Below, one piece after another: positions 1-64,000 of a stretch of 64,000 nt of DNA. The DNA lies in the IMG/VR virus record IMGVR_UViG_3300024324_000009, positions 32,001 to 96,000 of that record, one strand, 5' to 3'. The notes under the pieces were generated by a model. It worked only from the letters and a program-made list of their open reading frames with translations. It searched no databases and had not been told where the DNA came from. Within the stretch, counting starts at the first letter, position 1; each line of letters opens with the position of its first letter. The DNA comes from a virus. A program made the translations under genes and the position numbers.

Positions 1-1722
1 ACTCCTGAAGGCGGCTACGAAGGCGATATGTCGCCTTTGCCTCCTCGTCCTTTACAATTTAATGCAGATAATGAATCTGTTTGGAGAAACTATCTTGCAA
101 GTGGAATAGGCGGCATTAAAGTATACAATGAATACAAGAACGAATTTTTACATTCTGCTTTTGAAAATGTGTTTTTTAGTCCAGATTCAGAGAATTGGCC
201 TCCTGTTGACCTAAACAAAACAGATGCACATCTGATTTTTGATGACAGTTTGTTTAATACTACAAATATACTTAATTCAGGAATAGCGACTACAGGAACA
301 GAAACATTTTTTCCAGACGATAGAATGTGCTTAATAACTGGTACTGACATGATGTTTCCTGCCGATCCAGATAAATGGTCTGTGGGCAGAGGAATAAATT
401 TTAATGGTGGACATGTATTGCCTTACATGACTAACCTAAGTCGGTATCAGTATAATATGCAAAGGTTCGGAGTCTGTGAAGAGTGCCCCGAAACAAACGG
501 CATAGATAGATGGAGTGGGTCAGGTGTAAATTCTGGGCAGGCTTGGACTATTAGTACATGGGTCTACTTTGAGAACGAAGACGATATCATTCATTTATAT
601 TCTAGATTTTTTGATGATGACATTAATATTTCTGGAGGTATAGATTATATTAGAGGTATGGACAGAAACCAATACTTATTTAATCTTGGTGACGATCCAC
701 CCGGAGACCCAATTTTTCCAGACGCATACTATCTCTCTTGCGAAAATCCACCTGACCCCAATGGTGTTTCACCTGATCCTGCTTATTGGGACTGCAATGA
801 TTATTATACTGCTACAGGAGGAATACCTTTACTGAATAGAGAGAATAATTATGGAGAATGGCAGTTTGCATTGTATGCTACTCGTTCAGGCATCAGACTG
901 TCTACAATAGGTGCTGCTACTAATTTATATTATTATAGGTTTCAGCAAGACCCGCTACCCGGAACTGACATAAGTAACGAGTTCCCTCCTAATGACCCTA
1001 CTAGTTTTCAAAACCTAGACAGTGTTCCTTATACACAGCAGTTTCAAGGAAGCATGGAGAATCCTATAGGATACAGAGAATGGTTCTTTAGTGGAGAAAT
1101 ACCAGTTAAACAATGGTGTCACATAGAAATCAACAAATCATCAGACAGGACAGTAAGAGTTTTTGCTTCTGGTTATCCTGCAAGTGGACACCAAGTAGTA
1201 GCAGGTTCTCATGTAACCAACTGGTACAGAGGTCTTATGCAAGATATGTGTGGAGAAACTTTAACAGGGCCAACTCCTGATCTTTACAGATTTAATGCTT
1301 CTGGATTTAACTTTAACTACTACAATGCTCCCGAAGATAGGGTTCAGCCTTTTCCTTGGATAGATGTAGGCCCAATATTTAATGCTATATATCCAATAGA
1401 AGGAAATACTGCAATGATCGGCTACCCTAACCCTATGATAGAAGTACCAGTTAGAGTTGGAGGTGGATATTCACAAATAGCAGATTATGTGTATGTAACT
1501 GGGGAAGCTATTCATCTTTCTCAGTACCCATTACCTTCTGTACAAGTTCCTTTGCCTAAAGACTTTTATATGAGTACAGCAAACCCACTTACAGGCATTA
1601 ACAATTTAGAATGTTCCTATGACAACTATTACTTATTTCAAGACCCTGTATCTAATGATCAATGGAGTAGCGGTCTAATTGTATCAAATTCTGGTTTCAG
1701 ATTCGGAGTAAAAAAACTATGA
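1..1722 (+). CDS. Putative virion protein with LamG/concanavalin-A-like segments (probably 5'-truncated)
   Basis: The frame is open from base 1 into the ATG at 28. WTISTWVYF and WCHIEINKSSDRTVRVFASG resemble LamG-like strands. First gene of the structural arm. Confidence 0.5.
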   Translation, partial: TPEGGYEGDMSPLPPRPLQFNADNESVWRNYLASGIGGIKVYNEYKNEFLHSAFENVFFSPDSENWPPVDLNKTDAHLIFDDSLFNTTNILNSGIATTGTETFFPDDRMCLITGTDMMFPADPDKWSVGRGINFNGGHVLPYMTNLSRYQYNMQRFGVCEECPETNGIDRWSGSGVNSGQAWTISTWVYFENEDDIIHLYSRFFDDDINISGGIDYIRGMDRNQYLFNLGDDPPGDPIFPDAYYLSCENPPDPNGVSPDPAYWDCNDYYTATGGIPLLNRENNYGEWQFALYATRSGIRLSTIGAATNLYYYRFQQDPLPGTDISNEFPPNDPTSFQNLDSVPYTQQFQGSMENPIGYREWFFSGEIPVKQWCHIEINKSSDRTVRVFASGYPASGHQVVAGSHVTNWYRGLMQDMCGETLTGPTPDLYRFNASGFNFNYYNAPEDRVQPFPWIDVGPIFNAIYPIEGNTAMIGYPNPMIEVPVRVGGGYSQIADYVYVTGEAIHLSQYPLPSVQVPLPKDFYMSTANPLTGINNLECSYDNYYLFQDPVSNDQWSSGLIVSNSGFRFGVKKL

Positions 1723-4289
1723 GTATTTCACAGACCATAAATGTAGCAAATTTAGGACAAGTAGTAACTAACGCAGGAGGAATCACATTTGCTGTAGCAA
1801 CTCCTACTGGTACACTAGGTGCTATATCAACTCTTAATGTTGATGGCTTAAGCGTTAATACTGGCCTTAGATCAGTGCTTGTTAATGTTCCTTGTTCTGC
1901 TTATCAAGGTTCTTTAAATAGTGCAAGTTTTAGCTTTCGCACATTCAGGTCTTCTATTTATTTAAGTGCAGAGGGTAGGCCTCCTTTTGCTTTTGTAAAT
2001 ACTGAAGATCAACTTTTTAATTTGCAGTCACTTGCTCTCGAAAACGGCCTTAGAGTTGATGACTATGTTATATTCAATGCTGATGATCCCTTGTCTGATT
2101 ATAAGATAGGAGATGCCGCACTTTTTATCGGGCCTATTGCCGAACCTCCTGCTGAGAATGCTTGGGTTAGATATCCCGGTGGTATAACTAGTGCTCCTAT
2201 AAACCCATCTACCCCTGTTGCTTCAACCGGAGTTAAAGTAGATGGTAAACTGGTTACTAATGACACGGCCCTTCCTAATAACGCAGGGGCTTGGAACATT
2301 ATGCCGAAAACTGAAAGTAGCTACAGCTACGACATATCAGCTAATGGCTTTATTAATATAGATGTTACAGATGTTGTTAAGGAGATAACAGATCAGCCTC
2401 TTTGGGAAAAGAATAATCAACTATCTATAATTTTTGAACCAGAAGGCAATGATGGGGACTACCTATTTGACATGGGTGTAAGTTCAAGTCAGTTTACATT
2501 TACGACAGACCACAACCCCGTCCCACCATTTAAACCACAAGATATTCAGATTCAATCAGAATATCGAGCATTGGCTGTCACTTGGGAGCCTCCACTTGAT
2601 GATGGTGGTTCTCCAGTAATTGGATATGCTTTTGAATATAGGTCAGAATCAGAACAAGAATGGACTTCGACACTTGGGACTAGTGCAGATGAGCGTTACT
2701 ACAATATAGAAGGTCTTACTCCGGGCATATACTACTATGTTAGAATAGCAGCAGCAAACGAGATAGGCTTAGGAGATTGGGCTACTCCCACCACTCCCGA
2801 AAAACCAAACAATAATGCCCCGGTTCCCATTAACTCCTTGGACTTTAATAGTGCTAACCCTATTCGGGTTAGAATTAGAAGAGACTACTCAGCAGCATGG
2901 GACGCAGCAGACCCAGTGTTAGCCATTGGAGAGCCGGGGTATGTTTTAGATACTAACTTTATGAAAGTAGGAGACGGTCTTAGTAGCTGGACAGGATTAG
3001 GCTATGTCCAAGTCCCAGATAGTACTATTAATTTCCCTCCTCCACCAGATGTGTTTCTAAAAGTAAACGACAATGAGTTCGCTGCTTCTCCTGTAGTAGA
3101 GGTTAATCTTTCAAAAAGTCAACCTTTAACTATCAAAGCTGAAAATGGCATTAAGGCAGAATATAGCAACACCTATAAAACTGTTACTATGTCTTTAGAA
3201 ACTACTTTTAATCCTATACAAAGCGGTACGATTTCGAATCCTGAAGCATTAGGTTCTCAAGGGTCAGTCAGGTACGACAATGAAAGAATATTTATTTGCG
3301 TAGAAGAAAACTTGTGGAAGAGAGTATTACAAGATCAGCCTTGGTTTAATGTCGTTCCAATATCTGTTAGCGATGGTGCTGGGCAATACCCAAGTAATAC
3401 AGTCATATCAGCAGACGGTGCAATAGTACAAGTTCAGTCTAATGGTGATCCCTATCCAGCAAAAGCAGGTACACCTCTTGTTAATGACGGGTTGACTCCT
3501 AGAGGTGGATTTCTTGGAGGCTATATACCAGCAAGTCAAAATTATGACTTCGCTATTCTGTACAATGGTGGTGAATCTAATAGCAATCCTCAATTAGTTT
3601 CAGAAAACCCTATCGCAGTCACAGTCAACGGAGTGGTTATCAAGTCTTCTAAATATTCTGGAGACATAGACATTTTTTCTCCTCCAAATAACTTTGAATA
3701 TGACATGCCGTTTTGGACAAATTATTTTGGTATAGACGGTTGTAACGGTTTAGTATTAGATGATCTAGTTTATGTCTATTATGGAGGACGCTTCGTTAAT
3801 CAGTGTTGGAACACCAATAAGTTTTATGAGTCTAATGAGTATTTTAATGACACAAACTTTGCTGGAGACTATATTAGACATAATGATGGTCACTCAAAAA
3901 TCGTAGGAATAGCATTTGATGGCTATCCTATATATGGACCGTTCGGCTATTCTGACCCACTTAATACCAATTCTAATGTAAGACGCATAGCTTCTTCTTA
4001 CAGGAAACTTGCTACAGATGCTCATAGACCTAACGGATTTAAGTATAATAATTCTTATGTTATAGAAGATGTTACATATACTTTAATAGCCGGTGCGTTT
4101 GTGCAAGACTATCAGTTCGATACCACGTTTGGCGATTTGGATGAATATAATGGCCGATATTGCAAGACTCCAGAATACCCGAATGGCACTTATGCATACT
4201 TTTTGACGTTCTCTGACGACGAATTGCTTTATCCTGCATATCCTTATATAATTGGTACTAGCACTAGGGAGCAGCGTAGTGTATTATAG
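1719..4289 (+). CDS. Multidomain virion/fibre protein: FN3 + Mtd_N-like + YHYH-like domains
   Basis: FN3 (VTWEPPLDDGGSPVIGY...YYVRIAAANEIGLGDW); Mtd_N/hyaluronidase-N-like (RIRRDYSAAW...PVLAIGEPGY..DT..MKVGDG); YHYH-family C-terminus (GHSKIVGIAFDGYPIYGPFGY, DLDEYNGR..TPEYPNGTYAYF). ATGA overlap with the upstream stop. Confidence 0.7.
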   Translation: MSISQTINVANLGQVVTNAGGITFAVATPTGTLGAISTLNVDGLSVNTGLRSVLVNVPCSAYQGSLNSASFSFRTFRSSIYLSAEGRPPFAFVNTEDQLFNLQSLALENGLRVDDYVIFNADDPLSDYKIGDAALFIGPIAEPPAENAWVRYPGGITSAPINPSTPVASTGVKVDGKLVTNDTALPNNAGAWNIMPKTESSYSYDISANGFINIDVTDVVKEITDQPLWEKNNQLSIIFEPEGNDGDYLFDMGVSSSQFTFTTDHNPVPPFKPQDIQIQSEYRALAVTWEPPLDDGGSPVIGYAFEYRSESEQEWTSTLGTSADERYYNIEGLTPGIYYYVRIAAANEIGLGDWATPTTPEKPNNNAPVPINSLDFNSANPIRVRIRRDYSAAWDAADPVLAIGEPGYVLDTNFMKVGDGLSSWTGLGYVQVPDSTINFPPPPDVFLKVNDNEFAASPVVEVNLSKSQPLTIKAENGIKAEYSNTYKTVTMSLETTFNPIQSGTISNPEALGSQGSVRYDNERIFICVEENLWKRVLQDQPWFNVVPISVSDGAGQYPSNTVISADGAIVQVQSNGDPYPAKAGTPLVNDGLTPRGGFLGGYIPASQNYDFAILYNGGESNSNPQLVSENPIAVTVNGVVIKSSKYSGDIDIFSPPNNFEYDMPFWTNYFGIDGCNGLVLDDLVYVYYGGRFVNQCWNTNKFYESNEYFNDTNFAGDYIRHNDGHSKIVGIAFDGYPIYGPFGYSDPLNTNSNVRRIASSYRKLATDAHRPNGFKYNNSYVIEDVTYTLIAGAFVQDYQFDTTFGDLDEYNGRYCKTPEYPNGTYAYFLTFSDDELLYPAYPYIIGTSTREQRSVL

Positions 4290-4321
4290 GGTAGTAACTT
4301 TTACCGAAAGGGCTAATAAAT

Positions 4322-4846
4322 ATGTTTGATCATTTAATAACTCCTGCTTTTAAGAACCTTTACAAAGAAGCTATTGATACGCTTATAGTCAACAGCACCA
4401 ATTCTTTAACTGTACCTTGCAAGTTTATATATGACAGTGTAGAACGCAAACTGTGTCCTAATTGTGTATTTGATCCTATACAGCAAAGATCACTCAATAA
4501 GTACAACGGTAGCGGGCCAGCACCTTTTCCTGATCAGAGCATATGCCCTGTCTGTGGTGGATATGGCTTTAGCAACATAAGGAATGAAGAGGTAGCACAC
4601 ATGGGTATTATATTTGACAGTAAGTACTGGATGAACTGGGGTTCTAACTCAGTTAATATTACAGAAGGCATGGTGCAAAGTTTGTCAACTATAAAACTTT
4701 TTAATCAAATTAAAAACTGTAGAGAAATGATTATGGATACTAATCTTTCTCATCTTGGTAACTATAATTATACCAGAGCGGGAGAACCTGAACCAGCAGG
4801 TCTAGGGGATCATATCTACTTAATTACTATGTGGAAAAGATTATGA
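4322..4846 (+). CDS. Hypothetical protein with two CxxC motifs, possible head-closure/neck protein
   Basis: CPNC and CPVC motifs; lies three genes upstream of the putative tail tube. Function inferred from synteny only. Confidence 0.4.
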   Translation: MFDHLITPAFKNLYKEAIDTLIVNSTNSLTVPCKFIYDSVERKLCPNCVFDPIQQRSLNKYNGSGPAPFPDQSICPVCGGYGFSNIRNEEVAHMGIIFDSKYWMNWGSNSVNITEGMVQSLSTIKLFNQIKNCREMIMDTNLSHLGNYNYTRAGEPEPAGLGDHIYLITMWKRL

Positions 4847-5478
4847 AATTTGAAGTTACAATACAAGAAACAACTAACCAAATATCTAAAGAGATACTTA
4901 ATGCTATTTTAAAAGAAATGTCAAAGTCTTGGTTTAAAGGCACACAGGCTATTACTAAAGGTCTACCTACAGTAGTAATAGACGGTATAAAGTCTCAACC
5001 AGAATACAGTGCTTTGCTTTCCGGTCAGTTGAAATTTGAATTTGGTCTTACTAATGCAATTACAAAAGTTGAAGAGATTATTAATATTTGGGCAAATAAC
5101 ATTGCACTGACAAACTCTCCTCCTAAAATACGAGGTTCGCAAATAACAGCGTCTTATTCGATCAGTATGATAAAGTCAGATTACAGCGATGTACTTTCAG
5201 CCCCTGCTGCTAAACAATTAATTGATGGAGGTAATTTACCTTGGCTAAATTGGTTATTGACCGCAGGTGGCAGTATTTTAGTTCCGTCTTATGATGTAGA
5301 ATTTGGGCCAAGTTCACGGTCTCGTACAGGTGGTGCTATTATGGTAAAAGGTGGTAGTTACCGAGTTGACCCAAAATATGCTGGAACACTAGGGAATAAT
5401 TGGATTACAAGAGCCGTTGGAAGTGTAAATAACAATATAGAAGAACTTATCACAACATCATTGAGGTCAGCATTATGA
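4843..5478 (+). CDS. Hypothetical neck/tail-completion protein
   Basis: The ATG at 4843 overlaps the upstream TGA (the ORF track starts at 4831). C-terminal AGTLGNNWITRAV resembles neck protein endings. Synteny. Confidence 0.4.
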   Translation: MKFEVTIQETTNQISKEILNAILKEMSKSWFKGTQAITKGLPTVVIDGIKSQPEYSALLSGQLKFEFGLTNAITKVEEIINIWANNIALTNSPPKIRGSQITASYSISMIKSDYSDVLSAPAAKQLIDGGNLPWLNWLLTAGGSILVPSYDVEFGPSSRSRTGGAIMVKGGSYRVDPKYAGTLGNNWITRAVGSVNNNIEELITTSLRSAL

Positions 5479-6563
5479 ATGAAGATTGTTCATGTAGTAA
5501 CGACATAGGCTTTAGTAAAGTAGATGAAATAGGCCCAAGTCAGCTAATTAACCAATTAGAAGAAAATATGAAGGCATTTCTAGACTACGGATTCCTCGAT
5601 ATAGGAGGTTTTGTTAATGTCCACTATTCTACTAGCGGGCTTTATGGAGGAAGTTTCGACAGATTGATGCCAAATGCTGAACCACCTTTTACTGATGGTA
5701 GAATGTACAGAACCCCTAAAAAAGATATAGTTTATGAGTCTGGTATGTCGTATAACGGAATTTCGCCCATTCCTGTTACTGGAGTTATCATCGATAATCA
5801 GTTCATTCCCGGTCCTACAGGCAATTCTCAGCATGGGTTTACAATTAACTATCCAGAAGGCTATGTTTTATTTAACCAGCCTTTAGATAGCAACGTAGAG
5901 GTTTACATGGCTTATTCCTACCGTTGGATACAGGTTTATAAAAGCAGTGCTAGTCCATATTGGAAAGAATTACAAGAACTTAGCTATAAACCCGGAGGTA
6001 TTCATGGCGGTCCCGGTGCTGTTCCTGATTCTCACCCTAGTGATGGAGACCATTGTCCTCCTATGCCAGTGTACAACGGCAACTGTGAATATGTCAACCC
6101 TAACCTGATAGATGCTAACGGAGCAGCACAATACACAGGCTATAGCAACTCACTTAATCATAACCTACAGATGCCCTGTATTGTGGTAGAGCCAGTAGCT
6201 AGAAGTGATGCAAAACCATATCAGTTAGGATGTGTTGATCATTGGATCGACCAAGATATTCTTTTGCATGTGTTTGCAGAAAATGGCATAGATAAAAATA
6301 GAATCTGTGACATAATTAGATTACAGAGAAATAAGACTATCTGCCTGTATGATCAGAACAAAGTGGCTAATAGCGGTGCAAGCCCTCTCAACTGGGATGG
6401 AAGCATTAATCAAAACGGCCTAAATTATCCATCGCTAGTTACGGATAACGATTATATTTTTACAAAATGCTATTTTAAAGACATTAAATTAATGGATATG
6501 GAAAGTTCAAATAAAAATTTGTATTGGTGTACAATAAGGGTAACAACAGAGGTTATTTTGTAG
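5475..6563 (+). CDS. Putative tail terminator/structural protein
   Basis: 362 aa, immediately upstream of the tail-tube candidate. The C-terminal MPCIVVE...QDILLHVFAE...RICDII pattern is terminator-like. Confidence 0.4.
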   Translation: MNEDCSCSNDIGFSKVDEIGPSQLINQLEENMKAFLDYGFLDIGGFVNVHYSTSGLYGGSFDRLMPNAEPPFTDGRMYRTPKKDIVYESGMSYNGISPIPVTGVIIDNQFIPGPTGNSQHGFTINYPEGYVLFNQPLDSNVEVYMAYSYRWIQVYKSSASPYWKELQELSYKPGGIHGGPGAVPDSHPSDGDHCPPMPVYNGNCEYVNPNLIDANGAAQYTGYSNSLNHNLQMPCIVVEPVARSDAKPYQLGCVDHWIDQDILLHVFAENGIDKNRICDIIRLQRNKTICLYDQNKVANSGASPLNWDGSINQNGLNYPSLVTDNDYIFTKCYFKDIKLMDMESSNKNLYWCTIRVTTEVIL

Positions 6564-6619
6564 TCAAGGCACTACATTCTTTTTTCCAACCAAAATCGAA
6601 ATACTGGAGACAAATACTC

Positions 6620-7741
6620 ATGGCTAATAATAGAATTTTTTATGCTTGCCACAATGTTCAAATTTGCGGTCCTTCTGGAACCACAACAGCAGAGAACGAA
6701 ACGTGGTATACAATACAAGGTGCTCAGAGCGTAGGCATGAACACCTCCTTTAATCTAGAAGCAGTTTATCAACTAGGTCAGTTGAGTCTTTATGATAACT
6801 ATGAAGAAACTCCAGAAGTTGAAATCACAGTTAATAAAGTACTTGACGGTCAACCAACGATGTATCAAAAATCAATGGGTCAGGGTAATCTTGCTGAACT
6901 TGCCAACAATCGTTGTGGCATTAAACTGAACATTTATCCTGATACAGACGTTCGTACTACAGGAGTACCTGTAGCCTCTGTTTTGTGTCAACCTTCTTAT
7001 CTTAGTACCGTAACTTACACATTCCCAACTGAAGGTAACTTCACAGAAGAATGTACTTTTGTAAGTAATGATAAAGTATGGTTGAGGAAAGAAACTGACT
7101 ATGATTGGTCTTCTGATGTTGACAGTGCTCCACAGTATCAGTCACCATCCGGTATTGGTATCATGCGTAGACAGGCATTCTCAAAAGATACTAGCATCTT
7201 TCCAACAGGAAACGATCCACTCATTCCAACACGGTTTGCTGAAAGCGGTGGAATCCCAGAAAGTATGCGTTTCAACAACATCACTGTAAGTATGAACCTT
7301 GGTCGTGAAGAAATTCGTGAACTTGGTCGCCGTACTCCTTTCTATCGTTACATTAGCTTCCCTGTTGAAGTAACATGCGAAATCGAATGTACTGCTAATA
7401 CTGGTGATATGGTTGGTACTGCTGAAGGTGCAGATGGATGTAACACTCCTAAGTTGCTTTCAGAAAAAGAAATCGTTCTTGACTTCTGCGATGGTATGAA
7501 AATTGATCTCGGTCTTAAGAACAAACTACAAAGTGTTAACTACACTGGCGGTGATACTGGTGGTGGCAACGTGCTTATCACTTACAGCTACAGTAATTTT
7601 AATGACTTTACCTACGAAGGTCCAGACCGTGGTAAGTCTGACATTAATGCTGATGCTAGCAACTTCCAGAGCTCTGGTCCGGGTAACACAGACACCTTGA
7701 CAGACGGTGAAGCAGTTGATGATGCTGCAACACCAGCGTAA
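6620..7741 (+). CDS. Putative major tail tube protein
   Basis: The ATG at 6620 has a GGAG RBS (6606-6609), a better start than 6524. Beta-rich acidic protein with QGAQSVGMNTSFNLEAVYQLGQ and NLGREEIRELG; lies upstream of chaperone-like genes and the TMP. Confidence 0.6.
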   Translation: MANNRIFYACHNVQICGPSGTTTAENETWYTIQGAQSVGMNTSFNLEAVYQLGQLSLYDNYEETPEVEITVNKVLDGQPTMYQKSMGQGNLAELANNRCGIKLNIYPDTDVRTTGVPVASVLCQPSYLSTVTYTFPTEGNFTEECTFVSNDKVWLRKETDYDWSSDVDSAPQYQSPSGIGIMRRQAFSKDTSIFPTGNDPLIPTRFAESGGIPESMRFNNITVSMNLGREEIRELGRRTPFYRYISFPVEVTCEIECTANTGDMVGTAEGADGCNTPKLLSEKEIVLDFCDGMKIDLGLKNKLQSVNYTGGDTGGGNVLITYSYSNFNDFTYEGPDRGKSDINADASNFQSSGPGNTDTLTDGEAVDDAATPA

Positions 7742-7789
7742 GTTGATAGAAAGTAAGATTTAGCCAAGGATAAATAGCTCGGAGGAAAA

Positions 7790-7948
7790 ATGGACGAAGT
7801 ATTTCAACACCTTGGGCGACTGTACTACGATGTGGTGCAGTCGCAAAAGGTTATCGAAAATTTAAAGCAACAACTAGAAGAAGCCAATAAAGAAGTACAG
7901 GCTTTAAAACAGGCAGGACAAACCCAAGACATACTATCAGACAATTAA
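7790..7948 (+). CDS. Small coiled-coil protein (52 aa), absent from the ORF track
   Basis: Strong RBS GGAGG at 7781-7785. Translates to MDEVFQHLGRLYYDVVQSQKVIENLKQQLEEANKEVQALKQAGQTQDILSDN and fills the intergenic gap. Confidence 0.75.
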   Translation: MDEVFQHLGRLYYDVVQSQKVIENLKQQLEEANKEVQALKQAGQTQDILSDN

Positions 7949-7956
7949 GGATAACA

Positions 7957-8985
7957 GTGGATGAAGAAAGAAGAAAAACATCTCTAGTACACAGACTCTT
8001 ATCAGGCACTCTTATATTCCGCGAGGAAGATAGGATTTTGGAGTTAATATCTCCAAGCCTCGATGTCAAGCTATTATCAGATGTGGTTTATGAAGAACAC
8101 TACCAAGACAATATTTATGATTTTATTCTAAAAGAAGATGTGAGACCTCTGTTGTTAAAGGCCGAACTTATTGGACATTTTTATGACAAAGATTTGGAAA
8201 GAATAATTAAGAAAATCGAAAAAATAAAAATACAACTTTTTTTAAATTATTGGGACAGAACTAAAACTAAAAGAAACAGAGCGGCATTGAAACATGCTAA
8301 AAAGTCACAGATTGATCTGATGACAAAAGGAATGTCCTTCGATCATTTAACCTTAGAACATTTTTGCAATATGGAAGCAGTTAAATATCAAATATCTAGA
8401 ACTTTAAGAGACCACGAAACAAAACAACCTGTACTTACTCCAGACTCTAACAAAATAGATTACGAGAAGTATTTACATATAATAAATCAGCACACACTAG
8501 AACTAAACACTATTAGAAAAGTCGCTAGAAGCGAATATTGGAAAGGATACTTTCTATCAAATGAACACAACGTATTTGGCAAGAGTGTAGGAGACCTTAA
8601 TCCTGAACAACTTTCTCTGTTAACTACTACAAGAATGTATACTAGGATCGCAGAACATACAGATGCACCGAATGAGACTATATTAAATGATGATGATGCT
8701 TTAGATGGTTGGGTCTTACATCAAACTGAAAAAGCCTTAGAAGAAAAGAAAAAGGGAGATAAAAAAGATAGTAAGATAGGTAACGCTCAAGAAGTTTTTT
8801 ATATGGCAGAAAACCAAGAACAAAGAGAAGATATTTTAGCACTTAATACACAGGCATCAGAACAGATACAGAAGAACAGAATGAACCAAGTAATGAATAC
8901 GACAGAAGCAATAGACTCAGCAGATTTTCAGGACGTAAGACAAGAACTGAATGAAGCAGTCGCAAATAAACAGAAGAGGGTATGA
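7957..8985 (+). CDS. Hypothetical protein, possible tail assembly chaperone
   Basis: GTG start with AAGGA RBS; helical and charged; lies between the tube and TMP genes. Confidence 0.4.
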   Translation: MDEERRKTSLVHRLLSGTLIFREEDRILELISPSLDVKLLSDVVYEEHYQDNIYDFILKEDVRPLLLKAELIGHFYDKDLERIIKKIEKIKIQLFLNYWDRTKTKRNRAALKHAKKSQIDLMTKGMSFDHLTLEHFCNMEAVKYQISRTLRDHETKQPVLTPDSNKIDYEKYLHIINQHTLELNTIRKVARSEYWKGYFLSNEHNVFGKSVGDLNPEQLSLLTTTRMYTRIAEHTDAPNETILNDDDALDGWVLHQTEKALEEKKKGDKKDSKIGNAQEVFYMAENQEQREDILALNTQASEQIQKNRMNQVMNTTEAIDSADFQDVRQELNEAVANKQKRV

Positions 8986-9293
8986 TTATGTCTAATGAAG
9001 ATGTGGAACAACTGATTAGAAAAAGAATACAAACAACTATGATTGGAGCATTAGCAAGATTTGAAGAAAACTTTGGACATTTATGGGGGCATTACAAAGA
9101 CCCTAGCGAACCATTGACTTCAGAAGAAGAAAAGTTTGCAGACACTTGGGACTATACCAGAAATCAAATTCTTAACCAAGGAAATAGTCAGATAAGAAAC
9201 TTATCTAAGGACTTGCAAAATGCCATAAGCGGCAACAGCAATCAAACTCGTTATCAATATAATTTCGGAAAACCTAGAGAGAAAAGAGGATAA
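8982..9293 (+). CDS. Hypothetical protein
   Basis: 103 aa, ATGA-coupled to the upstream gene. Confidence 0.6.
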   Translation: MIMSNEDVEQLIRKRIQTTMIGALARFEENFGHLWGHYKDPSEPLTSEEEKFADTWDYTRNQILNQGNSQIRNLSKDLQNAISGNSNQTRYQYNFGKPREKRG

Positions 9294-9294
9294 T

Positions 9295-10191
9295 ATGAAT
9301 ACTTATGATTTTAAAGCAACTGTAGATGGAAAAGAATGTGAGTTTACCGTTATGAGTCCATCTAACTTCCATTATACTGAAGCACAGAAAGTGTATAATC
9401 ATGCTTTTAGTGATGCGGTTAAGTCTAATGCCATCGTTAGAGCAAAAATGGAAGATGTTCTTCGGGATCAGGGACTATGGGATGACAAGAAAGAATCTGA
9501 GTATACTCAGATTGTACAAGAAATAGCTAATGGTGAAAGACTTTTGAAAAAGGGTGGAATTAAGCTATCTGAGGCTAAAAATTTGGCTATGGAGATGGCA
9601 GATAAACGGTCAAAGCTACGTGAATTGATCTCTGTTAGGACAAGTTTAGACAACCAGAGTGCTGAAGGTCAAGCCGATAACTCTAAATTTAATTATCTAG
9701 TATCAGCTTGTGTGGTGTATAAAAGTAATAATCAGCCCTATTTCAAGTCTCTTGAAGAATATCTAAGTAGTAATGCTTCAGAAGTCTCTAATACAGGTGC
9801 TAAACTTTTGGCTAATATGTTATATGGACTTGAAGACGACTTTGAGAAGAAACTACCAGAAAACAGGTTTCTTAAAAAGTATAATTTTGTAAACGATGAT
9901 TTACAGTTGGTAAACAAAGAAGGTCATATTGTTGATAGAGAAGGCAGACTTATTGATAAGTTTGGCAGATATGTTAATGAGAAGGGCGACTATGTTGATA
10001 GACAAGGGAATTTGATTGATGATGACGGGGATTATATTGTCGATGAGCATCCTTTCTTAGATGATGATGGCGAACCCATTCTAGAAGAAAAGACACAAGA
10101 AACCCCAACAGAAGAACAGCAGGATGAAGAGAAAACCAAACCTGTCGCAAAAAAACCTCGTCAGAAAAAAGCTACTGCTGAAGCAGAGTAG
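9295..10191 (+). CDS. Putative tail assembly chaperone with C-terminal 7-aa repeats
   Basis: GAGGA RBS; immediately upstream of the TMP; carries [DN]xxGxx[IV] repeats. Confidence 0.45.
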   Translation: MNTYDFKATVDGKECEFTVMSPSNFHYTEAQKVYNHAFSDAVKSNAIVRAKMEDVLRDQGLWDDKKESEYTQIVQEIANGERLLKKGGIKLSEAKNLAMEMADKRSKLRELISVRTSLDNQSAEGQADNSKFNYLVSACVVYKSNNQPYFKSLEEYLSSNASEVSNTGAKLLANMLYGLEDDFEKKLPENRFLKKYNFVNDDLQLVNKEGHIVDREGRLIDKFGRYVNEKGDYVDRQGNLIDDDGDYIVDEHPFLDDDGEPILEEKTQETPTEEQQDEEKTKPVAKKPRQKKATAEAE

Positions 10192-10235
10192 TGTTAATGT
10201 ACACATGATGTCATTAGGATTATAGGAGAACCAAT

Positions 10236-13200
10236 ATGGCATCATTTGATATAACCGCACAAATAAACCTAAGAGGCCCAAGCAATGTTAAGCAAATTGC
10301 TGCGGATATTCGTAGGCAATTATCAAATATTAAGTCTACGGTTAATCTTAAACTTGATCCTAAGACTGTTCAAAATGTTGCGATTGTTAATAAAAACTTT
10401 AGGGCCTTGAATGCTACTTTAGCAGCAAGCAAAGGAAATATTAATGCTGTAAGCACAGCGTTCAATAATCTAAACAAATCAATGGCGAGTTTGTCAACAA
10501 GTAGTAAGAATGCTGCTAATAGTGTTAAGTCTGTTGCAACAGCTGCTAAAACTGCCACGGCTGCTACCCAATCCCTACAAAAGGGTGCTCAAAGTGCAGG
10601 TACTGCTGCCAGTAACTTAGGAGCAGAAGTTGCTTCCGGTGCAAGAAAGTTTCTAGTATTCAGTGGAGTCTCTACACTTATTAATGCTGTAACTTCAAGC
10701 ATTGCTCAGGGAGTCGGTGCTTTTGTTGAATATGAACGAGAACTTGCCAAGGTTCAGCAAGTTACAAACGCTACATCAGGAGGTTTATCCAAACTTTCTA
10801 AAGATATACAAGAAGCTGCTGTGAGCACAGGAGCAGCAGCCACTGAACTAGCTAAAGTCTCTGTGGTCTTATCACAGGCAGGCTTATCTGCTAGAGAAAC
10901 AAGTGAAGCCTTGCAGACTCTAGCAAAGACTACTTTGGCTCCTACGTTTGGAGACATTACTGATACTACAGAAGGTGCAATCGCTATTTTGCGTCAGTTT
11001 AAATTAGAGACCTCTGAATTAGAAACAGCACTAGGAAGTATCAATGCTGTTGCAGGTGCATTTGCTGTTAGTGCTTCAGACATCATCACAGCTGTAAAAC
11101 AGGCAGGTGCTGTTTTTGCAAGTTCTAGTCAAGGAGTTAGCGAGGGTACAGACGCACTCAATGAGTTTATTGCTGTCTTTACTAGTGTTAGACAGACCAC
11201 GAGAGAAAGTGCAGAGACTATCGGTACTGGTCTTAAAACCATTGTTACCAGACTACAGAGACTAGATACTATTCAATCTCTTAAACAATTTGGGATTCAG
11301 TTAACAGACCTAGAAGGTAAGTTTGTTGGTCCTTTTGAAGCCATTAAAAGACTGAGTGAAGGACTACAGGCTTTTGATCCAAGAGATGTTAGATTTGGTG
11401 CTATCATTGAAGAACTTGGTGGTTTTCGTCAGGTAGGTAAGGTTATCCCTCTTATTCAGCAATTTGCTGTTGCTCAGGAAGCATTAAACGTAGCCAGAGA
11501 AGGTGGAACCTCCATTACTGATCAACAGATTATAGCAGAACGTACATTGTCTGTTCAATTACAAAAAACTGCTGCTAACTTTCAAGCATTTATAACAGGA
11601 GTTGCAGAAAGCGATGCTTTTCAAGGTATTACTAAAGGACTGCTTGGTTTTGTTAATGCTTTAATAAGTTTAGCAGACATACTTAAAGATGTTATACCAG
11701 TACTTGCTGCTCTTGCAGCTAATGCCGCTATACCTGCAATAGCACAGTTTGCAGGTGGCTTTGGAGCAAAACTATTAGGTAAAAACAAAGGAGGAGCAGT
11801 TCCTCATCATTTTGCTAGAGGAGGCTATGTTCCGGGTTCTGGAGATCGAGATACTGTACCAGCAATGTTGACTCCGGGCGAGTTTGTTATACGCAAGAAA
11901 GCAGTACAAGCTATTGGAACCGATAAACTCTCAGCAATGAATGGAGGCCAAGGTGCAGCTATTGCTACACAGGCTAAAAATAAGGGTGGCATGATTCAAC
12001 ACTTTGCTGAAGGAGGAACAGTAAGCGTTGACTATGCTAAGAAAAAACCTAGTGCATCAAAAGAAAGAGAACTTATAGGAAACAACCTTGTTCAATCTGT
12101 TAACTCTCTAGCTAGTTACTATGACCCAGAATCAAAACAATTATCCAGTAGGAAAAGTCCTAAAAATCTGCCTAATTATGCTGGTATAGTAGGAGGAATA
12201 TTTGAGTCAGCAGTTGAACTTGTAGCAGGACAATCAGACAAACAAAAAAACGAAGCTGTTTGGGATTACCCATCAGGGATCGGAAGTACTGATTTGTTTA
12301 ATAATGTTCCGGGCCTAGGTGTTCCTACAGACGCTAAAAAAAGTGCTACGACCGCAACAGTTAGAAAGAAGCTAAAAGCACACTACAGAAACGCACAAGG
12401 TACTGATCTCAATCGTAAAAAATTTGGTATTGTTGCATTCGGCAAAGGCGAAGACTACGAGTATCAATTTGATCCTGAAGCAATCAAACAAGAAGTGGCT
12501 CCACAAAGAGCCGCAAAAGCACAAAAAGCAAATCGTGGTGGTTTGATTCAACATTTCCAAGATGGAGACCTTGTTGTTGCTGGATCAGGTAGAGTCACAC
12601 AAAAAGATATTAAGGAAGCAACTTCTGGACAATTAAATAGTGCTCTACAAAACCCTAAAGTCAATGCAAAAAGTCGTGCCGCTATTCAAAACGAACTCCA
12701 ACAAAGAGAAACAGCAAACAATGCGACTAACGTAGCTGTTGTTGGTATCTTACCGTTGGGGTATTCAAAAGATTATCCTCCACAGCCTCTTGGTGGAGAG
12801 AACGTAAAAATATCTTCTAGGGGACTACCTAAAGCTAAAGAAGAGGCTTTTCTTAATATAGCAGAAGGTCTTAGAGGAGTTGTACAGACTGCTGCTGTAG
12901 AGATTGGAGGTTCAGCAAAGCCACTTACTCCTGAACAAGAAAAATCAACTGGATTAGAAAATGTGCAAGGAACTATTTTTGAAGCAGTTCTTTCAGCATT
13001 AGGAGCAACTGGAGGATCAATACAAAATCAATCTATGGATTACGCTAATGGACTTGGACCTGCTGCTTCCTTATATCCGGGCATTGGTCCAGATTGGCCT
13101 ACGGAAGTCAAACGTGATGTTACTGGTCCCGGTTTCACTAGAAGTAAAAAGAATATTGCTAATTTCTATAGTGCACAAAAGTTTGCTGAAGGAGGAAAAG

Positions 13201-16200
13201 TTAAATCTAAAGGTGGGCTCGGAATTAAAACTACCGGAGGTAATACGATTACTTCTGTGTTTGAGGATGGACAAAGTAGTTCTGGTGAAGTTGTAGCAAA
13301 AAGTATAGGCCAGAATTTATTTGCAGTTCTGTCATCTCAAGTGTCTGGTGGTGGAGGCAGGGCCTTATATGATTCTGCTATGAAACAAGCAACGAGTCAG
13401 GGAGGTAGTTTAACTTCAGACAGAAGCAGAGTTAGTAGTTCTGCTTTAAGTAGAATTTGGACTACTTATTTTAATAAAGGAACAAGTAAAGACGGGAAGA
13501 AAGTTTCCAAGAAGCCTGTACCAGACAACATGCTTTATACTGGTGCATTTTTTGATGAGTCTGATTATCCAAGCCCTAATCCTGCATCTTGGCAAGGTCA
13601 AGCTGTACCTTTGCAATACGCTTATAAACAATTTGCTGATGGTGGAGCAGCATCAGGAGGGGATACAGTTCCCGCCATGCTAACTCCCGGTGAATTTGTT
13701 ATTAATAAAAAAGCAGCTAAATCTATAGGTTTGTCTAAGCTAAGAGAAATGAACTATGCAGATAAAATAAGAGGTTACGCTAAAGGAGGTCCAGTAGGAG
13801 GAGTCCAATATTTTGATAATGGAGATACAGTTGATCCTCTTTCTCAATCTGGAGGTGTCAACCCCTGCTGTCCAGACGAACTTAAAGCAGCTAATACTAA
13901 TGCTAAAACAGCTAAAAAAATGGAAGATGCTGCCGATTCAATGAACGAAGCAGGAGAGAAACAAGAAGAAGCAGCAGATGAAATGTCAACAGGCCAAGCA
14001 ATATTCTTGGCATTTATTGGCCCAGCGATTGAACAAGGCATCAAGAAAGCGTTCCCTAATAGTCGTGTCGCCGCAGCAACTGGAGAAGGTATTCAACAAG
14101 GTGCAGCTACTTATCAAACAAGTAGTGCTTTGCTTGGAACGATAGGTAAGGTATTGGGTAAATTTCCGGGAGTCGTCGGAAAAGCAGGAAAATTAATTAC
14201 CGCAAGTGCTAAAGGTATTGCTGTCGTGTTGGGAGCATTATCTTTTGGTATAGGAGCCAGATCAGGATACATCCAAAAAAGCATTGAACTTTTATCACAA
14301 GAGATTGAAACTGGAGCAAAAGACACAGCAAAAGCAATAAAGAATTTTAATGATTTACTATTAGACCCAAATATTAGCACAGAAACACTTGGTAAAAGCC
14401 TTGGTGAGTTATCTAACAAAATTAATGATTTAAATACAGTCAGAGGTGAAAAAGCCGCAGTAGAGATTCAGCAGTTACAACCTTATCTTCCATATTTCGA
14501 AAGTAATGACGACAAACAATTTAGACAAGCTAGCGAAAGAAATATTGAACGAGAAGCGTTTGAAACTGGTGCTCAAGATGCTCTTACAAGCCTTGAGGCT
14601 GCATTACAAAACGGTAAAAAACTTGGCGACATTTTTGATAATATGTCAAAGAAAGAAGCACAAGGTCTCAAAAAAGCGATTGCTTTTCAAGACAAGGCTA
14701 TTAGAGAGCAGATAAAGGCATTAGAGAAACAAAGAGATGCAACAGAAGAAGGAACCCCAGAAAGAGAGGCACTTAATGAACAAATCGCTGTGGCTATTGA
14801 TACCGGATATGTAGAGAATGCACAAAGATTAAAAATTATAGCACAATTAAAAGAAGCAGAAAGAGCAGTAGAAGAAAATAGAAGAAGGTTGGTAAATTCT
14901 TCTACTAGTTTGGAAAAATATGTAGAGGCCTTTGGTACTGCAATAGCAATAGCAGGAAATAACTTTCAAGTGGCATCTTTAGAAGCTAAATCTTTTGCTG
15001 ATGGTTTTGCAGGTGTAGATTTACAGAATTTATTTGCAGCACAAATTACTACTCTAGAAAATCCCAGAGCATTTAATGACGCAGAAAATGCGATCTCTCT
15101 TGATCCGTTAAAAGGAGTACTTGGAGATAATGCAAAAGTCTTTGCCGCATTGGTTCAACTTCCTAATCGTTTAGAAGACGCTATTAATAGTGCTGCTGCC
15201 GGTGCAGCTGGCCAAGATTCCGAAAATGTTGGCAGAGCAATATCTGCTGCTATTAGCGGCAACCTAGGAGAGTTTGAAGGAACTGCACTAGGAGATGCAT
15301 TAGTCGGTTCGCTAACAGAACAGATTGAAAAAGCATCCAAAGGTGGTAAAGGAACAGCAGACACAACGGCTATTATTGATTCTTCCACAGATATTGTAAG
15401 AAAAACATCTGAAAACTTTACTAAAGCTGCTGTAGAAGCACTCAAACTTATCCGAGAAGCAGGTGTCCAAGTAGCAAGTTTTGCACAAGTAGCAGAAACA
15501 TCTTTTAAGAAATTTAATAGAGGGTTACTGTTAGCTGCTCAAGGAACAACACGTTTAAACCAAGACATTGACAGATTAGTAAGTGGAAGAAACGACCCTA
15601 GAAGTATTAGCGACATAAATGCAAGAACTACAGGGGCTGCTAGAAGTGAAGTGTCTGGAGTTGCACAATTCATACAACAGAATGCTGATGCTCAAAAACA
15701 ACTCATAGACTTACAAAGTAGGTCGTTGCAAGCACAAATGGAAGGAGCCCAATCATTTAATCAGAATGTCACAGAGATAGGGAGGGTCAAAGCAGAGATT
15801 ATCGGATTAAGACAACAAACTGAAAATCTTAGAACGGCCCTAACTGATAAACTCGGAGAATTAAAGAATGAACTTAGCAATAGACTTAGTGAACTTAAAG
15901 AACAATCAGCAGCATCTAGAAGTTTAATAGACAGCGTATTTTCAGATGAGCAAGGTGCGAATGAGAGTTTTGATGCGGCAATGAGATTGGCAAATGGAGA
16001 CGCATCAGGAATCAGCAGTGGGCCAGAAGCACTAAAGGTGTTGAAAGAGATTTCAAGACTACAGCAAGCAGGTCTGATTCCTGATGATCCTAAAGTTATA
16101 GAAAACGCATACAAAAGGGCTGCTAAAGCAGCAGGTATTCAGTTCTCTCCAGAAGGACTAAAGGTATTTAAACAAGCCTTCGCTAATCCAGAGGATGACA

Positions 16201-19200
16201 GTGAAGTTAAAGCATATGTTAAAGAACTACGGGCAACAAATGCTGAAATCAATCAATTAACTAATGTATTGAATTTGCAAGAACTTCAAAATTCTAATGA
16301 TGCATTAATTGCAAGTCAAACAGCTTTAACAAAAGTTATGTCTGATCTTCCAGAGACTATAAATACTATAGCAGAAAAAATACAAGCATCTGGTTTAAAA
16401 GCCCCTATAGAAGTTTTAGAAGCTGGCAATATCAAAGTAAGTAAAGCTGACAGAGTGGACATCAGAGATACTTTAGGTGCTTCCCAAGCCCTTCCTACTA
16501 CAAAGGCTGTAGGAGGAATAATATATCGTTCAACAGGAGGAGAGGGGCCTGCCTCTTCAGTGTCCACTGGTCCCGGTTCTAATATTAATTGGGCTCCCAG
16601 AGGCTCAGACACTGTACCAGCAATGCTTACTCCCGGCGAATATGTTGTAAACGCACAGGCTACCAAAGCCAATAGGGGTTTATTAGAAAATATAAATAGT
16701 GGTAAAGGCAAAAAAGTTCAGCCGATATATAGGGCATCTGGTGGCCCAACCGACACAAGTGAGAGGGGCTGGATAGACTACTTTGACGAGCAAACGCAAT
16801 CGGGTAGAGGATTCCTTGAATCAATTTATTCCTTCGGAGGCGTAACAAAAGTATGGCCCGATATAGCTACAAAACTCGGTGGTTTAGGAGACACTTTGGG
16901 CAGTTGGTACGGAAGTGCAAAGGATACGGTCAATTCAGGGTTGGCTTCTCAGTTTACTAAATTTGGAAACTATAAAGGTCAGATATTACCAAAATATATT
17001 ATAGAGGCTATCAAGACTGGTACTATTACCGAAACTAAGGGATTAGCATCAGTTCCTAAGAAAGCATGGTCAAATTTAATACCTCGCATTATTAATAATG
17101 TTGGCAACACAAAACTTGCACAAGACCTAACCAAATGGGGCGGTTCCAAGTGGGCAAAAGCTAGTCCAACGCTAAACACCGCAGTGCAAGCAGAGAAGTA
17201 TGCAGACGACATAGCACCTAGTGTGTTTAAAAAAACCTTCCCAAAAATAATGAAAAGTCAGTTTGCAAAGGGGACGTTTAAGAACTTACCTATAGCAGAG
17301 TGGGCAGTAAGCGGTTTATTAGCTAGCAGAAACCGTTGGAGTGAATTGGAGAGAAAAGGTGGAAGTACGAATCAAATGGTCATGTCTAGCCTTGCTGAAT
17401 TTTTAGCAGGAGGCACTGCTGGTGCACCTACGGATTCGTCGGGCTATTCTGGTATTGCTAGTGCTGGAATTGATAATGCAAGTAGACTATTTAGTAATAT
17501 TTATGCTGGTTTTCAAAGAGGAGGACCGCAGGGTGCGGTTGCAGCAGGTTTGGTAACTGTTGGGGCAATGGGTATAAGATTGGCTGAAGAAACTAGAGGT
17601 TGGAGACTCGATGCCATTCAAGAAATGGGTTCATTCCAAGACTTGAGAGCTAATGAAAAAGCAGGAGCAAAAAGTGCAAAGCAACAGGAAAGAGACAGAA
17701 TAAAAGACTTTAAAGAAGCTGGCGTTAAGGACTTGGAGTACTTAGATTCTCAAATAGATATTCTGGGGTTGACACAATTCAAAAGAGCACAAAGATACGG
17801 CGGGTTTCAGGCAGATAAAGATTTTTACGGTTCAGATAATAATCCATATCTTGATATGGATATTGACACAGAAGCCGTTAAATCTAGAGAATATAATGAA
17901 TGGGTTCAACAATATTGGAACGGCAAAGTTAACTCCTCTGCATTCATGAGCAACAAAGGTGAGATGAGATTGATAGAATTTGATCCAGCACTCATACCAG
18001 AGATACAAAAAGCTAGTTTCAGAAGTGGGAACGTATTCGAGAATAGGTATTCAGACGATACGATACAGAAGGCTTATAACAAAGTTGCTTCTCAAGAAAA
18101 CAAAAAAAAGACAGTAGAATTAAAGAGTCTCGGCGGCAAGGCTGTGGGAGTATATCCCAATGCAGAAGCATACGATGGTTCCTACCCTAAATCATTGGAT
18201 TCATTAACTCAGAGTATTGATGACAGAAGTGAAAGTATTTATCAAAACACTCAAGGAGTGAAACAACCTGATGGCACTAGGGACGAAACTCAAACTGGTT
18301 TTAACAACATTTACAGTAAAGACACTGTGTTAAGAGACATAGATGATGAACTTGCTACAAAGATGTTAGCTTCTAATACATTTTTTAATAGAATACCAAG
18401 AGACTTAACTACAAATGACAAGCAGGCATTCGAAGATAGCAAAAGGTATACACAAGATGTTACTGAGATAGCTAAAAGATATACCGCTAGAGAAGAAGAG
18501 TTGAAGCAGATAGCAAGAGAGGAAAGAGACGCACAAGCAAAAGCAGAAGCAGATAGAGCCAAGGAGAAGGTAGATGCAAATGCTGCTACTCAAACTAAAA
18601 TTAGTAATATATCGGCATTTGCAACTAGTGGCAAAGAAGGTCTGAAAGATTTAGGATATAAAGAATTTTATCCTTACATAGATAAGAGTAGTGAGATTAA
18701 TAAACTTCAGGCAGATAGTATTAAGATGCGTGGGAAACTTAACGCACAGGCAGCAGGTCCAACACTTAATCTTGGTCAATATGTAGATTTCGAATATGGT
18801 AAATTAGGGAAAGATGCAAACACTCTTTTAAAGAGTCAAGAAGCTATACAGATACCAACAGATGTTGCGGCAGCTGTTGCAGAGTACAGAAAGAACTACG
18901 TACAAAGCAGTCCTTTATATGAAAAGGGAATCAAAAGATTTGCTGACTCTATAACTGAATGGGAGTTTAATCAAGAAGAGCCAAATATAGCTGCTGCAAT
19001 CAGAAGAAGCATTTTTACTGGACAGCAAATCAATCCCGGTGTTATAGCGTCATTGACAGCAAATAATGAAGCATCTGATCCCGACTTAGCTGTACAAATG
19101 GGATACGATGGCGACATAGACACCGCTGTCCAGCAGTTTACTAAAGATAGAGAACAAGCAGAGGTAGGCAAAGTTAGACCTGTAGGCGGGACAGTTTACG

Positions 19201-20813
19201 AACAAGACAAAGTAGGAGCAGAGGCATACTTAGCTAAATTAAAAGATGCAAAAAACGCTGTGAAAAATAGGAACTACGAGGCCCAACTCGCCAAGCTAGA
19301 CCCTGACCAAAGAATGGAGTCTACGTTAGTACAGCTACTTGCTGAAGAAACACCTATACTTAATGGATACTTAAAAGGTATTAATTTTTATAGAGATGGT
19401 AATGTAGACAAACTGGGAGGAGGCGAACCACCTAATGCAGGATGGACTCAAGGTTTTGCAGACATGGCTGGGGCTGTTGAGGGACGAAGTGACGTTCTGT
19501 TAAAGGCTGGCCAATCTGAACCACTCAGCGAAGGCAAACTGGATTATGGTAAAACATGGAAGTACTACGCGAGACTAATGAATGATGCTCAAAACCTTAG
19601 TGCCGATGCTACACCTGAACAAATAAAGGCTAGAGAAGGAAACATACAACAAGAGAGAGCAGTAGCAGACGCACAACAAGCAACAAACAATAAAAGATAT
19701 GATGCTGCTGTTAGGTTTGGTAAAGCGTTAGCTGGCACCCGTGTTCCTACAGATTCGCCAGTGGCTTGGGTAAAGTACCGTCAAGCACAACTGGAAAAGT
19801 TTAGAGTAAATGTTGCACAGGCTACAAATACAGAGCCAGACTATCCTGAAGCAAAAGATATTCCTGCTCTTAACGAGTCAGGTGTTACAAAAAACTGGGT
19901 AAATAGCATATTTAATTCAAAAGGTGAAGATTCAGTGGTTTCACAAAGAGGAGCGAAAGAACTCCTAAGATGGAAAGCTAAACAAAAAGGTGAGAATGCA
20001 GAAGCACTCCTTGGTCTTGCTAACGAAATAGACGGCAACGTAGGCTTTAATGATATTTACCCTTTTGATCGAGTAAACGACACAGAATTAGAAGCCGCTA
20101 CAGACCTACAAGGTATTCAAGCTATAACTGGTAGATTCAACAAATTTGTGTTAACCAGAAAAAATCTAGCGTTGCCTCTATTAGAAAGAAATTTAGAAAA
20201 TCTTTACAAAGGAGGCTTATGGACTCCAGAAAGAGGACTAGAAGAGAACTTAGGAGCATTGAATGCCTTAGACCCAAGACTAGACCAATCGGGTATAAGT
20301 AAAAAGATACAAAAATTTGGACCAAAAACTCAATATTATTCAGATGGTGGGTCGGTATTTACGCCCAGAGGTACGGATACAGTTCCTGCTATGTTAACAC
20401 CGGGAGAATACGTTGTTAATAGAAAGGCCGCTGCCCAAAACAGACCTTTATTAGAAGCTATAAACGGAAAACAAAGCAGAGCAAAAAATAGTCCATATTA
20501 CCATGATGGTGGAGATGTAACAGGAAATGGTGTAAATAATGTTGTAGTAGACACACAAGAAATTAGCAAGTTTGTTACCTCGTTTGACAGATTTGCTAAA
20601 GAATTGGCCTCATTAAATGTTCCTGAACAAATTACAATTCAGGGAACACACACTGTTGAAGTTAATGTAAATGGTGGACAAGTTCTTAATGACCTATTAA
20701 ATGGACCAATCGGTGATTTGGTAAGAACAGAAATTGCAAGTGCATTTGAACAACAGAATCAAGACTCAGAAGGAACCATACCTAACCCATTCAATCCAGC
20801 AACAAATCCATAG
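10236..20813 (+). CDS. Tape measure protein (TP901-like core) with inserted cargo domains
   Basis: AGGAG RBS. The N-terminal ~520 aa has TMP hallmarks (YERELAKVQQVT, LSQAGLSA, TTRESAETIGTGLKTIVTRL, LKQFGIQLTD, IIEELGGFRQ). Four DTVPAMLTPGE[FY]V motifs. 3525 aa. Confidence 0.9.
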   Translation: MASFDITAQINLRGPSNVKQIAADIRRQLSNIKSTVNLKLDPKTVQNVAIVNKNFRALNATLAASKGNINAVSTAFNNLNKSMASLSTSSKNAANSVKSVATAAKTATAATQSLQKGAQSAGTAASNLGAEVASGARKFLVFSGVSTLINAVTSSIAQGVGAFVEYERELAKVQQVTNATSGGLSKLSKDIQEAAVSTGAAATELAKVSVVLSQAGLSARETSEALQTLAKTTLAPTFGDITDTTEGAIAILRQFKLETSELETALGSINAVAGAFAVSASDIITAVKQAGAVFASSSQGVSEGTDALNEFIAVFTSVRQTTRESAETIGTGLKTIVTRLQRLDTIQSLKQFGIQLTDLEGKFVGPFEAIKRLSEGLQAFDPRDVRFGAIIEELGGFRQVGKVIPLIQQFAVAQEALNVAREGGTSITDQQIIAERTLSVQLQKTAANFQAFITGVAESDAFQGITKGLLGFVNALISLADILKDVIPVLAALAANAAIPAIAQFAGGFGAKLLGKNKGGAVPHHFARGGYVPGSGDRDTVPAMLTPGEFVIRKKAVQAIGTDKLSAMNGGQGAAIATQAKNKGGMIQHFAEGGTVSVDYAKKKPSASKERELIGNNLVQSVNSLASYYDPESKQLSSRKSPKNLPNYAGIVGGIFESAVELVAGQSDKQKNEAVWDYPSGIGSTDLFNNVPGLGVPTDAKKSATTATVRKKLKAHYRNAQGTDLNRKKFGIVAFGKGEDYEYQFDPEAIKQEVAPQRAAKAQKANRGGLIQHFQDGDLVVAGSGRVTQKDIKEATSGQLNSALQNPKVNAKSRAAIQNELQQRETANNATNVAVVGILPLGYSKDYPPQPLGGENVKISSRGLPKAKEEAFLNIAEGLRGVVQTAAVEIGGSAKPLTPEQEKSTGLENVQGTIFEAVLSALGATGGSIQNQSMDYANGLGPAASLYPGIGPDWPTEVKRDVTGPGFTRSKKNIANFYSAQKFAEGGKVKSKGGLGIKTTGGNTITSVFEDGQSSSGEVVAKSIGQNLFAVLSSQVSGGGGRALYDSAMKQATSQGGSLTSDRSRVSSSALSRIWTTYFNKGTSKDGKKVSKKPVPDNMLYTGAFFDESDYPSPNPASWQGQAVPLQYAYKQFADGGAASGGDTVPAMLTPGEFVINKKAAKSIGLSKLREMNYADKIRGYAKGGPVGGVQYFDNGDTVDPLSQSGGVNPCCPDELKAANTNAKTAKKMEDAADSMNEAGEKQEEAADEMSTGQAIFLAFIGPAIEQGIKKAFPNSRVAAATGEGIQQGAATYQTSSALLGTIGKVLGKFPGVVGKAGKLITASAKGIAVVLGALSFGIGARSGYIQKSIELLSQEIETGAKDTAKAIKNFNDLLLDPNISTETLGKSLGELSNKINDLNTVRGEKAAVEIQQLQPYLPYFESNDDKQFRQASERNIEREAFETGAQDALTSLEAALQNGKKLGDIFDNMSKKEAQGLKKAIAFQDKAIREQIKALEKQRDATEEGTPEREALNEQIAVAIDTGYVENAQRLKIIAQLKEAERAVEENRRRLVNSSTSLEKYVEAFGTAIAIAGNNFQVASLEAKSFADGFAGVDLQNLFAAQITTLENPRAFNDAENAISLDPLKGVLGDNAKVFAALVQLPNRLEDAINSAAAGAAGQDSENVGRAISAAISGNLGEFEGTALGDALVGSLTEQIEKASKGGKGTADTTAIIDSSTDIVRKTSENFTKAAVEALKLIREAGVQVASFAQVAETSFKKFNRGLLLAAQGTTRLNQDIDRLVSGRNDPRSISDINARTTGAARSEVSGVAQFIQQNADAQKQLIDLQSRSLQAQMEGAQSFNQNVTEIGRVKAEIIGLRQQTENLRTALTDKLGELKNELSNRLSELKEQSAASRSLIDSVFSDEQGANESFDAAMRLANGDASGISSGPEALKVLKEISRLQQAGLIPDDPKVIENAYKRAAKAAGIQFSPEGLKVFKQAFANPEDDSEVKAYVKELRATNAEINQLTNVLNLQELQNSNDALIASQTALTKVMSDLPETINTIAEKIQASGLKAPIEVLEAGNIKVSKADRVDIRDTLGASQALPTTKAVGGIIYRSTGGEGPASSVSTGPGSNINWAPRGSDTVPAMLTPGEYVVNAQATKANRGLLENINSGKGKKVQPIYRASGGPTDTSERGWIDYFDEQTQSGRGFLESIYSFGGVTKVWPDIATKLGGLGDTLGSWYGSAKDTVNSGLASQFTKFGNYKGQILPKYIIEAIKTGTITETKGLASVPKKAWSNLIPRIINNVGNTKLAQDLTKWGGSKWAKASPTLNTAVQAEKYADDIAPSVFKKTFPKIMKSQFAKGTFKNLPIAEWAVSGLLASRNRWSELERKGGSTNQMVMSSLAEFLAGGTAGAPTDSSGYSGIASAGIDNASRLFSNIYAGFQRGGPQGAVAAGLVTVGAMGIRLAEETRGWRLDAIQEMGSFQDLRANEKAGAKSAKQQERDRIKDFKEAGVKDLEYLDSQIDILGLTQFKRAQRYGGFQADKDFYGSDNNPYLDMDIDTEAVKSREYNEWVQQYWNGKVNSSAFMSNKGEMRLIEFDPALIPEIQKASFRSGNVFENRYSDDTIQKAYNKVASQENKKKTVELKSLGGKAVGVYPNAEAYDGSYPKSLDSLTQSIDDRSESIYQNTQGVKQPDGTRDETQTGFNNIYSKDTVLRDIDDELATKMLASNTFFNRIPRDLTTNDKQAFEDSKRYTQDVTEIAKRYTAREEELKQIAREERDAQAKAEADRAKEKVDANAATQTKISNISAFATSGKEGLKDLGYKEFYPYIDKSSEINKLQADSIKMRGKLNAQAAGPTLNLGQYVDFEYGKLGKDANTLLKSQEAIQIPTDVAAAVAEYRKNYVQSSPLYEKGIKRFADSITEWEFNQEEPNIAAAIRRSIFTGQQINPGVIASLTANNEASDPDLAVQMGYDGDIDTAVQQFTKDREQAEVGKVRPVGGTVYEQDKVGAEAYLAKLKDAKNAVKNRNYEAQLAKLDPDQRMESTLVQLLAEETPILNGYLKGINFYRDGNVDKLGGGEPPNAGWTQGFADMAGAVEGRSDVLLKAGQSEPLSEGKLDYGKTWKYYARLMNDAQNLSADATPEQIKAREGNIQQERAVADAQQATNNKRYDAAVRFGKALAGTRVPTDSPVAWVKYRQAQLEKFRVNVAQATNTEPDYPEAKDIPALNESGVTKNWVNSIFNSKGEDSVVSQRGAKELLRWKAKQKGENAEALLGLANEIDGNVGFNDIYPFDRVNDTELEAATDLQGIQAITGRFNKFVLTRKNLALPLLERNLENLYKGGLWTPERGLEENLGALNALDPRLDQSGISKKIQKFGPKTQYYSDGGSVFTPRGTDTVPAMLTPGEYVVNRKAAAQNRPLLEAINGKQSRAKNSPYYHDGGDVTGNGVNNVVVDTQEISKFVTSFDRFAKELASLNVPEQITIQGTHTVEVNVNGGQVLNDLLNGPIGDLVRTEIASAFEQQNQDSEGTIPNPFNPATNP
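11811..20520 (+). repeat. Dispersed protein-level repeats in the TMP: DTVPAMLTPGE[FY]V x4 and [FY]xx[GD]G motifs
   Basis: DTVPAM codons start at 11850, 13662, 16608 and 20376. Related motifs FARGG, FAEGG (x2), FQDGD, FADGG, YAKGG, YSDGG and YHDGG lie between domains. Confidence 0.9.
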
Positions 20814-20823
20814 GAGCCTTAAC

Positions 20824-23800
20824 ATGGCAGATGAATTTACAACAGGTAATTTATACTTAGGTTCTGGTACAAGTGTATCGGATACAGAATTTGATATAAG
20901 GCTCTCTACCGAAGAAGGTATTTCTACATTATTTAATGCTAGTGGCAACGATATAGATTTTCGTGTAAATGCATCGGGTAGAGTAGGTATACACGTAGAT
21001 GCAGACACAGGACGAGTTGGTATAGGTACTGGACAAAATATTGGGGCAGCACTTCATGTAGTAAGTCAATGTCCTAATGATGGATTAAGAGTAGAGACCA
21101 GAACAGATTGTCCTACTGGTGTTCAGATAGAATTTATTCACCGTCCAATGACCGCACCTGAGAACAACTCCATTCCTGTACAAATTAATCTTGCTGGTAG
21201 AAATGACAATTCAGAAGACGTAAATTATGCTAGAATTATCAGTAAGGCTCTAAACACTAGCAATGGTAGCGAAGTAGGCGAACTTATTTTTACTGTGGCT
21301 TCAGGAGATACTGACTTTCCTGCACTGGTTCTTAATCCTTTTACTAGTTCCATCGGAACAGACAATTTAAATTCTGGCAACAACTACTTATTTATAGGCA
21401 ATAATAATTATGTTTCTGGAGATAACTTTGTTGTAATTGGGAATAACAATACGGGAGTAATAACAAACGGTATTTTAATAGGTATTGATAACTCTGTTTC
21501 TGGGGAAAGAGTACTTATTGTCGCAGATAATACTGTAGTTTCTGGAGATCAGAACATTGTCTTCGCTTTAGATAGCGAAATTTATGGTGACTCTAATCTA
21601 GTTATGACAGAAAATGTACTTTCTACTGGTGATCAGAATATAGTTCTTGGTCACAGCTACAATACAACTGGAGATTTTAATATTCTTTTATTGAATGATT
21701 CAGATCAAGTTGGCAGTAGTGGTGTTGGTTTTGGTAACCAAGTATCTAATTCTGGACAACGAAATGTTTACGTAGGTAACTTTAACACACTACAAGGAGA
21801 CGATTGTGTTGTTATTGGTTCAGAAGTAGAAGTTACTGGCAACAACAATATCCTTTACGGTTCTACTTCCTCACTTAGTGGAACAAGCATTATATCTATT
21901 GGTGCAGGAAATGACGTTCTTGATATTAATAGTGGTGTGTTCATTGGTTCTAATATTGACTTAGTGGATGGTGAGAAATCAGTCATTGTAGGACTTGGCA
22001 ACATAACTCAAAATGGTTTAACTGATAGTATTATTATAGGTATTGAGAATACGACCACTAATGGCAGTCCTACTGGTGTTATAGTTATCGGTCAAGACAA
22101 TAAGGTTTCTGTAGTTAAAAATACTACAATAATCGGTAACTCTAATGAGGCTAGCGGAACAGTCCTAAATAATGTAGTTTACGGAACTCTTAATTCAACT
22201 CCGTTAGACAGTCGCAACAATGTAATCGTTGGTGTTATGAATAACACTAGTGGTAATATTCTTAGCGATGGCACTGTAGACCCCAGTGGTCGTTTACCAG
22301 ACAGTACTATGGTTAATAGCATTACTTATGGTGTGAATAATATCGTAAGTGAAATTAGCGGAACTAATATAGTAGGTAGTAAAACCTATGCTTCTGGTCA
22401 GAATATTAACACTCACGGTTCTTTGAATCAGATCAAACAATCTAATGATGCTCAGATAATTGGACACTCCAATTTTATGGTTGGAGACAACAATACTATC
22501 GTAGGCAGCTATAATGATATAGTCGGCAATAATTCCGTGCTGGTATCTACATCGTCGCAGCGTCAATACGCCTTTGGCGATTCTAATATTTCTGTAGGTA
22601 ACAGTGAGGCAGTTATTAGCGGTATGACTATAGGTTTTGGTAATGATCTAGATGCCGTTAATGGCGTTATCTATGGTAGCGGCAACCAAATAGGATTGCG
22701 TAGACATATGTTTACCCTAGATAATGATGGTGCAGATGTTATTCTGGCTGTCAGGGGTGATCAAAGAGGAATTTATCTGCCGGGAAGTAAAATTATGTTG
22801 GCTGTACTTAACCCCGCCAACAAAGATGCTCCTATCGTGCTTAAAAGCATGAACGGGGTCAGCTATACTCCTAATGATGACACAACAAACATCACAATCA
22901 ATAGTCCTATCATTACGCCCACAGACGCCCCAAACTACGCGGTCAATGCATTCTTTGATGACCCCACCTATAACACTGGAGACAGGAGTGTAATTTCAGG
23001 CTGGATTATGCCTTACCAATCTGGCAACAGCACAGACCTTATCAACAATCCTTTATTCGGTTTTGGCTCCATAGTGCTTGGAACTAATAATACTTCAATG
23101 CACGCTCAAGGTATCGTTATAGGTCAAGGCAATGCCATATCAGGCACTAATCATGTGGCTATTGGTCAGAACCTAGAAGGCTTTTATAACAACGCTGTTC
23201 AGATAGGCAGCACCAACCTGAATAAACTTTACTTTGATAATTCAGAGATAGTATTTAACACAGGTGGACAACAAGACAGAGCAGTATTTAATACTAGTAT
23301 ATCTACCGTAGATGACGACCCTGTATCTATGGTTGTTGAGTACAACAACAATAGAGTAGGTATCAATAACGGCGACCCATCTAGCGAACTTGATGTTTCG
23401 GGTATTATTACTTCAAACGGTATCAAACTCTATGGAGAAAATTCTAACATCAGCGGTTGGATTCCTGTAAATACCGGAGATGGAACTGTCACATGGCAGG
23501 AGCCTACTACTTTATCTGGTATCAATAGCGGTATACTTATGAAGCATAGTGATACTGTAGCAACAGGATTATATAATGTATCATTCAATACTTCTACTCA
23601 ATCACTTGAATATAATCGTAGTGACACCATTAGAAATAATGAGTTCTTGTTTATTCCTAACCAAGACCAACTGTCTAACGCTGTTAGATTTTCAACAACT
23701 GGTATGTTTCTGAATGAAGACGGAACAAACAATATCAGAGACTATGGATATAGATTCTGCGTTTATGGTTCAGGGACTACAGACTCTAGTAACAATAGAG

Positions 23801-25419
23801 ATGGCACAATTAATGTTTATCTATTAAATACTATTAAAGAACGTAATGAAGTACAGATGACCAACTTTACTGGTGTTAGTGGAGCAATGAGAAACCTATG
23901 GGCAGATACCAGTATCAATGCTCCGGGTTCACTTACTGGTACGTTCTTATATGTAGACAATACAGACGATAACGCTTTACTGTCTAAGACAGTTCCGACT
24001 TTCTCTACTCTTTTTGCTATGCAAACGCACTGGCAGTCTGGTGATAGAGGCTTCAGATACTACCCTGAAGATTATGGTTATGTAGTAACTATCGGTTCTT
24101 CAGGAGGTGTTACTCAAGGTTTAGAAACCGGCTACGGAGATCAGTATAAATCTCCTAATGTTGTGCTTTCTAATTCAACAGCATATGGTTCAACTTTTAA
24201 TGCTGCTGGCATTTCACCTCATCCGTTTAGAGTAATTCAGTCTGGTCAACAAACAAATAATATTGGTATGCAGTATAGTTGTGCAAGTGGCATTTTGGGT
24301 CTTGGTGTTGGAGATGACACTCAGACAACTCTTGAAGGAACCACAATTAATCAGCAAGTAAAATGGGATGCCGCAACTTATGGTAATGCTAGGCTTATTG
24401 TAAACGGCAAGATAAGAACTTGTGGTTTGCAAATGACTACAACCGATGGCAGAATGGTTGGCACTAATGGAAATGGTAAGTATTTAAAAGTCAGCGACAT
24501 AAATGGAAACATAGAACTAGCTGACGTTGTTGTTACTCAAGAGTTCTTAGCCGATTGGCCCTTGGCTGCCAACACATTAAGTGATGGATCAAGAACGACT
24601 TATAAGATTGCTACAACAGGCACATCTAGTAGTATCTGGGGAGACAGTACTTTACCAGTAGAAGCAGCAGGTATTGGCTTGCACTGGAACGGTGCTGTTT
24701 GGGTACAAGGCTACAGTCACAGATTTGGTCAGCCACCTGCTAGTAATCTATCAGACACATATGCTGCTACTGGCGTAGCACTTGGTCCAGAGGCAACTTA
24801 CTTGAATACTAGACATCAGCACACTATCGCTGGTCAACCTATAGCTCCTCGCACCACTGTTCAAAGTAATGAGAACTGGAATGGTTCTGCACAAGAGACT
24901 TTGGTTCAGATGAAGGCTAGGACTATAAACAATGTTACAACAGAGTTGACAACTGATTTCAATAAAGAAAACGGTGGACCTTCTGCTACGATAGATAATA
25001 CTATTGCGTTAGTAATTAACGAAAAAGTTACTAGTGAAAACAATAAGAATGCAGTCTGGAGAGTAGAAATATCATGGACTGCCCTAGTGCAAGATGTTAG
25101 TTCCGCACTGTTTGAAGGAGCAAGTGGTAGATATAGCTTTGGAGTACTTAGTACAAAGCCGGGAGCAACCAGACAGAATATTATATTCGATGATGCTGAT
25201 GCATATTCTGTTGGAGAAAGTGCGGGTGGTAATATGTGGAGCAGTAGCAATCCTATTACTGCTGCTTTTGCCACGCAAGGTACAGACAGATTAACATTAA
25301 CTTGTCAAGGTGTTAGTGGTAAAAATATATTATGGTCTGCTCATGTAAGGTGTATACAACAACATCTACCAACTGATAGCCAAGGCAACGCTGTTAGTGT
25401 TGCTGGCAATGGTGTTTAG
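20824..25419 (+). CDS. Tail fibre/adhesin-like protein with long G/N-rich beta-roll repeats
   Basis: ATG at 20824 with GGAG RBS. NASGNDIDFRV..GRVGIGT and NRVGINNGDPSSELDVSG fibre-type motifs; ~14-aa hydrophobic-G-x-x-N repeats resemble the YadA head. Confidence 0.7.
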   Translation: MADEFTTGNLYLGSGTSVSDTEFDIRLSTEEGISTLFNASGNDIDFRVNASGRVGIHVDADTGRVGIGTGQNIGAALHVVSQCPNDGLRVETRTDCPTGVQIEFIHRPMTAPENNSIPVQINLAGRNDNSEDVNYARIISKALNTSNGSEVGELIFTVASGDTDFPALVLNPFTSSIGTDNLNSGNNYLFIGNNNYVSGDNFVVIGNNNTGVITNGILIGIDNSVSGERVLIVADNTVVSGDQNIVFALDSEIYGDSNLVMTENVLSTGDQNIVLGHSYNTTGDFNILLLNDSDQVGSSGVGFGNQVSNSGQRNVYVGNFNTLQGDDCVVIGSEVEVTGNNNILYGSTSSLSGTSIISIGAGNDVLDINSGVFIGSNIDLVDGEKSVIVGLGNITQNGLTDSIIIGIENTTTNGSPTGVIVIGQDNKVSVVKNTTIIGNSNEASGTVLNNVVYGTLNSTPLDSRNNVIVGVMNNTSGNILSDGTVDPSGRLPDSTMVNSITYGVNNIVSEISGTNIVGSKTYASGQNINTHGSLNQIKQSNDAQIIGHSNFMVGDNNTIVGSYNDIVGNNSVLVSTSSQRQYAFGDSNISVGNSEAVISGMTIGFGNDLDAVNGVIYGSGNQIGLRRHMFTLDNDGADVILAVRGDQRGIYLPGSKIMLAVLNPANKDAPIVLKSMNGVSYTPNDDTTNITINSPIITPTDAPNYAVNAFFDDPTYNTGDRSVISGWIMPYQSGNSTDLINNPLFGFGSIVLGTNNTSMHAQGIVIGQGNAISGTNHVAIGQNLEGFYNNAVQIGSTNLNKLYFDNSEIVFNTGGQQDRAVFNTSISTVDDDPVSMVVEYNNNRVGINNGDPSSELDVSGIITSNGIKLYGENSNISGWIPVNTGDGTVTWQEPTTLSGINSGILMKHSDTVATGLYNVSFNTSTQSLEYNRSDTIRNNEFLFIPNQDQLSNAVRFSTTGMFLNEDGTNNIRDYGYRFCVYGSGTTDSSNNRDGTINVYLLNTIKERNEVQMTNFTGVSGAMRNLWADTSINAPGSLTGTFLYVDNTDDNALLSKTVPTFSTLFAMQTHWQSGDRGFRYYPEDYGYVVTIGSSGGVTQGLETGYGDQYKSPNVVLSNSTAYGSTFNAAGISPHPFRVIQSGQQTNNIGMQYSCASGILGLGVGDDTQTTLEGTTINQQVKWDAATYGNARLIVNGKIRTCGLQMTTTDGRMVGTNGNGKYLKVSDINGNIELADVVVTQEFLADWPLAANTLSDGSRTTYKIATTGTSSSIWGDSTLPVEAAGIGLHWNGAVWVQGYSHRFGQPPASNLSDTYAATGVALGPEATYLNTRHQHTIAGQPIAPRTTVQSNENWNGSAQETLVQMKARTINNVTTELTTDFNKENGGPSATIDNTIALVINEKVTSENNKNAVWRVEISWTALVQDVSSALFEGASGRYSFGVLSTKPGATRQNIIFDDADAYSVGESAGGNMWSSSNPITAAFATQGTDRLTLTCQGVSGKNILWSAHVRCIQQHLPTDSQGNAVSVAGNGV

Positions 25420-25442
25420 GACTTATAGGAAAGGATTTTTAA

Positions 25443-27224
25443 ATGGCAAACAGAAATGGGCCAGCAATAACTTATGGTGACTTTGAATTTGATCCTATAC
25501 GAGGATTTCCTGTACCACAAATTAGTTTAAATACGACTGCCAATAGATCATCAGCAGGTCTTCCATTCAATTATCAAACAGATGTAACCCTTAATGGTCT
25601 TATCTACGGTTTTACTGGTTATAATAATGATTGTGAAAGTCCAAGTCAGCTAGATCAAAATACAGGCTTTGGTTTTCTTGTAGACCAAGCTAAAGAACTA
25701 CAAGCGGCTTTTCTTGCAGATAATCAGGAACTTCTAGTATCTTGTGCGTTTGACGGAGGAGGACAAGAGACTGTTTTGCTCAGTGGAGGAGGATCAGACC
25801 AAATTTTACAAGTCACTAGCATTCAGTTCAATGAATCACAAGACTTATGGGCGATAACTGTTCCTTATACTATCACCTTACAGATTATTAGTCGATCAGA
25901 CATTACTGGTAGCGGATCGGGATATCCACCTGATGGTAATGGATTTTTAGTTTCTAGCATTACTGACTCCTTGACTATCACCCCAGATACTGACAAAAGC
26001 TATTACGTGGCTAATGATTCTTATCCAACACCTAATCCACAATCAGTAAGCAATAATTTCAATCAGACTATAATAAACGGAGACTTTAATAATGATGCCA
26101 CTCCTTATTACAACGCATCTATATTCCCTACTTATACTGTAACAAGAAGCCTTTCAGCTAACGGCTTGTCAAACGGAACAGGCATTGGCGACTCAATTAA
26201 GAATGCAAAAGAATGGTGTTTATGGCAGGCTACGTACCAACCTATTGAGTCCTTAACTTCCGACTTAAATCTGTATAATTTTGTGAGGACTATAAATGCT
26301 GACGCTACTGCTGGCAGTTATTCTATCAGTGACACATACAAGGCAATTAAATCTGATGTTGATGGCAACCCTTGCGAAAAATTTCTAGAAACTTTTGAAA
26401 TTTCTCAAGACACAAGAAACGACGGCACAAAAAGTGTCACTATACAAGGAACAATAGAAGGACTAGAGGTTACAATACCTTTAATGGATTGCAACACACA
26501 GAATCCTGCCAACCCAATCTCTGATCCATCTACTGATCCTGCATTTTCTGGTTCTAATACCGGAGTATTATATCCCACCCATAGTGGAACTGAGCAAGGT
26601 GCAAAAAACACTAAGTACAACAATGCTTTAAGCGGCTGGATTGAAATTCAACCTACATTATATAGTCGTTGTATGACGATAAACCCCGATCTCAATACCA
26701 GCGAAACTCCTTCTTTTGCAAGTTCATCTTCTCCGTATTGGTTAAATCCAACTCCAATGAGTCAAAGAGAAGGCTTTAGTCCAGCAAAAGGAACTATAAG
26801 CTATAATGCCAGCTTCGACAACAGGCCTTTGTCTTTAGTTCCAGAAGCCAACGGAGAAAGATTAGATGTAAGCGATAATTTTTCTGTTAGGTCTACAGCT
26901 AATATTTTTGTCATAGGAAGAAGATTGGGTCCGATTAAACAAGACTTGGGGTCATATACGCAACCTTCTAGAAGAGTAAGCTATAGTGCTAGATTTCCAA
27001 AGCCTATATCAATGGAAGGATATGCTTTCCCTCCGAATGTGATTTCTAATATATACAATGCCCTAAGTCAATTTGATCCAAATCGATTCAATGCGATTAA
27101 TGGAGAAACATATGTAAGCGTTTTAAAAAGTGATAGTTTTCAATACAGCCCTATAGATGCAAGCGTGAGTGTTACACTTGAATGGGAATATAATAAGTGC
27201 GGAACGCCGCCTTCACCGGGATAA
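25443..27224 (+). CDS. Putative tail-tip/baseplate structural protein
   Basis: 593 aa, rich in beta-strand and S/T residues; AAGGA RBS; lies in the post-TMP structural block. Confidence 0.45.
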   Translation: MANRNGPAITYGDFEFDPIRGFPVPQISLNTTANRSSAGLPFNYQTDVTLNGLIYGFTGYNNDCESPSQLDQNTGFGFLVDQAKELQAAFLADNQELLVSCAFDGGGQETVLLSGGGSDQILQVTSIQFNESQDLWAITVPYTITLQIISRSDITGSGSGYPPDGNGFLVSSITDSLTITPDTDKSYYVANDSYPTPNPQSVSNNFNQTIINGDFNNDATPYYNASIFPTYTVTRSLSANGLSNGTGIGDSIKNAKEWCLWQATYQPIESLTSDLNLYNFVRTINADATAGSYSISDTYKAIKSDVDGNPCEKFLETFEISQDTRNDGTKSVTIQGTIEGLEVTIPLMDCNTQNPANPISDPSTDPAFSGSNTGVLYPTHSGTEQGAKNTKYNNALSGWIEIQPTLYSRCMTINPDLNTSETPSFASSSSPYWLNPTPMSQREGFSPAKGTISYNASFDNRPLSLVPEANGERLDVSDNFSVRSTANIFVIGRRLGPIKQDLGSYTQPSRRVSYSARFPKPISMEGYAFPPNVISNIYNALSQFDPNRFNAINGETYVSVLKSDSFQYSPIDASVSVTLEWEYNKCGTPPSPG

Positions 27225-27238
27225 GAAAGGAATAGGAA

Positions 27239-30200
27239 ATGGCAATAGCATGTGGGGAATTTAGTAAATCCCAAGCGGGTCCATATAACCAACATTTAGT
27301 ATTAGGTGCAAGCCTTACATCAATGACTCTCAACGCAGGTTGGGGTTCTACTTCTAGTAGCTGTAGCTTAGGCTTAGTTTATGATGGATGTTCTCATTGG
27401 AGAGATCAGGCTGCATACGGCACTTTTAATACGTCAAGAGATTCTGTTCTACAACAGCCAAACAACTATCAACCAAAAAATGCTCTTGATAAATCACCTC
27501 TTGGTACTAGAGTTTCATTTGGAGAAGATACTGCTCCAGTAGTAGCTGCTACAGGATTCACCAACGCTGACGACCCATACAATGGACTGACAAGAACTAT
27601 AGGCCAAGCAGATCAGAATAAAGAAAACTATCAAAAACAGAATGACATAGACGACCTAGGAAAGGTAGTGTGGGCTCCACAACCCGGAGGCTTTCTGAGA
27701 AAAAACTGGCTTGGTCCTGATCCGGGGTTTATAGCAGATCAAACAAACGGTTTAAATGGTTTTGATGTAAATGGTACTTGTGTTTTTGCTAAATTTGATG
27801 AATTGTTTTTTGGCGGCTTTATTAAATCATGGGATGGTAAAGCAGGAAGTGGAGGCTCTACATATAACGTATCTTTACAGAGTATGACTCCTATACTTAA
27901 TGGTTTTAATATGATACTTAATGAGTATACTGGCAGCGTAGGAACTAGATACAATACAGGGAATGCATCTTTACCTATAGCTACTATTCCTAGTTCAAAC
28001 TACATAGGAGATTACAATGGAACATATTTTGGAAGTGTTAGAGGAGGGAATCATCCTAATCTTGTAAACTTATACGGTATAGCTACAGCATTTTATGGCT
28101 TTACTGCTTCTCGGTGGCGTAGTGACAGAGGTGTTGCTGCTTCCGATATTTATTTTCTAATTAGGTCATTGCTTGATCCTACTAATACCTATATTCCTCA
28201 TAGTGCTTGGTTTCCATATGGTGCTATTATTGGTAGAAGTTTGATAGACAGAACAACAGGACTAATGGTCAATACAGCCGAAACAGCTTTTACCTATGGA
28301 GGTGTATCATTATCCTATAATGATTTAGGATGGATGCCAGCAAAGCTAGCAATAGACAATAGGTTTAGGCCTATGTTTGCTTTAGATTTAAGTAGTGTTC
28401 CAATGCCTCCCAATGATCTCATTATATCTGAACCAAACTTAACCTTAACTGGTTTCTTAGATTTGCTATCTAAAGGTGGCAATTATGACTATCAAATTGA
28501 TTGTCTGCCTAGTTCCAACCCTTTATACAGTGCAGTAATCAAAGTCAACACGGTAGACAGAAGCAAAACCGCACCTATACACACTCTAAAAAACTCTCTA
28601 CTGAATACTTCTGTTGTTGAAAATGTTAGCTATGGAGAAGAATTTAATCCAAATTCTGTGAGAAAAGTCATTATCGGTGGACCTCAACAAAGAGTGGTCC
28701 AGATGACTACCGCCAGTAAAAATGTATACCAAGAAACTAGAACATATGATCCTTACGCAGTTGAAGAGAGAACAATAACTCCTCATGCTAAAAATTTAAC
28801 TCAAAATCGTCAAGCAGGCATGAATGCTGCTACTATGCCTACAACAAACACTAGGTGGTATAAGAGTTTTATTTACAACGGTGCGTTAGTAGCACAAAGT
28901 CAAACAACTACGCAGTTTTTTAGTGTTGACAGCAATGGTCTACAAGCAGTAAAAGCGTTCGGAAACTATGGTGGTCGAATAGCCGTGGCTATGCCAAATT
29001 ATGATAGTGTTAAACATTCTTATCCTTTAAGTTCTGATCTTATAAGTCCTTATTATGGAATTGATTCTAGAGGCATTACTAGACCTGTGTATTTTGATAA
29101 ATACATGGGACATATACAGATACTTACCAGCATGAGTGATTGGAATTTATTTGCTAACTGCAATATTCCTAAAGGTCTTTTAACAAGTGTTCCTGAGAGT
29201 CCAGAAGAAGAAGACCCAAGTGCTCCTCCTGTAGTAACAGATGATTCTAATGATCCTCCTGTAATTCCTAATCCAAACGAAGACGCACCTAGACCTCTTC
29301 AATTTAGCCCTCTTTCTTCTTGGATTATTAGTGAAACTGACATACGAGCAGCTAAAAGTGGACTAGAACAGTTCGTAGCATACCTGTATAATGAATACGA
29401 AAACGGATTCAGAGGTTTTACTGCCGTGCTTTTTTACAATTATATTCAATATAATTTTGGAACAAAGAATGCTGATAAGTTATTGTCTGGTCAAGAGAAC
29501 CGAGACAAAATGTTTAATACACAGCTTACTGATCTTGGAGACCTTAATAATGCTAAACTAGATCACACTTTAACTAATGCAACTAAAGGTACAACAGGCA
29601 GCTTAAGCGACTATAGAATCAAGATAGAAATAGAGGCTTTAAGAAAGTTTTTAGCAGAAGAAATTGGAAGCCATCATGCAAAAGAATATGCCGTTCGTTT
29701 GCCTGAAGTTTATTCATATCTAGACAGAGAAAATAATGTTCAGTTTAGTTATGTTCCTGTAGACGCGGGGTGGGAAGAAGAAGGTTCTCCTCTTGATGAC
29801 ACTATGGTATTTGGAGGAACCTTTGCTAATTACCTAGCCAATGAGAATGGCACTATGCCTCCTATACTAGGTTTTAATGCTAGCTTAGAATATGATAGAC
29901 AATCAAAAAAAATATCTGATGATGATGTAACGGCTATGCCTATAGAACCTTTAGACCCCTCTCCTCCACCAGCAGACCCAGACGGACCTGATGATGATGG
30001 TGAAGAGGCTCCGATTCCACCACCGACTGAAGAAAACGGAGGAGGATCGGGAGGTTCTAATCTCCCTCCTGAAGCAGGTATTCCGGGTGATAGTAATAAA
30101 GCAGCAACCGGAGGAAACACTCTCACTGAAACACCTATGGACCTTGGTTCTAGTCCAATTAAAAGTGAAAACAGCAGAGGGTGGTATTGTCCTTTAGATA

Positions 30201-32983
30201 CAGAAAAATTAAAAGGTGGAGATGGAGCCTTATATCTAACCAGTGCAGGCCAGATGAGAGCCACTAGACAAAATTTTTATGCTTCTATAGGATTTAATAT
30301 TCCTGCTGGTTTTGCATCATATGACTCTAACTCTGATTCACACTTGCAGAGAGCAAGAAATTTAGCTTGTATTAGAAAAGTATATGTTAAAGGACAAATT
30401 AAAGACGTTTCGCCAAGACGCAGAGGAGAAGGTAAGAAGTTTGGATACAATATGATGCACGGCTCTAATCCCATGTGTGTTATTAGTGGCCCTAGTCAAG
30501 TTGAACAAAAGGCAGAAGCCAGCGTAACTATGACTATACTGATACAAAAGTTTTTGTTTAACTTTCTAGGTTATCAAGTACCTAAAGAATCTGGATATCC
30601 TAGAGCTTGGCAGTATGGGAAAATGATAGTACAAAATGGGGAAGCATGGACACGGGGTGAAGCAGCAGGTGCATTAGAGAAGCAAGCAAAACTTAGAAAT
30701 AGTGTCATTAATGGCAATGTAACAGAATCTAATAAAGACGCGACAGCAGATAAACTGGAATTTAATACCGGCATGTGTGCCATTCCCAATTTTGCTGCTA
30801 TACCAATTAAATCTAATATTCAGAACTATGGACCTTGGAGTAGTGTTCCCGGTCTAGTAGAAAATATTTTGTTCAATAATCCGAACGTAGGAACCATAGA
30901 ACCCTTGAATCAAACGATGGCAGATAATATGGTTGGAGGCATTGAGGTAGACTACCAAGAGAGTGCTGTTCCTTGGAACTTTGGAGGAATAGAGTATTTA
31001 GACTATGCTAAACTAACACTGGCTAGTGCAGCACTTAAAGGACAACAAGGTTTAGAGAAAGGTTCCTTTAGTGTTCCGGGTGTCCTATTGTCAGATGGAG
31101 CCCCTGTAAGCCTTGGTGGCTTAGTAGGAAACAGTGGACCAGTTGTTAATTCTATTAATGTTAGCATTAATGGTAATGGTGGCGTTAAAACCAATTATAC
31201 ACTTAGAACTTGGACAAATAAAGTAGGCTTTTACAATGAGTCTAGAGCCTCAGAAATAGCAGAATTTGGTAAAAGAGGCAATCAAATTAGACAACAAAAC
31301 GCTGACTTGCAAATAGCGGTAGCAAGCATTCCTACTCAGGTTCTTAATGCTGTAGACAGGGCCATGATAGCAAAAGAGGAAAAAGCTAAGGTAGACAAAA
31401 CAAGTCCTGTAGAAGCATTCGTAGGTTCTGCTACTCCTTGTATTAGAGATGGGGCTGAAATTACAGCACAAGCAACCTATGGACCGGGATGGAGTCAAAG
31501 ACCAAGCACAGCATCAGCACAGTCTGGTCCAGACGATACCTATCAGCACATTGCTAGGACCACCTTATACGATAAGGGTGAATTTGCTGCTAAAGAAATG
31601 CGACCAGAAACTTATAACTATCAATCAATGATGAGTTTAGATGGTATCATATCTCCTATCTCTTTTTATCCGACTCCTTATGGTTCTACTTTTTCTATTA
31701 CAAAATATGATAGAGCACACTGTCCCTACTGCAAAGGTGCAGGGCAATATTCATTTAATGTACGAGAACCACAAAGAAACACGGTAGATTTTCCTTCTTT
31801 AGATGAAATACCCGTAACAAATAAGAATGAAAAATGTCAGTTTTGCATCCCTAGTTCAGAGAAGCAGAAAGAAAGAGAACAAGGTGCAGACTTATCAGTA
31901 ACAATTAGACAGCCTCCTTATATTGTAGACTACGGGCCTGATTCTGAAATAGATGCTCAGGGAGACTCATGTAATGATTCAAAAACTTTAATTAACTATA
32001 CGACACTAACCCCTGTGGTTATGTCGTCTACCACTGGAGAATTTGCTGTTTCTGCTAATCGTCAAGATGGAGACTTGTGTGCTCATTCTATTAGGATGGT
32101 AGGGATAGGATGGCTACCTCCTGAAGACGACGAAGACGTTTTTATTGATAGTGCTCCAAATCGTCAGAAAAACTATTCAGACTACGATAATAGTTTTGTT
32201 TCTAATAATTCTAGTAATAACAATGTTGTTCAAGACGGTGAAGGACAACTTACTTCTGATGAAACCTTCAGAGCATCTAACAATGCTAGATTTATGGGAT
32301 TGAGAGGTCCGTTGATGTTACATAGTTGGGGATATGATTTAGACGGTTATCCTGTACCAAATGCTTCTGGTGATCCCAAGTACGATGAAGAAGGCAATAT
32401 ACTAGTAGACGATGGTGGCAATCCCGTTTATAGCAATCAAAAACTTTTGTCAGATGGTACTTATTCTGCACCATTTGCTACTCAAGAGTTTGCAAAAAAT
32501 TGGGCTAGTACTCCTAATACTTGGCCTGTAGGACCGATTGATTTAAGATGGAATGCTGCTGCTAAAGTGTGGACTGTTGGTGTAGAATATAGTGACGTAT
32601 ATGTTGTTCTTGAGAACGATCTAAATGGGACTGATCCTGTTAGAGCAATCTTAAAAGATGCAGCAGACCACACTAATCCTTTGCCAGATGGTTTTAGGAA
32701 GTTAGTTTTTGTACAAGACCCTAATGGAACTTTTTCAGCACCAAGAGGAACAACTTTGTATTCCAAATACAATGTTGACACAGGATACTATAATCCTATT
32801 TACAATACTACTACTTTTACTTCTGGTATAGTAATCGGTAACGGTGCTGCGACAGTTATAGTTAGTGAAGCAGAATATGACGTAGGATATGAAAATCCTT
32901 TAAACATAAATATTGCTGCGGGTAATCCTGCTATTTTTATGTTTATTAATGGACAATGGGTGATTCAATCAACATCGTGCTAA
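27239..32983 (+). CDS. Large tail-tip/hub-like structural protein
   Basis: 1914 aa. The N-terminus (LGASLTSMTLNAGWG..SSCSLGLV, FFGGFIKSW) and the segment VNSINVSINGNGGVKTNYTLRT resemble hub/central tail proteins. Synteny. Confidence 0.5.
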   Translation: MAIACGEFSKSQAGPYNQHLVLGASLTSMTLNAGWGSTSSSCSLGLVYDGCSHWRDQAAYGTFNTSRDSVLQQPNNYQPKNALDKSPLGTRVSFGEDTAPVVAATGFTNADDPYNGLTRTIGQADQNKENYQKQNDIDDLGKVVWAPQPGGFLRKNWLGPDPGFIADQTNGLNGFDVNGTCVFAKFDELFFGGFIKSWDGKAGSGGSTYNVSLQSMTPILNGFNMILNEYTGSVGTRYNTGNASLPIATIPSSNYIGDYNGTYFGSVRGGNHPNLVNLYGIATAFYGFTASRWRSDRGVAASDIYFLIRSLLDPTNTYIPHSAWFPYGAIIGRSLIDRTTGLMVNTAETAFTYGGVSLSYNDLGWMPAKLAIDNRFRPMFALDLSSVPMPPNDLIISEPNLTLTGFLDLLSKGGNYDYQIDCLPSSNPLYSAVIKVNTVDRSKTAPIHTLKNSLLNTSVVENVSYGEEFNPNSVRKVIIGGPQQRVVQMTTASKNVYQETRTYDPYAVEERTITPHAKNLTQNRQAGMNAATMPTTNTRWYKSFIYNGALVAQSQTTTQFFSVDSNGLQAVKAFGNYGGRIAVAMPNYDSVKHSYPLSSDLISPYYGIDSRGITRPVYFDKYMGHIQILTSMSDWNLFANCNIPKGLLTSVPESPEEEDPSAPPVVTDDSNDPPVIPNPNEDAPRPLQFSPLSSWIISETDIRAAKSGLEQFVAYLYNEYENGFRGFTAVLFYNYIQYNFGTKNADKLLSGQENRDKMFNTQLTDLGDLNNAKLDHTLTNATKGTTGSLSDYRIKIEIEALRKFLAEEIGSHHAKEYAVRLPEVYSYLDRENNVQFSYVPVDAGWEEEGSPLDDTMVFGGTFANYLANENGTMPPILGFNASLEYDRQSKKISDDDVTAMPIEPLDPSPPPADPDGPDDDGEEAPIPPPTEENGGGSGGSNLPPEAGIPGDSNKAATGGNTLTETPMDLGSSPIKSENSRGWYCPLDTEKLKGGDGALYLTSAGQMRATRQNFYASIGFNIPAGFASYDSNSDSHLQRARNLACIRKVYVKGQIKDVSPRRRGEGKKFGYNMMHGSNPMCVISGPSQVEQKAEASVTMTILIQKFLFNFLGYQVPKESGYPRAWQYGKMIVQNGEAWTRGEAAGALEKQAKLRNSVINGNVTESNKDATADKLEFNTGMCAIPNFAAIPIKSNIQNYGPWSSVPGLVENILFNNPNVGTIEPLNQTMADNMVGGIEVDYQESAVPWNFGGIEYLDYAKLTLASAALKGQQGLEKGSFSVPGVLLSDGAPVSLGGLVGNSGPVVNSINVSINGNGGVKTNYTLRTWTNKVGFYNESRASEIAEFGKRGNQIRQQNADLQIAVASIPTQVLNAVDRAMIAKEEKAKVDKTSPVEAFVGSATPCIRDGAEITAQATYGPGWSQRPSTASAQSGPDDTYQHIARTTLYDKGEFAAKEMRPETYNYQSMMSLDGIISPISFYPTPYGSTFSITKYDRAHCPYCKGAGQYSFNVREPQRNTVDFPSLDEIPVTNKNEKCQFCIPSSEKQKEREQGADLSVTIRQPPYIVDYGPDSEIDAQGDSCNDSKTLINYTTLTPVVMSSTTGEFAVSANRQDGDLCAHSIRMVGIGWLPPEDDEDVFIDSAPNRQKNYSDYDNSFVSNNSSNNNVVQDGEGQLTSDETFRASNNARFMGLRGPLMLHSWGYDLDGYPVPNASGDPKYDEEGNILVDDGGNPVYSNQKLLSDGTYSAPFATQEFAKNWASTPNTWPVGPIDLRWNAAAKVWTVGVEYSDVYVVLENDLNGTDPVRAILKDAADHTNPLPDGFRKLVFVQDPNGTFSAPRGTTLYSKYNVDTGYYNPIYNTTTFTSGIVIGNGAATVIVSEAEYDVGYENPLNINIAAGNPAIFMFINGQWVIQSTSC

Positions 32984-32992
32984 GAGTAAAAT

Positions 32993-35900
32993 ATGAATAA
33001 TAAGTGTTGCAGAATAGTCAATGAAAATTCAGATCGTCCAATCGGTGATGACCCACTATACCTGTATCGTTTTGGGGAATGGCTTTGGAACCGCACATAC
33101 AATAATTTGGATAATGGACATACTCCACCGAGAGGTCATGCTGGATGGATGCCTATTATTATACGTGGTTATGAAGAAAACGTAGCTATTAGACCTTTAG
33201 CCCCTCCAAAAAATACAGGACTTGTAACTTTCGATCCGCTTAATTGTACAAATGATCAGTTTATTACCGATCCTACCAGAGTTGCGGACCCTAAATCTGC
33301 TTCTATAGATTGCCAATATTGTGAAGATTTTGGAAATGCTGTAGGATCACCTAGAGGCATTTCTCAATTAGGTGACGCTAAAAACAATAAAGTAAATACT
33401 GGTAATTACACTTGCTGCAATGGCAACTGTGACGTTAGGACTAATCAAATAGACGTAGATCATAATATTCCTTATGTTTTGCCACAGTATGTTGATCAAT
33501 GGGGAGACGATAAATATGAACTCAAGTGGCCCGATGTTTACAAAGGACTTAGCATAGAATGGGCCGCCTATCAAGGCAGAAAATGTGCATGGGAACTTCT
33601 ACCTACTATGGGTGAAATACCATATGATGCATCTACTAGTCAATACAACAATAAAAGAGACCATGAACTAGCCATAGAAAAAGCCAATATAGCTAACAGA
33701 ATGGCAGGAAACTTTATTGTATTTAAAATAGGTCCAAAAGCACAGTCCTATGATGATAGTGATGAGGCTATAGAGTGGTATAAAGATCAAATAAGGCCAT
33801 GTCTGGGAGAGTTTGGCTATATTAGCAACAGATTCAAAGATACTATTGATGTAGACCTACCAACTCCTGAAGAATTTACGGCTCCTTACGGCTTCAATGA
33901 TGGAACACAAGATAATGTCTTTATAGGAAGAAAGAAAAGAACTAGCTGGTGGAAATGGGATATCGAAGAGGCTCCTGTAGCTTGGTGTCTTAGACAAGAT
34001 AAAGATACTGTCTTAGGGACAGTTAACTATGTAACAGAAGAGGTTTTTAGTGAAGAACTTGGTCGAACAGAAGAAAGAATTACTCCGCAGTGGGATCATC
34101 AGTATTGGATACCTCCCGGTGATATATGGGTTGCTAAAATAGAACCAGACGAACCTCGAAACACCATGAGAGACGGCAAGACTGAGCAAGACGGCCAGCA
34201 GCGTTGTCCTTCCGGTGTCAAATTCATGGAGAGTGGCAATATGTATGTTTTGCCACACGATAGTTATGCTGTATATATTTCTTGTAATATGTATGAAAGA
34301 TTTTATGACGCTTATCAGTCTATAAAAGAAATTCCTACAATCAGACCCGAAGAAAGAATTTGGCAGGCAATGTACGCTGCTACCCATCCTTTAATAGACA
34401 AGGTAACTGTAGACTTACACAAGCCTTATACAATTAATACTGAAATAAAAGAGTACTTTAGTCCGGTAGATGACACAGCTACTCCTGTTAGCAGCGAAAG
34501 AACACAGCTGGGTAATTTTGCTAATCCTTACTATCAATTTATGAACTGGTTTGATAAAAAGTATATGACTAGTAGCAATCTTAATTTAATAGATAGTGAT
34601 ACGGACTTATGGAATACTCTAGTTTCTAAGTATGGTAGTTTTTACGATTCGTATCCAAGTCAATTTATAAAAGACATAACATTTGACAATCAAACACTAC
34701 CTGCGAATACACACTTAGGTGTAGACCTTGTGTACGACTTTCTTGTTGAGTCAGAAAGCGAATTAATACAAGGAAGAAGAAATCAACCTGATGTGCCAAA
34801 CTATCAAAACATGACAAATGCTGGCATAAATAGTACCTTTCAAGTAGGAGGATACACAGGAGCATCTATTGAGATCAATAGTCATTTTATAGAAAGAAAC
34901 AAACTGATTCCTGCAAATTTAGAAGAAGATGGAGTATGCCACAAATTAAGCAACCCCGCATTATTTTCTGATTGGAGAGCATTTAACGATAGTGTTTACA
35001 GAAGTGAATATTTACAGTCTGGGTGGCTATCATACGAAACTTACTATATAAGAAATGGAAACGGTACGAACAACCCTGAAACATACTGTCGTGAATGTGA
35101 TGAATATTCTAGTTATGCCAACTATGCTACAAGCAAATGTACAGAAGTTCAAAATTGTTTTTGCGATGAAGAAAGAGCAGTAGATGCTGGGCCGTGTTCA
35201 GGACAGGCTAAAAACATTGAAGATTGGACAATAAGAGACACTAGATACTATCCTGTTATAAACGATCCTAAAGCTACGCCTATATCTGTGGCTTTCCATG
35301 CTAATGGAGGTATATTTTATAGAGGTGCAAGTGATTCCGGTATAGTAAGATTCGGTGATCAGAACAGTAATATAGGAGAAAGAAAATTTAGGATCACCTT
35401 GGAAATGGAGAGTTTCGGTACTGATGCTGGTCGGACTTCTCCATTGGGTCTTAGGGTATATGCTTGTGATCTGTATGCATTACAGAGTAGTAGTCCAGAG
35501 ACATACCTTTGTCAGAGATTCCCTATAGTTGGACAACTACAAACTCCTACAATCAATACTGACAATGAGTGGCCTATACAAACTTCTCCAGCACAAGGTG
35601 GAAGATGGGAAACTCAACCAGCATATCTTCCGGGGTTAAGCACTAAATATGCTCCTAGCTTAAAAAAATATGGAGGCTTCAATAAAAAGGAAATAGAAGA
35701 AATGTTTCCCTATGGCTATGAGCAAATGGAAGACTACGAAAAAGAAGATAAAGTAGTTAAAGAAACGGTATATAATTATGATTCTAATAAGCCTTTTGGT
35801 TGCGGAAGTAGTGACTCAATGACATTTAAAAATTATGTTGAGACTAACTATGATTTAGAAATACAGACAGCCAGAGGATTGATGGATCATACTATATCTA

Positions 35901-38900
35901 TTTCTGAAGGAGGAACATTTACCGGAAGCAGAACAAAAGAAGACCCATTTGAACCATTAGATGTAGTTGTAAACGAAGACTATAAAAGATTTAAAACCTA
36001 TGTTCAGTATGGTCGGTCTAGTTTAAAAGACGAGAACGGCTATCTACTTAGTGCTGATTCGGATGGTGTCGCATGGGATGGAGGAGGAAATTGGACTTTA
36101 GATTGGATACCAGAAAACTCTAAAGGCAACACATATAATCTATCCGTTAGGTTAGCAAATCCATATTTGAGTAAGCTATTAGACACTGTGGGACACGAAG
36201 GAAATAGAAAATATTACCCGCCTGCATCAAACCCGAGAGCATGGTATGACAACCTAGATTACCTTGGAGGAACTTATGGCTATTGCGACAATCCAGACCA
36301 GTGGTATGATTATGGAGATCAAACTTCTAGGGTTACTGTCGTTGTTAGAGCAACACCTAAGCCTGTTACAGCTAAATTTGCTATGTTCCCACCTTCTCCT
36401 GTAGAATGTTTTGATAGGGTTCAGTTTACTAAAGACGGTCAAGTAAAACCCACTGATGACAAAGGCGTTATTCCTACATCTTACAAAAATCAATTACGAA
36501 GATCGGCTGGTCGATCATTATTACCCAAGTTGACTTTTAACAATATAGTCGATTGGGACAGTGGCCCTTTACCTTATGATCTAAGTGAATCTTTTCTAAT
36601 TAATGAAAAACAATCCAAGTCTCTGTCTTCATTATTTAGAAAAGTAAAAAACTTTACTGAAAACCGTAAATTTAAGATTGTTCTAGCAACTAGAGATGGT
36701 AAATTTTTCCAACTAGATGGCCTTCCAACTAGATATGAATCACAGAAAAAAACTTACGAAGGTTTTGGTCACTTTGTTCAAGTAGTTCGTGACGGCTCTG
36801 ATTATAATACATATTTACCCGGAGCGATACCTTTAGTGCAAAAGAAAACACTGGAAGATGTTACATGGGTGACAAAACCTAACACAAGGTTTACTGCAAA
36901 AATTAACAATACTTTAGAAAACTTTGATCCTAATTGGCCTCTTAATCTTAGGCTAACCACAGGCTATAGAATAGACCCTGTAAACAATACGTTAACATTC
37001 GCCGGAACAAGAATGTTTTTTGCTCTGTTTCCTAAAGTAGAAATTATTACTTTGCCTAGTCCTAGTGATGATATGGAAAACAATCCTCCTGTTGGCAGCA
37101 TAGTTAATTTTTTAAGAGGACCAGTAGGAACTTATTACAAATACGCAGATGCAGACGAAGCACCTTTTTCGTCTAAGTACGTTGTCTTTAATCCTAATGA
37201 TTATACATGGCAAAGATATTCTGATCTGCACTACGACTTTAACAATACTAGTTATATAGGATATGTTTATAACTCAATATTAAAAATCAACCCAATTACA
37301 TTCTATTTCTATCGTGACCCTCTGGGAGACAGAACTAAACAAGCAGAAGCAATTTGTACAGAAATGAGATTGAAGTCTTATTTGGTGGATGCTAGAGGTA
37401 AAAGGGTTTTTCCCGGTACTTTAAATGATCCTTGTATAGATTTATGTACAGACGGTGGGATAACTTTCATAAGAACAGAAACAGAATTAAAGTTTAAAAA
37501 TAATTTAAATGTTGATTGGTATGAGATAGATGATTTAAAAACTGAAATTTTATCTTCACATATCTATAAGCCAGAATGCGTAAATAACGAGAAAGATAGT
37601 TTTCTTAGCAACCGAAAGTATAGGTCTAAGTGGTCTGATCTTAAGGGTTTTGACGGAATTATTCTTGATCACAGCGAAGAAGAACAGTATGCTAGTAAAT
37701 ACTACCCTCCTACTAGATATGACAATGTATTTTATAAGATGCTTGTTGACAATGATAATCAGTCAGAAATACCTACTTCTAGAGGTGAAGAGAGACACCA
37801 CTCTATTGTACCATACGGAAACAAAGGCTCTGCTCCTTTCCGTTTCAACATACATCAAAAATACAATGTAGACTACGGAAATGATTTGGTCAACTCAGCA
37901 GAGATTAGTGGAGTACATAATTATTTCCCTTTCATGGACATCAATGATAAGGATTGGGGTTTAGGATATACCCCTGTAGATAAATTCTTTGTCCCAGAGG
38001 TTATAGAGCAAGATTTTGATGGACTAGTTGAGCCTAATCTTACAGAGGTAAAACAAGGGGCTCTTGGAGAATATCAAAGAACTAGACCCGATAAACAAAT
38101 TATATTAACTATTCCTGCTGATGCAACATTCACACAAACTATAGAATTTGCTACAAAAGCTGATACATATGTAATCTCAGATACTTTAAGAGCAGATACT
38201 CCGTTGTTTTATTTAGGAGAGATAGAGCAAGAAGATACAGAAAACTGTCCGGGTGATCTCGACATCCTTAAACCAGACCCATATCAAGGCAGAAACTATG
38301 GTAAAAATTTTGGAGGCACACTTGATATAGGCAGGCCTTATGATATAAGAAAAGGCACAATGCCTTTAGAGAACTGGAAACCAAAAAGTGCTTTTGCTAG
38401 ATGGACTAGATACTGCGATATTGATGAAGAAACTTGTGAAACTCAAAAGTGTATCACTTCAGGTCGTGGGTCAACAGAACTATATGGGGTTTACAAAATG
38501 TCAAACCCTACGAAACTAACTTATAGAGAACTTGCTGGTCAAGACTTCCTTGCTTTTATATCTTACAATGCTGGAATAGTTAATGGCATGAATGGTGTTA
38601 GGCCTCCAAAAATTTTAAGGTCTATACATAGTAAACAAGAAAACCCAGCCATAAAAAATGATATACTGTACTCTAAAGACAATACAGACCTTTGTAACGA
38701 CAGAGTAGTTCTACCTCCAGAATATCAATATCCTGATTGGGATACACAGGTTAACTCTACATTTTTGCAAGGAGTAAAAGATTTAGAAAAACTAAGTCTA
38801 ACATACGAACCTGCTGAACAACTAATAAAATCAGACCTGCTTGCTGAAGAGATGGTGTTTAGGGCTTTGTACGGAGAAAAAGAATTTGTCAATCGTACAT

Positions 38901-41900
38901 CTTTTAATGGGGACACTCTTTTAACTGCTGATCAAATCTTAAATTATGTAGACCCACAAATTGATGTAGACGAAATGCACAAGCAGATTTTATGGAGTTA
39001 CGACAGAGGAAGCAACAGCGATGTTAGTAGAGTGCAAACACAACACACATTTGGTGTTAATTCTAGATTAAGAGTGGGAGATAGAGCATCAGTTACATGG
39101 GGAGGAGTAAAAGTTGAAGCCGATATTACAGAAAACTCTACTAATACTTGGGAGGGAAGAGTTCTTAATTTAACTATAGAGTCATCACAAGGAACACAAA
39201 ATTATAGCGTTCCTATTTTTATGAGTAATGTAGTTTTTTCTGACATGATCAATGTTCTTGCAGGAGGAGAAGCCCCAACAGTTGATGATAATTCTACTAT
39301 TACATTAGTAGAACAAGGAGCCATAGTTCAACCAGAAAGAAAAACTAGAGTTGTTGATTGCTACAATGGTCAATGTTGCTTTGATCTTGAAGATAATCTT
39401 GGTATTGGAGGCGGCGACTATCAAAAGATTTTATTAACGGAATGCAAAAATATGGGGACTTGGAAATATTTTCTTTTACAAGTTCCGCGTCTACAAAGAT
39501 ACAACTGGAATGACACTTTTAATGTTTGTGAGCCAGATAACTTTATATACGGTCCTGATACATCTGCTTGTAAACCTTACAAATATGGATATTGTAATTT
39601 AACTCCAGAAGAATGTCCTCCTTGTACTGGCGAGCACCCTCCAGAAGAACTTGTTCTTGTAGAGAGTTTGGACAAAGACTATTACGTTACAGAAAACAAA
39701 TGGATTAATAATTATTTAGACACTGATGTAGAGAGATTTACTTATGATTACAAAAGTTGTAGAAACACTATAAGAAGCAATGGACATCTTTACAGACATA
39801 ACTACGAATATGCTGAACAGAAATTTTTTAGATTTGATCTTGCAGCTGAATTTAATGCTGCTGAATATAGATTAGCTATCGCCAATATAGATTGTTTTAA
39901 TTGCGGAGGTGGAGGTTGTCATTGTAGTGATCCGGGTACTGCAAATCGCCCCGGCACCTGCGTTGGGGTATGCGACTATCAACTAGAGGTTACGAGCAAC
40001 GATGAAGGACCGTGTAATACAAAATGCAAATATTCAGAACCTCGTGTTTCACTTGGCAGTGAGTGTTTTTGTAATGGTGCACCTGCATGTCCAAACGGCT
40101 CTGATCCTGATGGTTGCTACCCTTATGGATCAAGTGCTTGCCCTATAAGGTTCTCTCATCCTACTACTTTGACTCCAAACGAAGCCTGTGATAAGGCTTT
40201 CGCATTAGTACAATACGATACTTCATACTGGGGTTATTATGGATACGATTCTGCTGGTCAGCCGAGAGGTTGTGGAAGAGCTTGCTATCCTAGAGGAGAT
40301 TGCGATACTACTTATTTTTGTTTTATACAAGATTGTGAAAAATGCCCACAGTCTAATATGGGAGCAGCAGAATGTTACGACTCGCCACCCGGCCCTCCCG
40401 TTTGGAACTCCGAAGGTTATACATGGGGACGAACAGTTGTAGCCCCTTATGTCTCTTCTTGTGGAATAAGAGGTCAGGGTTTTACTGCTACTCCTTCCAA
40501 CGGCACCACTTGCTCCAGCGACAACTGTCCAGATTATTCTCAAACAGACGTATTTGAAACTAAAACAGTTTGGGAGTACAGTGAACCAGAAGTCGCTTAC
40601 GACACATACTTAAAAGACACTAAATATGGTGGCGGCAATAATAGAATTTGTAATTCAGGATCACAACCCGACTGTGTAACAACCCTGTTTTCTGTGACAC
40701 TAGACAACGATCAAGTACGAGTAAATTTTCCAAGTGGTGATATAGCATGGGCTAGTCAAGGAGGAATTGGTAGTAATGCGTGTGTAGGGCCAAGTCTTGA
40801 AACCACTAATGTGTCGTTGTGTACAGACACTAATTACCGTATAAGTGAAAGTAATTCAAACTTAGAAGTGAATATCTCTGACAATCTTGGCTATATATCT
40901 AACTATAGTAAAACCGATACTGTTGGATGCACAAATAATGTTAAAATAAATATGCCTCCACAAAGTCAAGAATGGGCCGTTAGAGACATAGACGGTCAGT
41001 GTATGGTTGGACACTGGATGGGTCAACATATTAATGAAAGTTTGGTTATCTCGCAAGGACAGAATGCATATGTTGTTTGTCAATCCAATCAGATCGCTGG
41101 ATCAGCTTGTGTTGGAAGATTGGAAATAGCAAATGCGGGTAGTACTTTTAATAGTCCTCCGGGTGGTGAGTGTCCCGAAGAAAAGGCTGAAGCAAGAGTA
41201 TATGGTGTTTGTGAAGGAACTCTAAGCGGTCCAGACTGTAACTCACCAGATGAATGTTCTTGGGGGGAAAGTAGTTGGTTTGAAGAACTAGAAGTATTAC
41301 ACAATGAATATAGAAAGAGATACAATAATGCTAATAGGAGCATACCAACGGAAAATATTATAGAAGGCTTGATTCCGGGCAGTGTCGGACCTTTACTGAC
41401 AAAGACATATCAAATCCCAGAAGGCACAGTAACTAGAGCAAATAAGGGGCCTTATGGAGTAACAACAGAAGATATGTATGCGTATGTTACTGTTGCATAC
41501 TATGACTATAAGTATAGAGCACCGCACAACCTAGATGATACGATCACCGAAACAAGACAGGCACAGGTCGCAGAACAAAACGGAACGGACTCTGTAACTG
41601 CTAGTTGCTACAAAGGTAGGCCTTTTACCAACGATCCAGCATTACAGACGTTGGACCCATTGAGAGGTTATTTTTATCATTGTAATGAGAGCAATACAGG
41701 AGACTGTGGAGAAGGAATTGGCTTTCCTTGGTATATTAGAGGAAGTTGGACATTTATGCCAAGTAGGTTAGCTTACAGATGTATAAACAGGGGTGTTGCG
41801 TATCCTAATTGGTATACTCCAGCAGTTTCACCCCATGGTTGTCGCCCTCAATTCGATGAAAGGTACGGTAGATATGACACTCCACCAACCAATTTTATGA

Positions 41901-42085
41901 GTACCACTCCAACTGTAGAAAGAAAGGCTTGCCAAGGAACATATAGTTGTTATTATAATGATAAACAATGGCCTGCTGGAGAAAATGACTATTATGGCCT
42001 CGCTGGACAAGGAACATTTCTACAATGCCATAAATTTTTAGGCAAGTTTTGGGTATATGACTATTTTAATGAATCACCAATATAG
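32993..42085 (+). CDS. Giant (3030 aa) protein with Cys-rich C-terminal third, probably virion-associated
   Basis: Continuous ORF at the end of the structural arm, with dense Cys from about 39350 onward. Confidence 0.55.
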   Translation: MNNKCCRIVNENSDRPIGDDPLYLYRFGEWLWNRTYNNLDNGHTPPRGHAGWMPIIIRGYEENVAIRPLAPPKNTGLVTFDPLNCTNDQFITDPTRVADPKSASIDCQYCEDFGNAVGSPRGISQLGDAKNNKVNTGNYTCCNGNCDVRTNQIDVDHNIPYVLPQYVDQWGDDKYELKWPDVYKGLSIEWAAYQGRKCAWELLPTMGEIPYDASTSQYNNKRDHELAIEKANIANRMAGNFIVFKIGPKAQSYDDSDEAIEWYKDQIRPCLGEFGYISNRFKDTIDVDLPTPEEFTAPYGFNDGTQDNVFIGRKKRTSWWKWDIEEAPVAWCLRQDKDTVLGTVNYVTEEVFSEELGRTEERITPQWDHQYWIPPGDIWVAKIEPDEPRNTMRDGKTEQDGQQRCPSGVKFMESGNMYVLPHDSYAVYISCNMYERFYDAYQSIKEIPTIRPEERIWQAMYAATHPLIDKVTVDLHKPYTINTEIKEYFSPVDDTATPVSSERTQLGNFANPYYQFMNWFDKKYMTSSNLNLIDSDTDLWNTLVSKYGSFYDSYPSQFIKDITFDNQTLPANTHLGVDLVYDFLVESESELIQGRRNQPDVPNYQNMTNAGINSTFQVGGYTGASIEINSHFIERNKLIPANLEEDGVCHKLSNPALFSDWRAFNDSVYRSEYLQSGWLSYETYYIRNGNGTNNPETYCRECDEYSSYANYATSKCTEVQNCFCDEERAVDAGPCSGQAKNIEDWTIRDTRYYPVINDPKATPISVAFHANGGIFYRGASDSGIVRFGDQNSNIGERKFRITLEMESFGTDAGRTSPLGLRVYACDLYALQSSSPETYLCQRFPIVGQLQTPTINTDNEWPIQTSPAQGGRWETQPAYLPGLSTKYAPSLKKYGGFNKKEIEEMFPYGYEQMEDYEKEDKVVKETVYNYDSNKPFGCGSSDSMTFKNYVETNYDLEIQTARGLMDHTISISEGGTFTGSRTKEDPFEPLDVVVNEDYKRFKTYVQYGRSSLKDENGYLLSADSDGVAWDGGGNWTLDWIPENSKGNTYNLSVRLANPYLSKLLDTVGHEGNRKYYPPASNPRAWYDNLDYLGGTYGYCDNPDQWYDYGDQTSRVTVVVRATPKPVTAKFAMFPPSPVECFDRVQFTKDGQVKPTDDKGVIPTSYKNQLRRSAGRSLLPKLTFNNIVDWDSGPLPYDLSESFLINEKQSKSLSSLFRKVKNFTENRKFKIVLATRDGKFFQLDGLPTRYESQKKTYEGFGHFVQVVRDGSDYNTYLPGAIPLVQKKTLEDVTWVTKPNTRFTAKINNTLENFDPNWPLNLRLTTGYRIDPVNNTLTFAGTRMFFALFPKVEIITLPSPSDDMENNPPVGSIVNFLRGPVGTYYKYADADEAPFSSKYVVFNPNDYTWQRYSDLHYDFNNTSYIGYVYNSILKINPITFYFYRDPLGDRTKQAEAICTEMRLKSYLVDARGKRVFPGTLNDPCIDLCTDGGITFIRTETELKFKNNLNVDWYEIDDLKTEILSSHIYKPECVNNEKDSFLSNRKYRSKWSDLKGFDGIILDHSEEEQYASKYYPPTRYDNVFYKMLVDNDNQSEIPTSRGEERHHSIVPYGNKGSAPFRFNIHQKYNVDYGNDLVNSAEISGVHNYFPFMDINDKDWGLGYTPVDKFFVPEVIEQDFDGLVEPNLTEVKQGALGEYQRTRPDKQIILTIPADATFTQTIEFATKADTYVISDTLRADTPLFYLGEIEQEDTENCPGDLDILKPDPYQGRNYGKNFGGTLDIGRPYDIRKGTMPLENWKPKSAFARWTRYCDIDEETCETQKCITSGRGSTELYGVYKMSNPTKLTYRELAGQDFLAFISYNAGIVNGMNGVRPPKILRSIHSKQENPAIKNDILYSKDNTDLCNDRVVLPPEYQYPDWDTQVNSTFLQGVKDLEKLSLTYEPAEQLIKSDLLAEEMVFRALYGEKEFVNRTSFNGDTLLTADQILNYVDPQIDVDEMHKQILWSYDRGSNSDVSRVQTQHTFGVNSRLRVGDRASVTWGGVKVEADITENSTNTWEGRVLNLTIESSQGTQNYSVPIFMSNVVFSDMINVLAGGEAPTVDDNSTITLVEQGAIVQPERKTRVVDCYNGQCCFDLEDNLGIGGGDYQKILLTECKNMGTWKYFLLQVPRLQRYNWNDTFNVCEPDNFIYGPDTSACKPYKYGYCNLTPEECPPCTGEHPPEELVLVESLDKDYYVTENKWINNYLDTDVERFTYDYKSCRNTIRSNGHLYRHNYEYAEQKFFRFDLAAEFNAAEYRLAIANIDCFNCGGGGCHCSDPGTANRPGTCVGVCDYQLEVTSNDEGPCNTKCKYSEPRVSLGSECFCNGAPACPNGSDPDGCYPYGSSACPIRFSHPTTLTPNEACDKAFALVQYDTSYWGYYGYDSAGQPRGCGRACYPRGDCDTTYFCFIQDCEKCPQSNMGAAECYDSPPGPPVWNSEGYTWGRTVVAPYVSSCGIRGQGFTATPSNGTTCSSDNCPDYSQTDVFETKTVWEYSEPEVAYDTYLKDTKYGGGNNRICNSGSQPDCVTTLFSVTLDNDQVRVNFPSGDIAWASQGGIGSNACVGPSLETTNVSLCTDTNYRISESNSNLEVNISDNLGYISNYSKTDTVGCTNNVKINMPPQSQEWAVRDIDGQCMVGHWMGQHINESLVISQGQNAYVVCQSNQIAGSACVGRLEIANAGSTFNSPPGGECPEEKAEARVYGVCEGTLSGPDCNSPDECSWGESSWFEELEVLHNEYRKRYNNANRSIPTENIIEGLIPGSVGPLLTKTYQIPEGTVTRANKGPYGVTTEDMYAYVTVAYYDYKYRAPHNLDDTITETRQAQVAEQNGTDSVTASCYKGRPFTNDPALQTLDPLRGYFYHCNESNTGDCGEGIGFPWYIRGSWTFMPSRLAYRCINRGVAYPNWYTPAVSPHGCRPQFDERYGRYDTPPTNFMSTTPTVERKACQGTYSCYYNDKQWPAGENDYYGLAGQGTFLQCHKFLGKFWVYDYFNESPI

Positions 42086-42100
42086 GACGAAGGAGAGAAC

Positions 42101-42781
42101 ATGCACTGTAAACTAATACCAATAAAAGGGAAATTTTTTAGAGGTAAGCCCGTATACAGTTGCTCATCTTGTGGTTTAACTTTAGGTTTAGAAGACCCGA
42201 ACACTAAAGTCTTATGCAAGGTAGAAGCAGCAAAATCAGACGTTACTGAACTTTTAACAAAAAGAATGTATCATCGTGAAGATAAAGTTGATGCTAATAA
42301 TTTACTGGGAGACAAACCTGTTGAACTTCATAAAGGTATGAGCCTTCGTGACAAAGTAGCTGCTATTTATAAAGACAGACTTATAAATAATGCAAAGCAG
42401 GATGGCAGAATAGCAGATAATAAAGACAATACGGTTGCATATGAAGTTCTTAATCAACAAGCACAGGACTATGCTGAAAATTACATAGCAGAAAAATCAC
42501 AACCGTTTAAAGAGGAACTTAGCGAAGAAGATAAAAAGAAACTAATGTGTACCCAAGAAGAAATAAATCAACGCTTAAGCATTTGTGAAACTTGTGAATA
42601 CTACGAAAATAATACATGTTTACAGTGCGGTTGTGCCATTAGTAGAGCATCAATACATTCTAATAAGTTAGCATTTAGAAATAAAAGCTGTCCTGTAAAT
42701 AAATGGGGGCCAATTCAAATACCAGTAAACGGAGATGAAAGTACTTCAGACGGCTCTGGCTCTGGCTCTGGTTCTGGTTGA
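42101..42781 (+). CDS. Cys-rich protein with DUF6171-like C-terminal domain
   Basis: AAGGAG RBS. RLSICETCEYY...CLQCGC...CPVNKW pattern plus an N-terminal CSSC. Confidence 0.6.
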   Translation: MHCKLIPIKGKFFRGKPVYSCSSCGLTLGLEDPNTKVLCKVEAAKSDVTELLTKRMYHREDKVDANNLLGDKPVELHKGMSLRDKVAAIYKDRLINNAKQDGRIADNKDNTVAYEVLNQQAQDYAENYIAEKSQPFKEELSEEDKKKLMCTQEEINQRLSICETCEYYENNTCLQCGCAISRASIHSNKLAFRNKSCPVNKWGPIQIPVNGDESTSDGSGSGSGSG

Positions 42782-43740
42782 GGTTCTAGTAAACTGGACT
42801 TATCGTGTTTGATCCAGAACGTATGCACTCTTTTAGAAGAGTAGTTATTTTTAATAAAATTCACAGAGCCATGAAAAACTTTAGGCTTTTGTCCTTCTTC
42901 TTGAAACAACAATGTATACTTAACATTAGGTATTCTTGTATGGTTTCTATAAAAGTGAACGTATACCCCATATCGTCCCGGTACAAAGTTTTCTAGATAT
43001 ATGTTTTCTACAGCATCATTGGTGTGTGGTTGTACATTCATATCAATATCAAGATGCCCAAATTCTGTTTTCTTATTTTGAAAACAACACATACCCAAAA
43101 ACCATTTACCCTTAACAGGAAGACTTGTGGCTTTAACTAAATGTAAGTCTAGATCGTCTGTTGTGTTCCAGAATAGAGATACCGTAATTTTGCCTCTTTT
43201 TGCACCTAGTCCATTTAGCTTTTGTAACATGCCTCCCACTTCACCATCTCCACCACTTCCACCTTCCATTTGGGTTCCAGCAAGAGGGTTGCCCATATTT
43301 TCTGAATCACTGTTTGATCCCATCCTATCTGTCGCAATACTGCTCAATAAGTCTACAGGATTTACTTCTGTGACGCTCATACTGCCTTTCTGAGGCTCTG
43401 GATTAAAAATAGGGTCTGATATAGGGCTAATATCCGCAGGTTTAAAATCTGGCTCTAGTTTGGTCTTAGCTAGGACTTCTGCGTCTTGCTTTGCTTTCAT
43501 TTCAGCCATCCAATCAAGTATTTCTTGATTTGCATGTGGCTCGTCATCCATCACTATGAGATCATCTTCCCTTTGACCACCCATTTCGATTATGATAGGC
43601 TTCAGTAATTCAGGAGTATCTAGTCCATACAGCAACATGAACAATATCATAAAGGCGTGTATAACCAGACTAAACATCATGCTGGGAGCAGGTTTACGAG
43701 AAACATACACTTGTAGTTCTTTTTTATCTTGAGCATCCAT
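42715..43740 (-). CDS. Membrane-anchored protein with YfaP/DUF2135-like domain
   Basis: N-terminal TM (SMMFSLVIHAFMILFMLLY), acidic/Pro linker, then ITVSLFWNTTDDLDLHL...GHLDIDMN...VENIY...GRYGVYVHFY. Confidence 0.7.
   Translation of the reverse strand: MDAQDKKELQVYVSRKPAPSMMFSLVIHAFMILFMLLYGLDTPELLKPIIIEMGGQREDDLIVMDDEPHANQEILDWMAEMKAKQDAEVLAKTKLEPDFKPADISPISDPIFNPEPQKGSMSVTEVNPVDLLSSIATDRMGSNSDSENMGNPLAGTQMEGGSGGDGEVGGMLQKLNGLGAKRGKITVSLFWNTTDDLDLHLVKATSLPVKGKWFLGMCCFQNKKTEFGHLDIDMNVQPHTNDAVENIYLENFVPGRYGVYVHFYRNHTRIPNVKYTLLFQEEGQKPKVFHGSVNFIKNNYSSKRVHTFWIKHDKSSLLEPQPEPEPEPEPSEVLSSPFTGI
42752..42787. repeat. Hexamer tandem repeat (GGYTCT)n in a convergent gene overlap
   Basis: GGCTCT x3, GGTTCT, GGTTGA, GGTTCT. 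Encodes (GS)n on + and (PE)n on -. Confidence 0.85.
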
Positions 43741-43775
43741 AGTAATATTCCAAAAGTTAAAGTTCCAATACCCAA

Positions 43776-43803
43776 ATTATAGCACACTATTTATGGCTGT
43801 CAA
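43776..43803 (-). promoter_or_regulatory. Sigma70-like promoter
   Basis: Minus strand TTGACA-N16-TATAAT with TG extended -10, upstream of the ATG at 43740. Confidence 0.75.
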
Positions 43804-44560
43804 GTAGTTCATCTTCGTTTATTTTTATACAGACGTTTACATCTTGACAATTATTAATTGATCTCCATGCTTCTGCTTCTTGTGATTCAAGATTAAAATA
43901 GGGTGATTGATCTATGAACTTTTTATTCCATTCTAAAGATGTGTGACAACAGCCGTACATCTCTGTTTCTGCATCTATCGAAAGATATTGTTGAAAAGCA
44001 TAGCCGTATTTTCTGTAAGAATTAACAAATCTACCCTTGGCCTCTACAGGAACTCCGTAGTTCGGTTTGTCTTTCATTTTCTCAATATGTAAGGTCGCTT
44101 TTTCAGCACTTGTGGTAAACACTAAGTGTCCATTAGACTTTAAGCAATCAGACAACAATTCAAAAGTATATTCCCATCTATGCTGGGGAAGGTGAGTGAA
44201 CACAGAACCGCACCAAATTAAATCAAAATGATCTCTGGGCAGTTCTTCCTCAGTGTTACATACATCCTGACCTAGTACATCACGGCAGAAAGTTACACAT
44301 TCTTCGATTCTGTCATAAACAGTCACGGTGGCATTTGGAAACTCTTCCGCAAAAACTCTGGAACACCTACCGTAAGCACCACCAAAGTCAAGTATATGTT
44401 TTGCATCACGATTTACTCTTTTGCAAATACGCATGGCACTTTCTGCCCATGCCCAATACTTCTCTGCTAGTACTTCATCGGTAAGGTTCACGTTTGTATA
44501 ATACATACTATCTCTAGGGTGTATAATACGATTTATCACTTTTTCTTCTTCCCTTCCCAC
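43787..44560 (-). CDS. Class I SAM-dependent methyltransferase
   Basis: ILDFGGAYGR (motif I) and FDLIWCGSVFTHL...LKSNGHLVFT. Confidence 0.85.
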   Translation of the reverse strand: MGREEEKVINRIIHPRDSMYYTNVNLTDEVLAEKYWAWAESAMRICKRVNRDAKHILDFGGAYGRCSRVFAEEFPNATVTVYDRIEECVTFCRDVLGQDVCNTEEELPRDHFDLIWCGSVFTHLPQHRWEYTFELLSDCLKSNGHLVFTTSAEKATLHIEKMKDKPNYGVPVEAKGRFVNSYRKYGYAFQQYLSIDAETEMYGCCHTSLEWNKKFIDQSPYFNLESQEAEAWRSINNCQDVNVCIKINEDELLDSHK

Positions 44561-44874
44561 TTATACCAGCCATTATTTTCTAGCCAGTTACCAGCCTCGT
44601 CCTTACGCTTAGGAAAGAGAGTGTCACCCTTCTTATGTTGACCATAAGATAGAACAGCACCGCAGTCCATGCATCTCAGTTCATAATATTCATTGCCTTC
44701 TACATTTCTTACAACAAACTTAATATTATGCGAGCCACAAATACCGCACTGTGCTTCGCTAAAAACTTCTTGGACAACAGAAAGATTTTTAAATAATTCT
44801 TTTTGTCCCGCCCCTTCAATATGAAATTCTAATTTTTCACTGGGCCTAAAAATTGCTTTGCTATTCATTTCCAT
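44536..44874 (-). CDS. Hypothetical zinc-ribbon protein
   Basis: CGIC...CMDC; coupled to the annealase-like gene. Confidence 0.6.
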   Translation of the reverse strand: MEMNSKAIFRPSEKLEFHIEGAGQKELFKNLSVVQEVFSEAQCGICGSHNIKFVVRNVEGNEYYELRCMDCGAVLSYGQHKKGDTLFPKRKDEAGNWLENNGWYKWEGKKKK

Positions 44875-45572
44875 GATTCCTCGTAGCCTAATAAACCTGC
44901 ACCAATATTGGAAGTGTTGGTTTGTAAGGAAGTGAGTTCCTTAACAAGTTTAACAGCATCCTCATGCTTAATATTATAAACACCTTCGGCTACAATGTCA
45001 AGCTGTCTAATAACATTATGTACATTTATATCACATCTTTTAGCTATTACGTCGATAAAGTTAATCTGATTTGACGTAATCTTAGAAACACTGTCGAAAT
45101 CTGGGTTGTCTTCAGCATCTTCTACCAGTTCTTCAGCAGCAACTACTTTTCGTAGCTTTAATGCTCGACGCAAGGCACGGCCTTCTGCTCTAGTTTCTGC
45201 TACAGCCACAGGGTGATTTCTATAGATTTTGTCGCAATTTCCCCAGTAAACATCAGCAGAACCAGTGAAGGATCGTGTTCGTAGACTGTCTTCCATGTCT
45301 TTATCGTTCATAATATATGACAACGTATGGACCACAGTGGCACGTTTCTCGTTGTCTGGAGTCGGAGACTGAAGAACATCAGATAAAGCCTGAACCATTG
45401 TACAATCTAGTGCGATTTCAAATATCCTACGTAGACCATCTGTAGTAGGATTTCCCTCAACCAGTTCATCCTTGTTTAACAATCCTAGTACATGATCAGT
45501 CCACCCGACATCATTAGGTGTTACATTTGTACTTACTTCTTCAACTTTTTCTTCAACTTTTTTTCTTGGCAT
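44865..45572 (-). CDS. Rad52/Sak-like single-strand annealing protein (putative)
   Basis: FTGSADV...VAVAETRAEGRALRRAL helix motif and a C-terminal ITSNQINFI module, typical of Rad52/Sak-type SSAPs. Confidence 0.55.
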   Translation of the reverse strand: MPRKKVEEKVEEVSTNVTPNDVGWTDHVLGLLNKDELVEGNPTTDGLRRIFEIALDCTMVQALSDVLQSPTPDNEKRATVVHTLSYIMNDKDMEDSLRTRSFTGSADVYWGNCDKIYRNHPVAVAETRAEGRALRRALKLRKVVAAEELVEDAEDNPDFDSVSKITSNQINFIDVIAKRCDINVHNVIRQLDIVAEGVYNIKHEDAVKLVKELTSLQTNTSNIGAGLLGYEESWK

Positions 45573-45574
45573 AA

Positions 45575-46366
45575 TTAGTCCTCTATAGTAATAATCTTAG
45601 TTTTAGTTTTCCCAATATCCTTCAACACACCCACTAATGTTTCTAGTACACGTTGTGACCTAGCATTAGAGTACTCATGTAATTGTGCAATACGAATCAA
45701 CTTATATCCTCTTCCTACTATCAAACCAGACTTTTTCTGGTCATACCTCTTGGCCTTAGCTAAAGCATCCTCTCCCCATACTGGCAAGAAATGTGATAGT
45801 CCATCTACTTCTATCGCTACATTTATAGTAGGCAGGAACAGGTCAAGATGCAAGCGGGTATTTCCTAATAATTGCTCTTTGTGTGGCTCTACTTTAAAAC
45901 CCTCCTTAATAAGACCACTTAGAAGATACCTTTCCATTTTCGATCCTGTTTTGCTGGTTACTCTCACTGCATCTCTAGCAAGCCTGAGACGCTGCTCTTT
46001 TTCCTGTTCTGGTAAAGCGGCCCATAGTTTCTTCGCAGTGTCGCTTCTGCGTTTCAATTCTGCATCAGAAAGCCCTTCCCAAGTTTCCATGAGTGATTTG
46101 CCTATTTTATTTTTAGACTCGTCAGAGTGCTGCTTGCCTTCTGTGGGATGAGTAGCCTTACCAGTTTTAAGAGCATTAGATTGTGCAGAACTTTTATCTC
46201 TCAATTTTATCTCAAACTTAATAGCATCCCTTCTTATTTTATTGGCATAAGTACCCAGTTCGCTTGCTGTATCCGCAAGACTTTTATTTTCTTTTTGATA
46301 CAGACGCAGAATCTCTTTCTTCTTTTCTTTGTCTGTAAGTTTACTATACTTGTGTTTCAATGACAT
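45575..46366 (-). CDS. Free-standing endonuclease (NUMOD3-like + Vsr/DUF559-like), homing-endonuclease-like
   Basis: HTH-like N-terminus, GKQHSDESKNKI (NUMOD3-like), SKME...LDLFLP...AIEVDGLSHF...YDQKK. Confidence 0.75.
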   Translation of the reverse strand: MSLKHKYSKLTDKEKKKEILRLYQKENKSLADTASELGTYANKIRRDAIKFEIKLRDKSSAQSNALKTGKATHPTEGKQHSDESKNKIGKSLMETWEGLSDAELKRRSDTAKKLWAALPEQEKEQRLRLARDAVRVTSKTGSKMERYLLSGLIKEGFKVEPHKEQLLGNTRLHLDLFLPTINVAIEVDGLSHFLPVWGEDALAKAKRYDQKKSGLIVGRGYKLIRIAQLHEYSNARSQRVLETLVGVLKDIGKTKTKIITIED

Positions 46367-46817
46367 TGTTTATTTCCTTTGCTGTGACTGTTGGCATAAC
46401 CGATATTGGCTTCTTCCAACAAATATCTAAAATTTCTGAAGTTGTTTCATCTTTGGCTATAAACTCCACATCTTTAGTGTCGAATAAGCCCTTCCATTGT
46501 CTATAGTGGTCTTGCTGGTTTTCCTTACCCCAAGGTATCGTATCTATATATATTATTTGTTTACTAGGCGTTTTAAAAGTCTGTGTCAAAAGCCTACTTT
46601 TAACATCAAACATAAACAACGTGCCTTTAAAAAATTTAGCATGACTAATATGTAGCATATAATATTTATTGTTAGTAATAATAGCATTTGGAACATTACT
46701 AAAAACCACTATGTTATCCATAGGTCTCAATGTGCATAGTTCATTAATTGCCTCCAGATAACCTGTAGCCTGATGGTTGTTTTGTTCTATGTCTAGTATA
46801 TAAAATCCTATGTTCAT
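46344..46817 (-). CDS. Hypothetical protein (glycosyltransferase-like N-terminal fold possible)
   Basis: MNIGFYI start; part of a coupled operon with GT genes. Confidence 0.4.
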   Translation of the reverse strand: MNIGFYILDIEQNNHQATGYLEAINELCTLRPMDNIVVFSNVPNAIITNNKYYMLHISHAKFFKGTLFMFDVKSRLLTQTFKTPSKQIIYIDTIPWGKENQQDHYRQWKGLFDTKDVEFIAKDETTSEILDICWKKPISVMPTVTAKEINNVIETQV

Positions 46818-47599
46818 ATGTTCTTCCTTATGTATGGTAAAACTTCGTGTCTTGTAAAATAATCGTATGTTCTGTTTTCCAACTTGGCTACTGGTGCAAG
46901 TATCTTATTATCCTCTAGGGCTTGTTTAATGTTTCCTGATGAGACATCAATACAGTCGATCCCACAAGCCTGTGCTTCTAATGTAAGGTTACATGAGAGG
47001 TCTATAAACTTTTCGTAAGTGTTTAAAACATTACTGAGTTGAACAGGGTCGAGCATTCCTAGATTTTGATCGGAGACCCAATTATGATCATTGAATATAT
47101 TGATTTTCAGTTTAGTCTTAGGATAGAGCAGTTCATTAATCTGAATCCTATCTTCATCTTGTCCGCTACTCATAACAGCAATTCTGTTATTTCTGCTTTG
47201 TTCACGATTGTTGAATGTGCTTGAGTCATATTTATTGTCGTAGCTTAGGAATTGTGCAGGAATGCCTTGTGCCAGATTCGTATTAGCTATTACTTTAACT
47301 TGTGACTGACACAAAAAGGTCCACAGGTCTGTGTTTTTTTCTCCTAAAGTCTTGTCTAGAAGCAGGAATATATTGATATCTTGTTGGTATTCGTTGATCC
47401 AATCATGTACTTCTTGAGAATAATCACAAATAGATAGAAAAACATTTTTCGGCTTGGTTCTCTCGGCAAAATCAAAAAGCCTACCAAAGACATTCACTGT
47501 TTGTATCTCTAGGTCTTTGTCTTCTACGTTATATAAAGACTGAGAGATGCAACGATGAGGAATGCTCTGTGCTGTATAAAATATATGTAATGTTTTCAT
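46814..47599 (-). CDS. Divergent GT-B-like protein
   Basis: The C-terminal QNLGML...LSNVLNTYEKFID...LEAQACG motif resembles the GT-B nucleotide-binding helix. Confidence 0.5.
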   Translation of the reverse strand: MKTLHIFYTAQSIPHRCISQSLYNVEDKDLEIQTVNVFGRLFDFAERTKPKNVFLSICDYSQEVHDWINEYQQDINIFLLLDKTLGEKNTDLWTFLCQSQVKVIANTNLAQGIPAQFLSYDNKYDSSTFNNREQSRNNRIAVMSSGQDEDRIQINELLYPKTKLKINIFNDHNWVSDQNLGMLDPVQLSNVLNTYEKFIDLSCNLTLEAQACGIDCIDVSSGNIKQALEDNKILAPVAKLENRTYDYFTRHEVLPYIRKNI

Positions 47600-48276
47600 G
47601 TTTTATTCTTTTCCTTCTTGATAATTACACTGTCGTTATTTTTATTAAGTTTTAAAAATGTCAAAGATATTATATTTTCTTGTATAGCAAGATTTAATAT
47701 CTCAAACATAAACATATTATCATAATACCTATCATCAATATTATTTTTTAAACTTTCCCAATCTTTTTTGCAAAAGTAGATAGCTTCATTCCATACGTAA
47801 TCGCCTATATCGTAAAACATAGATGATATTTCGTTGCTGTTATCTTTCAAAGTAAAACCAATAGGCTCTTGATGTTTTATCTTTTTATTTCTTTTCTTTG
47901 CTAAAACCCATGACTTGTCAAGGTCTTGTGGTTCAAATTTTTTAGGAAGTACGTCTCCATTTAATATAAACAAACCCGGACTATCATCAAGTTTTATTTT
48001 TTGTAATAACATTTTAATTGCATATCCATGATTTTTCTCTAAAAACTTTGAATTATAAATATCTATTACATCCTGACTGTGAACCTTACGCAAAAGTTTT
48101 TCTGCTCCAAAACCAGTACATATATATACTTTGTCTCCAAGGATTTTGGATAATACTTTAATTTGTTTGTTAATTAATTCTGTAGCATTAGGACTTGTTT
48201 TTATTAGTCCAATAGGACCAAAGGATTTCATACCTTTCTTAATCTCATATGCTAGCACACATGATTTTATATTCAT
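47596..48276 (-). CDS. Divergent nucleotidyltransferase (LicC/sugar-phosphate cytidylyltransferase-like)
   Basis: VLAYEIKKGMKSFGPIGLI, LINKQIKVL, ICTGFGAEKL, IYNSKF...N, ILNGDV. Confidence 0.6.
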   Translation of the reverse strand: MNIKSCVLAYEIKKGMKSFGPIGLIKTSPNATELINKQIKVLSKILGDKVYICTGFGAEKLLRKVHSQDVIDIYNSKFLEKNHGYAIKMLLQKIKLDDSPGLFILNGDVLPKKFEPQDLDKSWVLAKKRNKKIKHQEPIGFTLKDNSNEISSMFYDIGDYVWNEAIYFCKKDWESLKNNIDDRYYDNMFMFEILNLAIQENIISLTFLKLNKNNDSVIIKKEKNKT

Positions 48277-48680
48277 AGCTTGGTAATAGTGGCTACCGTA
48301 TATATTCCTTCATAGTGCATACTGTCAACTTCGTAACCCGTTTCCTGTACGCTACGTTTAAAGTCGTTTTCTGACCATACAGACTGTATGGATGGTAACA
48401 CAGCAGAGTATTTATCACTTGTTAAGTCTCCACTTCTGATTTGCTTAGGAATTAAATCTAAATTTACAAACCTAATTTGTATTTCGCCTCCTACTTTAGT
48501 CTTTTTGCAGCATTCTGCAAAAACTTTGTTTCTGTCTGATAGAACCATGTTGTCCAGACAATATAGGGACATTTTTTCTACATAGCCATTACTGACTATC
48601 CCTATCTGAGCAACGGGAACATTGTTGACACCTTCGATATTCTGTTCTTCAACCATTACTATATTCATCTCTTTAATCAT
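48273..48680 (-). CDS. Truncated/divergent methyltransferase-like protein
   Basis: CLDNM...VFAECCKKTKVGGEIQI resembles the C-terminal half of class I MTases; no motif I. Confidence 0.45.
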   Translation of the reverse strand: MIKEMNIVMVEEQNIEGVNNVPVAQIGIVSNGYVEKMSLYCLDNMVLSDRNKVFAECCKKTKVGGEIQIRFVNLDLIPKQIRSGDLTSDKYSAVLPSIQSVWSENDFKRSVQETGYEVDSMHYEGIYTVATITKL

Positions 48681-49585
48681 GCTATATACGCCTCCTGAAT
48701 TTTGGTGTTAAATAATTCTGTTACTGCCTCTTGGAATTTACCCATATTGTAGTTCTCATCTAAGAACTTTCTACCTTCTTCTATATCTGGTCTGTCTTGT
48801 GTTAGTAGTTCTTCTATCTTTGGTAATATATTGGCACCATTATTTTCTATCATAATCTGTGGAGTGGTCATCTTACAGCTTCCTGTTCCGATAACCTTGG
48901 CTCCTAGTGCTACAGCACATAGACATTCATAGTTTCCATTAATAGTAGTATCTAGATAAACTTTGCAGTTCTTAACTTTTTCAGAGAACTCTTCAAAACT
49001 AGTAAACTGTTGTACTACCTCTACCGTAAGTCCTTTTTGCTGGGCTGCACCGGCTATCTGTTTACCAAGCAAGCTAGTGTCATGCACAAGTAGGTCGGTA
49101 GTCTGCTTGATGTCGTCTGTGGTCAACAGATCAAGAGGCACACCATAATTGATTACGGTAGAATTAGGCATATCTCCCCAAGATTCAGCGATATGCTTAT
49201 TCATAAAGAGTTTAGTTCTGTTAGCATTCTTCTGAGAACTAATGATATAGTCCTCTCTCTTCATATTAGGTGGCCTCATCTGATTAAAAACAACAACATT
49301 GTTCACATGTCTGTACAAAGAATCTTGTGGAGTATTGTCGTTCAGATCGTTGGTGACAGATAGGGCGTAAGTATTGTCATTAAAAAAGGGTTCTAACAAA
49401 GTCAAAGCCGTTCTGCTAGAAGGATTTTTAAATACATGGTTTTGCATAGGTTGCATATAATATCTGAAGTTAGTCTCAAAGATAGCACAATCATTAAGTC
49501 CTCCACTTGCTTTAAATATAATGTTGTGTGTTTTTTTGTGGTTTAATGACGATATAATATTTGTTACTGCTCTTGCTAGTTGCAT
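48677..49585 (-). CDS. Divergent GT-B glycosyltransferase-like protein
   Basis: VINYGVPLD, CKVYLDTT...YECLCAVALGAKVI, FLDENYNMGKF. Confidence 0.55.
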   Translation of the reverse strand: MQLARAVTNIISSLNHKKTHNIIFKASGGLNDCAIFETNFRYYMQPMQNHVFKNPSSRTALTLLEPFFNDNTYALSVTNDLNDNTPQDSLYRHVNNVVVFNQMRPPNMKREDYIISSQKNANRTKLFMNKHIAESWGDMPNSTVINYGVPLDLLTTDDIKQTTDLLVHDTSLLGKQIAGAAQQKGLTVEVVQQFTSFEEFSEKVKNCKVYLDTTINGNYECLCAVALGAKVIGTGSCKMTTPQIMIENNGANILPKIEELLTQDRPDIEEGRKFLDENYNMGKFQEAVTELFNTKIQEAYIA

Positions 49586-50694
49586 ATTTTCTTTCCTATT
49601 GTTTGATAGCTAAATTGGTCCATAGATTCTCTACCTATTTGTCTTTTCTCTTCAAGTGTCTTTCTTTCTTTTTTACTCATTTCATATACTGTACGCATAT
49701 GATCAATCATAACATAAATATTAGGACGATACCAATAAGAATTAGCATTATAAATATCAAAGCTATTAGCTAATGTTCTTTGAGCAGATATCACTGGAGT
49801 TTTCTGACTAGAAATAACAAAGCCGTTCTTTTTATTTACAAAATCGGTCATACCTGTATGGTCTGTTACTATAGGAGTCTTACCTAAGACAAGTGCTTCT
49901 GCTGCTGGTCTACAAAATGCTTCTCCATGAGAAGCCATAACGAAACAGTCACAAGCATTGTGTAATCCTATTAAATCCTTATCAGACAGTCTTTCTGTGA
50001 TGACAAACTCATCTCTTGTCTGCCCAATGTTCAACATCTGTTTATGTTGGTTGAGTGCCTGTTTTACTATTCGTTGTCCTTCACCACTACTTTTACCGGG
50101 AACAGAAGTTTTTATAATTAAGGACACATTTTCATTGTCTCTAAAAGCTAGATTAAAAGCCGTAACCACATCAATTAGATTTTTTCTCTCAACAAACTCT
50201 CCAACATGGTAAAACTTAAAACTGCGATCAATAGATTTTTGCATATTAAGTTTATGGTCTGCATTTTCTTTAAGAAAATCTAAGTCCAATGCTCCTGAAA
50301 TAACCTTGCACTTGGTTTTGACTCCTGATTCTTTGACACTTTTAGCTTCCTGCTTGCTTGGCACACAGACTAAATCTAGGTTATTCAAGATATTCTGGCA
50401 AACAGAATCTGAAAGATTAGTGATCTCCATATTAAAAATGCCAACATTCTTTTTTACAGAATTGGTGATGGACATGCTCTGAGGAAGTAGTTCTTGATAA
50501 ATTACATCATATTTCGGATATGTGTTTTTCTCGTACTTAGCAATATCTTCGCTAATCTCAACGGACTGCCCAGTATAGAAATAGGGTCTAGTTGTTATAT
50601 TTTCCGTCTGAGTTGCTATAGACCTAATGTAGTCCCTAGCAGACATTCCCCATCCGTCATCTTGTCTGTATGGCCCTATAAATAGTGAGTTCAT
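49576..50694 (-). CDS. GT4-family glycosyltransferase
   Basis: YHVGEFVERKN and HNACDCFVMASHGEAFCRPAAEALVLGKTPIVT. Confidence 0.9.
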   Translation of the reverse strand: MNSLFIGPYRQDDGWGMSARDYIRSIATQTENITTRPYFYTGQSVEISEDIAKYEKNTYPKYDVIYQELLPQSMSITNSVKKNVGIFNMEITNLSDSVCQNILNNLDLVCVPSKQEAKSVKESGVKTKCKVISGALDLDFLKENADHKLNMQKSIDRSFKFYHVGEFVERKNLIDVVTAFNLAFRDNENVSLIIKTSVPGKSSGEGQRIVKQALNQHKQMLNIGQTRDEFVITERLSDKDLIGLHNACDCFVMASHGEAFCRPAAEALVLGKTPIVTDHTGMTDFVNKKNGFVISSQKTPVISAQRTLANSFDIYNANSYWYRPNIYVMIDHMRTVYEMSKKERKTLEEKRQIGRESMDQFSYQTIGKKICN

Positions 50695-52370
50695 TAAGAT
50701 TGACCTTTCATGTTTGCATAATTTATGAAATCTTCTGGCGTTAGTTTATCTTCATTTCTCTGTGCATGGACTGCAAAGTTATGATTTTTAATATGCATAT
50801 TAAGTTGTTGTACAATATCTTTTTTAGTAATGCCCTTATTTTGCATTCCCATAATCCTAAAACCATAGTCTAGATCATGAATAGCATCAGTAATCACATT
50901 AGAACTTAAAAATTGTTCATTGTTGCCCATATGCATACCCGCTAATTGTGTAACATAGTCGTATGCAGAAGTATCTGCCGGTAGTTCATCTTCTTGAATC
51001 TCTTGTACAGGCTGTAGCTGGACATCCCATCGTCCTTGCAGTCCTGTAAGTTGCACATTGTCAAGACATTTTTCCCACTTTTTGGCAATGTTATCCCAGT
51101 TGTAATGTTTTTCTGTGTTTTGTCTGGTCTCAAACTTCTTAGAATCTTTTAACATATCTGGCATGTTGATATATTCTGTAAGTATCTCTACCAAATGATC
51201 ATTATCAGGATAGACTCTGATTGCTTTAGTCTCTAATTCTCTAAAGTATTGGTTGATTCTAATTGGGAAACCATTTAGCTTCTTAACAACATCTTGCATG
51301 GCACTGTAGTCTACACTGGCTACAGGAACTCCCGCACTTGCAGCTTCTACTTGTGGCATACCAAACCCTTCGCAGATTGCATACTGAACATAAATATCAA
51401 ATAAGTTGATAATAACATTTAGGTCTTGCTGAGAAATACCATTTGCTACATTTGGCATACTTAATGACTTGTTACCACACTTTGGACAAAAAGCCATAGG
51501 ATGCTTAAATCTTGCAGCATGATAAAATCCGCAAACTTTACAGTTGTATGTAAACATAACACGATTGCCTACTTCGTATTCTTTCAGGTACAAAGGAATA
51601 TCCCATCCTGCATCTGGATAACTCGTATGGATATGCAAATATGTTTTTGCTGCTTGTGGGTGATTATCTGCATGTAATTTCTTGACAAACTTATTGAATG
51701 CAGAAAACAACTCTGGTATTAATTTACGTTTCTGATTACGGCAAATTGTGCCTACAATAAAAGCATCCTCTTCTATACCCATTGCTTTTCGAATGTTCTT
51801 GCGTTGCTCTGCTTCTAGGGGCTTAAATACATCTAAGGAAACACCCGGACTAGTAGTATCAATATAATTAATGTGATTATTAGACTGATCAGCTAGTGTG
51901 TCTCTACCAAAATCACTGTAGGTAGTTATTGCGTCAGCGTGTAAGAAAGTGTCGATCCAGCCTTCTTGTTGTGGTGCAGAGTCCACAGTGGGCATAAGAA
52001 TCCAGTGAAAGTAAGGCCTAAAGGGTGTGTGTTGTTGATAAGAGTTCATCCAGTAATCACGGACATCGATCACGATATCTGGCTTGAAATCAATAAGTAC
52101 ACGTTCAAATCTCCAACGACCAAACTGATTTTCTGGAGACTTCATATATGTTTCGTGTCTAGGGTCTCCTTGAGGAACAGCATTTGCGTAATACCTCCAT
52201 TTGATTGTCGAGTCTTTAGGGTCATTTACTTTACCGTAGCAAGCAAATTCTGCAATTTCATACTTGCCTGTAGCATGTAGCCTTGAGAGAATTTCTTTAG
52301 CATATGTGCCAAAACCGGAACTTAAAAAACTAGCCTCAGATACCATCAACACTTTTAATTTTTTTGTCAT
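50694..52370 (-). CDS. GT4-family glycosyltransferase with zinc-ribbon insertion
   Basis: Start MTKKLKVLMVSE at 52370 with AGGA RBS. RNQKRK and FDIYVQYAICEGFGMPQVEAASAGVP motifs; CKVC...CPKC insert. Confidence 0.9.
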   Translation of the reverse strand: MTKKLKVLMVSEASFLSSGFGTYAKEILSRLHATGKYEIAEFACYGKVNDPKDSTIKWRYYANAVPQGDPRHETYMKSPENQFGRWRFERVLIDFKPDIVIDVRDYWMNSYQQHTPFRPYFHWILMPTVDSAPQQEGWIDTFLHADAITTYSDFGRDTLADQSNNHINYIDTTSPGVSLDVFKPLEAEQRKNIRKAMGIEEDAFIVGTICRNQKRKLIPELFSAFNKFVKKLHADNHPQAAKTYLHIHTSYPDAGWDIPLYLKEYEVGNRVMFTYNCKVCGFYHAARFKHPMAFCPKCGNKSLSMPNVANGISQQDLNVIINLFDIYVQYAICEGFGMPQVEAASAGVPVASVDYSAMQDVVKKLNGFPIRINQYFRELETKAIRVYPDNDHLVEILTEYINMPDMLKDSKKFETRQNTEKHYNWDNIAKKWEKCLDNVQLTGLQGRWDVQLQPVQEIQEDELPADTSAYDYVTQLAGMHMGNNEQFLSSNVITDAIHDLDYGFRIMGMQNKGITKKDIVQQLNMHIKNHNFAVHAQRNEDKLTPEDFINYANMKGQS

Positions 52371-52385
52371 GTTTTGTCCTTGTGT

Positions 52386-52425
52386 AAAAATGAGAGAGAG
52401 GCACGGCATTGTCGGCCTCTCCCTC
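52386..52425 (-). terminator. Probable intrinsic terminator after ssb
   Basis: Minus strand GAGGGAGAGGC-loop-GCCTCTCTCTC followed by ATTTTT. Confidence 0.65.
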
Positions 52426-52456
52426 TTCCGATACTTCTCGCTATTACTACCCCTAG

Positions 52457-52840
52457 TTAAAACGCAGTTACAGAGGCAGTGTCTTCTGCCTGCTCTGTCG
52501 TTTTGATGCGAGACAGTTTAGTAATCTTGGAGAAATTATTGACTCTTACTTTAAGAGTATTGTGCTTTACTCCATCCTTTTCCCAAGAGTCATTACGCAA
52601 CGACCCTTCAACCATTACAAGATCACCCTTTGAGAATGAAGCACCGATGATTTCTGCTCCAGAATCCCATGCTTCACAGGGTACGAATGTAGTAATCTTA
52701 TCCTTTTCTCCATTGGCCTTAGTATATTCGCGTGAAACTGCGATAGTAAAGTTTACAACAGAGGTACTCTTACCATTACTGTTTACTTTGCGAACATCAG
52801 GGTCTCGGGCCAGATTACCACGTAAAATGTTAATATTCAT
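52457..52840 (-). CDS. ssb: Single-stranded DNA-binding protein
   Basis: GNLARDPDVR, VVNFTIAVSR, FVPCEAW, KGDLVMVEGSLRNDSWEKDG; ends in F. Confidence 0.95.
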   Translation of the reverse strand: MNINILRGNLARDPDVRKVNSNGKSTSVVNFTIAVSREYTKANGEKDKITTFVPCEAWDSGAEIIGASFSKGDLVMVEGSLRNDSWEKDGVKHNTLKVRVNNFSKITKLSRIKTTEQAEDTASVTAF

Positions 52841-52883
52841 ATCAATCCTTCTTCCTTGTTAAAATCCAAAACCAATCTATACT

Positions 52884-52911
52884 ATAATAGGTGAGACACA
52901 ACAAGTGTCAA
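52884..52911 (-). promoter_or_regulatory. Sigma70-like promoter for ssb
   Basis: Minus strand TTGACA-N16-TATTAT, immediately after the dnaE-C stop codon. Confidence 0.65.
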
Positions 52912-52912
52912 G

Positions 52913-54529
52913 TTAATTTTTTGGTAAATAAGCCTTTTCTACAATAAGGCTATCACCATCCCTATTTTTCGACCCTTGTATAACAATAACATTGTTTTCA
53001 AACAAAATACTACTATAGGTAGAAAATTGTTCAGGAAAGAACACGATACTGTCTATCGAGCCACTACTATCGCTTCCTTCCACAAAAGCCATCTTTGCTC
53101 CGGGGTTTTTCCCCTTTTTAGTCTTAATAACACCGACATTATCTATCTGTAAAGCGACGACAATCTCGTTGAGTAGACTATTATTAAAGTCCTTACATAT
53201 TGTGTTTGTCATAGATACGTCATACATATCTACTTTAGAACACGTTATCGAACAACCTAAATATTCTTCTTCATTATCGGCTATCCACTCTGGGCTATCT
53301 TCTAGCACATAAGGTGGATTGTCTATAGTATTAATGAAACCTAAGAGTTTTTCTTTTCTCTTACTGCTCATTCTTGGCTTTTCTATGACGCAGTATATGA
53401 TATCTTTTAATGAATCATAATTAAGACACGTACTTAACGCATGTTCTTGTTCTTTGGCTGTAAGATCATTTATAAGACCATATTCAAACATCATCTTGGT
53501 TCTAGTAAGCCCAAAATAATCTAATGCACCTGACTGTATCAAAGCCTTGACCGCTGTTGAACTTAGCCTTGTCATAACTCTAAGTACTGTTTGATGCCAA
53601 TTTAAGTCATTGAGATTAATATTATCTTCTTCTAGTATGGTTCTAAGTTTCTTGTACATAGAACCGCCAAAACCCTTTAGGTCTGTCAGTCCGAAATAAA
53701 TTTTCTTATCATGTAGTACAAAATATTCATTCAGCACACGCAAATCAGGCAGATGTACTGTGATCTCCATTTCGCTGGCGTTTTGTACCAGTTGCTTGAT
53801 CTCTACTTTGGGATCAATCTTGTCTTTAGCAAAACGTAAATATGAAGCAAAGAATACTCTTGGGAAGTGAGCCTTCGCGTATGCGGACAGATATGCGTTC
53901 ATAGCATAGGACACAGCATGACTTTTATTAAAACTGTATCTCTGGCTTTTTTCAATCCATCCGAATATCTCTTCTGCCTGTTCTTTTGTGACTAATTTAA
54001 GTTTTGCAGAACCGGAGATGAACTTCTTTTTTAGTTTCGCCATTTCTTCTGGTTGCTTTTTACCAATGGCTTTTCTCAGGTTGTCTGCTTGTTGCAAGTC
54101 AAACCCTGCTACCTCTTTTGCAATTTGCATAGCTTGTTCTTGGTAAATCATTTCACCATATGTACTCTTTAGTGCATTTTCCAACATGGGATGATAATAG
54201 TCTACAGACTCTTGCCCGTTCTTTCTGTCGATATAATGATTAGTAACATTCTTGCCATCTCTGTATGCCTGTAGACATCCCGGTCGTAGAATACTAATTA
54301 ATGCACTTAATTGTTCAATGTTTTCTGGTTTAAGTTTCTTAGCCACAGATTTTCCAAGCCTAGTCTCCAACTGAAAACATCCTTTAGTATTACCATCAGA
54401 TATTAAATCCCAAGTCTTTTGGCAATTCAAATCCAATTCATGGTTTACAGGATCGAAATCAATAGAAGTCTTACCCTCACTCTCTGTAGCATGAAAACTA
54501 CAACCACAACTAAATTTTAATACTGTCAT
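52913..54529 (-). CDS. dnaE: DNA polymerase III alpha, C-terminal part (fingers, HhH, OB)
   Basis: GCFQLET, ISILRPG, TYGEMIYQEQAMQIA, ADNLRKAIGKK, YSFNKSHAVSYA, ALIQSGALD and an OB fold MAFVEGSD. Confidence 0.93.
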   Translation of the reverse strand: MTVLKFSCGCSFHATESEGKTSIDFDPVNHELDLNCQKTWDLISDGNTKGCFQLETRLGKSVAKKLKPENIEQLSALISILRPGCLQAYRDGKNVTNHYIDRKNGQESVDYYHPMLENALKSTYGEMIYQEQAMQIAKEVAGFDLQQADNLRKAIGKKQPEEMAKLKKKFISGSAKLKLVTKEQAEEIFGWIEKSQRYSFNKSHAVSYAMNAYLSAYAKAHFPRVFFASYLRFAKDKIDPKVEIKQLVQNASEMEITVHLPDLRVLNEYFVLHDKKIYFGLTDLKGFGGSMYKKLRTILEEDNINLNDLNWHQTVLRVMTRLSSTAVKALIQSGALDYFGLTRTKMMFEYGLINDLTAKEQEHALSTCLNYDSLKDIIYCVIEKPRMSSKRKEKLLGFINTIDNPPYVLEDSPEWIADNEEEYLGCSITCSKVDMYDVSMTNTICKDFNNSLLNEIVVALQIDNVGVIKTKKGKNPGAKMAFVEGSDSSGSIDSIVFFPEQFSTYSSILFENNVIVIQGSKNRDGDSLIVEKAYLPKN

Positions 54530-55215
54530 GCAAAAGCGTCCTTAAATGTTATTTTTTGTGCCAAACTTCTATGCAGTCTCATAAATCTTGTAAGCACTGC
54601 TGCTGTGTCCTTAACGTCCTTAATTGCGTCATGAGCACCATCTTTACTAATACCCATATAATCTCTCAGGTTGTCTAGAGTATAACTTTTTAGTTCTGGG
54701 TTATGCTCAAACCAGTAAAAGACTAGATTAAGCATGTCCACCACATCTCTTGGATAAAAGACTTTGCTGTTTCCTTCTTTATTAGTATCTCCGAATTTCT
54801 GAGCGAGCCTATTAACGATGGGTAGATCAAATCTATAAATATTATAGCCTGCTGCTATCGGAGCAGTAAACATACTGTGCTTCTTGGCTTTCATATGGTA
54901 TTTGTCCAGATAGTCTGTAAACATACGCCATGACTGTTCTTGGCTAGGATACTTTTGCCATTCAGCCTTGACCGCTTCCTTTGAGCAACCCTTAACCTTG
55001 GCATGAAAATCTAAGATGTCTGTCTTATATTCATACTCAGGGTCTTTTTCCATGCACTCTGGTTTAAAATTAGCATTAAACTCAGAGTTAGGTATAATTT
55101 CAAGACTGACAGGATCAACCATTACGGCAGCAATTTGTACTGGACTACATTTGCTTGGGTTTACCCCATCTGTCTCAAAATCAAACACACAAATCTTATT
55201 ATAATTAATTCCCAT
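54526..55215 (-). CDS. DEDDh 3'-5' exonuclease (DnaQ/epsilon-like)
   Basis: VFDFETDG (ExoI), AGYNIYRFD (ExoII), AHDAIKDV (ExoIII). Confidence 0.92.
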   Translation of the reverse strand: MGINYNKICVFDFETDGVNPSKCSPVQIAAVMVDPVSLEIIPNSEFNANFKPECMEKDPEYEYKTDILDFHAKVKGCSKEAVKAEWQKYPSQEQSWRMFTDYLDKYHMKAKKHSMFTAPIAAGYNIYRFDLPIVNRLAQKFGDTNKEGNSKVFYPRDVVDMLNLVFYWFEHNPELKSYTLDNLRDYMGISKDGAHDAIKDVKDTAAVLTRFMRLHRSLAQKITFKDAFA

Positions 55216-55246
55216 ATCAAATCCTATTCTATGTCCTGATCAAAAT

Positions 55247-55465
55247 CTAAAGTAACTTACGAACTCTTTCTAGTGGCTTAATGCCAATCAATTTACCTTT
55301 ACTGTCTTTGCAATTAGTAAAGCTACAACAGCTTTTACGAACTTCTTTAACTTTGGTCATTTTATTGTCTAATCCACGAACAAAATCACCTTCTGTTAGA
55401 AATACATCGCCTACACTTAGTTTGCGAAACTGGTGTTGCTCTGTTGCTGGTTTTTCATCTGACAT
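55247..55465 (-). CDS. Small hypothetical protein (72 aa)
   Basis: AGGAGA RBS and a near-consensus promoter upstream; FRKLSVGDVF...SCC. Confidence 0.7.
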   Translation of the reverse strand: MSDEKPATEQHQFRKLSVGDVFLTEGDFVRGLDNKMTKVKEVRKSCCSFTNCKDSKGKLIGIKPLERVRKLL

Positions 55466-55494
55466 CTTTATTCTCCTGTACTGTACTATATGTT

Positions 55495-55523
55495 ATTATA
55501 CCCGATAATGAATACACCGTCAA
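55495..55523 (-). promoter_or_regulatory. Sigma70-like promoter internal to the split dnaE locus
   Basis: Minus strand TTGACG-N17-TATAAT; the -35 contains the TGA stop of dnaE-N. Confidence 0.75.
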
Positions 55524-57394
55524 GCACCTTCTTTCATAAGATCGCTAATGCACATAATCTTATCTAGCATAGCAACCCCTAGAATATCTAGCTTGATCAT
55601 TCCAAGACTTTCAAGGTCAGCCATTTCCATGCCAGCAATTACCTGTTTGTTTTTACTGTCATAGACCATCGGACAGATACCGGCAAGAGGCTCTGCACTG
55701 ACTGCTATACCAGCAGCATGTTTTGACTGAACCGATTTGGTTCCTTCCAATCTCATAGCTTGTTCAAATCTTTTTGACAACGGACCTTCTAATTGACCCT
55801 TTTTACCTATATGACACCACTGTTTTAGTTTTTCAGGGTCGTTCTCTAGTGTCCATCTAATAATAGAAGACTCTCCTGTTGCCTCTTTCATTTCTTGTAA
55901 TTCATCTGCCACTTTAGACTCTTCAGGAATATTTCTAGTGATATCATTCATTTCTTCAAATGTGATACCTCCAAACACCCTAAGTACATCTTTTAATGCC
56001 CCTCTACCCTTGATAGTACCAAACGTAATCATCTGTGACACCTTATCGTCTCCGTAAGTATCACGAATATACTGAATGACTTTTTCACGTTTGTCGATAG
56101 GTACGTCAACATCAATATCAGGCATAGAGGTATGTTCTGCTGTATTTCTACCAGCATTATAAAACCTATCAAAGATGAGACCGTACTTTATAGGGTCAAT
56201 GGTTGTAATACCAATTAGGTAAGAAACCAAACACCCTGCTGCACTTCCTCGTCCCGGTCCCGGTAGCCATTTGTTTTCACGTACATGATTCACAATGTCC
56301 TGTACAATCAGAAAGTAACTAGATAGGTCTGCACCCTGCAAAACACTTAATTCATACTTGATTCTATCTACATATTTTCCATGATCTTCTTTAGGTATAT
56401 TATTAGCTATCTTATCTCGCCATCCGTCCCTGCATAGTTGACGCAAATACTCTCCGTCATCTTTGGCTTCTGGACAGGGAAACGGAGGCAGATTTGGCTT
56501 ACTTAATATGTCATACTCTTCACACATGTCAGAAACAACATTAGTGTTTGCTAGTTCTTCTTCTGTGTGCAGGGCATTCATTTCTTCTTGATCTAATATA
56601 TGAAAATTATCAGATTTAAAAAAGGCATCCAAACCAATAGACTCGCCATTGGACATCTTCCTATTTACCTCTGAGAAGGTCGTTTTTAAATTATTGCACA
56701 AAAGCACCCTTTGATCAACTGCGTCTGTCTTACGGCAATAATGAGCGTCTGGAGTTGCTACAATCCTATTGCCTGTAATCTTTGCTAGTTCTCTGATACA
56801 GTCTGTGAGTTTGTCCTGTAGAGGAATATTCTCATGATCCATCAACTGTGCTTCTAAGAAGAAGTTTTCTTTACCAAACATATGGTTTAACTTACTGACT
56901 AGTCTAGTGCCGACATTTTTCCAATTCGGGTCTATGTCGTCTCCCTGCACTAAATACCTAGCCAGCGTTGATCCTAGATGACCACATATTCCTATAATAT
57001 TACCATCAATAAAATTAGATAATGTATCTAGGTCTAATCTAGGCTTTCTGTAAAAATGCTCAGGAAGGTTTGCTTCTGATGTTAGTCTAATTAATTGTTT
57101 CCATCCTTTAAAATTTTTAGCCAGCAGGAGGAAGTGACTCAACTTTGCATTATCTTTGTCTTTGATTTTGCAGTCTTGTTCACAGACATAGATTTCTTGT
57201 CCAAGTATGGGTTTTATTCCTTGTTTTTTCATCTCTGAGTAAAACTTGATCGCACCGGCAATGTTACCGTGGTCTGTTAATGCACAGGATGTCGCACCAA
57301 TTTCAATACATCTCTCTGCCATGTCTGCTGGTTTGCTCATACCGTCAAGTAGGCTATACATACTGTGGCAGTGAATCGGTTGGTAAGTTATCAT
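55520..57394 (-). CDS. dnaE: DNA polymerase III alpha, N-terminal part (PHP + palm/thumb)
   Basis: HCHSMYSLLDG, LTDHGN, PDAHY, GPGRGSAAGCLVSYLIGIT, MPDIDVD, KHAAG, GMIKLDILG. Confidence 0.95.
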   Translation of the reverse strand: MITYQPIHCHSMYSLLDGMSKPADMAERCIEIGATSCALTDHGNIAGAIKFYSEMKKQGIKPILGQEIYVCEQDCKIKDKDNAKLSHFLLLAKNFKGWKQLIRLTSEANLPEHFYRKPRLDLDTLSNFIDGNIIGICGHLGSTLARYLVQGDDIDPNWKNVGTRLVSKLNHMFGKENFFLEAQLMDHENIPLQDKLTDCIRELAKITGNRIVATPDAHYCRKTDAVDQRVLLCNNLKTTFSEVNRKMSNGESIGLDAFFKSDNFHILDQEEMNALHTEEELANTNVVSDMCEEYDILSKPNLPPFPCPEAKDDGEYLRQLCRDGWRDKIANNIPKEDHGKYVDRIKYELSVLQGADLSSYFLIVQDIVNHVRENKWLPGPGRGSAAGCLVSYLIGITTIDPIKYGLIFDRFYNAGRNTAEHTSMPDIDVDVPIDKREKVIQYIRDTYGDDKVSQMITFGTIKGRGALKDVLRVFGGITFEEMNDITRNIPEESKVADELQEMKEATGESSIIRWTLENDPEKLKQWCHIGKKGQLEGPLSKRFEQAMRLEGTKSVQSKHAAGIAVSAEPLAGICPMVYDSKNKQVIAGMEMADLESLGMIKLDILGVAMLDKIMCISDLMKEGA

Positions 57395-57406
57395 AAGTTC
57401 TCCAAA

Positions 57407-57610
57407 TTAGTATTCGTCTGAAAAGTTTCCATCAAGTTCTCCATCGCTCACAATATCCATTGCACCCAACATGCATATGGTATCCATGAATTCGTCATTG
57501 TTCTCGTCATCGTCGTTTTGTTGATCGTTTTGCTTCTTTGATTTCTCAGCAGGACTGAAAGCACAATATGCACAAAATAAAGCAAGCAAAATCCATAGTA
57601 TCGATTCCAT
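57407..57610 (-). CDS. Small membrane protein with acidic tail
   Basis: GGAGA RBS and own promoter; hydrophobic N-terminus ILWILLALFCAYCAF; D/N-rich tail. Confidence 0.7.
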   Translation of the reverse strand: MESILWILLALFCAYCAFSPAEKSKKQNDQQNDDDENNDEFMDTICMLGAMDIVSDGELDGNFSDEY

Positions 57611-57646
57611 AATTTATTCTCCAAAAACAATTCAAAGTTCTCTTCT

Positions 57647-57674
57647 ATTGTAACACATTCTGACTACTTGTCAA
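57647..57674 (-). promoter_or_regulatory. Sigma70-like promoter with a palindrome over the -35
   Basis: Minus strand TTGACA-N16-TACAAT with TG extension; inverted repeat CTACTTG-T-CAAGTAG at 57664-57678. Confidence 0.7.
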
Positions 57675-58714
57675 GTAGAACCCGGAGCACGATATTTAGC
57701 TACGTTGTATCCATCGACTTGATATACCTTTACAGCTTCTTTGATGCCGTGCATACGAGTATCATGCTTAACTTGCTCACACATCGTCATAACTTCTCCT
57801 ACAGGAGTAACCTGATCTTCTCTGTATTCTACAAGAGGTTCGTGCTTGGTGCCAGCAAATGTCTTTTTACCGAAATCGCATAGTTTTGTACACTTCCATG
57901 TTTTCTTGAGAGGTGGACGCTTACAGTTTTTGATATCCTCGAAAGTTTTACGCAGCATCATCTCAACTTTAAATAAATCTCCTTTTTCAAAATTTATAGA
58001 AAATATGCCGCCGTCATTAATAAAATTAATCGTAACTATAATATGTTTTGCTTGAGGATACAAATGTTGAATAGCATAGTAATACAGCATTAGCTGTGGG
58101 TCTCTCTGTAACTTAGCTATGGTCTTCTCTTCACCTGTGGCCCAATCCAAACGCCTTCCTGTTTTATAGTCAGTAATCTCATATGTATCATCGTTAATTT
58201 TTGTGATCAAGTCGATTGTACCTTTAATCGCCAACTGTCCTTTGACATGGTTGCCTTCTGCGTCAGTAAAGTCATACCAAGCCCAAGGCTTATCAATAGT
58301 AATATCAAACCGTTGTTCAGGCTGGATGATATGCTGATTTCTGGGGTCTAACATACCATTGTTCTGCTCTAAACATTTTTGTATCCATTTTCTACAATCT
58401 CTGTAGTCTACGTCAGTCCATTTATGGTGTGTAAACGCACTGGTATAATAATCATAGACTTTTTGCGTTAAATCATCTATGCTATAATTATGTACATTGA
58501 CATATCCTACAATATCATCCTCAAAGCTACCTTCTTTGTTTTGCAGTCCTAACTGTACGAAAGCAAGTATCTCCATCACCTTATGAACGATGGTTCCTTT
58601 GTCTGCTTTCTTATTAGAATCTCCATTGTGTCCTAATACATACTGGAAAAAGTATTGTTGATTACACATTTTCCATGTGCCTAGTGAACTACTTCTAATA
58701 TATGCTATATCCAT
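57671..58714 (-). CDS. PD-(D/E)xK exonuclease, RecB/AddB/Cas4-like
   Basis: SSSLGTWKMC, KGTIVHKVME, PEQRF, KGTIDLI, ITDYKTG, QLMLYYYA and C-terminal CTKLC. Confidence 0.88.
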   Translation of the reverse strand: MDIAYIRSSSLGTWKMCNQQYFFQYVLGHNGDSNKKADKGTIVHKVMEILAFVQLGLQNKEGSFEDDIVGYVNVHNYSIDDLTQKVYDYYTSAFTHHKWTDVDYRDCRKWIQKCLEQNNGMLDPRNQHIIQPEQRFDITIDKPWAWYDFTDAEGNHVKGQLAIKGTIDLITKINDDTYEITDYKTGRRLDWATGEEKTIAKLQRDPQLMLYYYAIQHLYPQAKHIIVTINFINDGGIFSINFEKGDLFKVEMMLRKTFEDIKNCKRPPLKKTWKCTKLCDFGKKTFAGTKHEPLVEYREDQVTPVGEVMTMCEQVKHDTRMHGIKEAVKVYQVDGYNVAKYRAPGST

Positions 58715-58722
58715 AAAATCTC

Positions 58723-59796
58723 CTATCGAGTTAAAACGCCACCATCCCTTGAAAGCATTAGTTTATCCCATGCAGACAAGGCATCAGGAGCCGTACTGGG
58801 CAGCACCTCAATGTTGTTATTAATAAAATGTGTTGATCCATCAACAAATACCACACCAACTCCACCGGGATGTAGACTTCTAGAAGTTGCTTCATTGTTA
58901 GTTAAATTAAAACAACTCATCCCTTGTGCGTTCATGTCGTAGCTTTGTTGTAAAAGGTTGCAGTTTATTACATTGTCTGCACCTGACGAGGTATTAGCAT
59001 TTGGCCCAGCAGCATCTAGACTCACCCCATCATAAGTTAAGCCGCCATGACCCCATAACGCACTACTGCCAGCACCAGCCATAGCCCAGCAACCTCTAGA
59101 ATCTCGTTCGTCGATACCTGCACGAATTTCTGCTAATAAACAAGTATTAGAAGTTCCATCAGTTATATGTCCGAACTGACTACTCGCTCCATACCCCATG
59201 ACTCCTCTAAGCATAGGGTCGTTCCAGTTCTTGCCATTATTGCCCAGAGCATTAAATGGAGGATGTAAAGTCAAAGAGAACATACCTAGGCCTGCGTTAG
59301 CAGCATAGTTACCTCTAGCCCAGTTATCACCCCATTGTGCAGACCTAGAAGCAGAAGTGCCATTAAATGGCTTCCTATTATATGGGTCACTAGCACAAAG
59401 CATAACACTAAGTTCTGTAGAACGCAACGCCTCATTGCTTGGTGCTGATACAGTAAACCTAGAGTCGCTTTCGTCGTGTAGAGACTTTACTGTGCTTTGC
59501 TCTACATAGTCTAGGATGTCAATTACCCAATTCTTTGTTCTGGTATATGAACCAATGCCATCTGGTGGCAAGTTAGGATCGTTTGATGAAATCTTATGAC
59601 TAGCATACGGAAATCTACGATGTGCAGACTCGTAATTGTGACACGCTAGCCCTAACTGTTTCATATTGCTGGCACAAGACATACGTCTTGCAGCCTCTCT
59701 TGCGGATTGCACAGCAGGCAACAACAAGCCAACAAGCACACCGATGATGGCAATAACAACAAGTAGTTCGATTAAAGTAAATGCTTTCTTATTCAT
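58723..59796 (-). CDS. DUF1559 family prepilin-type N-terminal cleavage/methylation protein
   Basis: KA|FTLIELLVVIAIIGVLVGLLLPAVQSAREAARRMSCASNMKQLGLACHNY, ITDGTSNT..LAE, and a C-terminal H-X9-DG (HPGGVGVVFVDG). Confidence 0.95.
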   Translation of the reverse strand: MNKKAFTLIELLVVIAIIGVLVGLLLPAVQSAREAARRMSCASNMKQLGLACHNYESAHRRFPYASHKISSNDPNLPPDGIGSYTRTKNWVIDILDYVEQSTVKSLHDESDSRFTVSAPSNEALRSTELSVMLCASDPYNRKPFNGTSASRSAQWGDNWARGNYAANAGLGMFSLTLHPPFNALGNNGKNWNDPMLRGVMGYGASSQFGHITDGTSNTCLLAEIRAGIDERDSRGCWAMAGAGSSALWGHGGLTYDGVSLDAAGPNANTSSGADNVINCNLLQQSYDMNAQGMSCFNLTNNEATSRSLHPGGVGVVFVDGSTHFINNNIEVLPSTAPDALSAWDKLMLSRDGGVLTR

Positions 59797-60374
59797 AGTA
59801 ATTTCTCCAAAGTTAAAAAGTTGTCCAATTCATTCAAAGTCTCTTGTACCGTCTTATTAGTATTGTCAATAACTAAATCGAAGTTATCTATTGAAAAATA
59901 AGTGTGATCTAATGCAGTCTCACTGGCATGGTTACTATTATACACGTTCCGTTCCAGTTTGACAACCACCCCGCCAGCATTTTTTATACATTCTACTTCA
60001 TTAGGGAAACGACAGTCTGCTACAAGTGCCAGAAAAGGTGAATCTTTTTCTATGCGACCTATAGTTGCTGCTGACCATACATCATTTTTAATAGTACGAA
60101 ATATATCTGTTCCTACATACTGCATTACTTCTCTAGCAGTCATGTTTTTCCCATGTCTCTTACATTCTGTCAAAGTGTTCTTTGCAGCATCGTCGCCGTA
60201 ACACTGGGTATATGTCAAACCTAAAACATCCATACATACAGTGCGTTTTAGTGGATCAGCAAAATTATATACTTTGCATACTTTATCTCCTGTACACTTA
60301 GACGCAAGGTGTTCTGCACAAGTTGTTTTACCAGACTGTTTTCTGCCAGCAAATGCAATAATCTTAGTTTTCAT
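59793..60374 (-). CDS. Deoxynucleoside monophosphate kinase
   Basis: FAGRKQSGKTT, NFADPLK, REVMQYVGTDIFR, DCRFPNE, HASE. Confidence 0.9.
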   Translation of the reverse strand: MKTKIIAFAGRKQSGKTTCAEHLASKCTGDKVCKVYNFADPLKRTVCMDVLGLTYTQCYGDDAAKNTLTECKRHGKNMTAREVMQYVGTDIFRTIKNDVWSAATIGRIEKDSPFLALVADCRFPNEVECIKNAGGVVVKLERNVYNSNHASETALDHTYFSIDNFDLVIDNTNKTVQETLNELDNFLTLEKLL

Positions 60375-61540
60375 ATAACGTCCTTTATATACTGTTTGAT
60401 TTCCTTGTCAATTTCTTCACTAGTCATTTCACCAATGTCACCCTTAGATATTTCTGGTATAAATACCCTGTAAGTGTTTTGGCATTTGTTCTTAATCTCT
60501 TGTGCCGCCTGCTTACCAGCCTCATCATTATCGGTCAATACTATTATAGCCATTGCTCCCGAAGAGTCCAGTAATATTTTCTGTCTATCGCTCAGATTAC
60601 AGCCAAATATAGCTACACTATTATGTATGCCATTCTCTTCTAGTCTCCATACATTGCCGGGACTCTCTACGATAATAGCTACATGAGACTGCTCTATATG
60701 CTCTTTGGCAAAACCTTTCCAATAGTTGTACAAATTATTCTGACTTTTAAAATCTGCACTATGTTTCCATTTAGAGTAGGCCCATCTATATTCTGAATCA
60801 GGACAATCTTGGTTGGGGTCATGGTAAGCACCACATTTAGGACAAGCCTCAAATATGCTGCGACCAGTACAGCCTACCATATTATCATATTCTAGATTGT
60901 ATATGGGTGCTACTACACGATTATTCATAGGCTTGCCTTTAGAGGCACACAAACCAACGTCATACCTGTCCAATACTTCCTGTGAATATCCTCTATTTAT
61001 AAAGTATTCAGCAGGATAAATTAGTGAACTTCTAACTTGTTTTCTGGTAATCTTAGAGGCTTGAACTTTGTCTTCTTCCCTTATATGATTAATTGCATTG
61101 GTAAAGTTAGACTTATTGCGATTGACCTTTGTGATCTTAATATCTTTCATGTCTTTGTTGACAAACTTTTCTAAGAAAGTTACTGCTTCTTTAAAGGTTG
61201 CCATCTTATCGCCTTGCTTATACCACTTATATTTTCTGTGTGATATAATACCTCTTACGAAACCTATTAGTGAACCCCTAAAGCACTTTTGACAACCATG
61301 AGTCCTACACTTCCAGTTACCCTTATAATTATCGTAGGCATCATCACCCACATGATAAATGTTCAGTGCGGAGTCATTGTCTCCACCGTGTATGGGACAA
61401 GGCATACTATACATCTTGCCTTTATCTTTATATTCAAGATCAAAGTAGTCAAACAATGCTTCTATGTCATCACACGCCATATCGCATAGTATTTTTAACT
61501 TTTTCTGATCACTCGAATGGGATTTGTTCGCTGTCTTCAT
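60371..61540 (-). CDS. dnaG: DnaG-like primase (CHC2 zinc finger + TOPRIM)
   Basis: CPIHGGD...WKCRTHGC, VGCTGRSI, IIVES, LTDNDEAG, KGDIGEM; adjacent to the helicase. Confidence 0.85.
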   Translation of the reverse strand: MKTANKSHSSDQKKLKILCDMACDDIEALFDYFDLEYKDKGKMYSMPCPIHGGDNDSALNIYHVGDDAYDNYKGNWKCRTHGCQKCFRGSLIGFVRGIISHRKYKWYKQGDKMATFKEAVTFLEKFVNKDMKDIKITKVNRNKSNFTNAINHIREEDKVQASKITRKQVRSSLIYPAEYFINRGYSQEVLDRYDVGLCASKGKPMNNRVVAPIYNLEYDNMVGCTGRSIFEACPKCGAYHDPNQDCPDSEYRWAYSKWKHSADFKSQNNLYNYWKGFAKEHIEQSHVAIIVESPGNVWRLEENGIHNSVAIFGCNLSDRQKILLDSSGAMAIIVLTDNDEAGKQAAQEIKNKCQNTYRVFIPEISKGDIGEMTSEEIDKEIKQYIKDVI

Positions 61541-62978
61541 TATTTTCCTCTACCAAAAAGCCATCTGATTCTTGTCCACGATTATTCATTACTTCTAATT
61601 TAGTTTTACCTTCGGTAATCTTTGCACACCAACCTTTCATGTTGCAGTTGATGTAGTCGTTATCGTCTAGTCCTCCACCATGACGACTAATAAGAGGAAC
61701 TAGCTTACGGTTGCCGTTGTCTGCACCATCTTCAGCAATCTCTTCAGACGACTTGCGTTTAAAGATACTGAAATTGCTACAGAGCCATACGATTCTATCT
61801 GAGCCGCTAGCCGTATCTGTGCTCTCTTTTGTTATACCGTCACGGTTTAGCTGAATAAATGCCATGATAGGTATTTTATATTTTGTTGCGAAGTTATGTA
61901 GTTGTGTCATCATAAATCCCAACAGTTGATACTCTTTCATATCCGCACTCATGCCTTGCGTATCCATCAATTTTAGGTAGTCATAGAAGATAACACAGTC
62001 TTTTGCTGTGCCGTCATCATTTAGTCCTACTTCTTTTACGATCCATCTACGCACAATAGACATTTGATCTTCAAAACTTTTACCAGCAATAGACTTATGA
62101 TAATACGGTGTCTTTTTAAGTTTAGCCATTGCTTCTATTATTTTTGTTTTGTTTGCGGGTGTGCCAGCAAACCTTCCGGTTTCTATATCATTTATCTCAA
62201 CCTCTGTCATCATAGCCAGAACACGATTGATATGGTCTTCTTTAGTCATTTCAGTATCCATATTTAATACTGGGATACCGAGTTCACTAGCTATATAAAA
62301 GCCCATATTGTCTGATAATAAAGTCTTACCAGTTTTTGGTCTAGCAGCAATCACGTTGACTGTGGACTTTCTTAGTCCCCCACCTATAGCCTGATCGTAT
62401 GCAGGGAAGCCAGTAGAAATACCTACTTGGTCAACTTTATTTTCTACAAGGTCTTTGACATACGCATCTATATCGCTTCCGATAGTTTCTGGTTTACCAT
62501 CAGAATCATTCAACACGTTCGTAAAATCAAAAACAGCATCTTCAGCTACAGCCAGAATAGAACCAATGCTCTCTGTGCCAGTGACATCCAACAGTTTGTC
62601 TCCAGCCCCTTCTAATTGTTTCTTTAGTAGTCTAGCTATTTCTAGTTTGCGAATTTTTGCTGCAAACTTTCTGACGTTATCCAGATTCACGGGGAAATCT
62701 ATTACGGCTTTGAGATGCTGAACCTCATCCTTTTTCTGAATAACTGCACCAAGAGTTAACTCTTCAGCAGCAGAAAAGATAGATGCCACATCAATAGATG
62801 TTTGTACCTCTTCTTTATCAAAAATAGTCTTCAGGCATTTAAACAGTATCACATTACTGTCTACAGTAAACGTAGATTCGGTTACAATGTCTGCTATATC
62901 TAACCAGCCGTCATGACCATACTTGCACAATCCTGCAAGCACTGCTCGTTCTGCTGATGTGTCGCTTAATACTAACAT
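61509..62978 (-). CDS. dnaB: Replicative DNA helicase, DnaB-like
   Basis: AERAVLAGL, GISTGFPAYD, AARPKTGKT, DTEM, FYDYLKLM, QLNR, SRHG. Confidence 0.93.
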   Translation of the reverse strand: MLVLSDTSAERAVLAGLCKYGHDGWLDIADIVTESTFTVDSNVILFKCLKTIFDKEEVQTSIDVASIFSAAEELTLGAVIQKKDEVQHLKAVIDFPVNLDNVRKFAAKIRKLEIARLLKKQLEGAGDKLLDVTGTESIGSILAVAEDAVFDFTNVLNDSDGKPETIGSDIDAYVKDLVENKVDQVGISTGFPAYDQAIGGGLRKSTVNVIAARPKTGKTLLSDNMGFYIASELGIPVLNMDTEMTKEDHINRVLAMMTEVEINDIETGRFAGTPANKTKIIEAMAKLKKTPYYHKSIAGKSFEDQMSIVRRWIVKEVGLNDDGTAKDCVIFYDYLKLMDTQGMSADMKEYQLLGFMMTQLHNFATKYKIPIMAFIQLNRDGITKESTDTASGSDRIVWLCSNFSIFKRKSSEEIAEDGADNGNRKLVPLISRHGGGLDDNDYINCNMKGWCAKITEGKTKLEVMNNRGQESDGFLVEENNEDSEQIPFE

Positions 62979-63370
62979 TAACCACTACCCTTTGAGCATG
63001 AGTTGCATTTATATCTAGCTTCGCCCTCATATAACAGACTAGCACTGACTTCCTCTGATTTGCCGCATATACGACAAGTTGCTTTTACCATAGATACACT
63101 ACGATTTCTAGGAACAGGAGGATACTGTGATAGCTTTTTCTGCAATTCTGTATCCTGCTTGTGCAGTTTATTTTCCATCATTTCATCAAACTTATTATAG
63201 TGCTTGCCAGTTCTATACGAAGGTCCAGCATCCTTAATAGGAGTATTGGGATTGATCAGTGGGGAGACATCTGTTTTGACTGCCACTGCTTCTTCTTTGT
63301 CTTCTGGAAGCATGGCTTTTAACATGCCAATCATTTGCTTGATCTGTGCTGGACTTAATTCTTCAGCCAT
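62978..63370 (-). CDS. Hypothetical protein with C-terminal zinc finger
   Basis: CRICG...CNSC; coupled to dnaB. Confidence 0.6.
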   Translation of the reverse strand: MAEELSPAQIKQMIGMLKAMLPEDKEEAVAVKTDVSPLINPNTPIKDAGPSYRTGKHYNKFDEMMENKLHKQDTELQKKLSQYPPVPRNRSVSMVKATCRICGKSEEVSASLLYEGEARYKCNSCSKGSG

Positions 63371-63851
63371 TTTTCACCATGCCCTTTGCTCTTTGAATGT
63401 TAATTAAAATATCCGATAGGTTTTTCAATGAACTAGACAAGTAAGTTAGTCTGTCTAGTCTCTGCGTTGCATACTTCTTTATCATGTTTAATTTGAATGC
63501 TTTCTCATTGTGTTTAATTGCTTGGTATGATTTTTCAAGATATCCGTATCCTTTGTAGCTGTTGATTTCATCAGCAATTACAATCTTGATTTCATCGTCA
63601 GCCCAATTAATTCTTGCCTGCTCACGGTTTATAGTTCGCTGTAGATGGAAACCAAATTGTCCAAGTCTAAAAGCGATCTCTGCACAGTGAGTTATATCCA
63701 TCTTTTCTAACACATCTCTCGTCATTGTCAAGTACTCATTTAATTCTTTTTCTGGTAGGCTATCGCCTTTATATGATGGCATACCTAGACCATGTTCATA
63801 TTCGTCTAGTACTGTATCCCAATATTCTATTTGTTCTTTAGCAGTTTTCAT
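63363..63851 (-). CDS. Helical hypothetical protein (UvsY-like mediator possible)
   Basis: 162-aa helical/coiled-coil protein in the replication operon; the function is a guess from size and context. Confidence 0.35.
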   Translation of the reverse strand: MKTAKEQIEYWDTVLDEYEHGLGMPSYKGDSLPEKELNEYLTMTRDVLEKMDITHCAEIAFRLGQFGFHLQRTINREQARINWADDEIKIVIADEINSYKGYGYLEKSYQAIKHNEKAFKLNMIKKYATQRLDRLTYLSSSLKNLSDILINIQRAKGMVKNG

Positions 63852-64000
63852 CCTAATATCCTTTTACGCCATTGTTCTAAGTCTTCGCTGTATGGTAACT
63901 CAATATATTCTATTCCGTTTAATTCGCACCATTCTATTTTTTCTCTGTCTCGTTTCTTATGTTGTGCAAAATTCATTGGTGTTTGATGGAAGTGAGGTAT
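63848..64000 (-). CDS. 3' end of a Vsr/DUF559-like endonuclease (partial)
   Basis: Translates to ...HFHQTPMNFAQHKKRDREKIEWCELNGIEYIELPY...*; ATGA overlap with the next gene. Confidence 0.65.
   Translation of the reverse strand: MPHFHQTPMNFAQHKKRDREKIEWCELNGIEYIELPYSEDLEQWRKRILG

Follow-up and report, generated by a model that had tools for sequence, protein, structure and literature searches.

Does a tape measure protein (TMP) of 3525 residues do no more than set the length of a phage tail, or does it also carry enzymes through it? This is the question raised by a single gene in the 64,000-nucleotide stretch of DNA analysed here (the window), which belongs to the 171-kb genome of an uncultured phage. 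The gene is an unbroken frame of 10.6 kb for a TP901-type TMP (P0001; Table 1), and an initial annotation had taken its product for a loading rack of enzymes set between recurring motifs. The core matches both PF10145 (aa 189–394, 73 bits against a cut-off of 33.2) and TIGR01760 (aa 151–496, 72.2 bits against 28.8). The gene sits in a co-directional run of ORFs of structural size, and its neighbours have no usable PHROG or Pfam match. Hydropathy, a crude measure rather than a dedicated predictor, peaks at aa 465–507 and 1317–1346. P0001 is a bona fide TMP, encoded by a large phage whose tail is probably non-contractile; no sheath gene was found.

Table 1. Parts of the tape measure gene, with nucleotide positions in the window.
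Part	Positions	Strand	Features
Whole TMP gene	10236..20813	+	3525 aa; single ORF; PF10145 and TIGR01760; >170 homologues of 2000–7100 aa
TP901-type core, aa 1–520	10236..11795	+	Hydrophobic end, aa 465–507; in 118/119 compared proteins
Module 1, aa 517–600	11784..12035	+	HFARGG, then DTVPAMLTPGEFV and helix, then HFAEGG
Segment A, aa 601–778	12036..12569	+	PD-(D/E)xK-like; E657, D677, D699-x-K701; ends FQDGD
Segment B, aa 779–990	12570..13205	+	Second domain of the A family; E916, D935, E957-x-K959-R960; ends KFAEGG
Segment C, aa 991–1132	13206..13631	+	Predicted GNAT fold; GGGGRALYDSAM at ~aa 1038; ends QFADGG
Module 2, aa 1133–1200	13632..13835	+	Motif match
Segment D, aa 1201–2090	13836..16505	+	Hydrophobic aa 1317–1346, then region rich in helix formers
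Module 3, aa 2091–2180	16506..16775	+	Motif match; RASGG downstream
Segment E, aa 2181–3365	16776..20330	+	Uncharacterised; aromatic-rich (8.8%)
Module 4, aa 3366–3430	20331..20525	+	Canonical position; core motif 144 aa from C-terminus
C-terminal tail, aa 3431–3525	20526..20813	+	Kept in 33 family members

The segment order first proposed (core, module, A, B, C, module, D, module, E, module, C-terminus) was borne out, as was the abundance of the motifs on which it was based. DTVPAMLTPGE[FY]V occurs exactly four times, at aa 539, 1143, 2125 and 3381, and [FY]xx[GD]G is found at 11 places where 2000 shuffles of the protein gave 2.8 ± 1.7; for the stricter [FY][AQSDH]xGG, nine instances compare with 0.5 expected. 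The further claim that every boundary carries such a motif holds for most of them but not for all: the A|B boundary has the degenerate FQDGD with no strict [FY]xx[GD]G match, and module 3 lacks its upstream [FY]xxGG, having RASGG on the downstream side only. Four more [FY]xx[GD]G (aa 2198, 2389, 2426 and 3051) lie in the interior of segment E, away from recognised boundaries. At the DNA level the four DTVPAMLTPGE[FY]V copies are merely 67–79% identical to one another, so the conservation operates on the protein and does not reflect recent duplication.

The repeated unit is a module of ~70 aa, strongly conserved across 393 instances, in which an [FY]AxGG is followed by a β-hairpin ending GE[FY]V, a helix of the pattern K.A....G...L and a second [FY]AxGG. 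A profile built from 489 non-redundant instances scores 26.9 bits against residues 729–794 of lambda gpH, which read FATGG ... GEFVFTKEATSRIG ... YATGG, while none of 1000 shuffles exceeded 3.9 bits; by this profile comparison, the P0001 module is homologous to the lambda region. PF09718 covers gpH 627–701, outside the module region. Prophage TMP frames carry a single module in 61 of 76 cases, and in most of the complete ones it lies ~110–135 aa from the C-terminus. Although without a Pfam model in the copy used, the module is widespread and marks the C-terminal unit of many TMPs. Modelled as a monomer, the P0001 modules come out poorly (pLDDT 30–60). The likeness to gpH extends to a helical ruler, a hydrophobic and Gly-rich stretch, the module and a short tip-binding tail. 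The lambda protein differs in its length (853 aa), its one module, its lack of enzyme domains and its N-terminal family (PF06791), whereas in P0001 the modules number four and the enzyme-like domains three. In the lambda tip, gpI is bound by the last 32 residues of gpH (PMC12617516), and by analogy the C-terminal tail of P0001 is a probable tip anchor.

Segments A and B had been read as two nuclease-like domains. Their profile searches converge, with 77 of 80 matches overlapping, and an E...D...(D/E)xK pattern is present in 199 of the 214 family matches; in segment B, the set E916, D935, E957 and K959 is at least 90% conserved over 59 divergent sequences. On these sequence grounds, A and B belong to a single family whose E...D...(D/E)xK signature is near-invariant. 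Segment A (model pLDDT 65–85) aligned in VIA-align over ~110 residues, with Z of 3.2–5.6, to the DinG N-domain, Cas4, lambda exonuclease, LHK-Exo, MGME1, Dna2, RecE and Hjc; these Z scores are middling, and all alignments longer than 100 residues are to PD-(D/E)xK nucleases. Segment B, modelled at pLDDT >90, gave no clear fold match in VIA-align or Foldseek. Foldseek probabilities for fold matches of the two segments stayed at or below 0.35, and the nuclease families of Pfam and NCBIfam gave neither segment a match with the E threshold relaxed to 1. What stands of the nuclease reading is the conserved PD-(D/E)xK signature in both segments and, for A, a weak but uniform match that hints at the nuclease fold; a fold match for B is what it lacks. 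Relatives of the domain are almost confined to giant TMPs, and a search of 185,579 bacterial species genomes (PTEVKR pattern) returned none. Within the giant family, the domain is found in 125 of 162 members, sits directly after module 1 in 106 of 122 proteins and is followed by a boundary motif in 65% of cases against a background of 13%, and segment B is 82–85% identical in all close relatives. Such constancy also fits a structural or DNA-handling role.

Segment C models confidently as a GNAT fold (pLDDT >90), as the initial annotation had supposed. GNAT structures fill 49 of the 50 best VIA-align rows (Z 5.4–6.6, 84–123 residues aligned), Foldseek returned 3d8p with a probability of 0.98, and comparison with the GNAT clusters of the ESM Atlas gave TM values of 0.57–0.62 by target. 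The stretch GGGGRALYDSAM at ~aa 1038, with the family consensus GxGxxLYDxxM, is compatible, as far as the motif goes, with the acetyl-CoA pyrophosphate-binding motif (Q/R)xxGxG/A that precedes helix 3 of GNATs. Pfam recognised none of segments A, B and C, its GNAT models included in the case of C. Four close relatives (P0006, P0008, P0009 and P0010) lack the GNAT cassette, and it is 90–95% identical between proteins whose flanks are 50–60% identical. Other relatives have different enzymes in the slots of the P0001 enzyme-like domains: ADP-ribosyltransferase (ART) domains in P0082, P0086 and P0131 (37–39 bits, Pfam cut-off 23.4), and in P0017 an SNase domain, above the Pfam cut-off, directly after module 1. 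The alignment shows a DFDETLV...TARPQSN...LIDD insert in P0029, P0137, P0142 and P0164, which was considered as a HAD phosphatase and set aside when Pfam gave it no support. The idea of variable cargo is thus apt for the GNAT, ART and SNase cassettes but not for the nuclease-like domain, which is a fixture of the family.

Segments D and E, which make up 60% of P0001, behave like fast-evolving spacer: they diverge fast and show no enzyme features, and while they drift, conservation within the protein is highest in the enzyme parts and the modules. Half of the residues of segment D (50%) are helix-forming, and a clear alignment of it is limited to the 8 closest relatives (20–60% identity). Segment E is present in the 8 closest relatives only, gave no lead in Pfam, PDB-sequence, profile or ESM Atlas searches, and has no free-standing homologues except two short proteins of 202 and 457 aa. 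As far as the loading rack was meant to hold D and E as cargo, the proposal was not supported.

The cassette architecture itself proved real and family-wide. More than 170 metagenomic TMPs of 2000–7100 aa share the core, nearly all with 2–6 modules arranged by the same grammar, and related viral contigs number 113, the largest reaching 230 kb. Short matches that looked like free-standing, split cassettes turned out to be fragments rather than independent units. Among cultured phages, the core reaches SPbeta-type TMPs only, at ~26% identity; the search for close cultured relatives gave no INPHARED DNA match and no protein match for aa 600–3525. Papers on P23-45, T5, lambda, Sle1 and polyvalent proteins hold no description of this TMP family.

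We interpret P0001 as a TMP that doubles as a carrier of enzyme domains, an account that we find somewhat probable and the best explanation of the whole. The protein would be a chain of four TMP-like units, each closed by a module and one of them holding A, B and C, its first 600 aa being laid out like a complete ordinary TMP, with helical core, hydrophobic stretch and module. We envision a tail of ~0.5 µm whose lumen is filled by the full length of the chain. TMPs leave the tail before the DNA, and this chain would likewise be expelled ahead of it; its hydrophobic stretches may help to form an envelope channel, and the enzyme domains would arrive in the periplasm or cytoplasm ahead of all phage gene expression, where they would cleave nucleic acid and acetylate some target in the host. 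The [FY]AxGG brackets around modules and enzyme domains could serve as hinges or as processing sites, as in T5 pb2 and probably lambda gpH, and cuts at them would set the domains free, each a protein of its own. We give delivery of active enzyme domains slightly better than even odds; cytoplasmic action and an anti-defence role, suggested by the initial annotation, are hypothetical. By our own estimate, a tail lumen of ~4 nm would leave little room for three to six copies of folded domains of 16–22 kDa.

Several other explanations have to be weighed against this one. The gene could be an artefact, produced by chimeric assembly or by reading several genes as a single one; its source is metagenomic, and on at least one related contig (L086) gene callers divided the TMP into three genes. 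Those three proved to be one frameshift-broken TMP, with a module encoded across the supposedly intergenic gap. The P0001 frame, by contrast, is unbroken, relatives of 3380–3534 aa from independent samples are collinear with it, matching at full length or, more distantly, segment by segment with the order kept, and the module grammar recurs throughout the >170 proteins, so that we find an artefact scarcely credible. A more substantial alternative is that P0001 is a ruler and nothing else, which sets an extremely long tail. Its modules would be knots for registration, oligomerisation, chaperone binding or tube contact that arose by repeated fusion of TMP units, its enzyme-like domains would be inert fillers, and there would be neither cleavage nor effector. 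Deletions in the TMP of TP901-1 do shorten tails proportionally (PMC5099701), and the helix-rich or featureless, spacer-like D and E, the disorder of the modules in the monomer model, the failure to find a JAB, NlpC/P60 or conserved C1 protease, and a nuclease-like domain that is constant rather than variable all agree with a mere ruler. Fillers, however, would not retain the E...D...ExK triad, and here the catalytic-type residues are near-invariant across the 59 divergent sequences and lie in the best conserved part of the TMP; bona fide ART and SNase domains occupy the equivalent slots of relatives, and the GNAT cassette is far more alike between proteins than its flanks. On this evidence we consider a pure ruler rather unlikely.

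It is also conceivable that the substrate of the nuclease-fold domains is the DNA of the phage itself and that they do not attack the host: lying beside the N-terminal unit, they might grip or process the leading genome end within the tail, or guide it along the channel, the GNAT and ART domains being optional extras. The near-universal presence of the nuclease-like domain, at a fixed position after module 1, would suit such a task. In lambda, the tail space freed as gpH* moves down the tube is taken up by the leading end of the DNA (PMC12617516), and the TMP enzyme of P23-45 acts on incoming phage DNA (PMC10770324). A mere clamp would not need the catalytic residues, which are intact, and P0001 has two domain copies in tandem; both points argue against service to the phage's own DNA, which we judge quite improbable.

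If P0001 is a carrier of enzyme domains, their release may be compared with the processing of two known TMPs. Lambda gpH is cut in the module region during tail assembly to give gpH* and gpHC, and gpH 729–794 is the start of the C-terminal piece that this cleavage removes, its exact site being unmapped (PMC12617516). Computed for F733|ATGG, the products are 79.8 and 12.5 kDa; cleavage between F733 and A734 would therefore agree with the published masses of ~78 and ~14 kDa. In T5 pb2 the mapped cut falls behind R1127, with the hydrophobic stretch on one side and the enzymatic part on the other (PMC10038345), where the sequence reads FVPR|AEGG. Pb2 is thus a TMP cut in assembly at an AEGG that recurs at P0001 boundaries; it differs in having a single cut and a cargo reported to be muralytic and to act in the periplasm. 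The module profile does not detect pb2, so the T5 parallel is confined to the AEGG tetrapeptide and the architecture. By analogy with R|AEGG of T5, gpH would be cut before A734, in FHF|ATGG; where gpH is cut, and by what, is a question that dates from the 1970s–80s, and for the site this prediction offers a testable answer.

As to the agent of cleavage in P0001, cleavage behind GG by a JAB or NlpC/P60 protease resembling lambda gpK was considered; neither family was found in the 171-kb genome. The phage papain-like C1 protease is sub-threshold here and absent in three complete relatives, and is therefore not a conserved partner. P0001 itself matched no peptidase family in Pfam at E up to 1, a search that remote versions could escape. 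That the [FY]AxGG motifs are actually cleaved in P0001 is plausible by analogy, if on the doubtful side. More far-reaching, and in our view unlikely, is that the module serves TMPs in general as a portable element for processing, one that might even cleave itself, since a protease is neither known for lambda nor found here, and that it has been multiplied in this family to make a true polyprotein, with the tail lumen as the route for exchangeable host-takeover or anti-defence effectors. Ordinary TMPs would then undergo a single cut of the gpH*/gpHC type and the giant TMPs many. After assembly or ejection, P0001 would yield a ruler/channel piece, two nucleases, an acetyltransferase and pieces of ~105 and ~132 kDa, and in relatives ADP-ribosyltransferases would take the place of the acetyltransferase.

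Enzymes that enter the cell with a phage are familiar from T4, whose Alt is an injected ADP-ribosyltransferase. Travel through the tail lumen is so far known, to our knowledge, for one RNA polymerase (that of P23-45) and for muralytic domains only. If the P0001 domains are delivered, nucleases, acetyltransferases and ADP-ribosyltransferases would also be injected by way of the tail lumen, in a large clade of uncultured phages of 100–230 kb. Delivery by a TMP is not in itself a new concept, since that of Thermus phage P23-45 (gp96, 5002 aa) is fused to a virion RNA polymerase (PMC10770324). Gp96 is giant, sets the length of a very long tail and has a tail-delivered, cytoplasm-acting enzyme at work ahead of phage gene expression, as would be true of P0001; it differs in having one enzyme, at the N-terminus, with no cassette grammar or family-wide variation of cargo described, and, having no DTVPA or [FY]AxGG module, it is not a member of the P0001 family. 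Polyvalent proteins (Iyer et al. 2017, PMC5512222) likewise unite several conflict-type domains (ART, GNAT, nucleases) in one polypeptide that enters with the DNA, and their release by proteolysis has been proposed. With two nuclease-like domains and a GNAT-like one, P0001 has the same multi-enzyme composition, its delivery being putative. Polyvalent proteins differ in that they are proposed or shown to be packaged in the head and have a zincin-like peptidase, whereas in P0001 the carrier is a TMP and no peptidase was detected; the paper describing them makes no mention of tape measure proteins (PMC5512222). A further parallel is offered by effectors of the Sle1 type, from contractile injection systems of actinobacteria (PMC13277306), which also combine a TMP-related modular scaffold with exchangeable functional domains and are loaded in a tail-like tube; they differ in being the cargo of non-phage injection particles.

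The giant tape measure protein (TMP) P0001 is read from one frame without breaks, in a record of 171,040 bp that IMG/VR rates as complete (the window being its bases 32001-96000). The segment order given in the initial annotation, a core followed by cassettes set between repeated motifs, proved correct. The first 600 aa are laid out like a whole ordinary TMP, with a helical core, a hydrophobic stretch and then a module, the ~70-aa repeat around DTVPAMLTPGE[FY]V that is often bracketed by [FY]AxGG. The sole Pfam and NCBIfam matches on the protein lie in the core, and the PHROG matches are all to tape measure families over the first 600 aa or else to the repeated module. DTVPAMLTPGE[FY]V occurs at exactly four sites; since their DNA copies are only 67-79% identical, the repeat is maintained by selection at the protein level. 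The motif [FY]xx[GD]G, which had been claimed for every boundary, is found 11 times (2.8 ± 1.7 in shuffled sequences), and a stricter form nine times (0.5 expected from shuffles), but the A/B boundary carries only the degenerate FQDGD and module 3 lacks its upstream half.

Positions of features (nt in window coordinates unless a record is named; aa in P0001)
Feature	Position	Strand	Remark
856-aa protein	nt 1719-4289
Two adjoining ORFs	nt 8982-10191		103 and 298 aa
P0001	nt 10236-20813	+	3525 aa
Four large ORFs	nt 20734-42085		1561, 593, 1914 and 3030 aa
Peptidase_C1 match	G000:C1 (full virus record):116058-116468	-	312-aa frame
Broken TMP, related contig	L086:4380-9032
Core	aa 1-520		PF10145 189-394; TIGR01760 151-496; hydrophobic 465-507
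Module 1	aa 517-600		repeat motif at 539
Segment A	aa 601-778
Segment B	aa 779-990
Segment C	aa 991-1132
Module 2	aa 1133-1200		repeat motif at 1143
Segment D	aa 1201-2090		hydrophobic 1317-1346
Module 3	aa 2091-2180		repeat motif at 2125
Segment E	aa 2181-3365
Module 4	aa 3366-3430		repeat motif at 3381
C-terminus	aa 3431-3525

Over 393 instances the module consensus reads ..GG.[IV]YAFA.GG.VFGPGGTDTVPAMLTPGEFVINKSAVQKIG..LL..MN, and a second [FY]AxGG usually comes after it. Phage lambda gpH carries one copy, FHFATGG...GEFVFTKEATSRIGVGNLYRLMRGYATGG, and gpH 729-794 scores 26.9 bits against a profile built from 489 module instances; 1000 shuffled lambda and T5 sequences score no higher than 3.9 bits. 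Pfam Tape_meas_lam_C spans gpH 627-701, outside the module, which is therefore without a model in the Pfam copy used. One copy each is present in 215 cultured-phage records; across bacterial genomes and MAGs the module was found at 362 places, is single in 61 of 76 recovered frames and, in most complete prophage TMPs (~1300-1550 aa), lies 110-135 aa from the C-terminus. Given this single near-C-terminal copy in ordinary TMPs, module 4 of P0001, 144 aa before the end, is the canonical copy and modules 1-3 are extra.

TMPs can be cut, as in lambda and T5. In lambda, a ~14-kDa peptide is removed from a Gly-rich stretch close to gpH's C-terminus to give gpH* of ~78 kDa (PMC12617516). A predicted cut before A734 (F733/A734, FHF/ATGG) yields computed pieces of 79.8 and 12.5 kDa, which would come near the sizes published for gpH* and for the peptide taken off. 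At its experimentally mapped cut, after R1127, which falls past the hydrophobic stretch and ahead of the enzymatic part (PMC10038345), T5 pb2 reads FVPR/AEGGMMYPG, and AEGG is the tetrapeptide at two P0001 boundaries, others carrying ARGG, ADGG, AKGG or ASGG. T5 pb2 gave no match to the module profile, including the region around the cut (aa 1120-1160), so the T5 parallel is suggestive only. From these two parallels we infer that the module and its motif may be linked to TMP cleavage; putative cuts at nine boundary motifs would release pieces of 54, 6.5, 20, 22, 16, 5, 105, 132, 6 and 11 kDa. No candidate processing protease was found, with neither JAB nor NlpC/P60 in the 171-kb genome. A Peptidase_C1 match ~20 kb past the window end was set aside as the processing enzyme, being sub-threshold (14.4 bits) and having no counterpart in three complete related phage genomes.

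Modelled with AlphaFold2 from 86 aligned sequences, aa 520-1210 have pLDDT above 90 in B and C, 65-85 in A and 30-60 in the modules. Fold searches of the segments, as proposed initially, gave a GNAT fold for C and less clear results for the two supposed nuclease-like domains. For C, 49 of the best 50 rows among 48,161 PDB representatives are GNAT proteins (Z 5.4-6.6, 84-123 residues aligned), the anti-CRISPR acetyltransferase AcrVA5 among the matches; Foldseek and ESM Atlas agree with this fold, and GxGxxLYDxxM is kept across the family where GNAT motif A lies. A and B show weak mutual similarity (E = 3e-4), and the profiles built from each converge on iteration, with 77 of 80 hits overlapping. 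Both carry an E...D...(D/E)xK signature: E916, D935, E957, K959 and R960 of B are each at least 90% conserved in 59 aligned sequences, with E657, D677 and D699-x-K701 as equivalents in A, and a second model (aa 596-992) places the signature on a helix, a loop or strand start, and a strand. Each long structural alignment of A is to a PD-(D/E)xK nuclease (DinG N-domain, Cas4, LHK-Exo, lambda exonuclease, MGME1, Dna2, RecE, HincII, Hjc), at Z of only 3.2-5.6. B has no clear fold match, Foldseek against PDB and BFVD returned nothing significant, and neither segment matches a curated nuclease family in Pfam or NCBIfam. We consider it fairly probable that A and B form a divergent, TMP-specific PD-(D/E)xK family. 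Segment D, described initially as helical and hydrophobic, does open with a hydrophobic stretch and abounds in helix formers; segment E is rich in aromatics and gave no lead in any search made (sequence, profile, ESM Atlas, shorter homologues).

A word-indexed search recovered 168 proteins of 1965-6161 aa with the same core, and an exhaustive profile-free search using aa 596-1135 added members of up to 7122 aa; viral contigs as long as 230 kb carry 113 related loci. The same grammar recurs in these homologues: nearly all have 2-6 copies by a loose module pattern, typically one after the core, several internal and one ~150 aa before the end. Seven are clear full-length relatives of P0001 (3380-3534 aa), P0003 and P0004 aligning end to end and the others segment by segment with the order kept. 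No cultured relative was found: INPHARED holds no DNA match, aa 600-3525 have no protein match in the cultured-phage search, and the core reaches only SPbeta-type TMPs among cultured phages, at ~26% identity. On contig L086, gene callers list three genes, with products of 958 aa (a TMP), 223 aa and 343 aa (an ADP-ribosyltransferase (ART) plus GNAT piece). They are one frameshift-broken giant TMP, since the first intergenic gap is spanned by the coding sequence of a module. Short database matches to these cassettes are best treated as fragments.

The expectation of variable cargo between conserved linkers holds in part. The GNAT cassette is present in ~54 of 176 proteins and lacking in P0006, P0008, P0009 and P0010; between P0001 and P0003/P0004 it is 90-95% identical, against 50-80% for the flanks. 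ART domains occur in P0082, P0086 and P0131 (37-39 bits, cut-off 23.4), with weaker matches in four more proteins to the ART region of the fragment P0172, and P0017 has a staphylococcal-nuclease domain immediately after its first module. In P0029, P0137, P0142 and P0164 (~aa 1000-1150), an insert, DFDETLV ... TARPQSN ... LIDD, replaces the N-terminal half of segment B; this DxDxT-type insert is similar to motifs I, II and IV of HAD phosphatases, an identity we do not adopt, as Pfam lends it no support. The nuclease-like domain, by contrast, is a fixture of the family, with one or more copies in 125 of 162 giant members; the first stands directly after module 1 in 106 of 122, and a boundary motif follows within 40 aa in 65% (background 13%). 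In 112 "slot 1" segments the consensus reads G...E...DF...DAK...KFAxGG, then the next module. Conservation among close relatives is highest in the modules, in B's catalytic part (82-85%) and in C; identity in D and E drops to 10-60%.

Directly upstream of the TMP gene, two ORFs in different frames adjoin, the stop of one and the start of the next being one base apart, at the usual site of tail assembly chaperones made by programmed frameshifting. The C-terminal third of the 856-aa protein has matches among PHROGs for large virion structural and baseplate proteins; a short N-proximal stretch (aa 380-440) matches tail fibre and hyaluronidase families at their N-termini. None of the four very large co-directional ORFs after the TMP has a PHROG match; the 1561-aa ORF shows a weak ice-binding-type beta-roll match (PF21300), and its listed TTG start lies 80 nt inside the end of the TMP gene, the true start possibly lying further downstream. 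A non-contractile tail is likely, given that no sheath gene turned up.

TMPs occupy the tail lumen, exit ahead of the DNA, contribute to the envelope channel, as lambda gpH* does (PMC12617516), and can carry enzymes. These include muralytic domains, and Thermus phage P23-45 bears its virion RNA polymerase on a 5002-aa TMP (PMC10770324). ART and GNAT domains are known from polyvalent proteins that are injected and from host takeover, T4 Alt and Rac, the phiKMV-type acetyltransferase, being examples (PMC5512222, PMC7824862); tape measure proteins do not appear in the polyvalent-protein paper (PMC5512222). In the light of these roles we read P0001 as a ruler plus enzyme carrier: it would set a tail of ~0.5 micrometre and would also carry a nuclease/acetyltransferase set, presumably for delivery in active form to targets, with the gpH-type modules as hinges or putative processing points. 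The initial observation stands, and its interpretation as an enzyme-loading TMP finds partial support. P0001 might instead be a pure ruler with inert domains, or its nuclease-fold domains might deal with the end of the phage's own DNA; an assembly artefact is very unlikely, because many relatives from independent samples match. Enzyme-carrying TMPs are already known, and to these P0001, read as ruler and carrier, adds two features not described in the literature searched, a processing-type module present in repeats and cassettes that vary across the family.

What the first reader, a model, noticed from the sequence alone, without database searches (positions are those of the whole stretch)
58723..59796. 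Phage-encoded DUF1559 prepilin-like protein: host marker and possible pilus/secretion interference factor
Seen: a full-length gene with the type IV prepilin cleavage/methylation motif and H-X9-DG C-terminus, ATGA-coupled to dNMP kinase inside the replication operon. Known: this family is massively expanded in Planctomycetota, with relatives in other PVC bacteria, and its function is unresolved. Inference: the host is a planctomycete, a group with very few characterised phages. The protein would be processed by the host prepilin peptidase and could alter pili or uptake machinery, giving superinfection exclusion or modified nutrient uptake.
Basis: partly seen in the sequence, partly recalled or inferred. 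Interest (0 to 1): 0.72.

Follow-up and report, generated by a model that had tools for sequence, protein, structure and literature searches.

The report
Planctomycete pilin-like gene in phage
A large uncultured lytic phage carries, inside its DNA-replication operon, an intact and well-kept copy of a pilin-like envelope protein (DUF1559) taken from Pirellulales planctomycetes; this points to the host and shows these phages repeatedly pick up such genes, but what the protein does during infection is untested.

Summary
Observation confirmed. Window 58723-59796 (-) encodes a 357-aa protein with the prepilin motif, a full DUF1559 domain and the H-X9-DG tail. It overlaps the dNMP kinase stop by ATGA.

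It is not an assembly artefact. Three independent contigs keep the same gene order (82-90% identity), dN/dS is 0.06-0.16, and its GC3 matches the phage.

About 40 more distant relatives join dNMP kinase directly to the PD-(D/E)XK nuclease, so this copy is a lineage-specific insertion. It nests among cellular DUF1559 proteins. Strong matches occur in 62/81 genomes of the Adhaeretor family, 23/81 Pirellulales and 2/81 Planctomycetota.

The 171-kb phage (rIIA, no integrase) has a second, older DUF1559 copy (32% identical). It also has DUF1501 and PSCyt/PSD genes, but no prepilin peptidase or assembly ATPase.

Relatives carry DUF1559 at other sites, or not at all.

Best reading: a host-derived pilin-like subunit made early in infection. 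The host would process it and use it to remodel a surface fibre or pseudopilus, perhaps for superinfection exclusion, as with P-FimU. That function is inferred.

The scan had already noted phage DUF1559 genes in at least 13 other genomes. I found no paper describing them.

The parts
58723..59796 (-). DUF1559 / H-X9-DG prepilin-type gene ('copy A'), 357 aa
   Evidence: PF07596 at E 1.1e-46, PF07963, TIGR04294. AF2 model pLDDT 90.5. dN/dS 0.06-0.16.
59719..59796 (-). Class III (prepilin) signal. Leader MNKKA, predicted cleavage before F6, Glu at +5 (E10), hydrophobic start of the alpha-1 helix.
   Evidence: N_methyl residues 2-26. TIGR02532 residues 4-25. Ala at -1 is as common as Gly in the family, 61 against 65.
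58837..58872 (-). H-X9-DG motif (H309 ... D319 G320)
   Evidence: TIGR04294 at residues 306-326. H309 and D319 are invariant in 79 aligned homologues.
59793..59796 (-). ATGA overlap of the dNMP kinase stop with the DUF1559 start (translational coupling)
   Evidence: Sequence read. In relative L021 the same ATGA couples dNMP kinase directly to the nuclease.
59793..60374 (-). dNMP kinase, upstream neighbour
   Evidence: PF21448; phrog_139 at E 1.4e-41.
57671..58714 (-). PD-(D/E)XK exonuclease, downstream neighbour (8-nt gap)
   Evidence: PF12705; phrog_69.
60371..62978 (-). Toprim primase (60371-61540) and DnaB helicase (61509-62978), upstream in the same operon
   Evidence: Pfam hits.
52913..57394 (-). 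Split PolIII alpha (N-half 55520-57394, C-half 52913-54529) with a DnaQ-like exonuclease (54526-55215) between the halves; downstream in the same operon
   Evidence: PF02811, PF07733, PF17657, PF14579, PF00929.

Best explanation
Copy A is a working, host-derived member of the DUF1559 / H-X9-DG prepilin-type family. It was captured from a Pirellulales planctomycete, close to Lacipirellulaceae. It was inserted exactly at the ATGA junction between the dNMP kinase and PD-(D/E)XK nuclease genes of one sub-lineage of a family of large lytic phages.

Shown here:
- family membership
- the insertion
- the cellular origin
- purifying selection
- the lack of phage-encoded processing or assembly genes

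Inferred:
- The protein is co-translated with the replication genes early or mid infection.
- It is inserted into the host inner membrane through its class III signal and cleaved by the host prepilin peptidase.
- It is taken up by the host's own DUF1559-based fibre or pseudopilus machinery in place of a host subunit.

The most likely benefit is remodelling of the infected cell's surface so that further phages cannot adsorb. That would resemble the prophage FimU mimics of Pseudomonas and the early exclusion proteins of lytic phages.

I put the origin and 'functional envelope protein used in infection' part at about 0.85. I put the specific exclusion mechanism at about 0.35. The confidence given for this whole statement (0.4) reflects the inferred steps.
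For: Membership: PF07596, PF07963 and TIGR04294 all score above cut-off. All 23 family-invariant residues are kept and none varies among the phage orthologues. The AF2 model has pLDDT 90.5 with a 52-residue N-terminal helix. Of 22 VIA-align rows, 20 are type IV pilins or pseudopilins, though Z is only up to 4.5.

Real and resident: the same gene order occurs in L003, L007/L012 and L008 at 82-90% identity. dN/dS is 0.06-0.16 with dS 0.8-1.6. GC3 is 0.338 against a genome value of 0.294 +/- 0.040, whereas cellular relatives lie on contigs of 52-68% GC.

Insertion: about 40 relatives with PolIII at 42-71% identity have dNMP kinase abutting the nuclease.

Origin: copy A nests (99*, 95*) inside a cellular subfamily that contains Adhaeretor and Posidoniimonas. 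It is separate from the phage's copy B clade. The family/order/phylum gradient is 62/81, 23/81 and 2/81.

Host dependence: the phage has no Peptidase_A24 and no T2SSE.

Accessory, arms-race-like behaviour: related phages carry DUF1559 genes at other sites, or none. Between L012 and L008, dN is 3-10 times that of the neighbouring genes. Variable positions cluster at residues 81-160.

Lytic lifestyle: rIIA at E 3.5e-112 and no tyrosine integrase.

Precedent: P-FimU and the phage PilA-like proteins of virulent phages (PMC12952977).
Against: No experiment or expression data support any step after translation. The cellular function of DUF1559 is itself unknown (PMC10632474), so 'host fibre or pseudopilus' is an assumption.

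Cellular DUF1559 genes are flanked by a conserved ~140-aa lipoprotein in 5 of 5 contexts. The phage does not encode it.

Cellular relatives sit among glycoside hydrolases, sulfatases and sugar-binding proteins. The phage also carries DUF1501 and PSCyt/PSD genes. Both facts fit a nutrient-uptake role equally well.

The phage's receptor is unknown.

The structural match to pilins is weak: Z up to 4.5, and Foldseek found nothing at E<=1e-3.
Confidence: 0.4

Rival explanations
1. Auxiliary host-function gene. The phage supplies an extra DUF1559 subunit to keep up or boost the host's capture, uptake or secretion machinery for polymers during infection. It would act alongside the phage's DUF1501 and PSCyt/PSD proteins.
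For: Cellular relatives of copy A lie among a fucosidase, GH2, GH43/BNR, GH123, sulfatase and a periplasmic sugar-binding protein. Pili-like fibres of planctomycetes bind dextran (PMC5394234). The phage carries DUF1501, PSCyt1-PSCyt2-PSD1 and a ferredoxin. In several relatives DUF1559 and DUF1501 lie together (L133, L131, L147, L171). All family-invariant residues are kept.
Against: The Adhaeretor mobilis genome searched here gives 76 DUF1559 matches, and P. limnophila has 68 paralogues (PMC10632474). One more copy should add little. Copy A is only ~50% identical to any sampled cellular protein. Copy B sits on a very long branch, unlike typical auxiliary metabolic genes that stay close to the host version. 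The lipoprotein partner was not co-captured. Distribution among relatives is patchy, 0 to 2 copies.
Confidence: 0.25
2. Dominant-negative inhibitor. The phage protein competes for the host prepilin peptidase or assembly platform and shuts down host pili or pseudopili. This would stop motility, secretion or receptor display.
For: The phage has no assembly genes or partner lipoprotein of its own. G000 departs from the cellular consensus at three nearly invariant positions: P96D, P135A and N203G. Truncated phage PilA-like proteins have been proposed to act this way (PMC12952977).
Against: The protein is full length with every invariant residue, including Glu+5 and H-X9-DG. Purifying selection acts along the whole globular domain. 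A simple jammer should need only the N-terminal helix. Ala at -1 is normal for the family and is not a cleavage-blocking change.
Confidence: 0.12
3. The host is not a planctomycete. The gene marks only past contact or transfer through another PVC or unrelated lineage.
For: Host evidence is gene content only. One 46%-identical hit is labelled as a Patescibacteria MAG. Five DUF1559-less relatives were searched for DUF1501, and four of them lack it too, so the wider phage family may use several hosts. The phage's GC (38%) is far below that of the Lacipirellulaceae contigs (52-54%).
Against: Four or more planctomycete-signature families sit in one phage genome. Copy A shows a steep family > order > phylum gradient. 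The 'Patescibacteria' protein is sister (100*) to one on a 406-kb contig with DUF1559 paralogues, PEP-CTERM and BNR genes, so the label is probably a binning error. PF07596 rings in 0 of 14 control genomes.
Confidence: 0.1
4. Non-functional passenger or assembly chimera.
For: None was found. The only hint is that GC (0.437) is among the higher values in the genome.
Against: Three independent assemblies share the junctions. The ORF is intact in all of them, with dN/dS 0.06-0.16 at dS about 1. GC3 is phage-like. The gene has precise translational coupling on both sides.
Confidence: 0.02

Closest known systems
DUF1559 / SBP_bac_10 (PF07596) prepilin-type H-X9-DG proteins (TIGR04294) of Planctomycetota
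   Same: It has the full domain architecture and all 23 invariant residues. It is 49-51% identical to Adhaeretor mobilis proteins and nests inside a cellular subfamily.
   Different: It is encoded by a lytic phage inside a replication operon. It has phage-like codon composition and a short 5-residue leader. It lacks the flanking ~140-aa lipoprotein found next to the cellular genes.
Prophage-encoded FimU-like minor pilins (P-FimU) and phage PilA-like proteins (Sztanko et al., Cell Rep 2026, PMC12952977)
   Same: It is a phage-borne copy of a host pilin-type subunit that depends on host assembly machinery. It is diversified among phages. The paper also reports such genes in virulent phages.
   Different: The pilin-like family is different, with a ~300-aa globular domain, and so is the host phylum. 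No evidence shows incorporation into a fibre or a block of adsorption. The identity of the host fibre is unknown.
T2SS major pseudopilin GspG/PulG and type IV pilins
   Same: It has the class III signal, Glu+5 and a long alpha-1 helix. The PDB profile matches only pilins and GspG, over residues 1-75. The fold search lists almost only pilins and pseudopilins.
   Different: It scores far below the equivalog cut-off (TIGR01710, 37 against 88.85 bits). The globular part is three times larger and has no clear solved relative.
Early superinfection-exclusion proteins of lytic phages (T4 Imm/Sp, T5 Llp)
   Same: It is an envelope-targeted accessory protein expressed from early or middle genes of a virulent phage. 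This resemblance comes from my own knowledge of those systems.
   Different: There is no sequence or fold relation, and the function here is untested.

Membership tests
DUF1559 / H-X9-DG prepilin-type family (PF07596 + TIGR04294) | N-terminal prepilin cleavage/methylation motif with Glu at +5 | tested here: met
   PF07963 at 29.9 bits (cut-off 21.2); TIGR02532 at 28 bits (cut-off 16.3). Sequence A|FTLIE.
DUF1559 / H-X9-DG prepilin-type family (PF07596 + TIGR04294) | Full DUF1559 core above Pfam's gathering score | tested here: met
   160.5 bits against 23.3; profile positions 1-266 of 268.
DUF1559 / H-X9-DG prepilin-type family (PF07596 + TIGR04294) | C-terminal H-X9-DG motif | tested here: met
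   TIGR04294 at 26.8 bits (cut-off 19) over residues 306-326. H309 and D319 are invariant.
DUF1559 / H-X9-DG prepilin-type family (PF07596 + TIGR04294) | Family-invariant residues retained | tested here: met
   There are 23 invariant columns in 79 sequences, and none varies among the phage orthologues. Three of 65 near-invariant positions differ in G000.
DUF1559 / H-X9-DG prepilin-type family (PF07596 + TIGR04294) | Adjacent small LxGC lipoprotein gene (a context seen in cellular loci, not a formal criterion) | tested here: not met
   The lipoprotein is present in 5 of 5 cellular contexts. A profile search of the six-frame phage genome gave no hit better than E 1.4.
T2SS major pseudopilin GspG | Equivalog-level score to TIGR01710 | tested here: not met
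   37.1 bits against a cut-off of 88.85; only residues 5-66 match.
Type IV pilin / pseudopilin fold | Alpha-1 helix packed on an antiparallel beta-sheet | tested here: inconclusive
   The model has helix 8-59 plus C-terminal strands. Of 22 VIA-align rows, 20 are pilins, best Z 4.5 (rmsd 3.4, 116 aligned). Foldseek found nothing at E<=1e-3.
Type IV pilin / pseudopilin fold | Cleavage by a prepilin peptidase and assembly into a filament | not testable with these tools
   The phage has no Peptidase_A24 or T2SSE of its own, so host enzymes would be required.
Phage pilin mimics giving superinfection exclusion (P-FimU type) | Phage-encoded homologue of a host pilus-type subunit | tested here: met
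   49-51% identity to Pirellulales proteins, nested in a cellular clade.
Phage pilin mimics giving superinfection exclusion (P-FimU type) | Incorporation into the host fibre and block of phage adsorption | not testable with these tools
   This needs a cultured host-phage pair.
Phage pilin mimics giving superinfection exclusion (P-FimU type) | Elevated diversity among phage copies | tested here: inconclusive
   Between L012 and L008, dN is 0.132 against 0.012-0.040 for neighbouring genes, but omega stays at or below 0.16. Variable sites are concentrated at residues 81-160.

The most novel reading that the evidence does not exclude
DUF1559 genes may be a mobile accessory toolkit of a large, abundant family of marine phages that infect Pirellulales. 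These phages would use the proteins to re-equip the planctomycete surface-fibre or pseudopilus system during infection. That system could be the crateriform-associated fibres that bind polysaccharide. If so, phage copies stripped of their cellular partners would give the first experimental handle on the function of the largest paralogous family in planctomycete genomes.
Probability: 0.25. Interest if true: 0.7.

Novelty: new member of a known kind. Interest (0 to 1): 0.55.

Why it matters
Planctomycetes have almost no characterised phages. A 2025 review of a century of planctomycete research mentions phage once. DUF1559 is their largest paralogous family, with 68 copies in P. limnophila, two of them essential and the function unknown (PMC10632474).

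This gene, with three other planctomycete-signature families in the same genome, ties a 171-kb lytic phage and its close kin to Pirellulales hosts.

Related phages acquired DUF1559 genes several times, placed them in early or replication operons and kept them under purifying selection. That argues the family acts at the cell envelope in a way that matters during infection. It also offers single-gene, partner-free versions for testing.

Tried and rejected
- **Ala at -1.** I considered that Ala instead of Gly at -1 might make an uncleavable decoy. I rejected this because Ala is as common as Gly among 138 family members, 61 against 65.
- **GenBank phages.** tblastn of copy A against 50,697 GenBank phage records found no match.
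- **Genome-contig scan.** The single protein found only a 34-residue N-terminal helix match in an unrelated 1.8-Mb MAG that has no DUF1559.
- **Names for hits.** The listing of cluster members gave no names for ten NCBI-sourced hits. The genome search gives no taxon names for handles reached this way, so the taxonomy rests on two named hits plus the family/order/phylum sampling.
- **Foldseek.** The search against the PDB found nothing at E<=1e-3.
- **Complex prediction.** I tested copy A (residues 30-357) against the conserved cellular lipoprotein partner. The result was no verdict (score 0.01), so it counts neither for nor against binding.
- **Copy A as a duplicate of copy B.** Rejected. The two are 32% identical and sit in separate clades.
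- **Copy B's cellular relative.** In L208 it sits 4 kb from a PSCyt/PSD-DUF1501 pair. Those proteins are only 30% and 39% identical to the phage's, so they are not the source of the phage module.

Full report
**Observation**

The window is bases 32001-96000 of a 171,040-bp IMG/VR virus record that CheckV rates 100% complete. The ORF at window 58723-59796 on the minus strand encodes 357 aa.

- It matches PF07596 (DUF1559/SBP_bac_10) over the whole profile at E 1.1e-46, and PF07963.
- It matches TIGR02532 and the H-X9-DG model TIGR04294 above their cut-offs.
- Matches to GspG, ComGC and PilA models cover only the N-terminal helix and fall far below the equivalog cut-offs.

The start codon overlaps the stop of the dNMP kinase gene (CTATGA) and has GGAG 8 nt upstream. 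The stop lies 8 nt before the PD-(D/E)XK nuclease start, within TAGGAG. The surrounding genes on the same strand are DnaB, primase, dNMP kinase, the nuclease, a split PolIII alpha and a DnaQ-like exonuclease. No promoter- or terminator-like signal exceeds the shuffled expectation.

**The element is a phage, probably virulent**

- PHROG hits include a dNMP kinase (phrog_139), an exonuclease (phrog_69) and a baseplate-wedge or virion structural protein.
- Further hits are several tail-fibre proteins, a ribonucleotide reductase and an rIIA homologue at E 3.5e-112.
- No tyrosine integrase was found.
- Several relatives are complete genomes with direct terminal repeats.

**Not an artefact, and under selection**

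Three independent contigs carry the gene between the same neighbours at 82-90% protein identity: one ENA contig (L003) and two IMG/VR contigs (L007/L012 and L008).

| Measure | Copy A | Comparison |
|---|---|---|
| Pairwise dN/dS | 0.06-0.16 (dS 0.8-1.6) | 0.02-0.08 for neighbouring replication genes |
| GC3 | 0.338 | genome 0.294 +/- 0.040; cellular relatives' contigs are 52-68% GC |

The gene is therefore a long-standing, functional resident.

**A lineage-specific insertion**

In about 40 more distant relatives (PolIII alpha at 42-71% identity) the dNMP kinase gene is followed directly by the nuclease gene. In L021 the two overlap by the same ATGA. Copy A was thus inserted precisely at that junction in the sub-lineage whose PolIII is at least 93% identical.

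**A second copy and a mobile gene family**

The genome holds a second DUF1559 gene, copy B (328 aa, genome 145873-146859). It is only 32% identical to copy A.

- Copy B is widespread: 36 IMG/VR loci at 68-90% identity, and many abundant metagenomic clusters.
- A profile scan of IMG/VR found 249 stretches that encode relatives.
- Among low-GC relatives of this phage, DUF1559 genes sit at several other sites. These include between the exonuclease and the PolIII C-half (once together with DUF1501), upstream of DnaB, and near DUF1501.
- Of six near-complete relatives chosen by PolIII alone, none has DUF1559. Thirteen relatives chosen through DUF1559 have one copy each. This genome has two.

**Origin**

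In a maximum-likelihood tree of 103 sequences, the copy A clade plus one 65%-identical metagenomic protein is nested (99*, 95*) in a cellular and metagenomic subfamily. That subfamily contains the Adhaeretor mobilis and Posidoniimonas corsicana proteins. Copy B forms a separate 23-member phage clade on a branch of 1.89. The two are independent acquisitions.

Both named species belong to Lacipirellulaceae, Pirellulales. With 25 candidates scored per genome, matches at E<=1e-40 were found as follows:

| Sample | Genomes with a match |
|---|---|
| Adhaeretor's family | 62 of 81 |
| Its order | 23 of 81 |
| Its phylum | 2 of 81 (one is Adhaeretor itself) |

Only part of each genome's paralogues was scored, so these are lower bounds.

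Adhaeretor has 76 PF07596 matches. None of 14 control genomes has one.

The phage also encodes DUF1501, a PSCyt1-PSCyt2-PSD1 protein and a ferredoxin. Together these make a Pirellulales host likely. It is not proven, and the wider phage family may use other hosts. Five DUF1559-less relatives were searched for DUF1501, and four of them lack it too.

**Structure and family features**

- The AlphaFold2 model is confident (pLDDT 90.5, pTM 0.88) and has a helix over residues 8-59.
- A PDB profile search matches only pilin and GspG N-terminal helices.
- Foldseek finds nothing significant.
- The exhaustive VIA-align search returns 20 pilins or pseudopilins among 22 rows, at low Z of 4.5 or less. The fold reading is suggestive only.
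- All 23 family-invariant residues are present, including Glu+5, H309 and D319. None of them varies among the phage orthologues.
- Of 88 variable positions, 38 lie at residues 81-160.

**Context in cells against context in the phage**

In five cellular contexts a conserved ~140-aa lipoprotein (LxGCG lipobox) flanks the DUF1559 gene. The loci often lie among glycoside hydrolases, sulfatases or sugar-binding proteins. The phage encodes no such lipoprotein. It also encodes no prepilin peptidase or pilus/T2SS ATPase. It must rely on host components.

**Mechanism**

The shown facts support a functional, host-derived prepilin-type envelope protein produced together with the replication proteins. How it helps the phage is inference.

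I favour surface remodelling that excludes further phages, for four reasons:

- Gain and loss among relatives are patchy.
- Captures were repeated and independent.
- Its protein sequence evolves faster than its neighbours'.
- The phage copies have diverged from cellular proteins.

The precedents are P-FimU and the PilA-like proteins of virulent phages (PMC12952977).

A nutrient-uptake support role is a serious rival. It fits the carbohydrate-active neighbourhoods of the cellular genes, the dextran-binding fibres of planctomycetes (PMC5394234) and the phage's DUF1501 and PSCyt/PSD genes. A dominant-negative jammer is less likely, because the whole globular domain is conserved.

**Novelty**

Full-text searches found four papers that mention DUF1559, none in a phage context. 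Earlier notes of this scan record phage-borne DUF1559 genes in at least 13 other genomes. Two follow-ups reached similar conclusions.

The gene is a new member of two known kinds: the DUF1559 family and phage-borne pilin-like accessory genes. Its added value here lies in the precise insertion history, the two independent copies in one genome and the narrowing of the donor to the Lacipirellulaceae/Pirellulales.

Noticed in passing
G000 genome 145873-146859 (-) = L002:1444-2430; outside the window: A second DUF1559 gene (copy B, 328 aa, canonical G|FTLIE) is 32% identical to copy A. It is conserved at 68-90% in 36 IMG/VR loci and forms its own long-branch phage clade. It lies 1.5 kb from an rIIA homologue and 3.3 kb from DUF1501.
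   Followed up: partly
G000 genome 149780-153952 (-) = L127:9781-13953: A ferredoxin, DUF1501 (Tat-type) and a PSCyt1-PSCyt2-PSD1 protein lie next to the DNA ligase. The top ~110 DUF1501 homologues (74-95% identity) lie on contigs that reach 144-205 kb (phage-genome size) and include a Tara Oceans sequence. The module therefore appears widespread in marine phages.
   Followed up: partly
window 52913-57394 (-): PolIII alpha is split into an N-half (PHP plus core, 624 aa) and a C-half (fingers, HhH, OB, 538 aa). A 72-aa ORF and a DnaQ/RNase T-like exonuclease gene lie between the halves. The split is conserved in all relatives. In some of them DUF1559 (with or without DUF1501) is inserted between the exonuclease and the C-half.
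   Followed up: partly
L204:5125-5559, L094:7553-7981, L207:3478-3999, L205:1946-2437, L004:1622-2056 (alignment A2): A conserved ~140-aa lipoprotein (LxGCG lipobox, no Pfam family) flanks cellular DUF1559 genes on either side in 5 of 5 contexts examined. It looks like an undescribed partner of this family.
   Followed up: partly
L092 (P0003) and L093 (P0005): The two nearest relatives of copy A outside the phage orthologues (65% and 49% identical) carry a 70-90-residue N-terminal extension ahead of the prepilin motif. The extension hits GYF_2 in P0003. That is odd for a class III signal peptide. L092 has 44.7% GC, which is intermediate between phage and cellular values.
   Followed up: no
L208:10001-18911 (2.9-Mb ENA contig): A cellular homologue of copy B (53% identical) is followed by a phytase-like gene, a choice-of-anchor I protein, PSCyt/PSD and DUF1501. 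The last two are only 30% and 39% identical to the phage's versions. The locus GC is 46-50%.
   Followed up: partly
window 49576-52409 (-): Two adjacent paralogous glycosyltransferase genes (phrog_2170) lie just downstream of the PolIII C-half. A third lies at genome 127701-128762.
   Followed up: no
window 10236-42085 (+): A run of giant ORFs (3525, 1561, 593, 1914 and 3030 aa) lies in the structural module. Most proteins of that module have no PHROG match.
   Followed up: no
P0014: A 46%-identical DUF1559 protein is labelled 'Patescibacteria group bacterium'. It is sister (100*) to a protein on a 406-kb contig with planctomycete-type genes, so the label is probably a binning error.
   Followed up: partly
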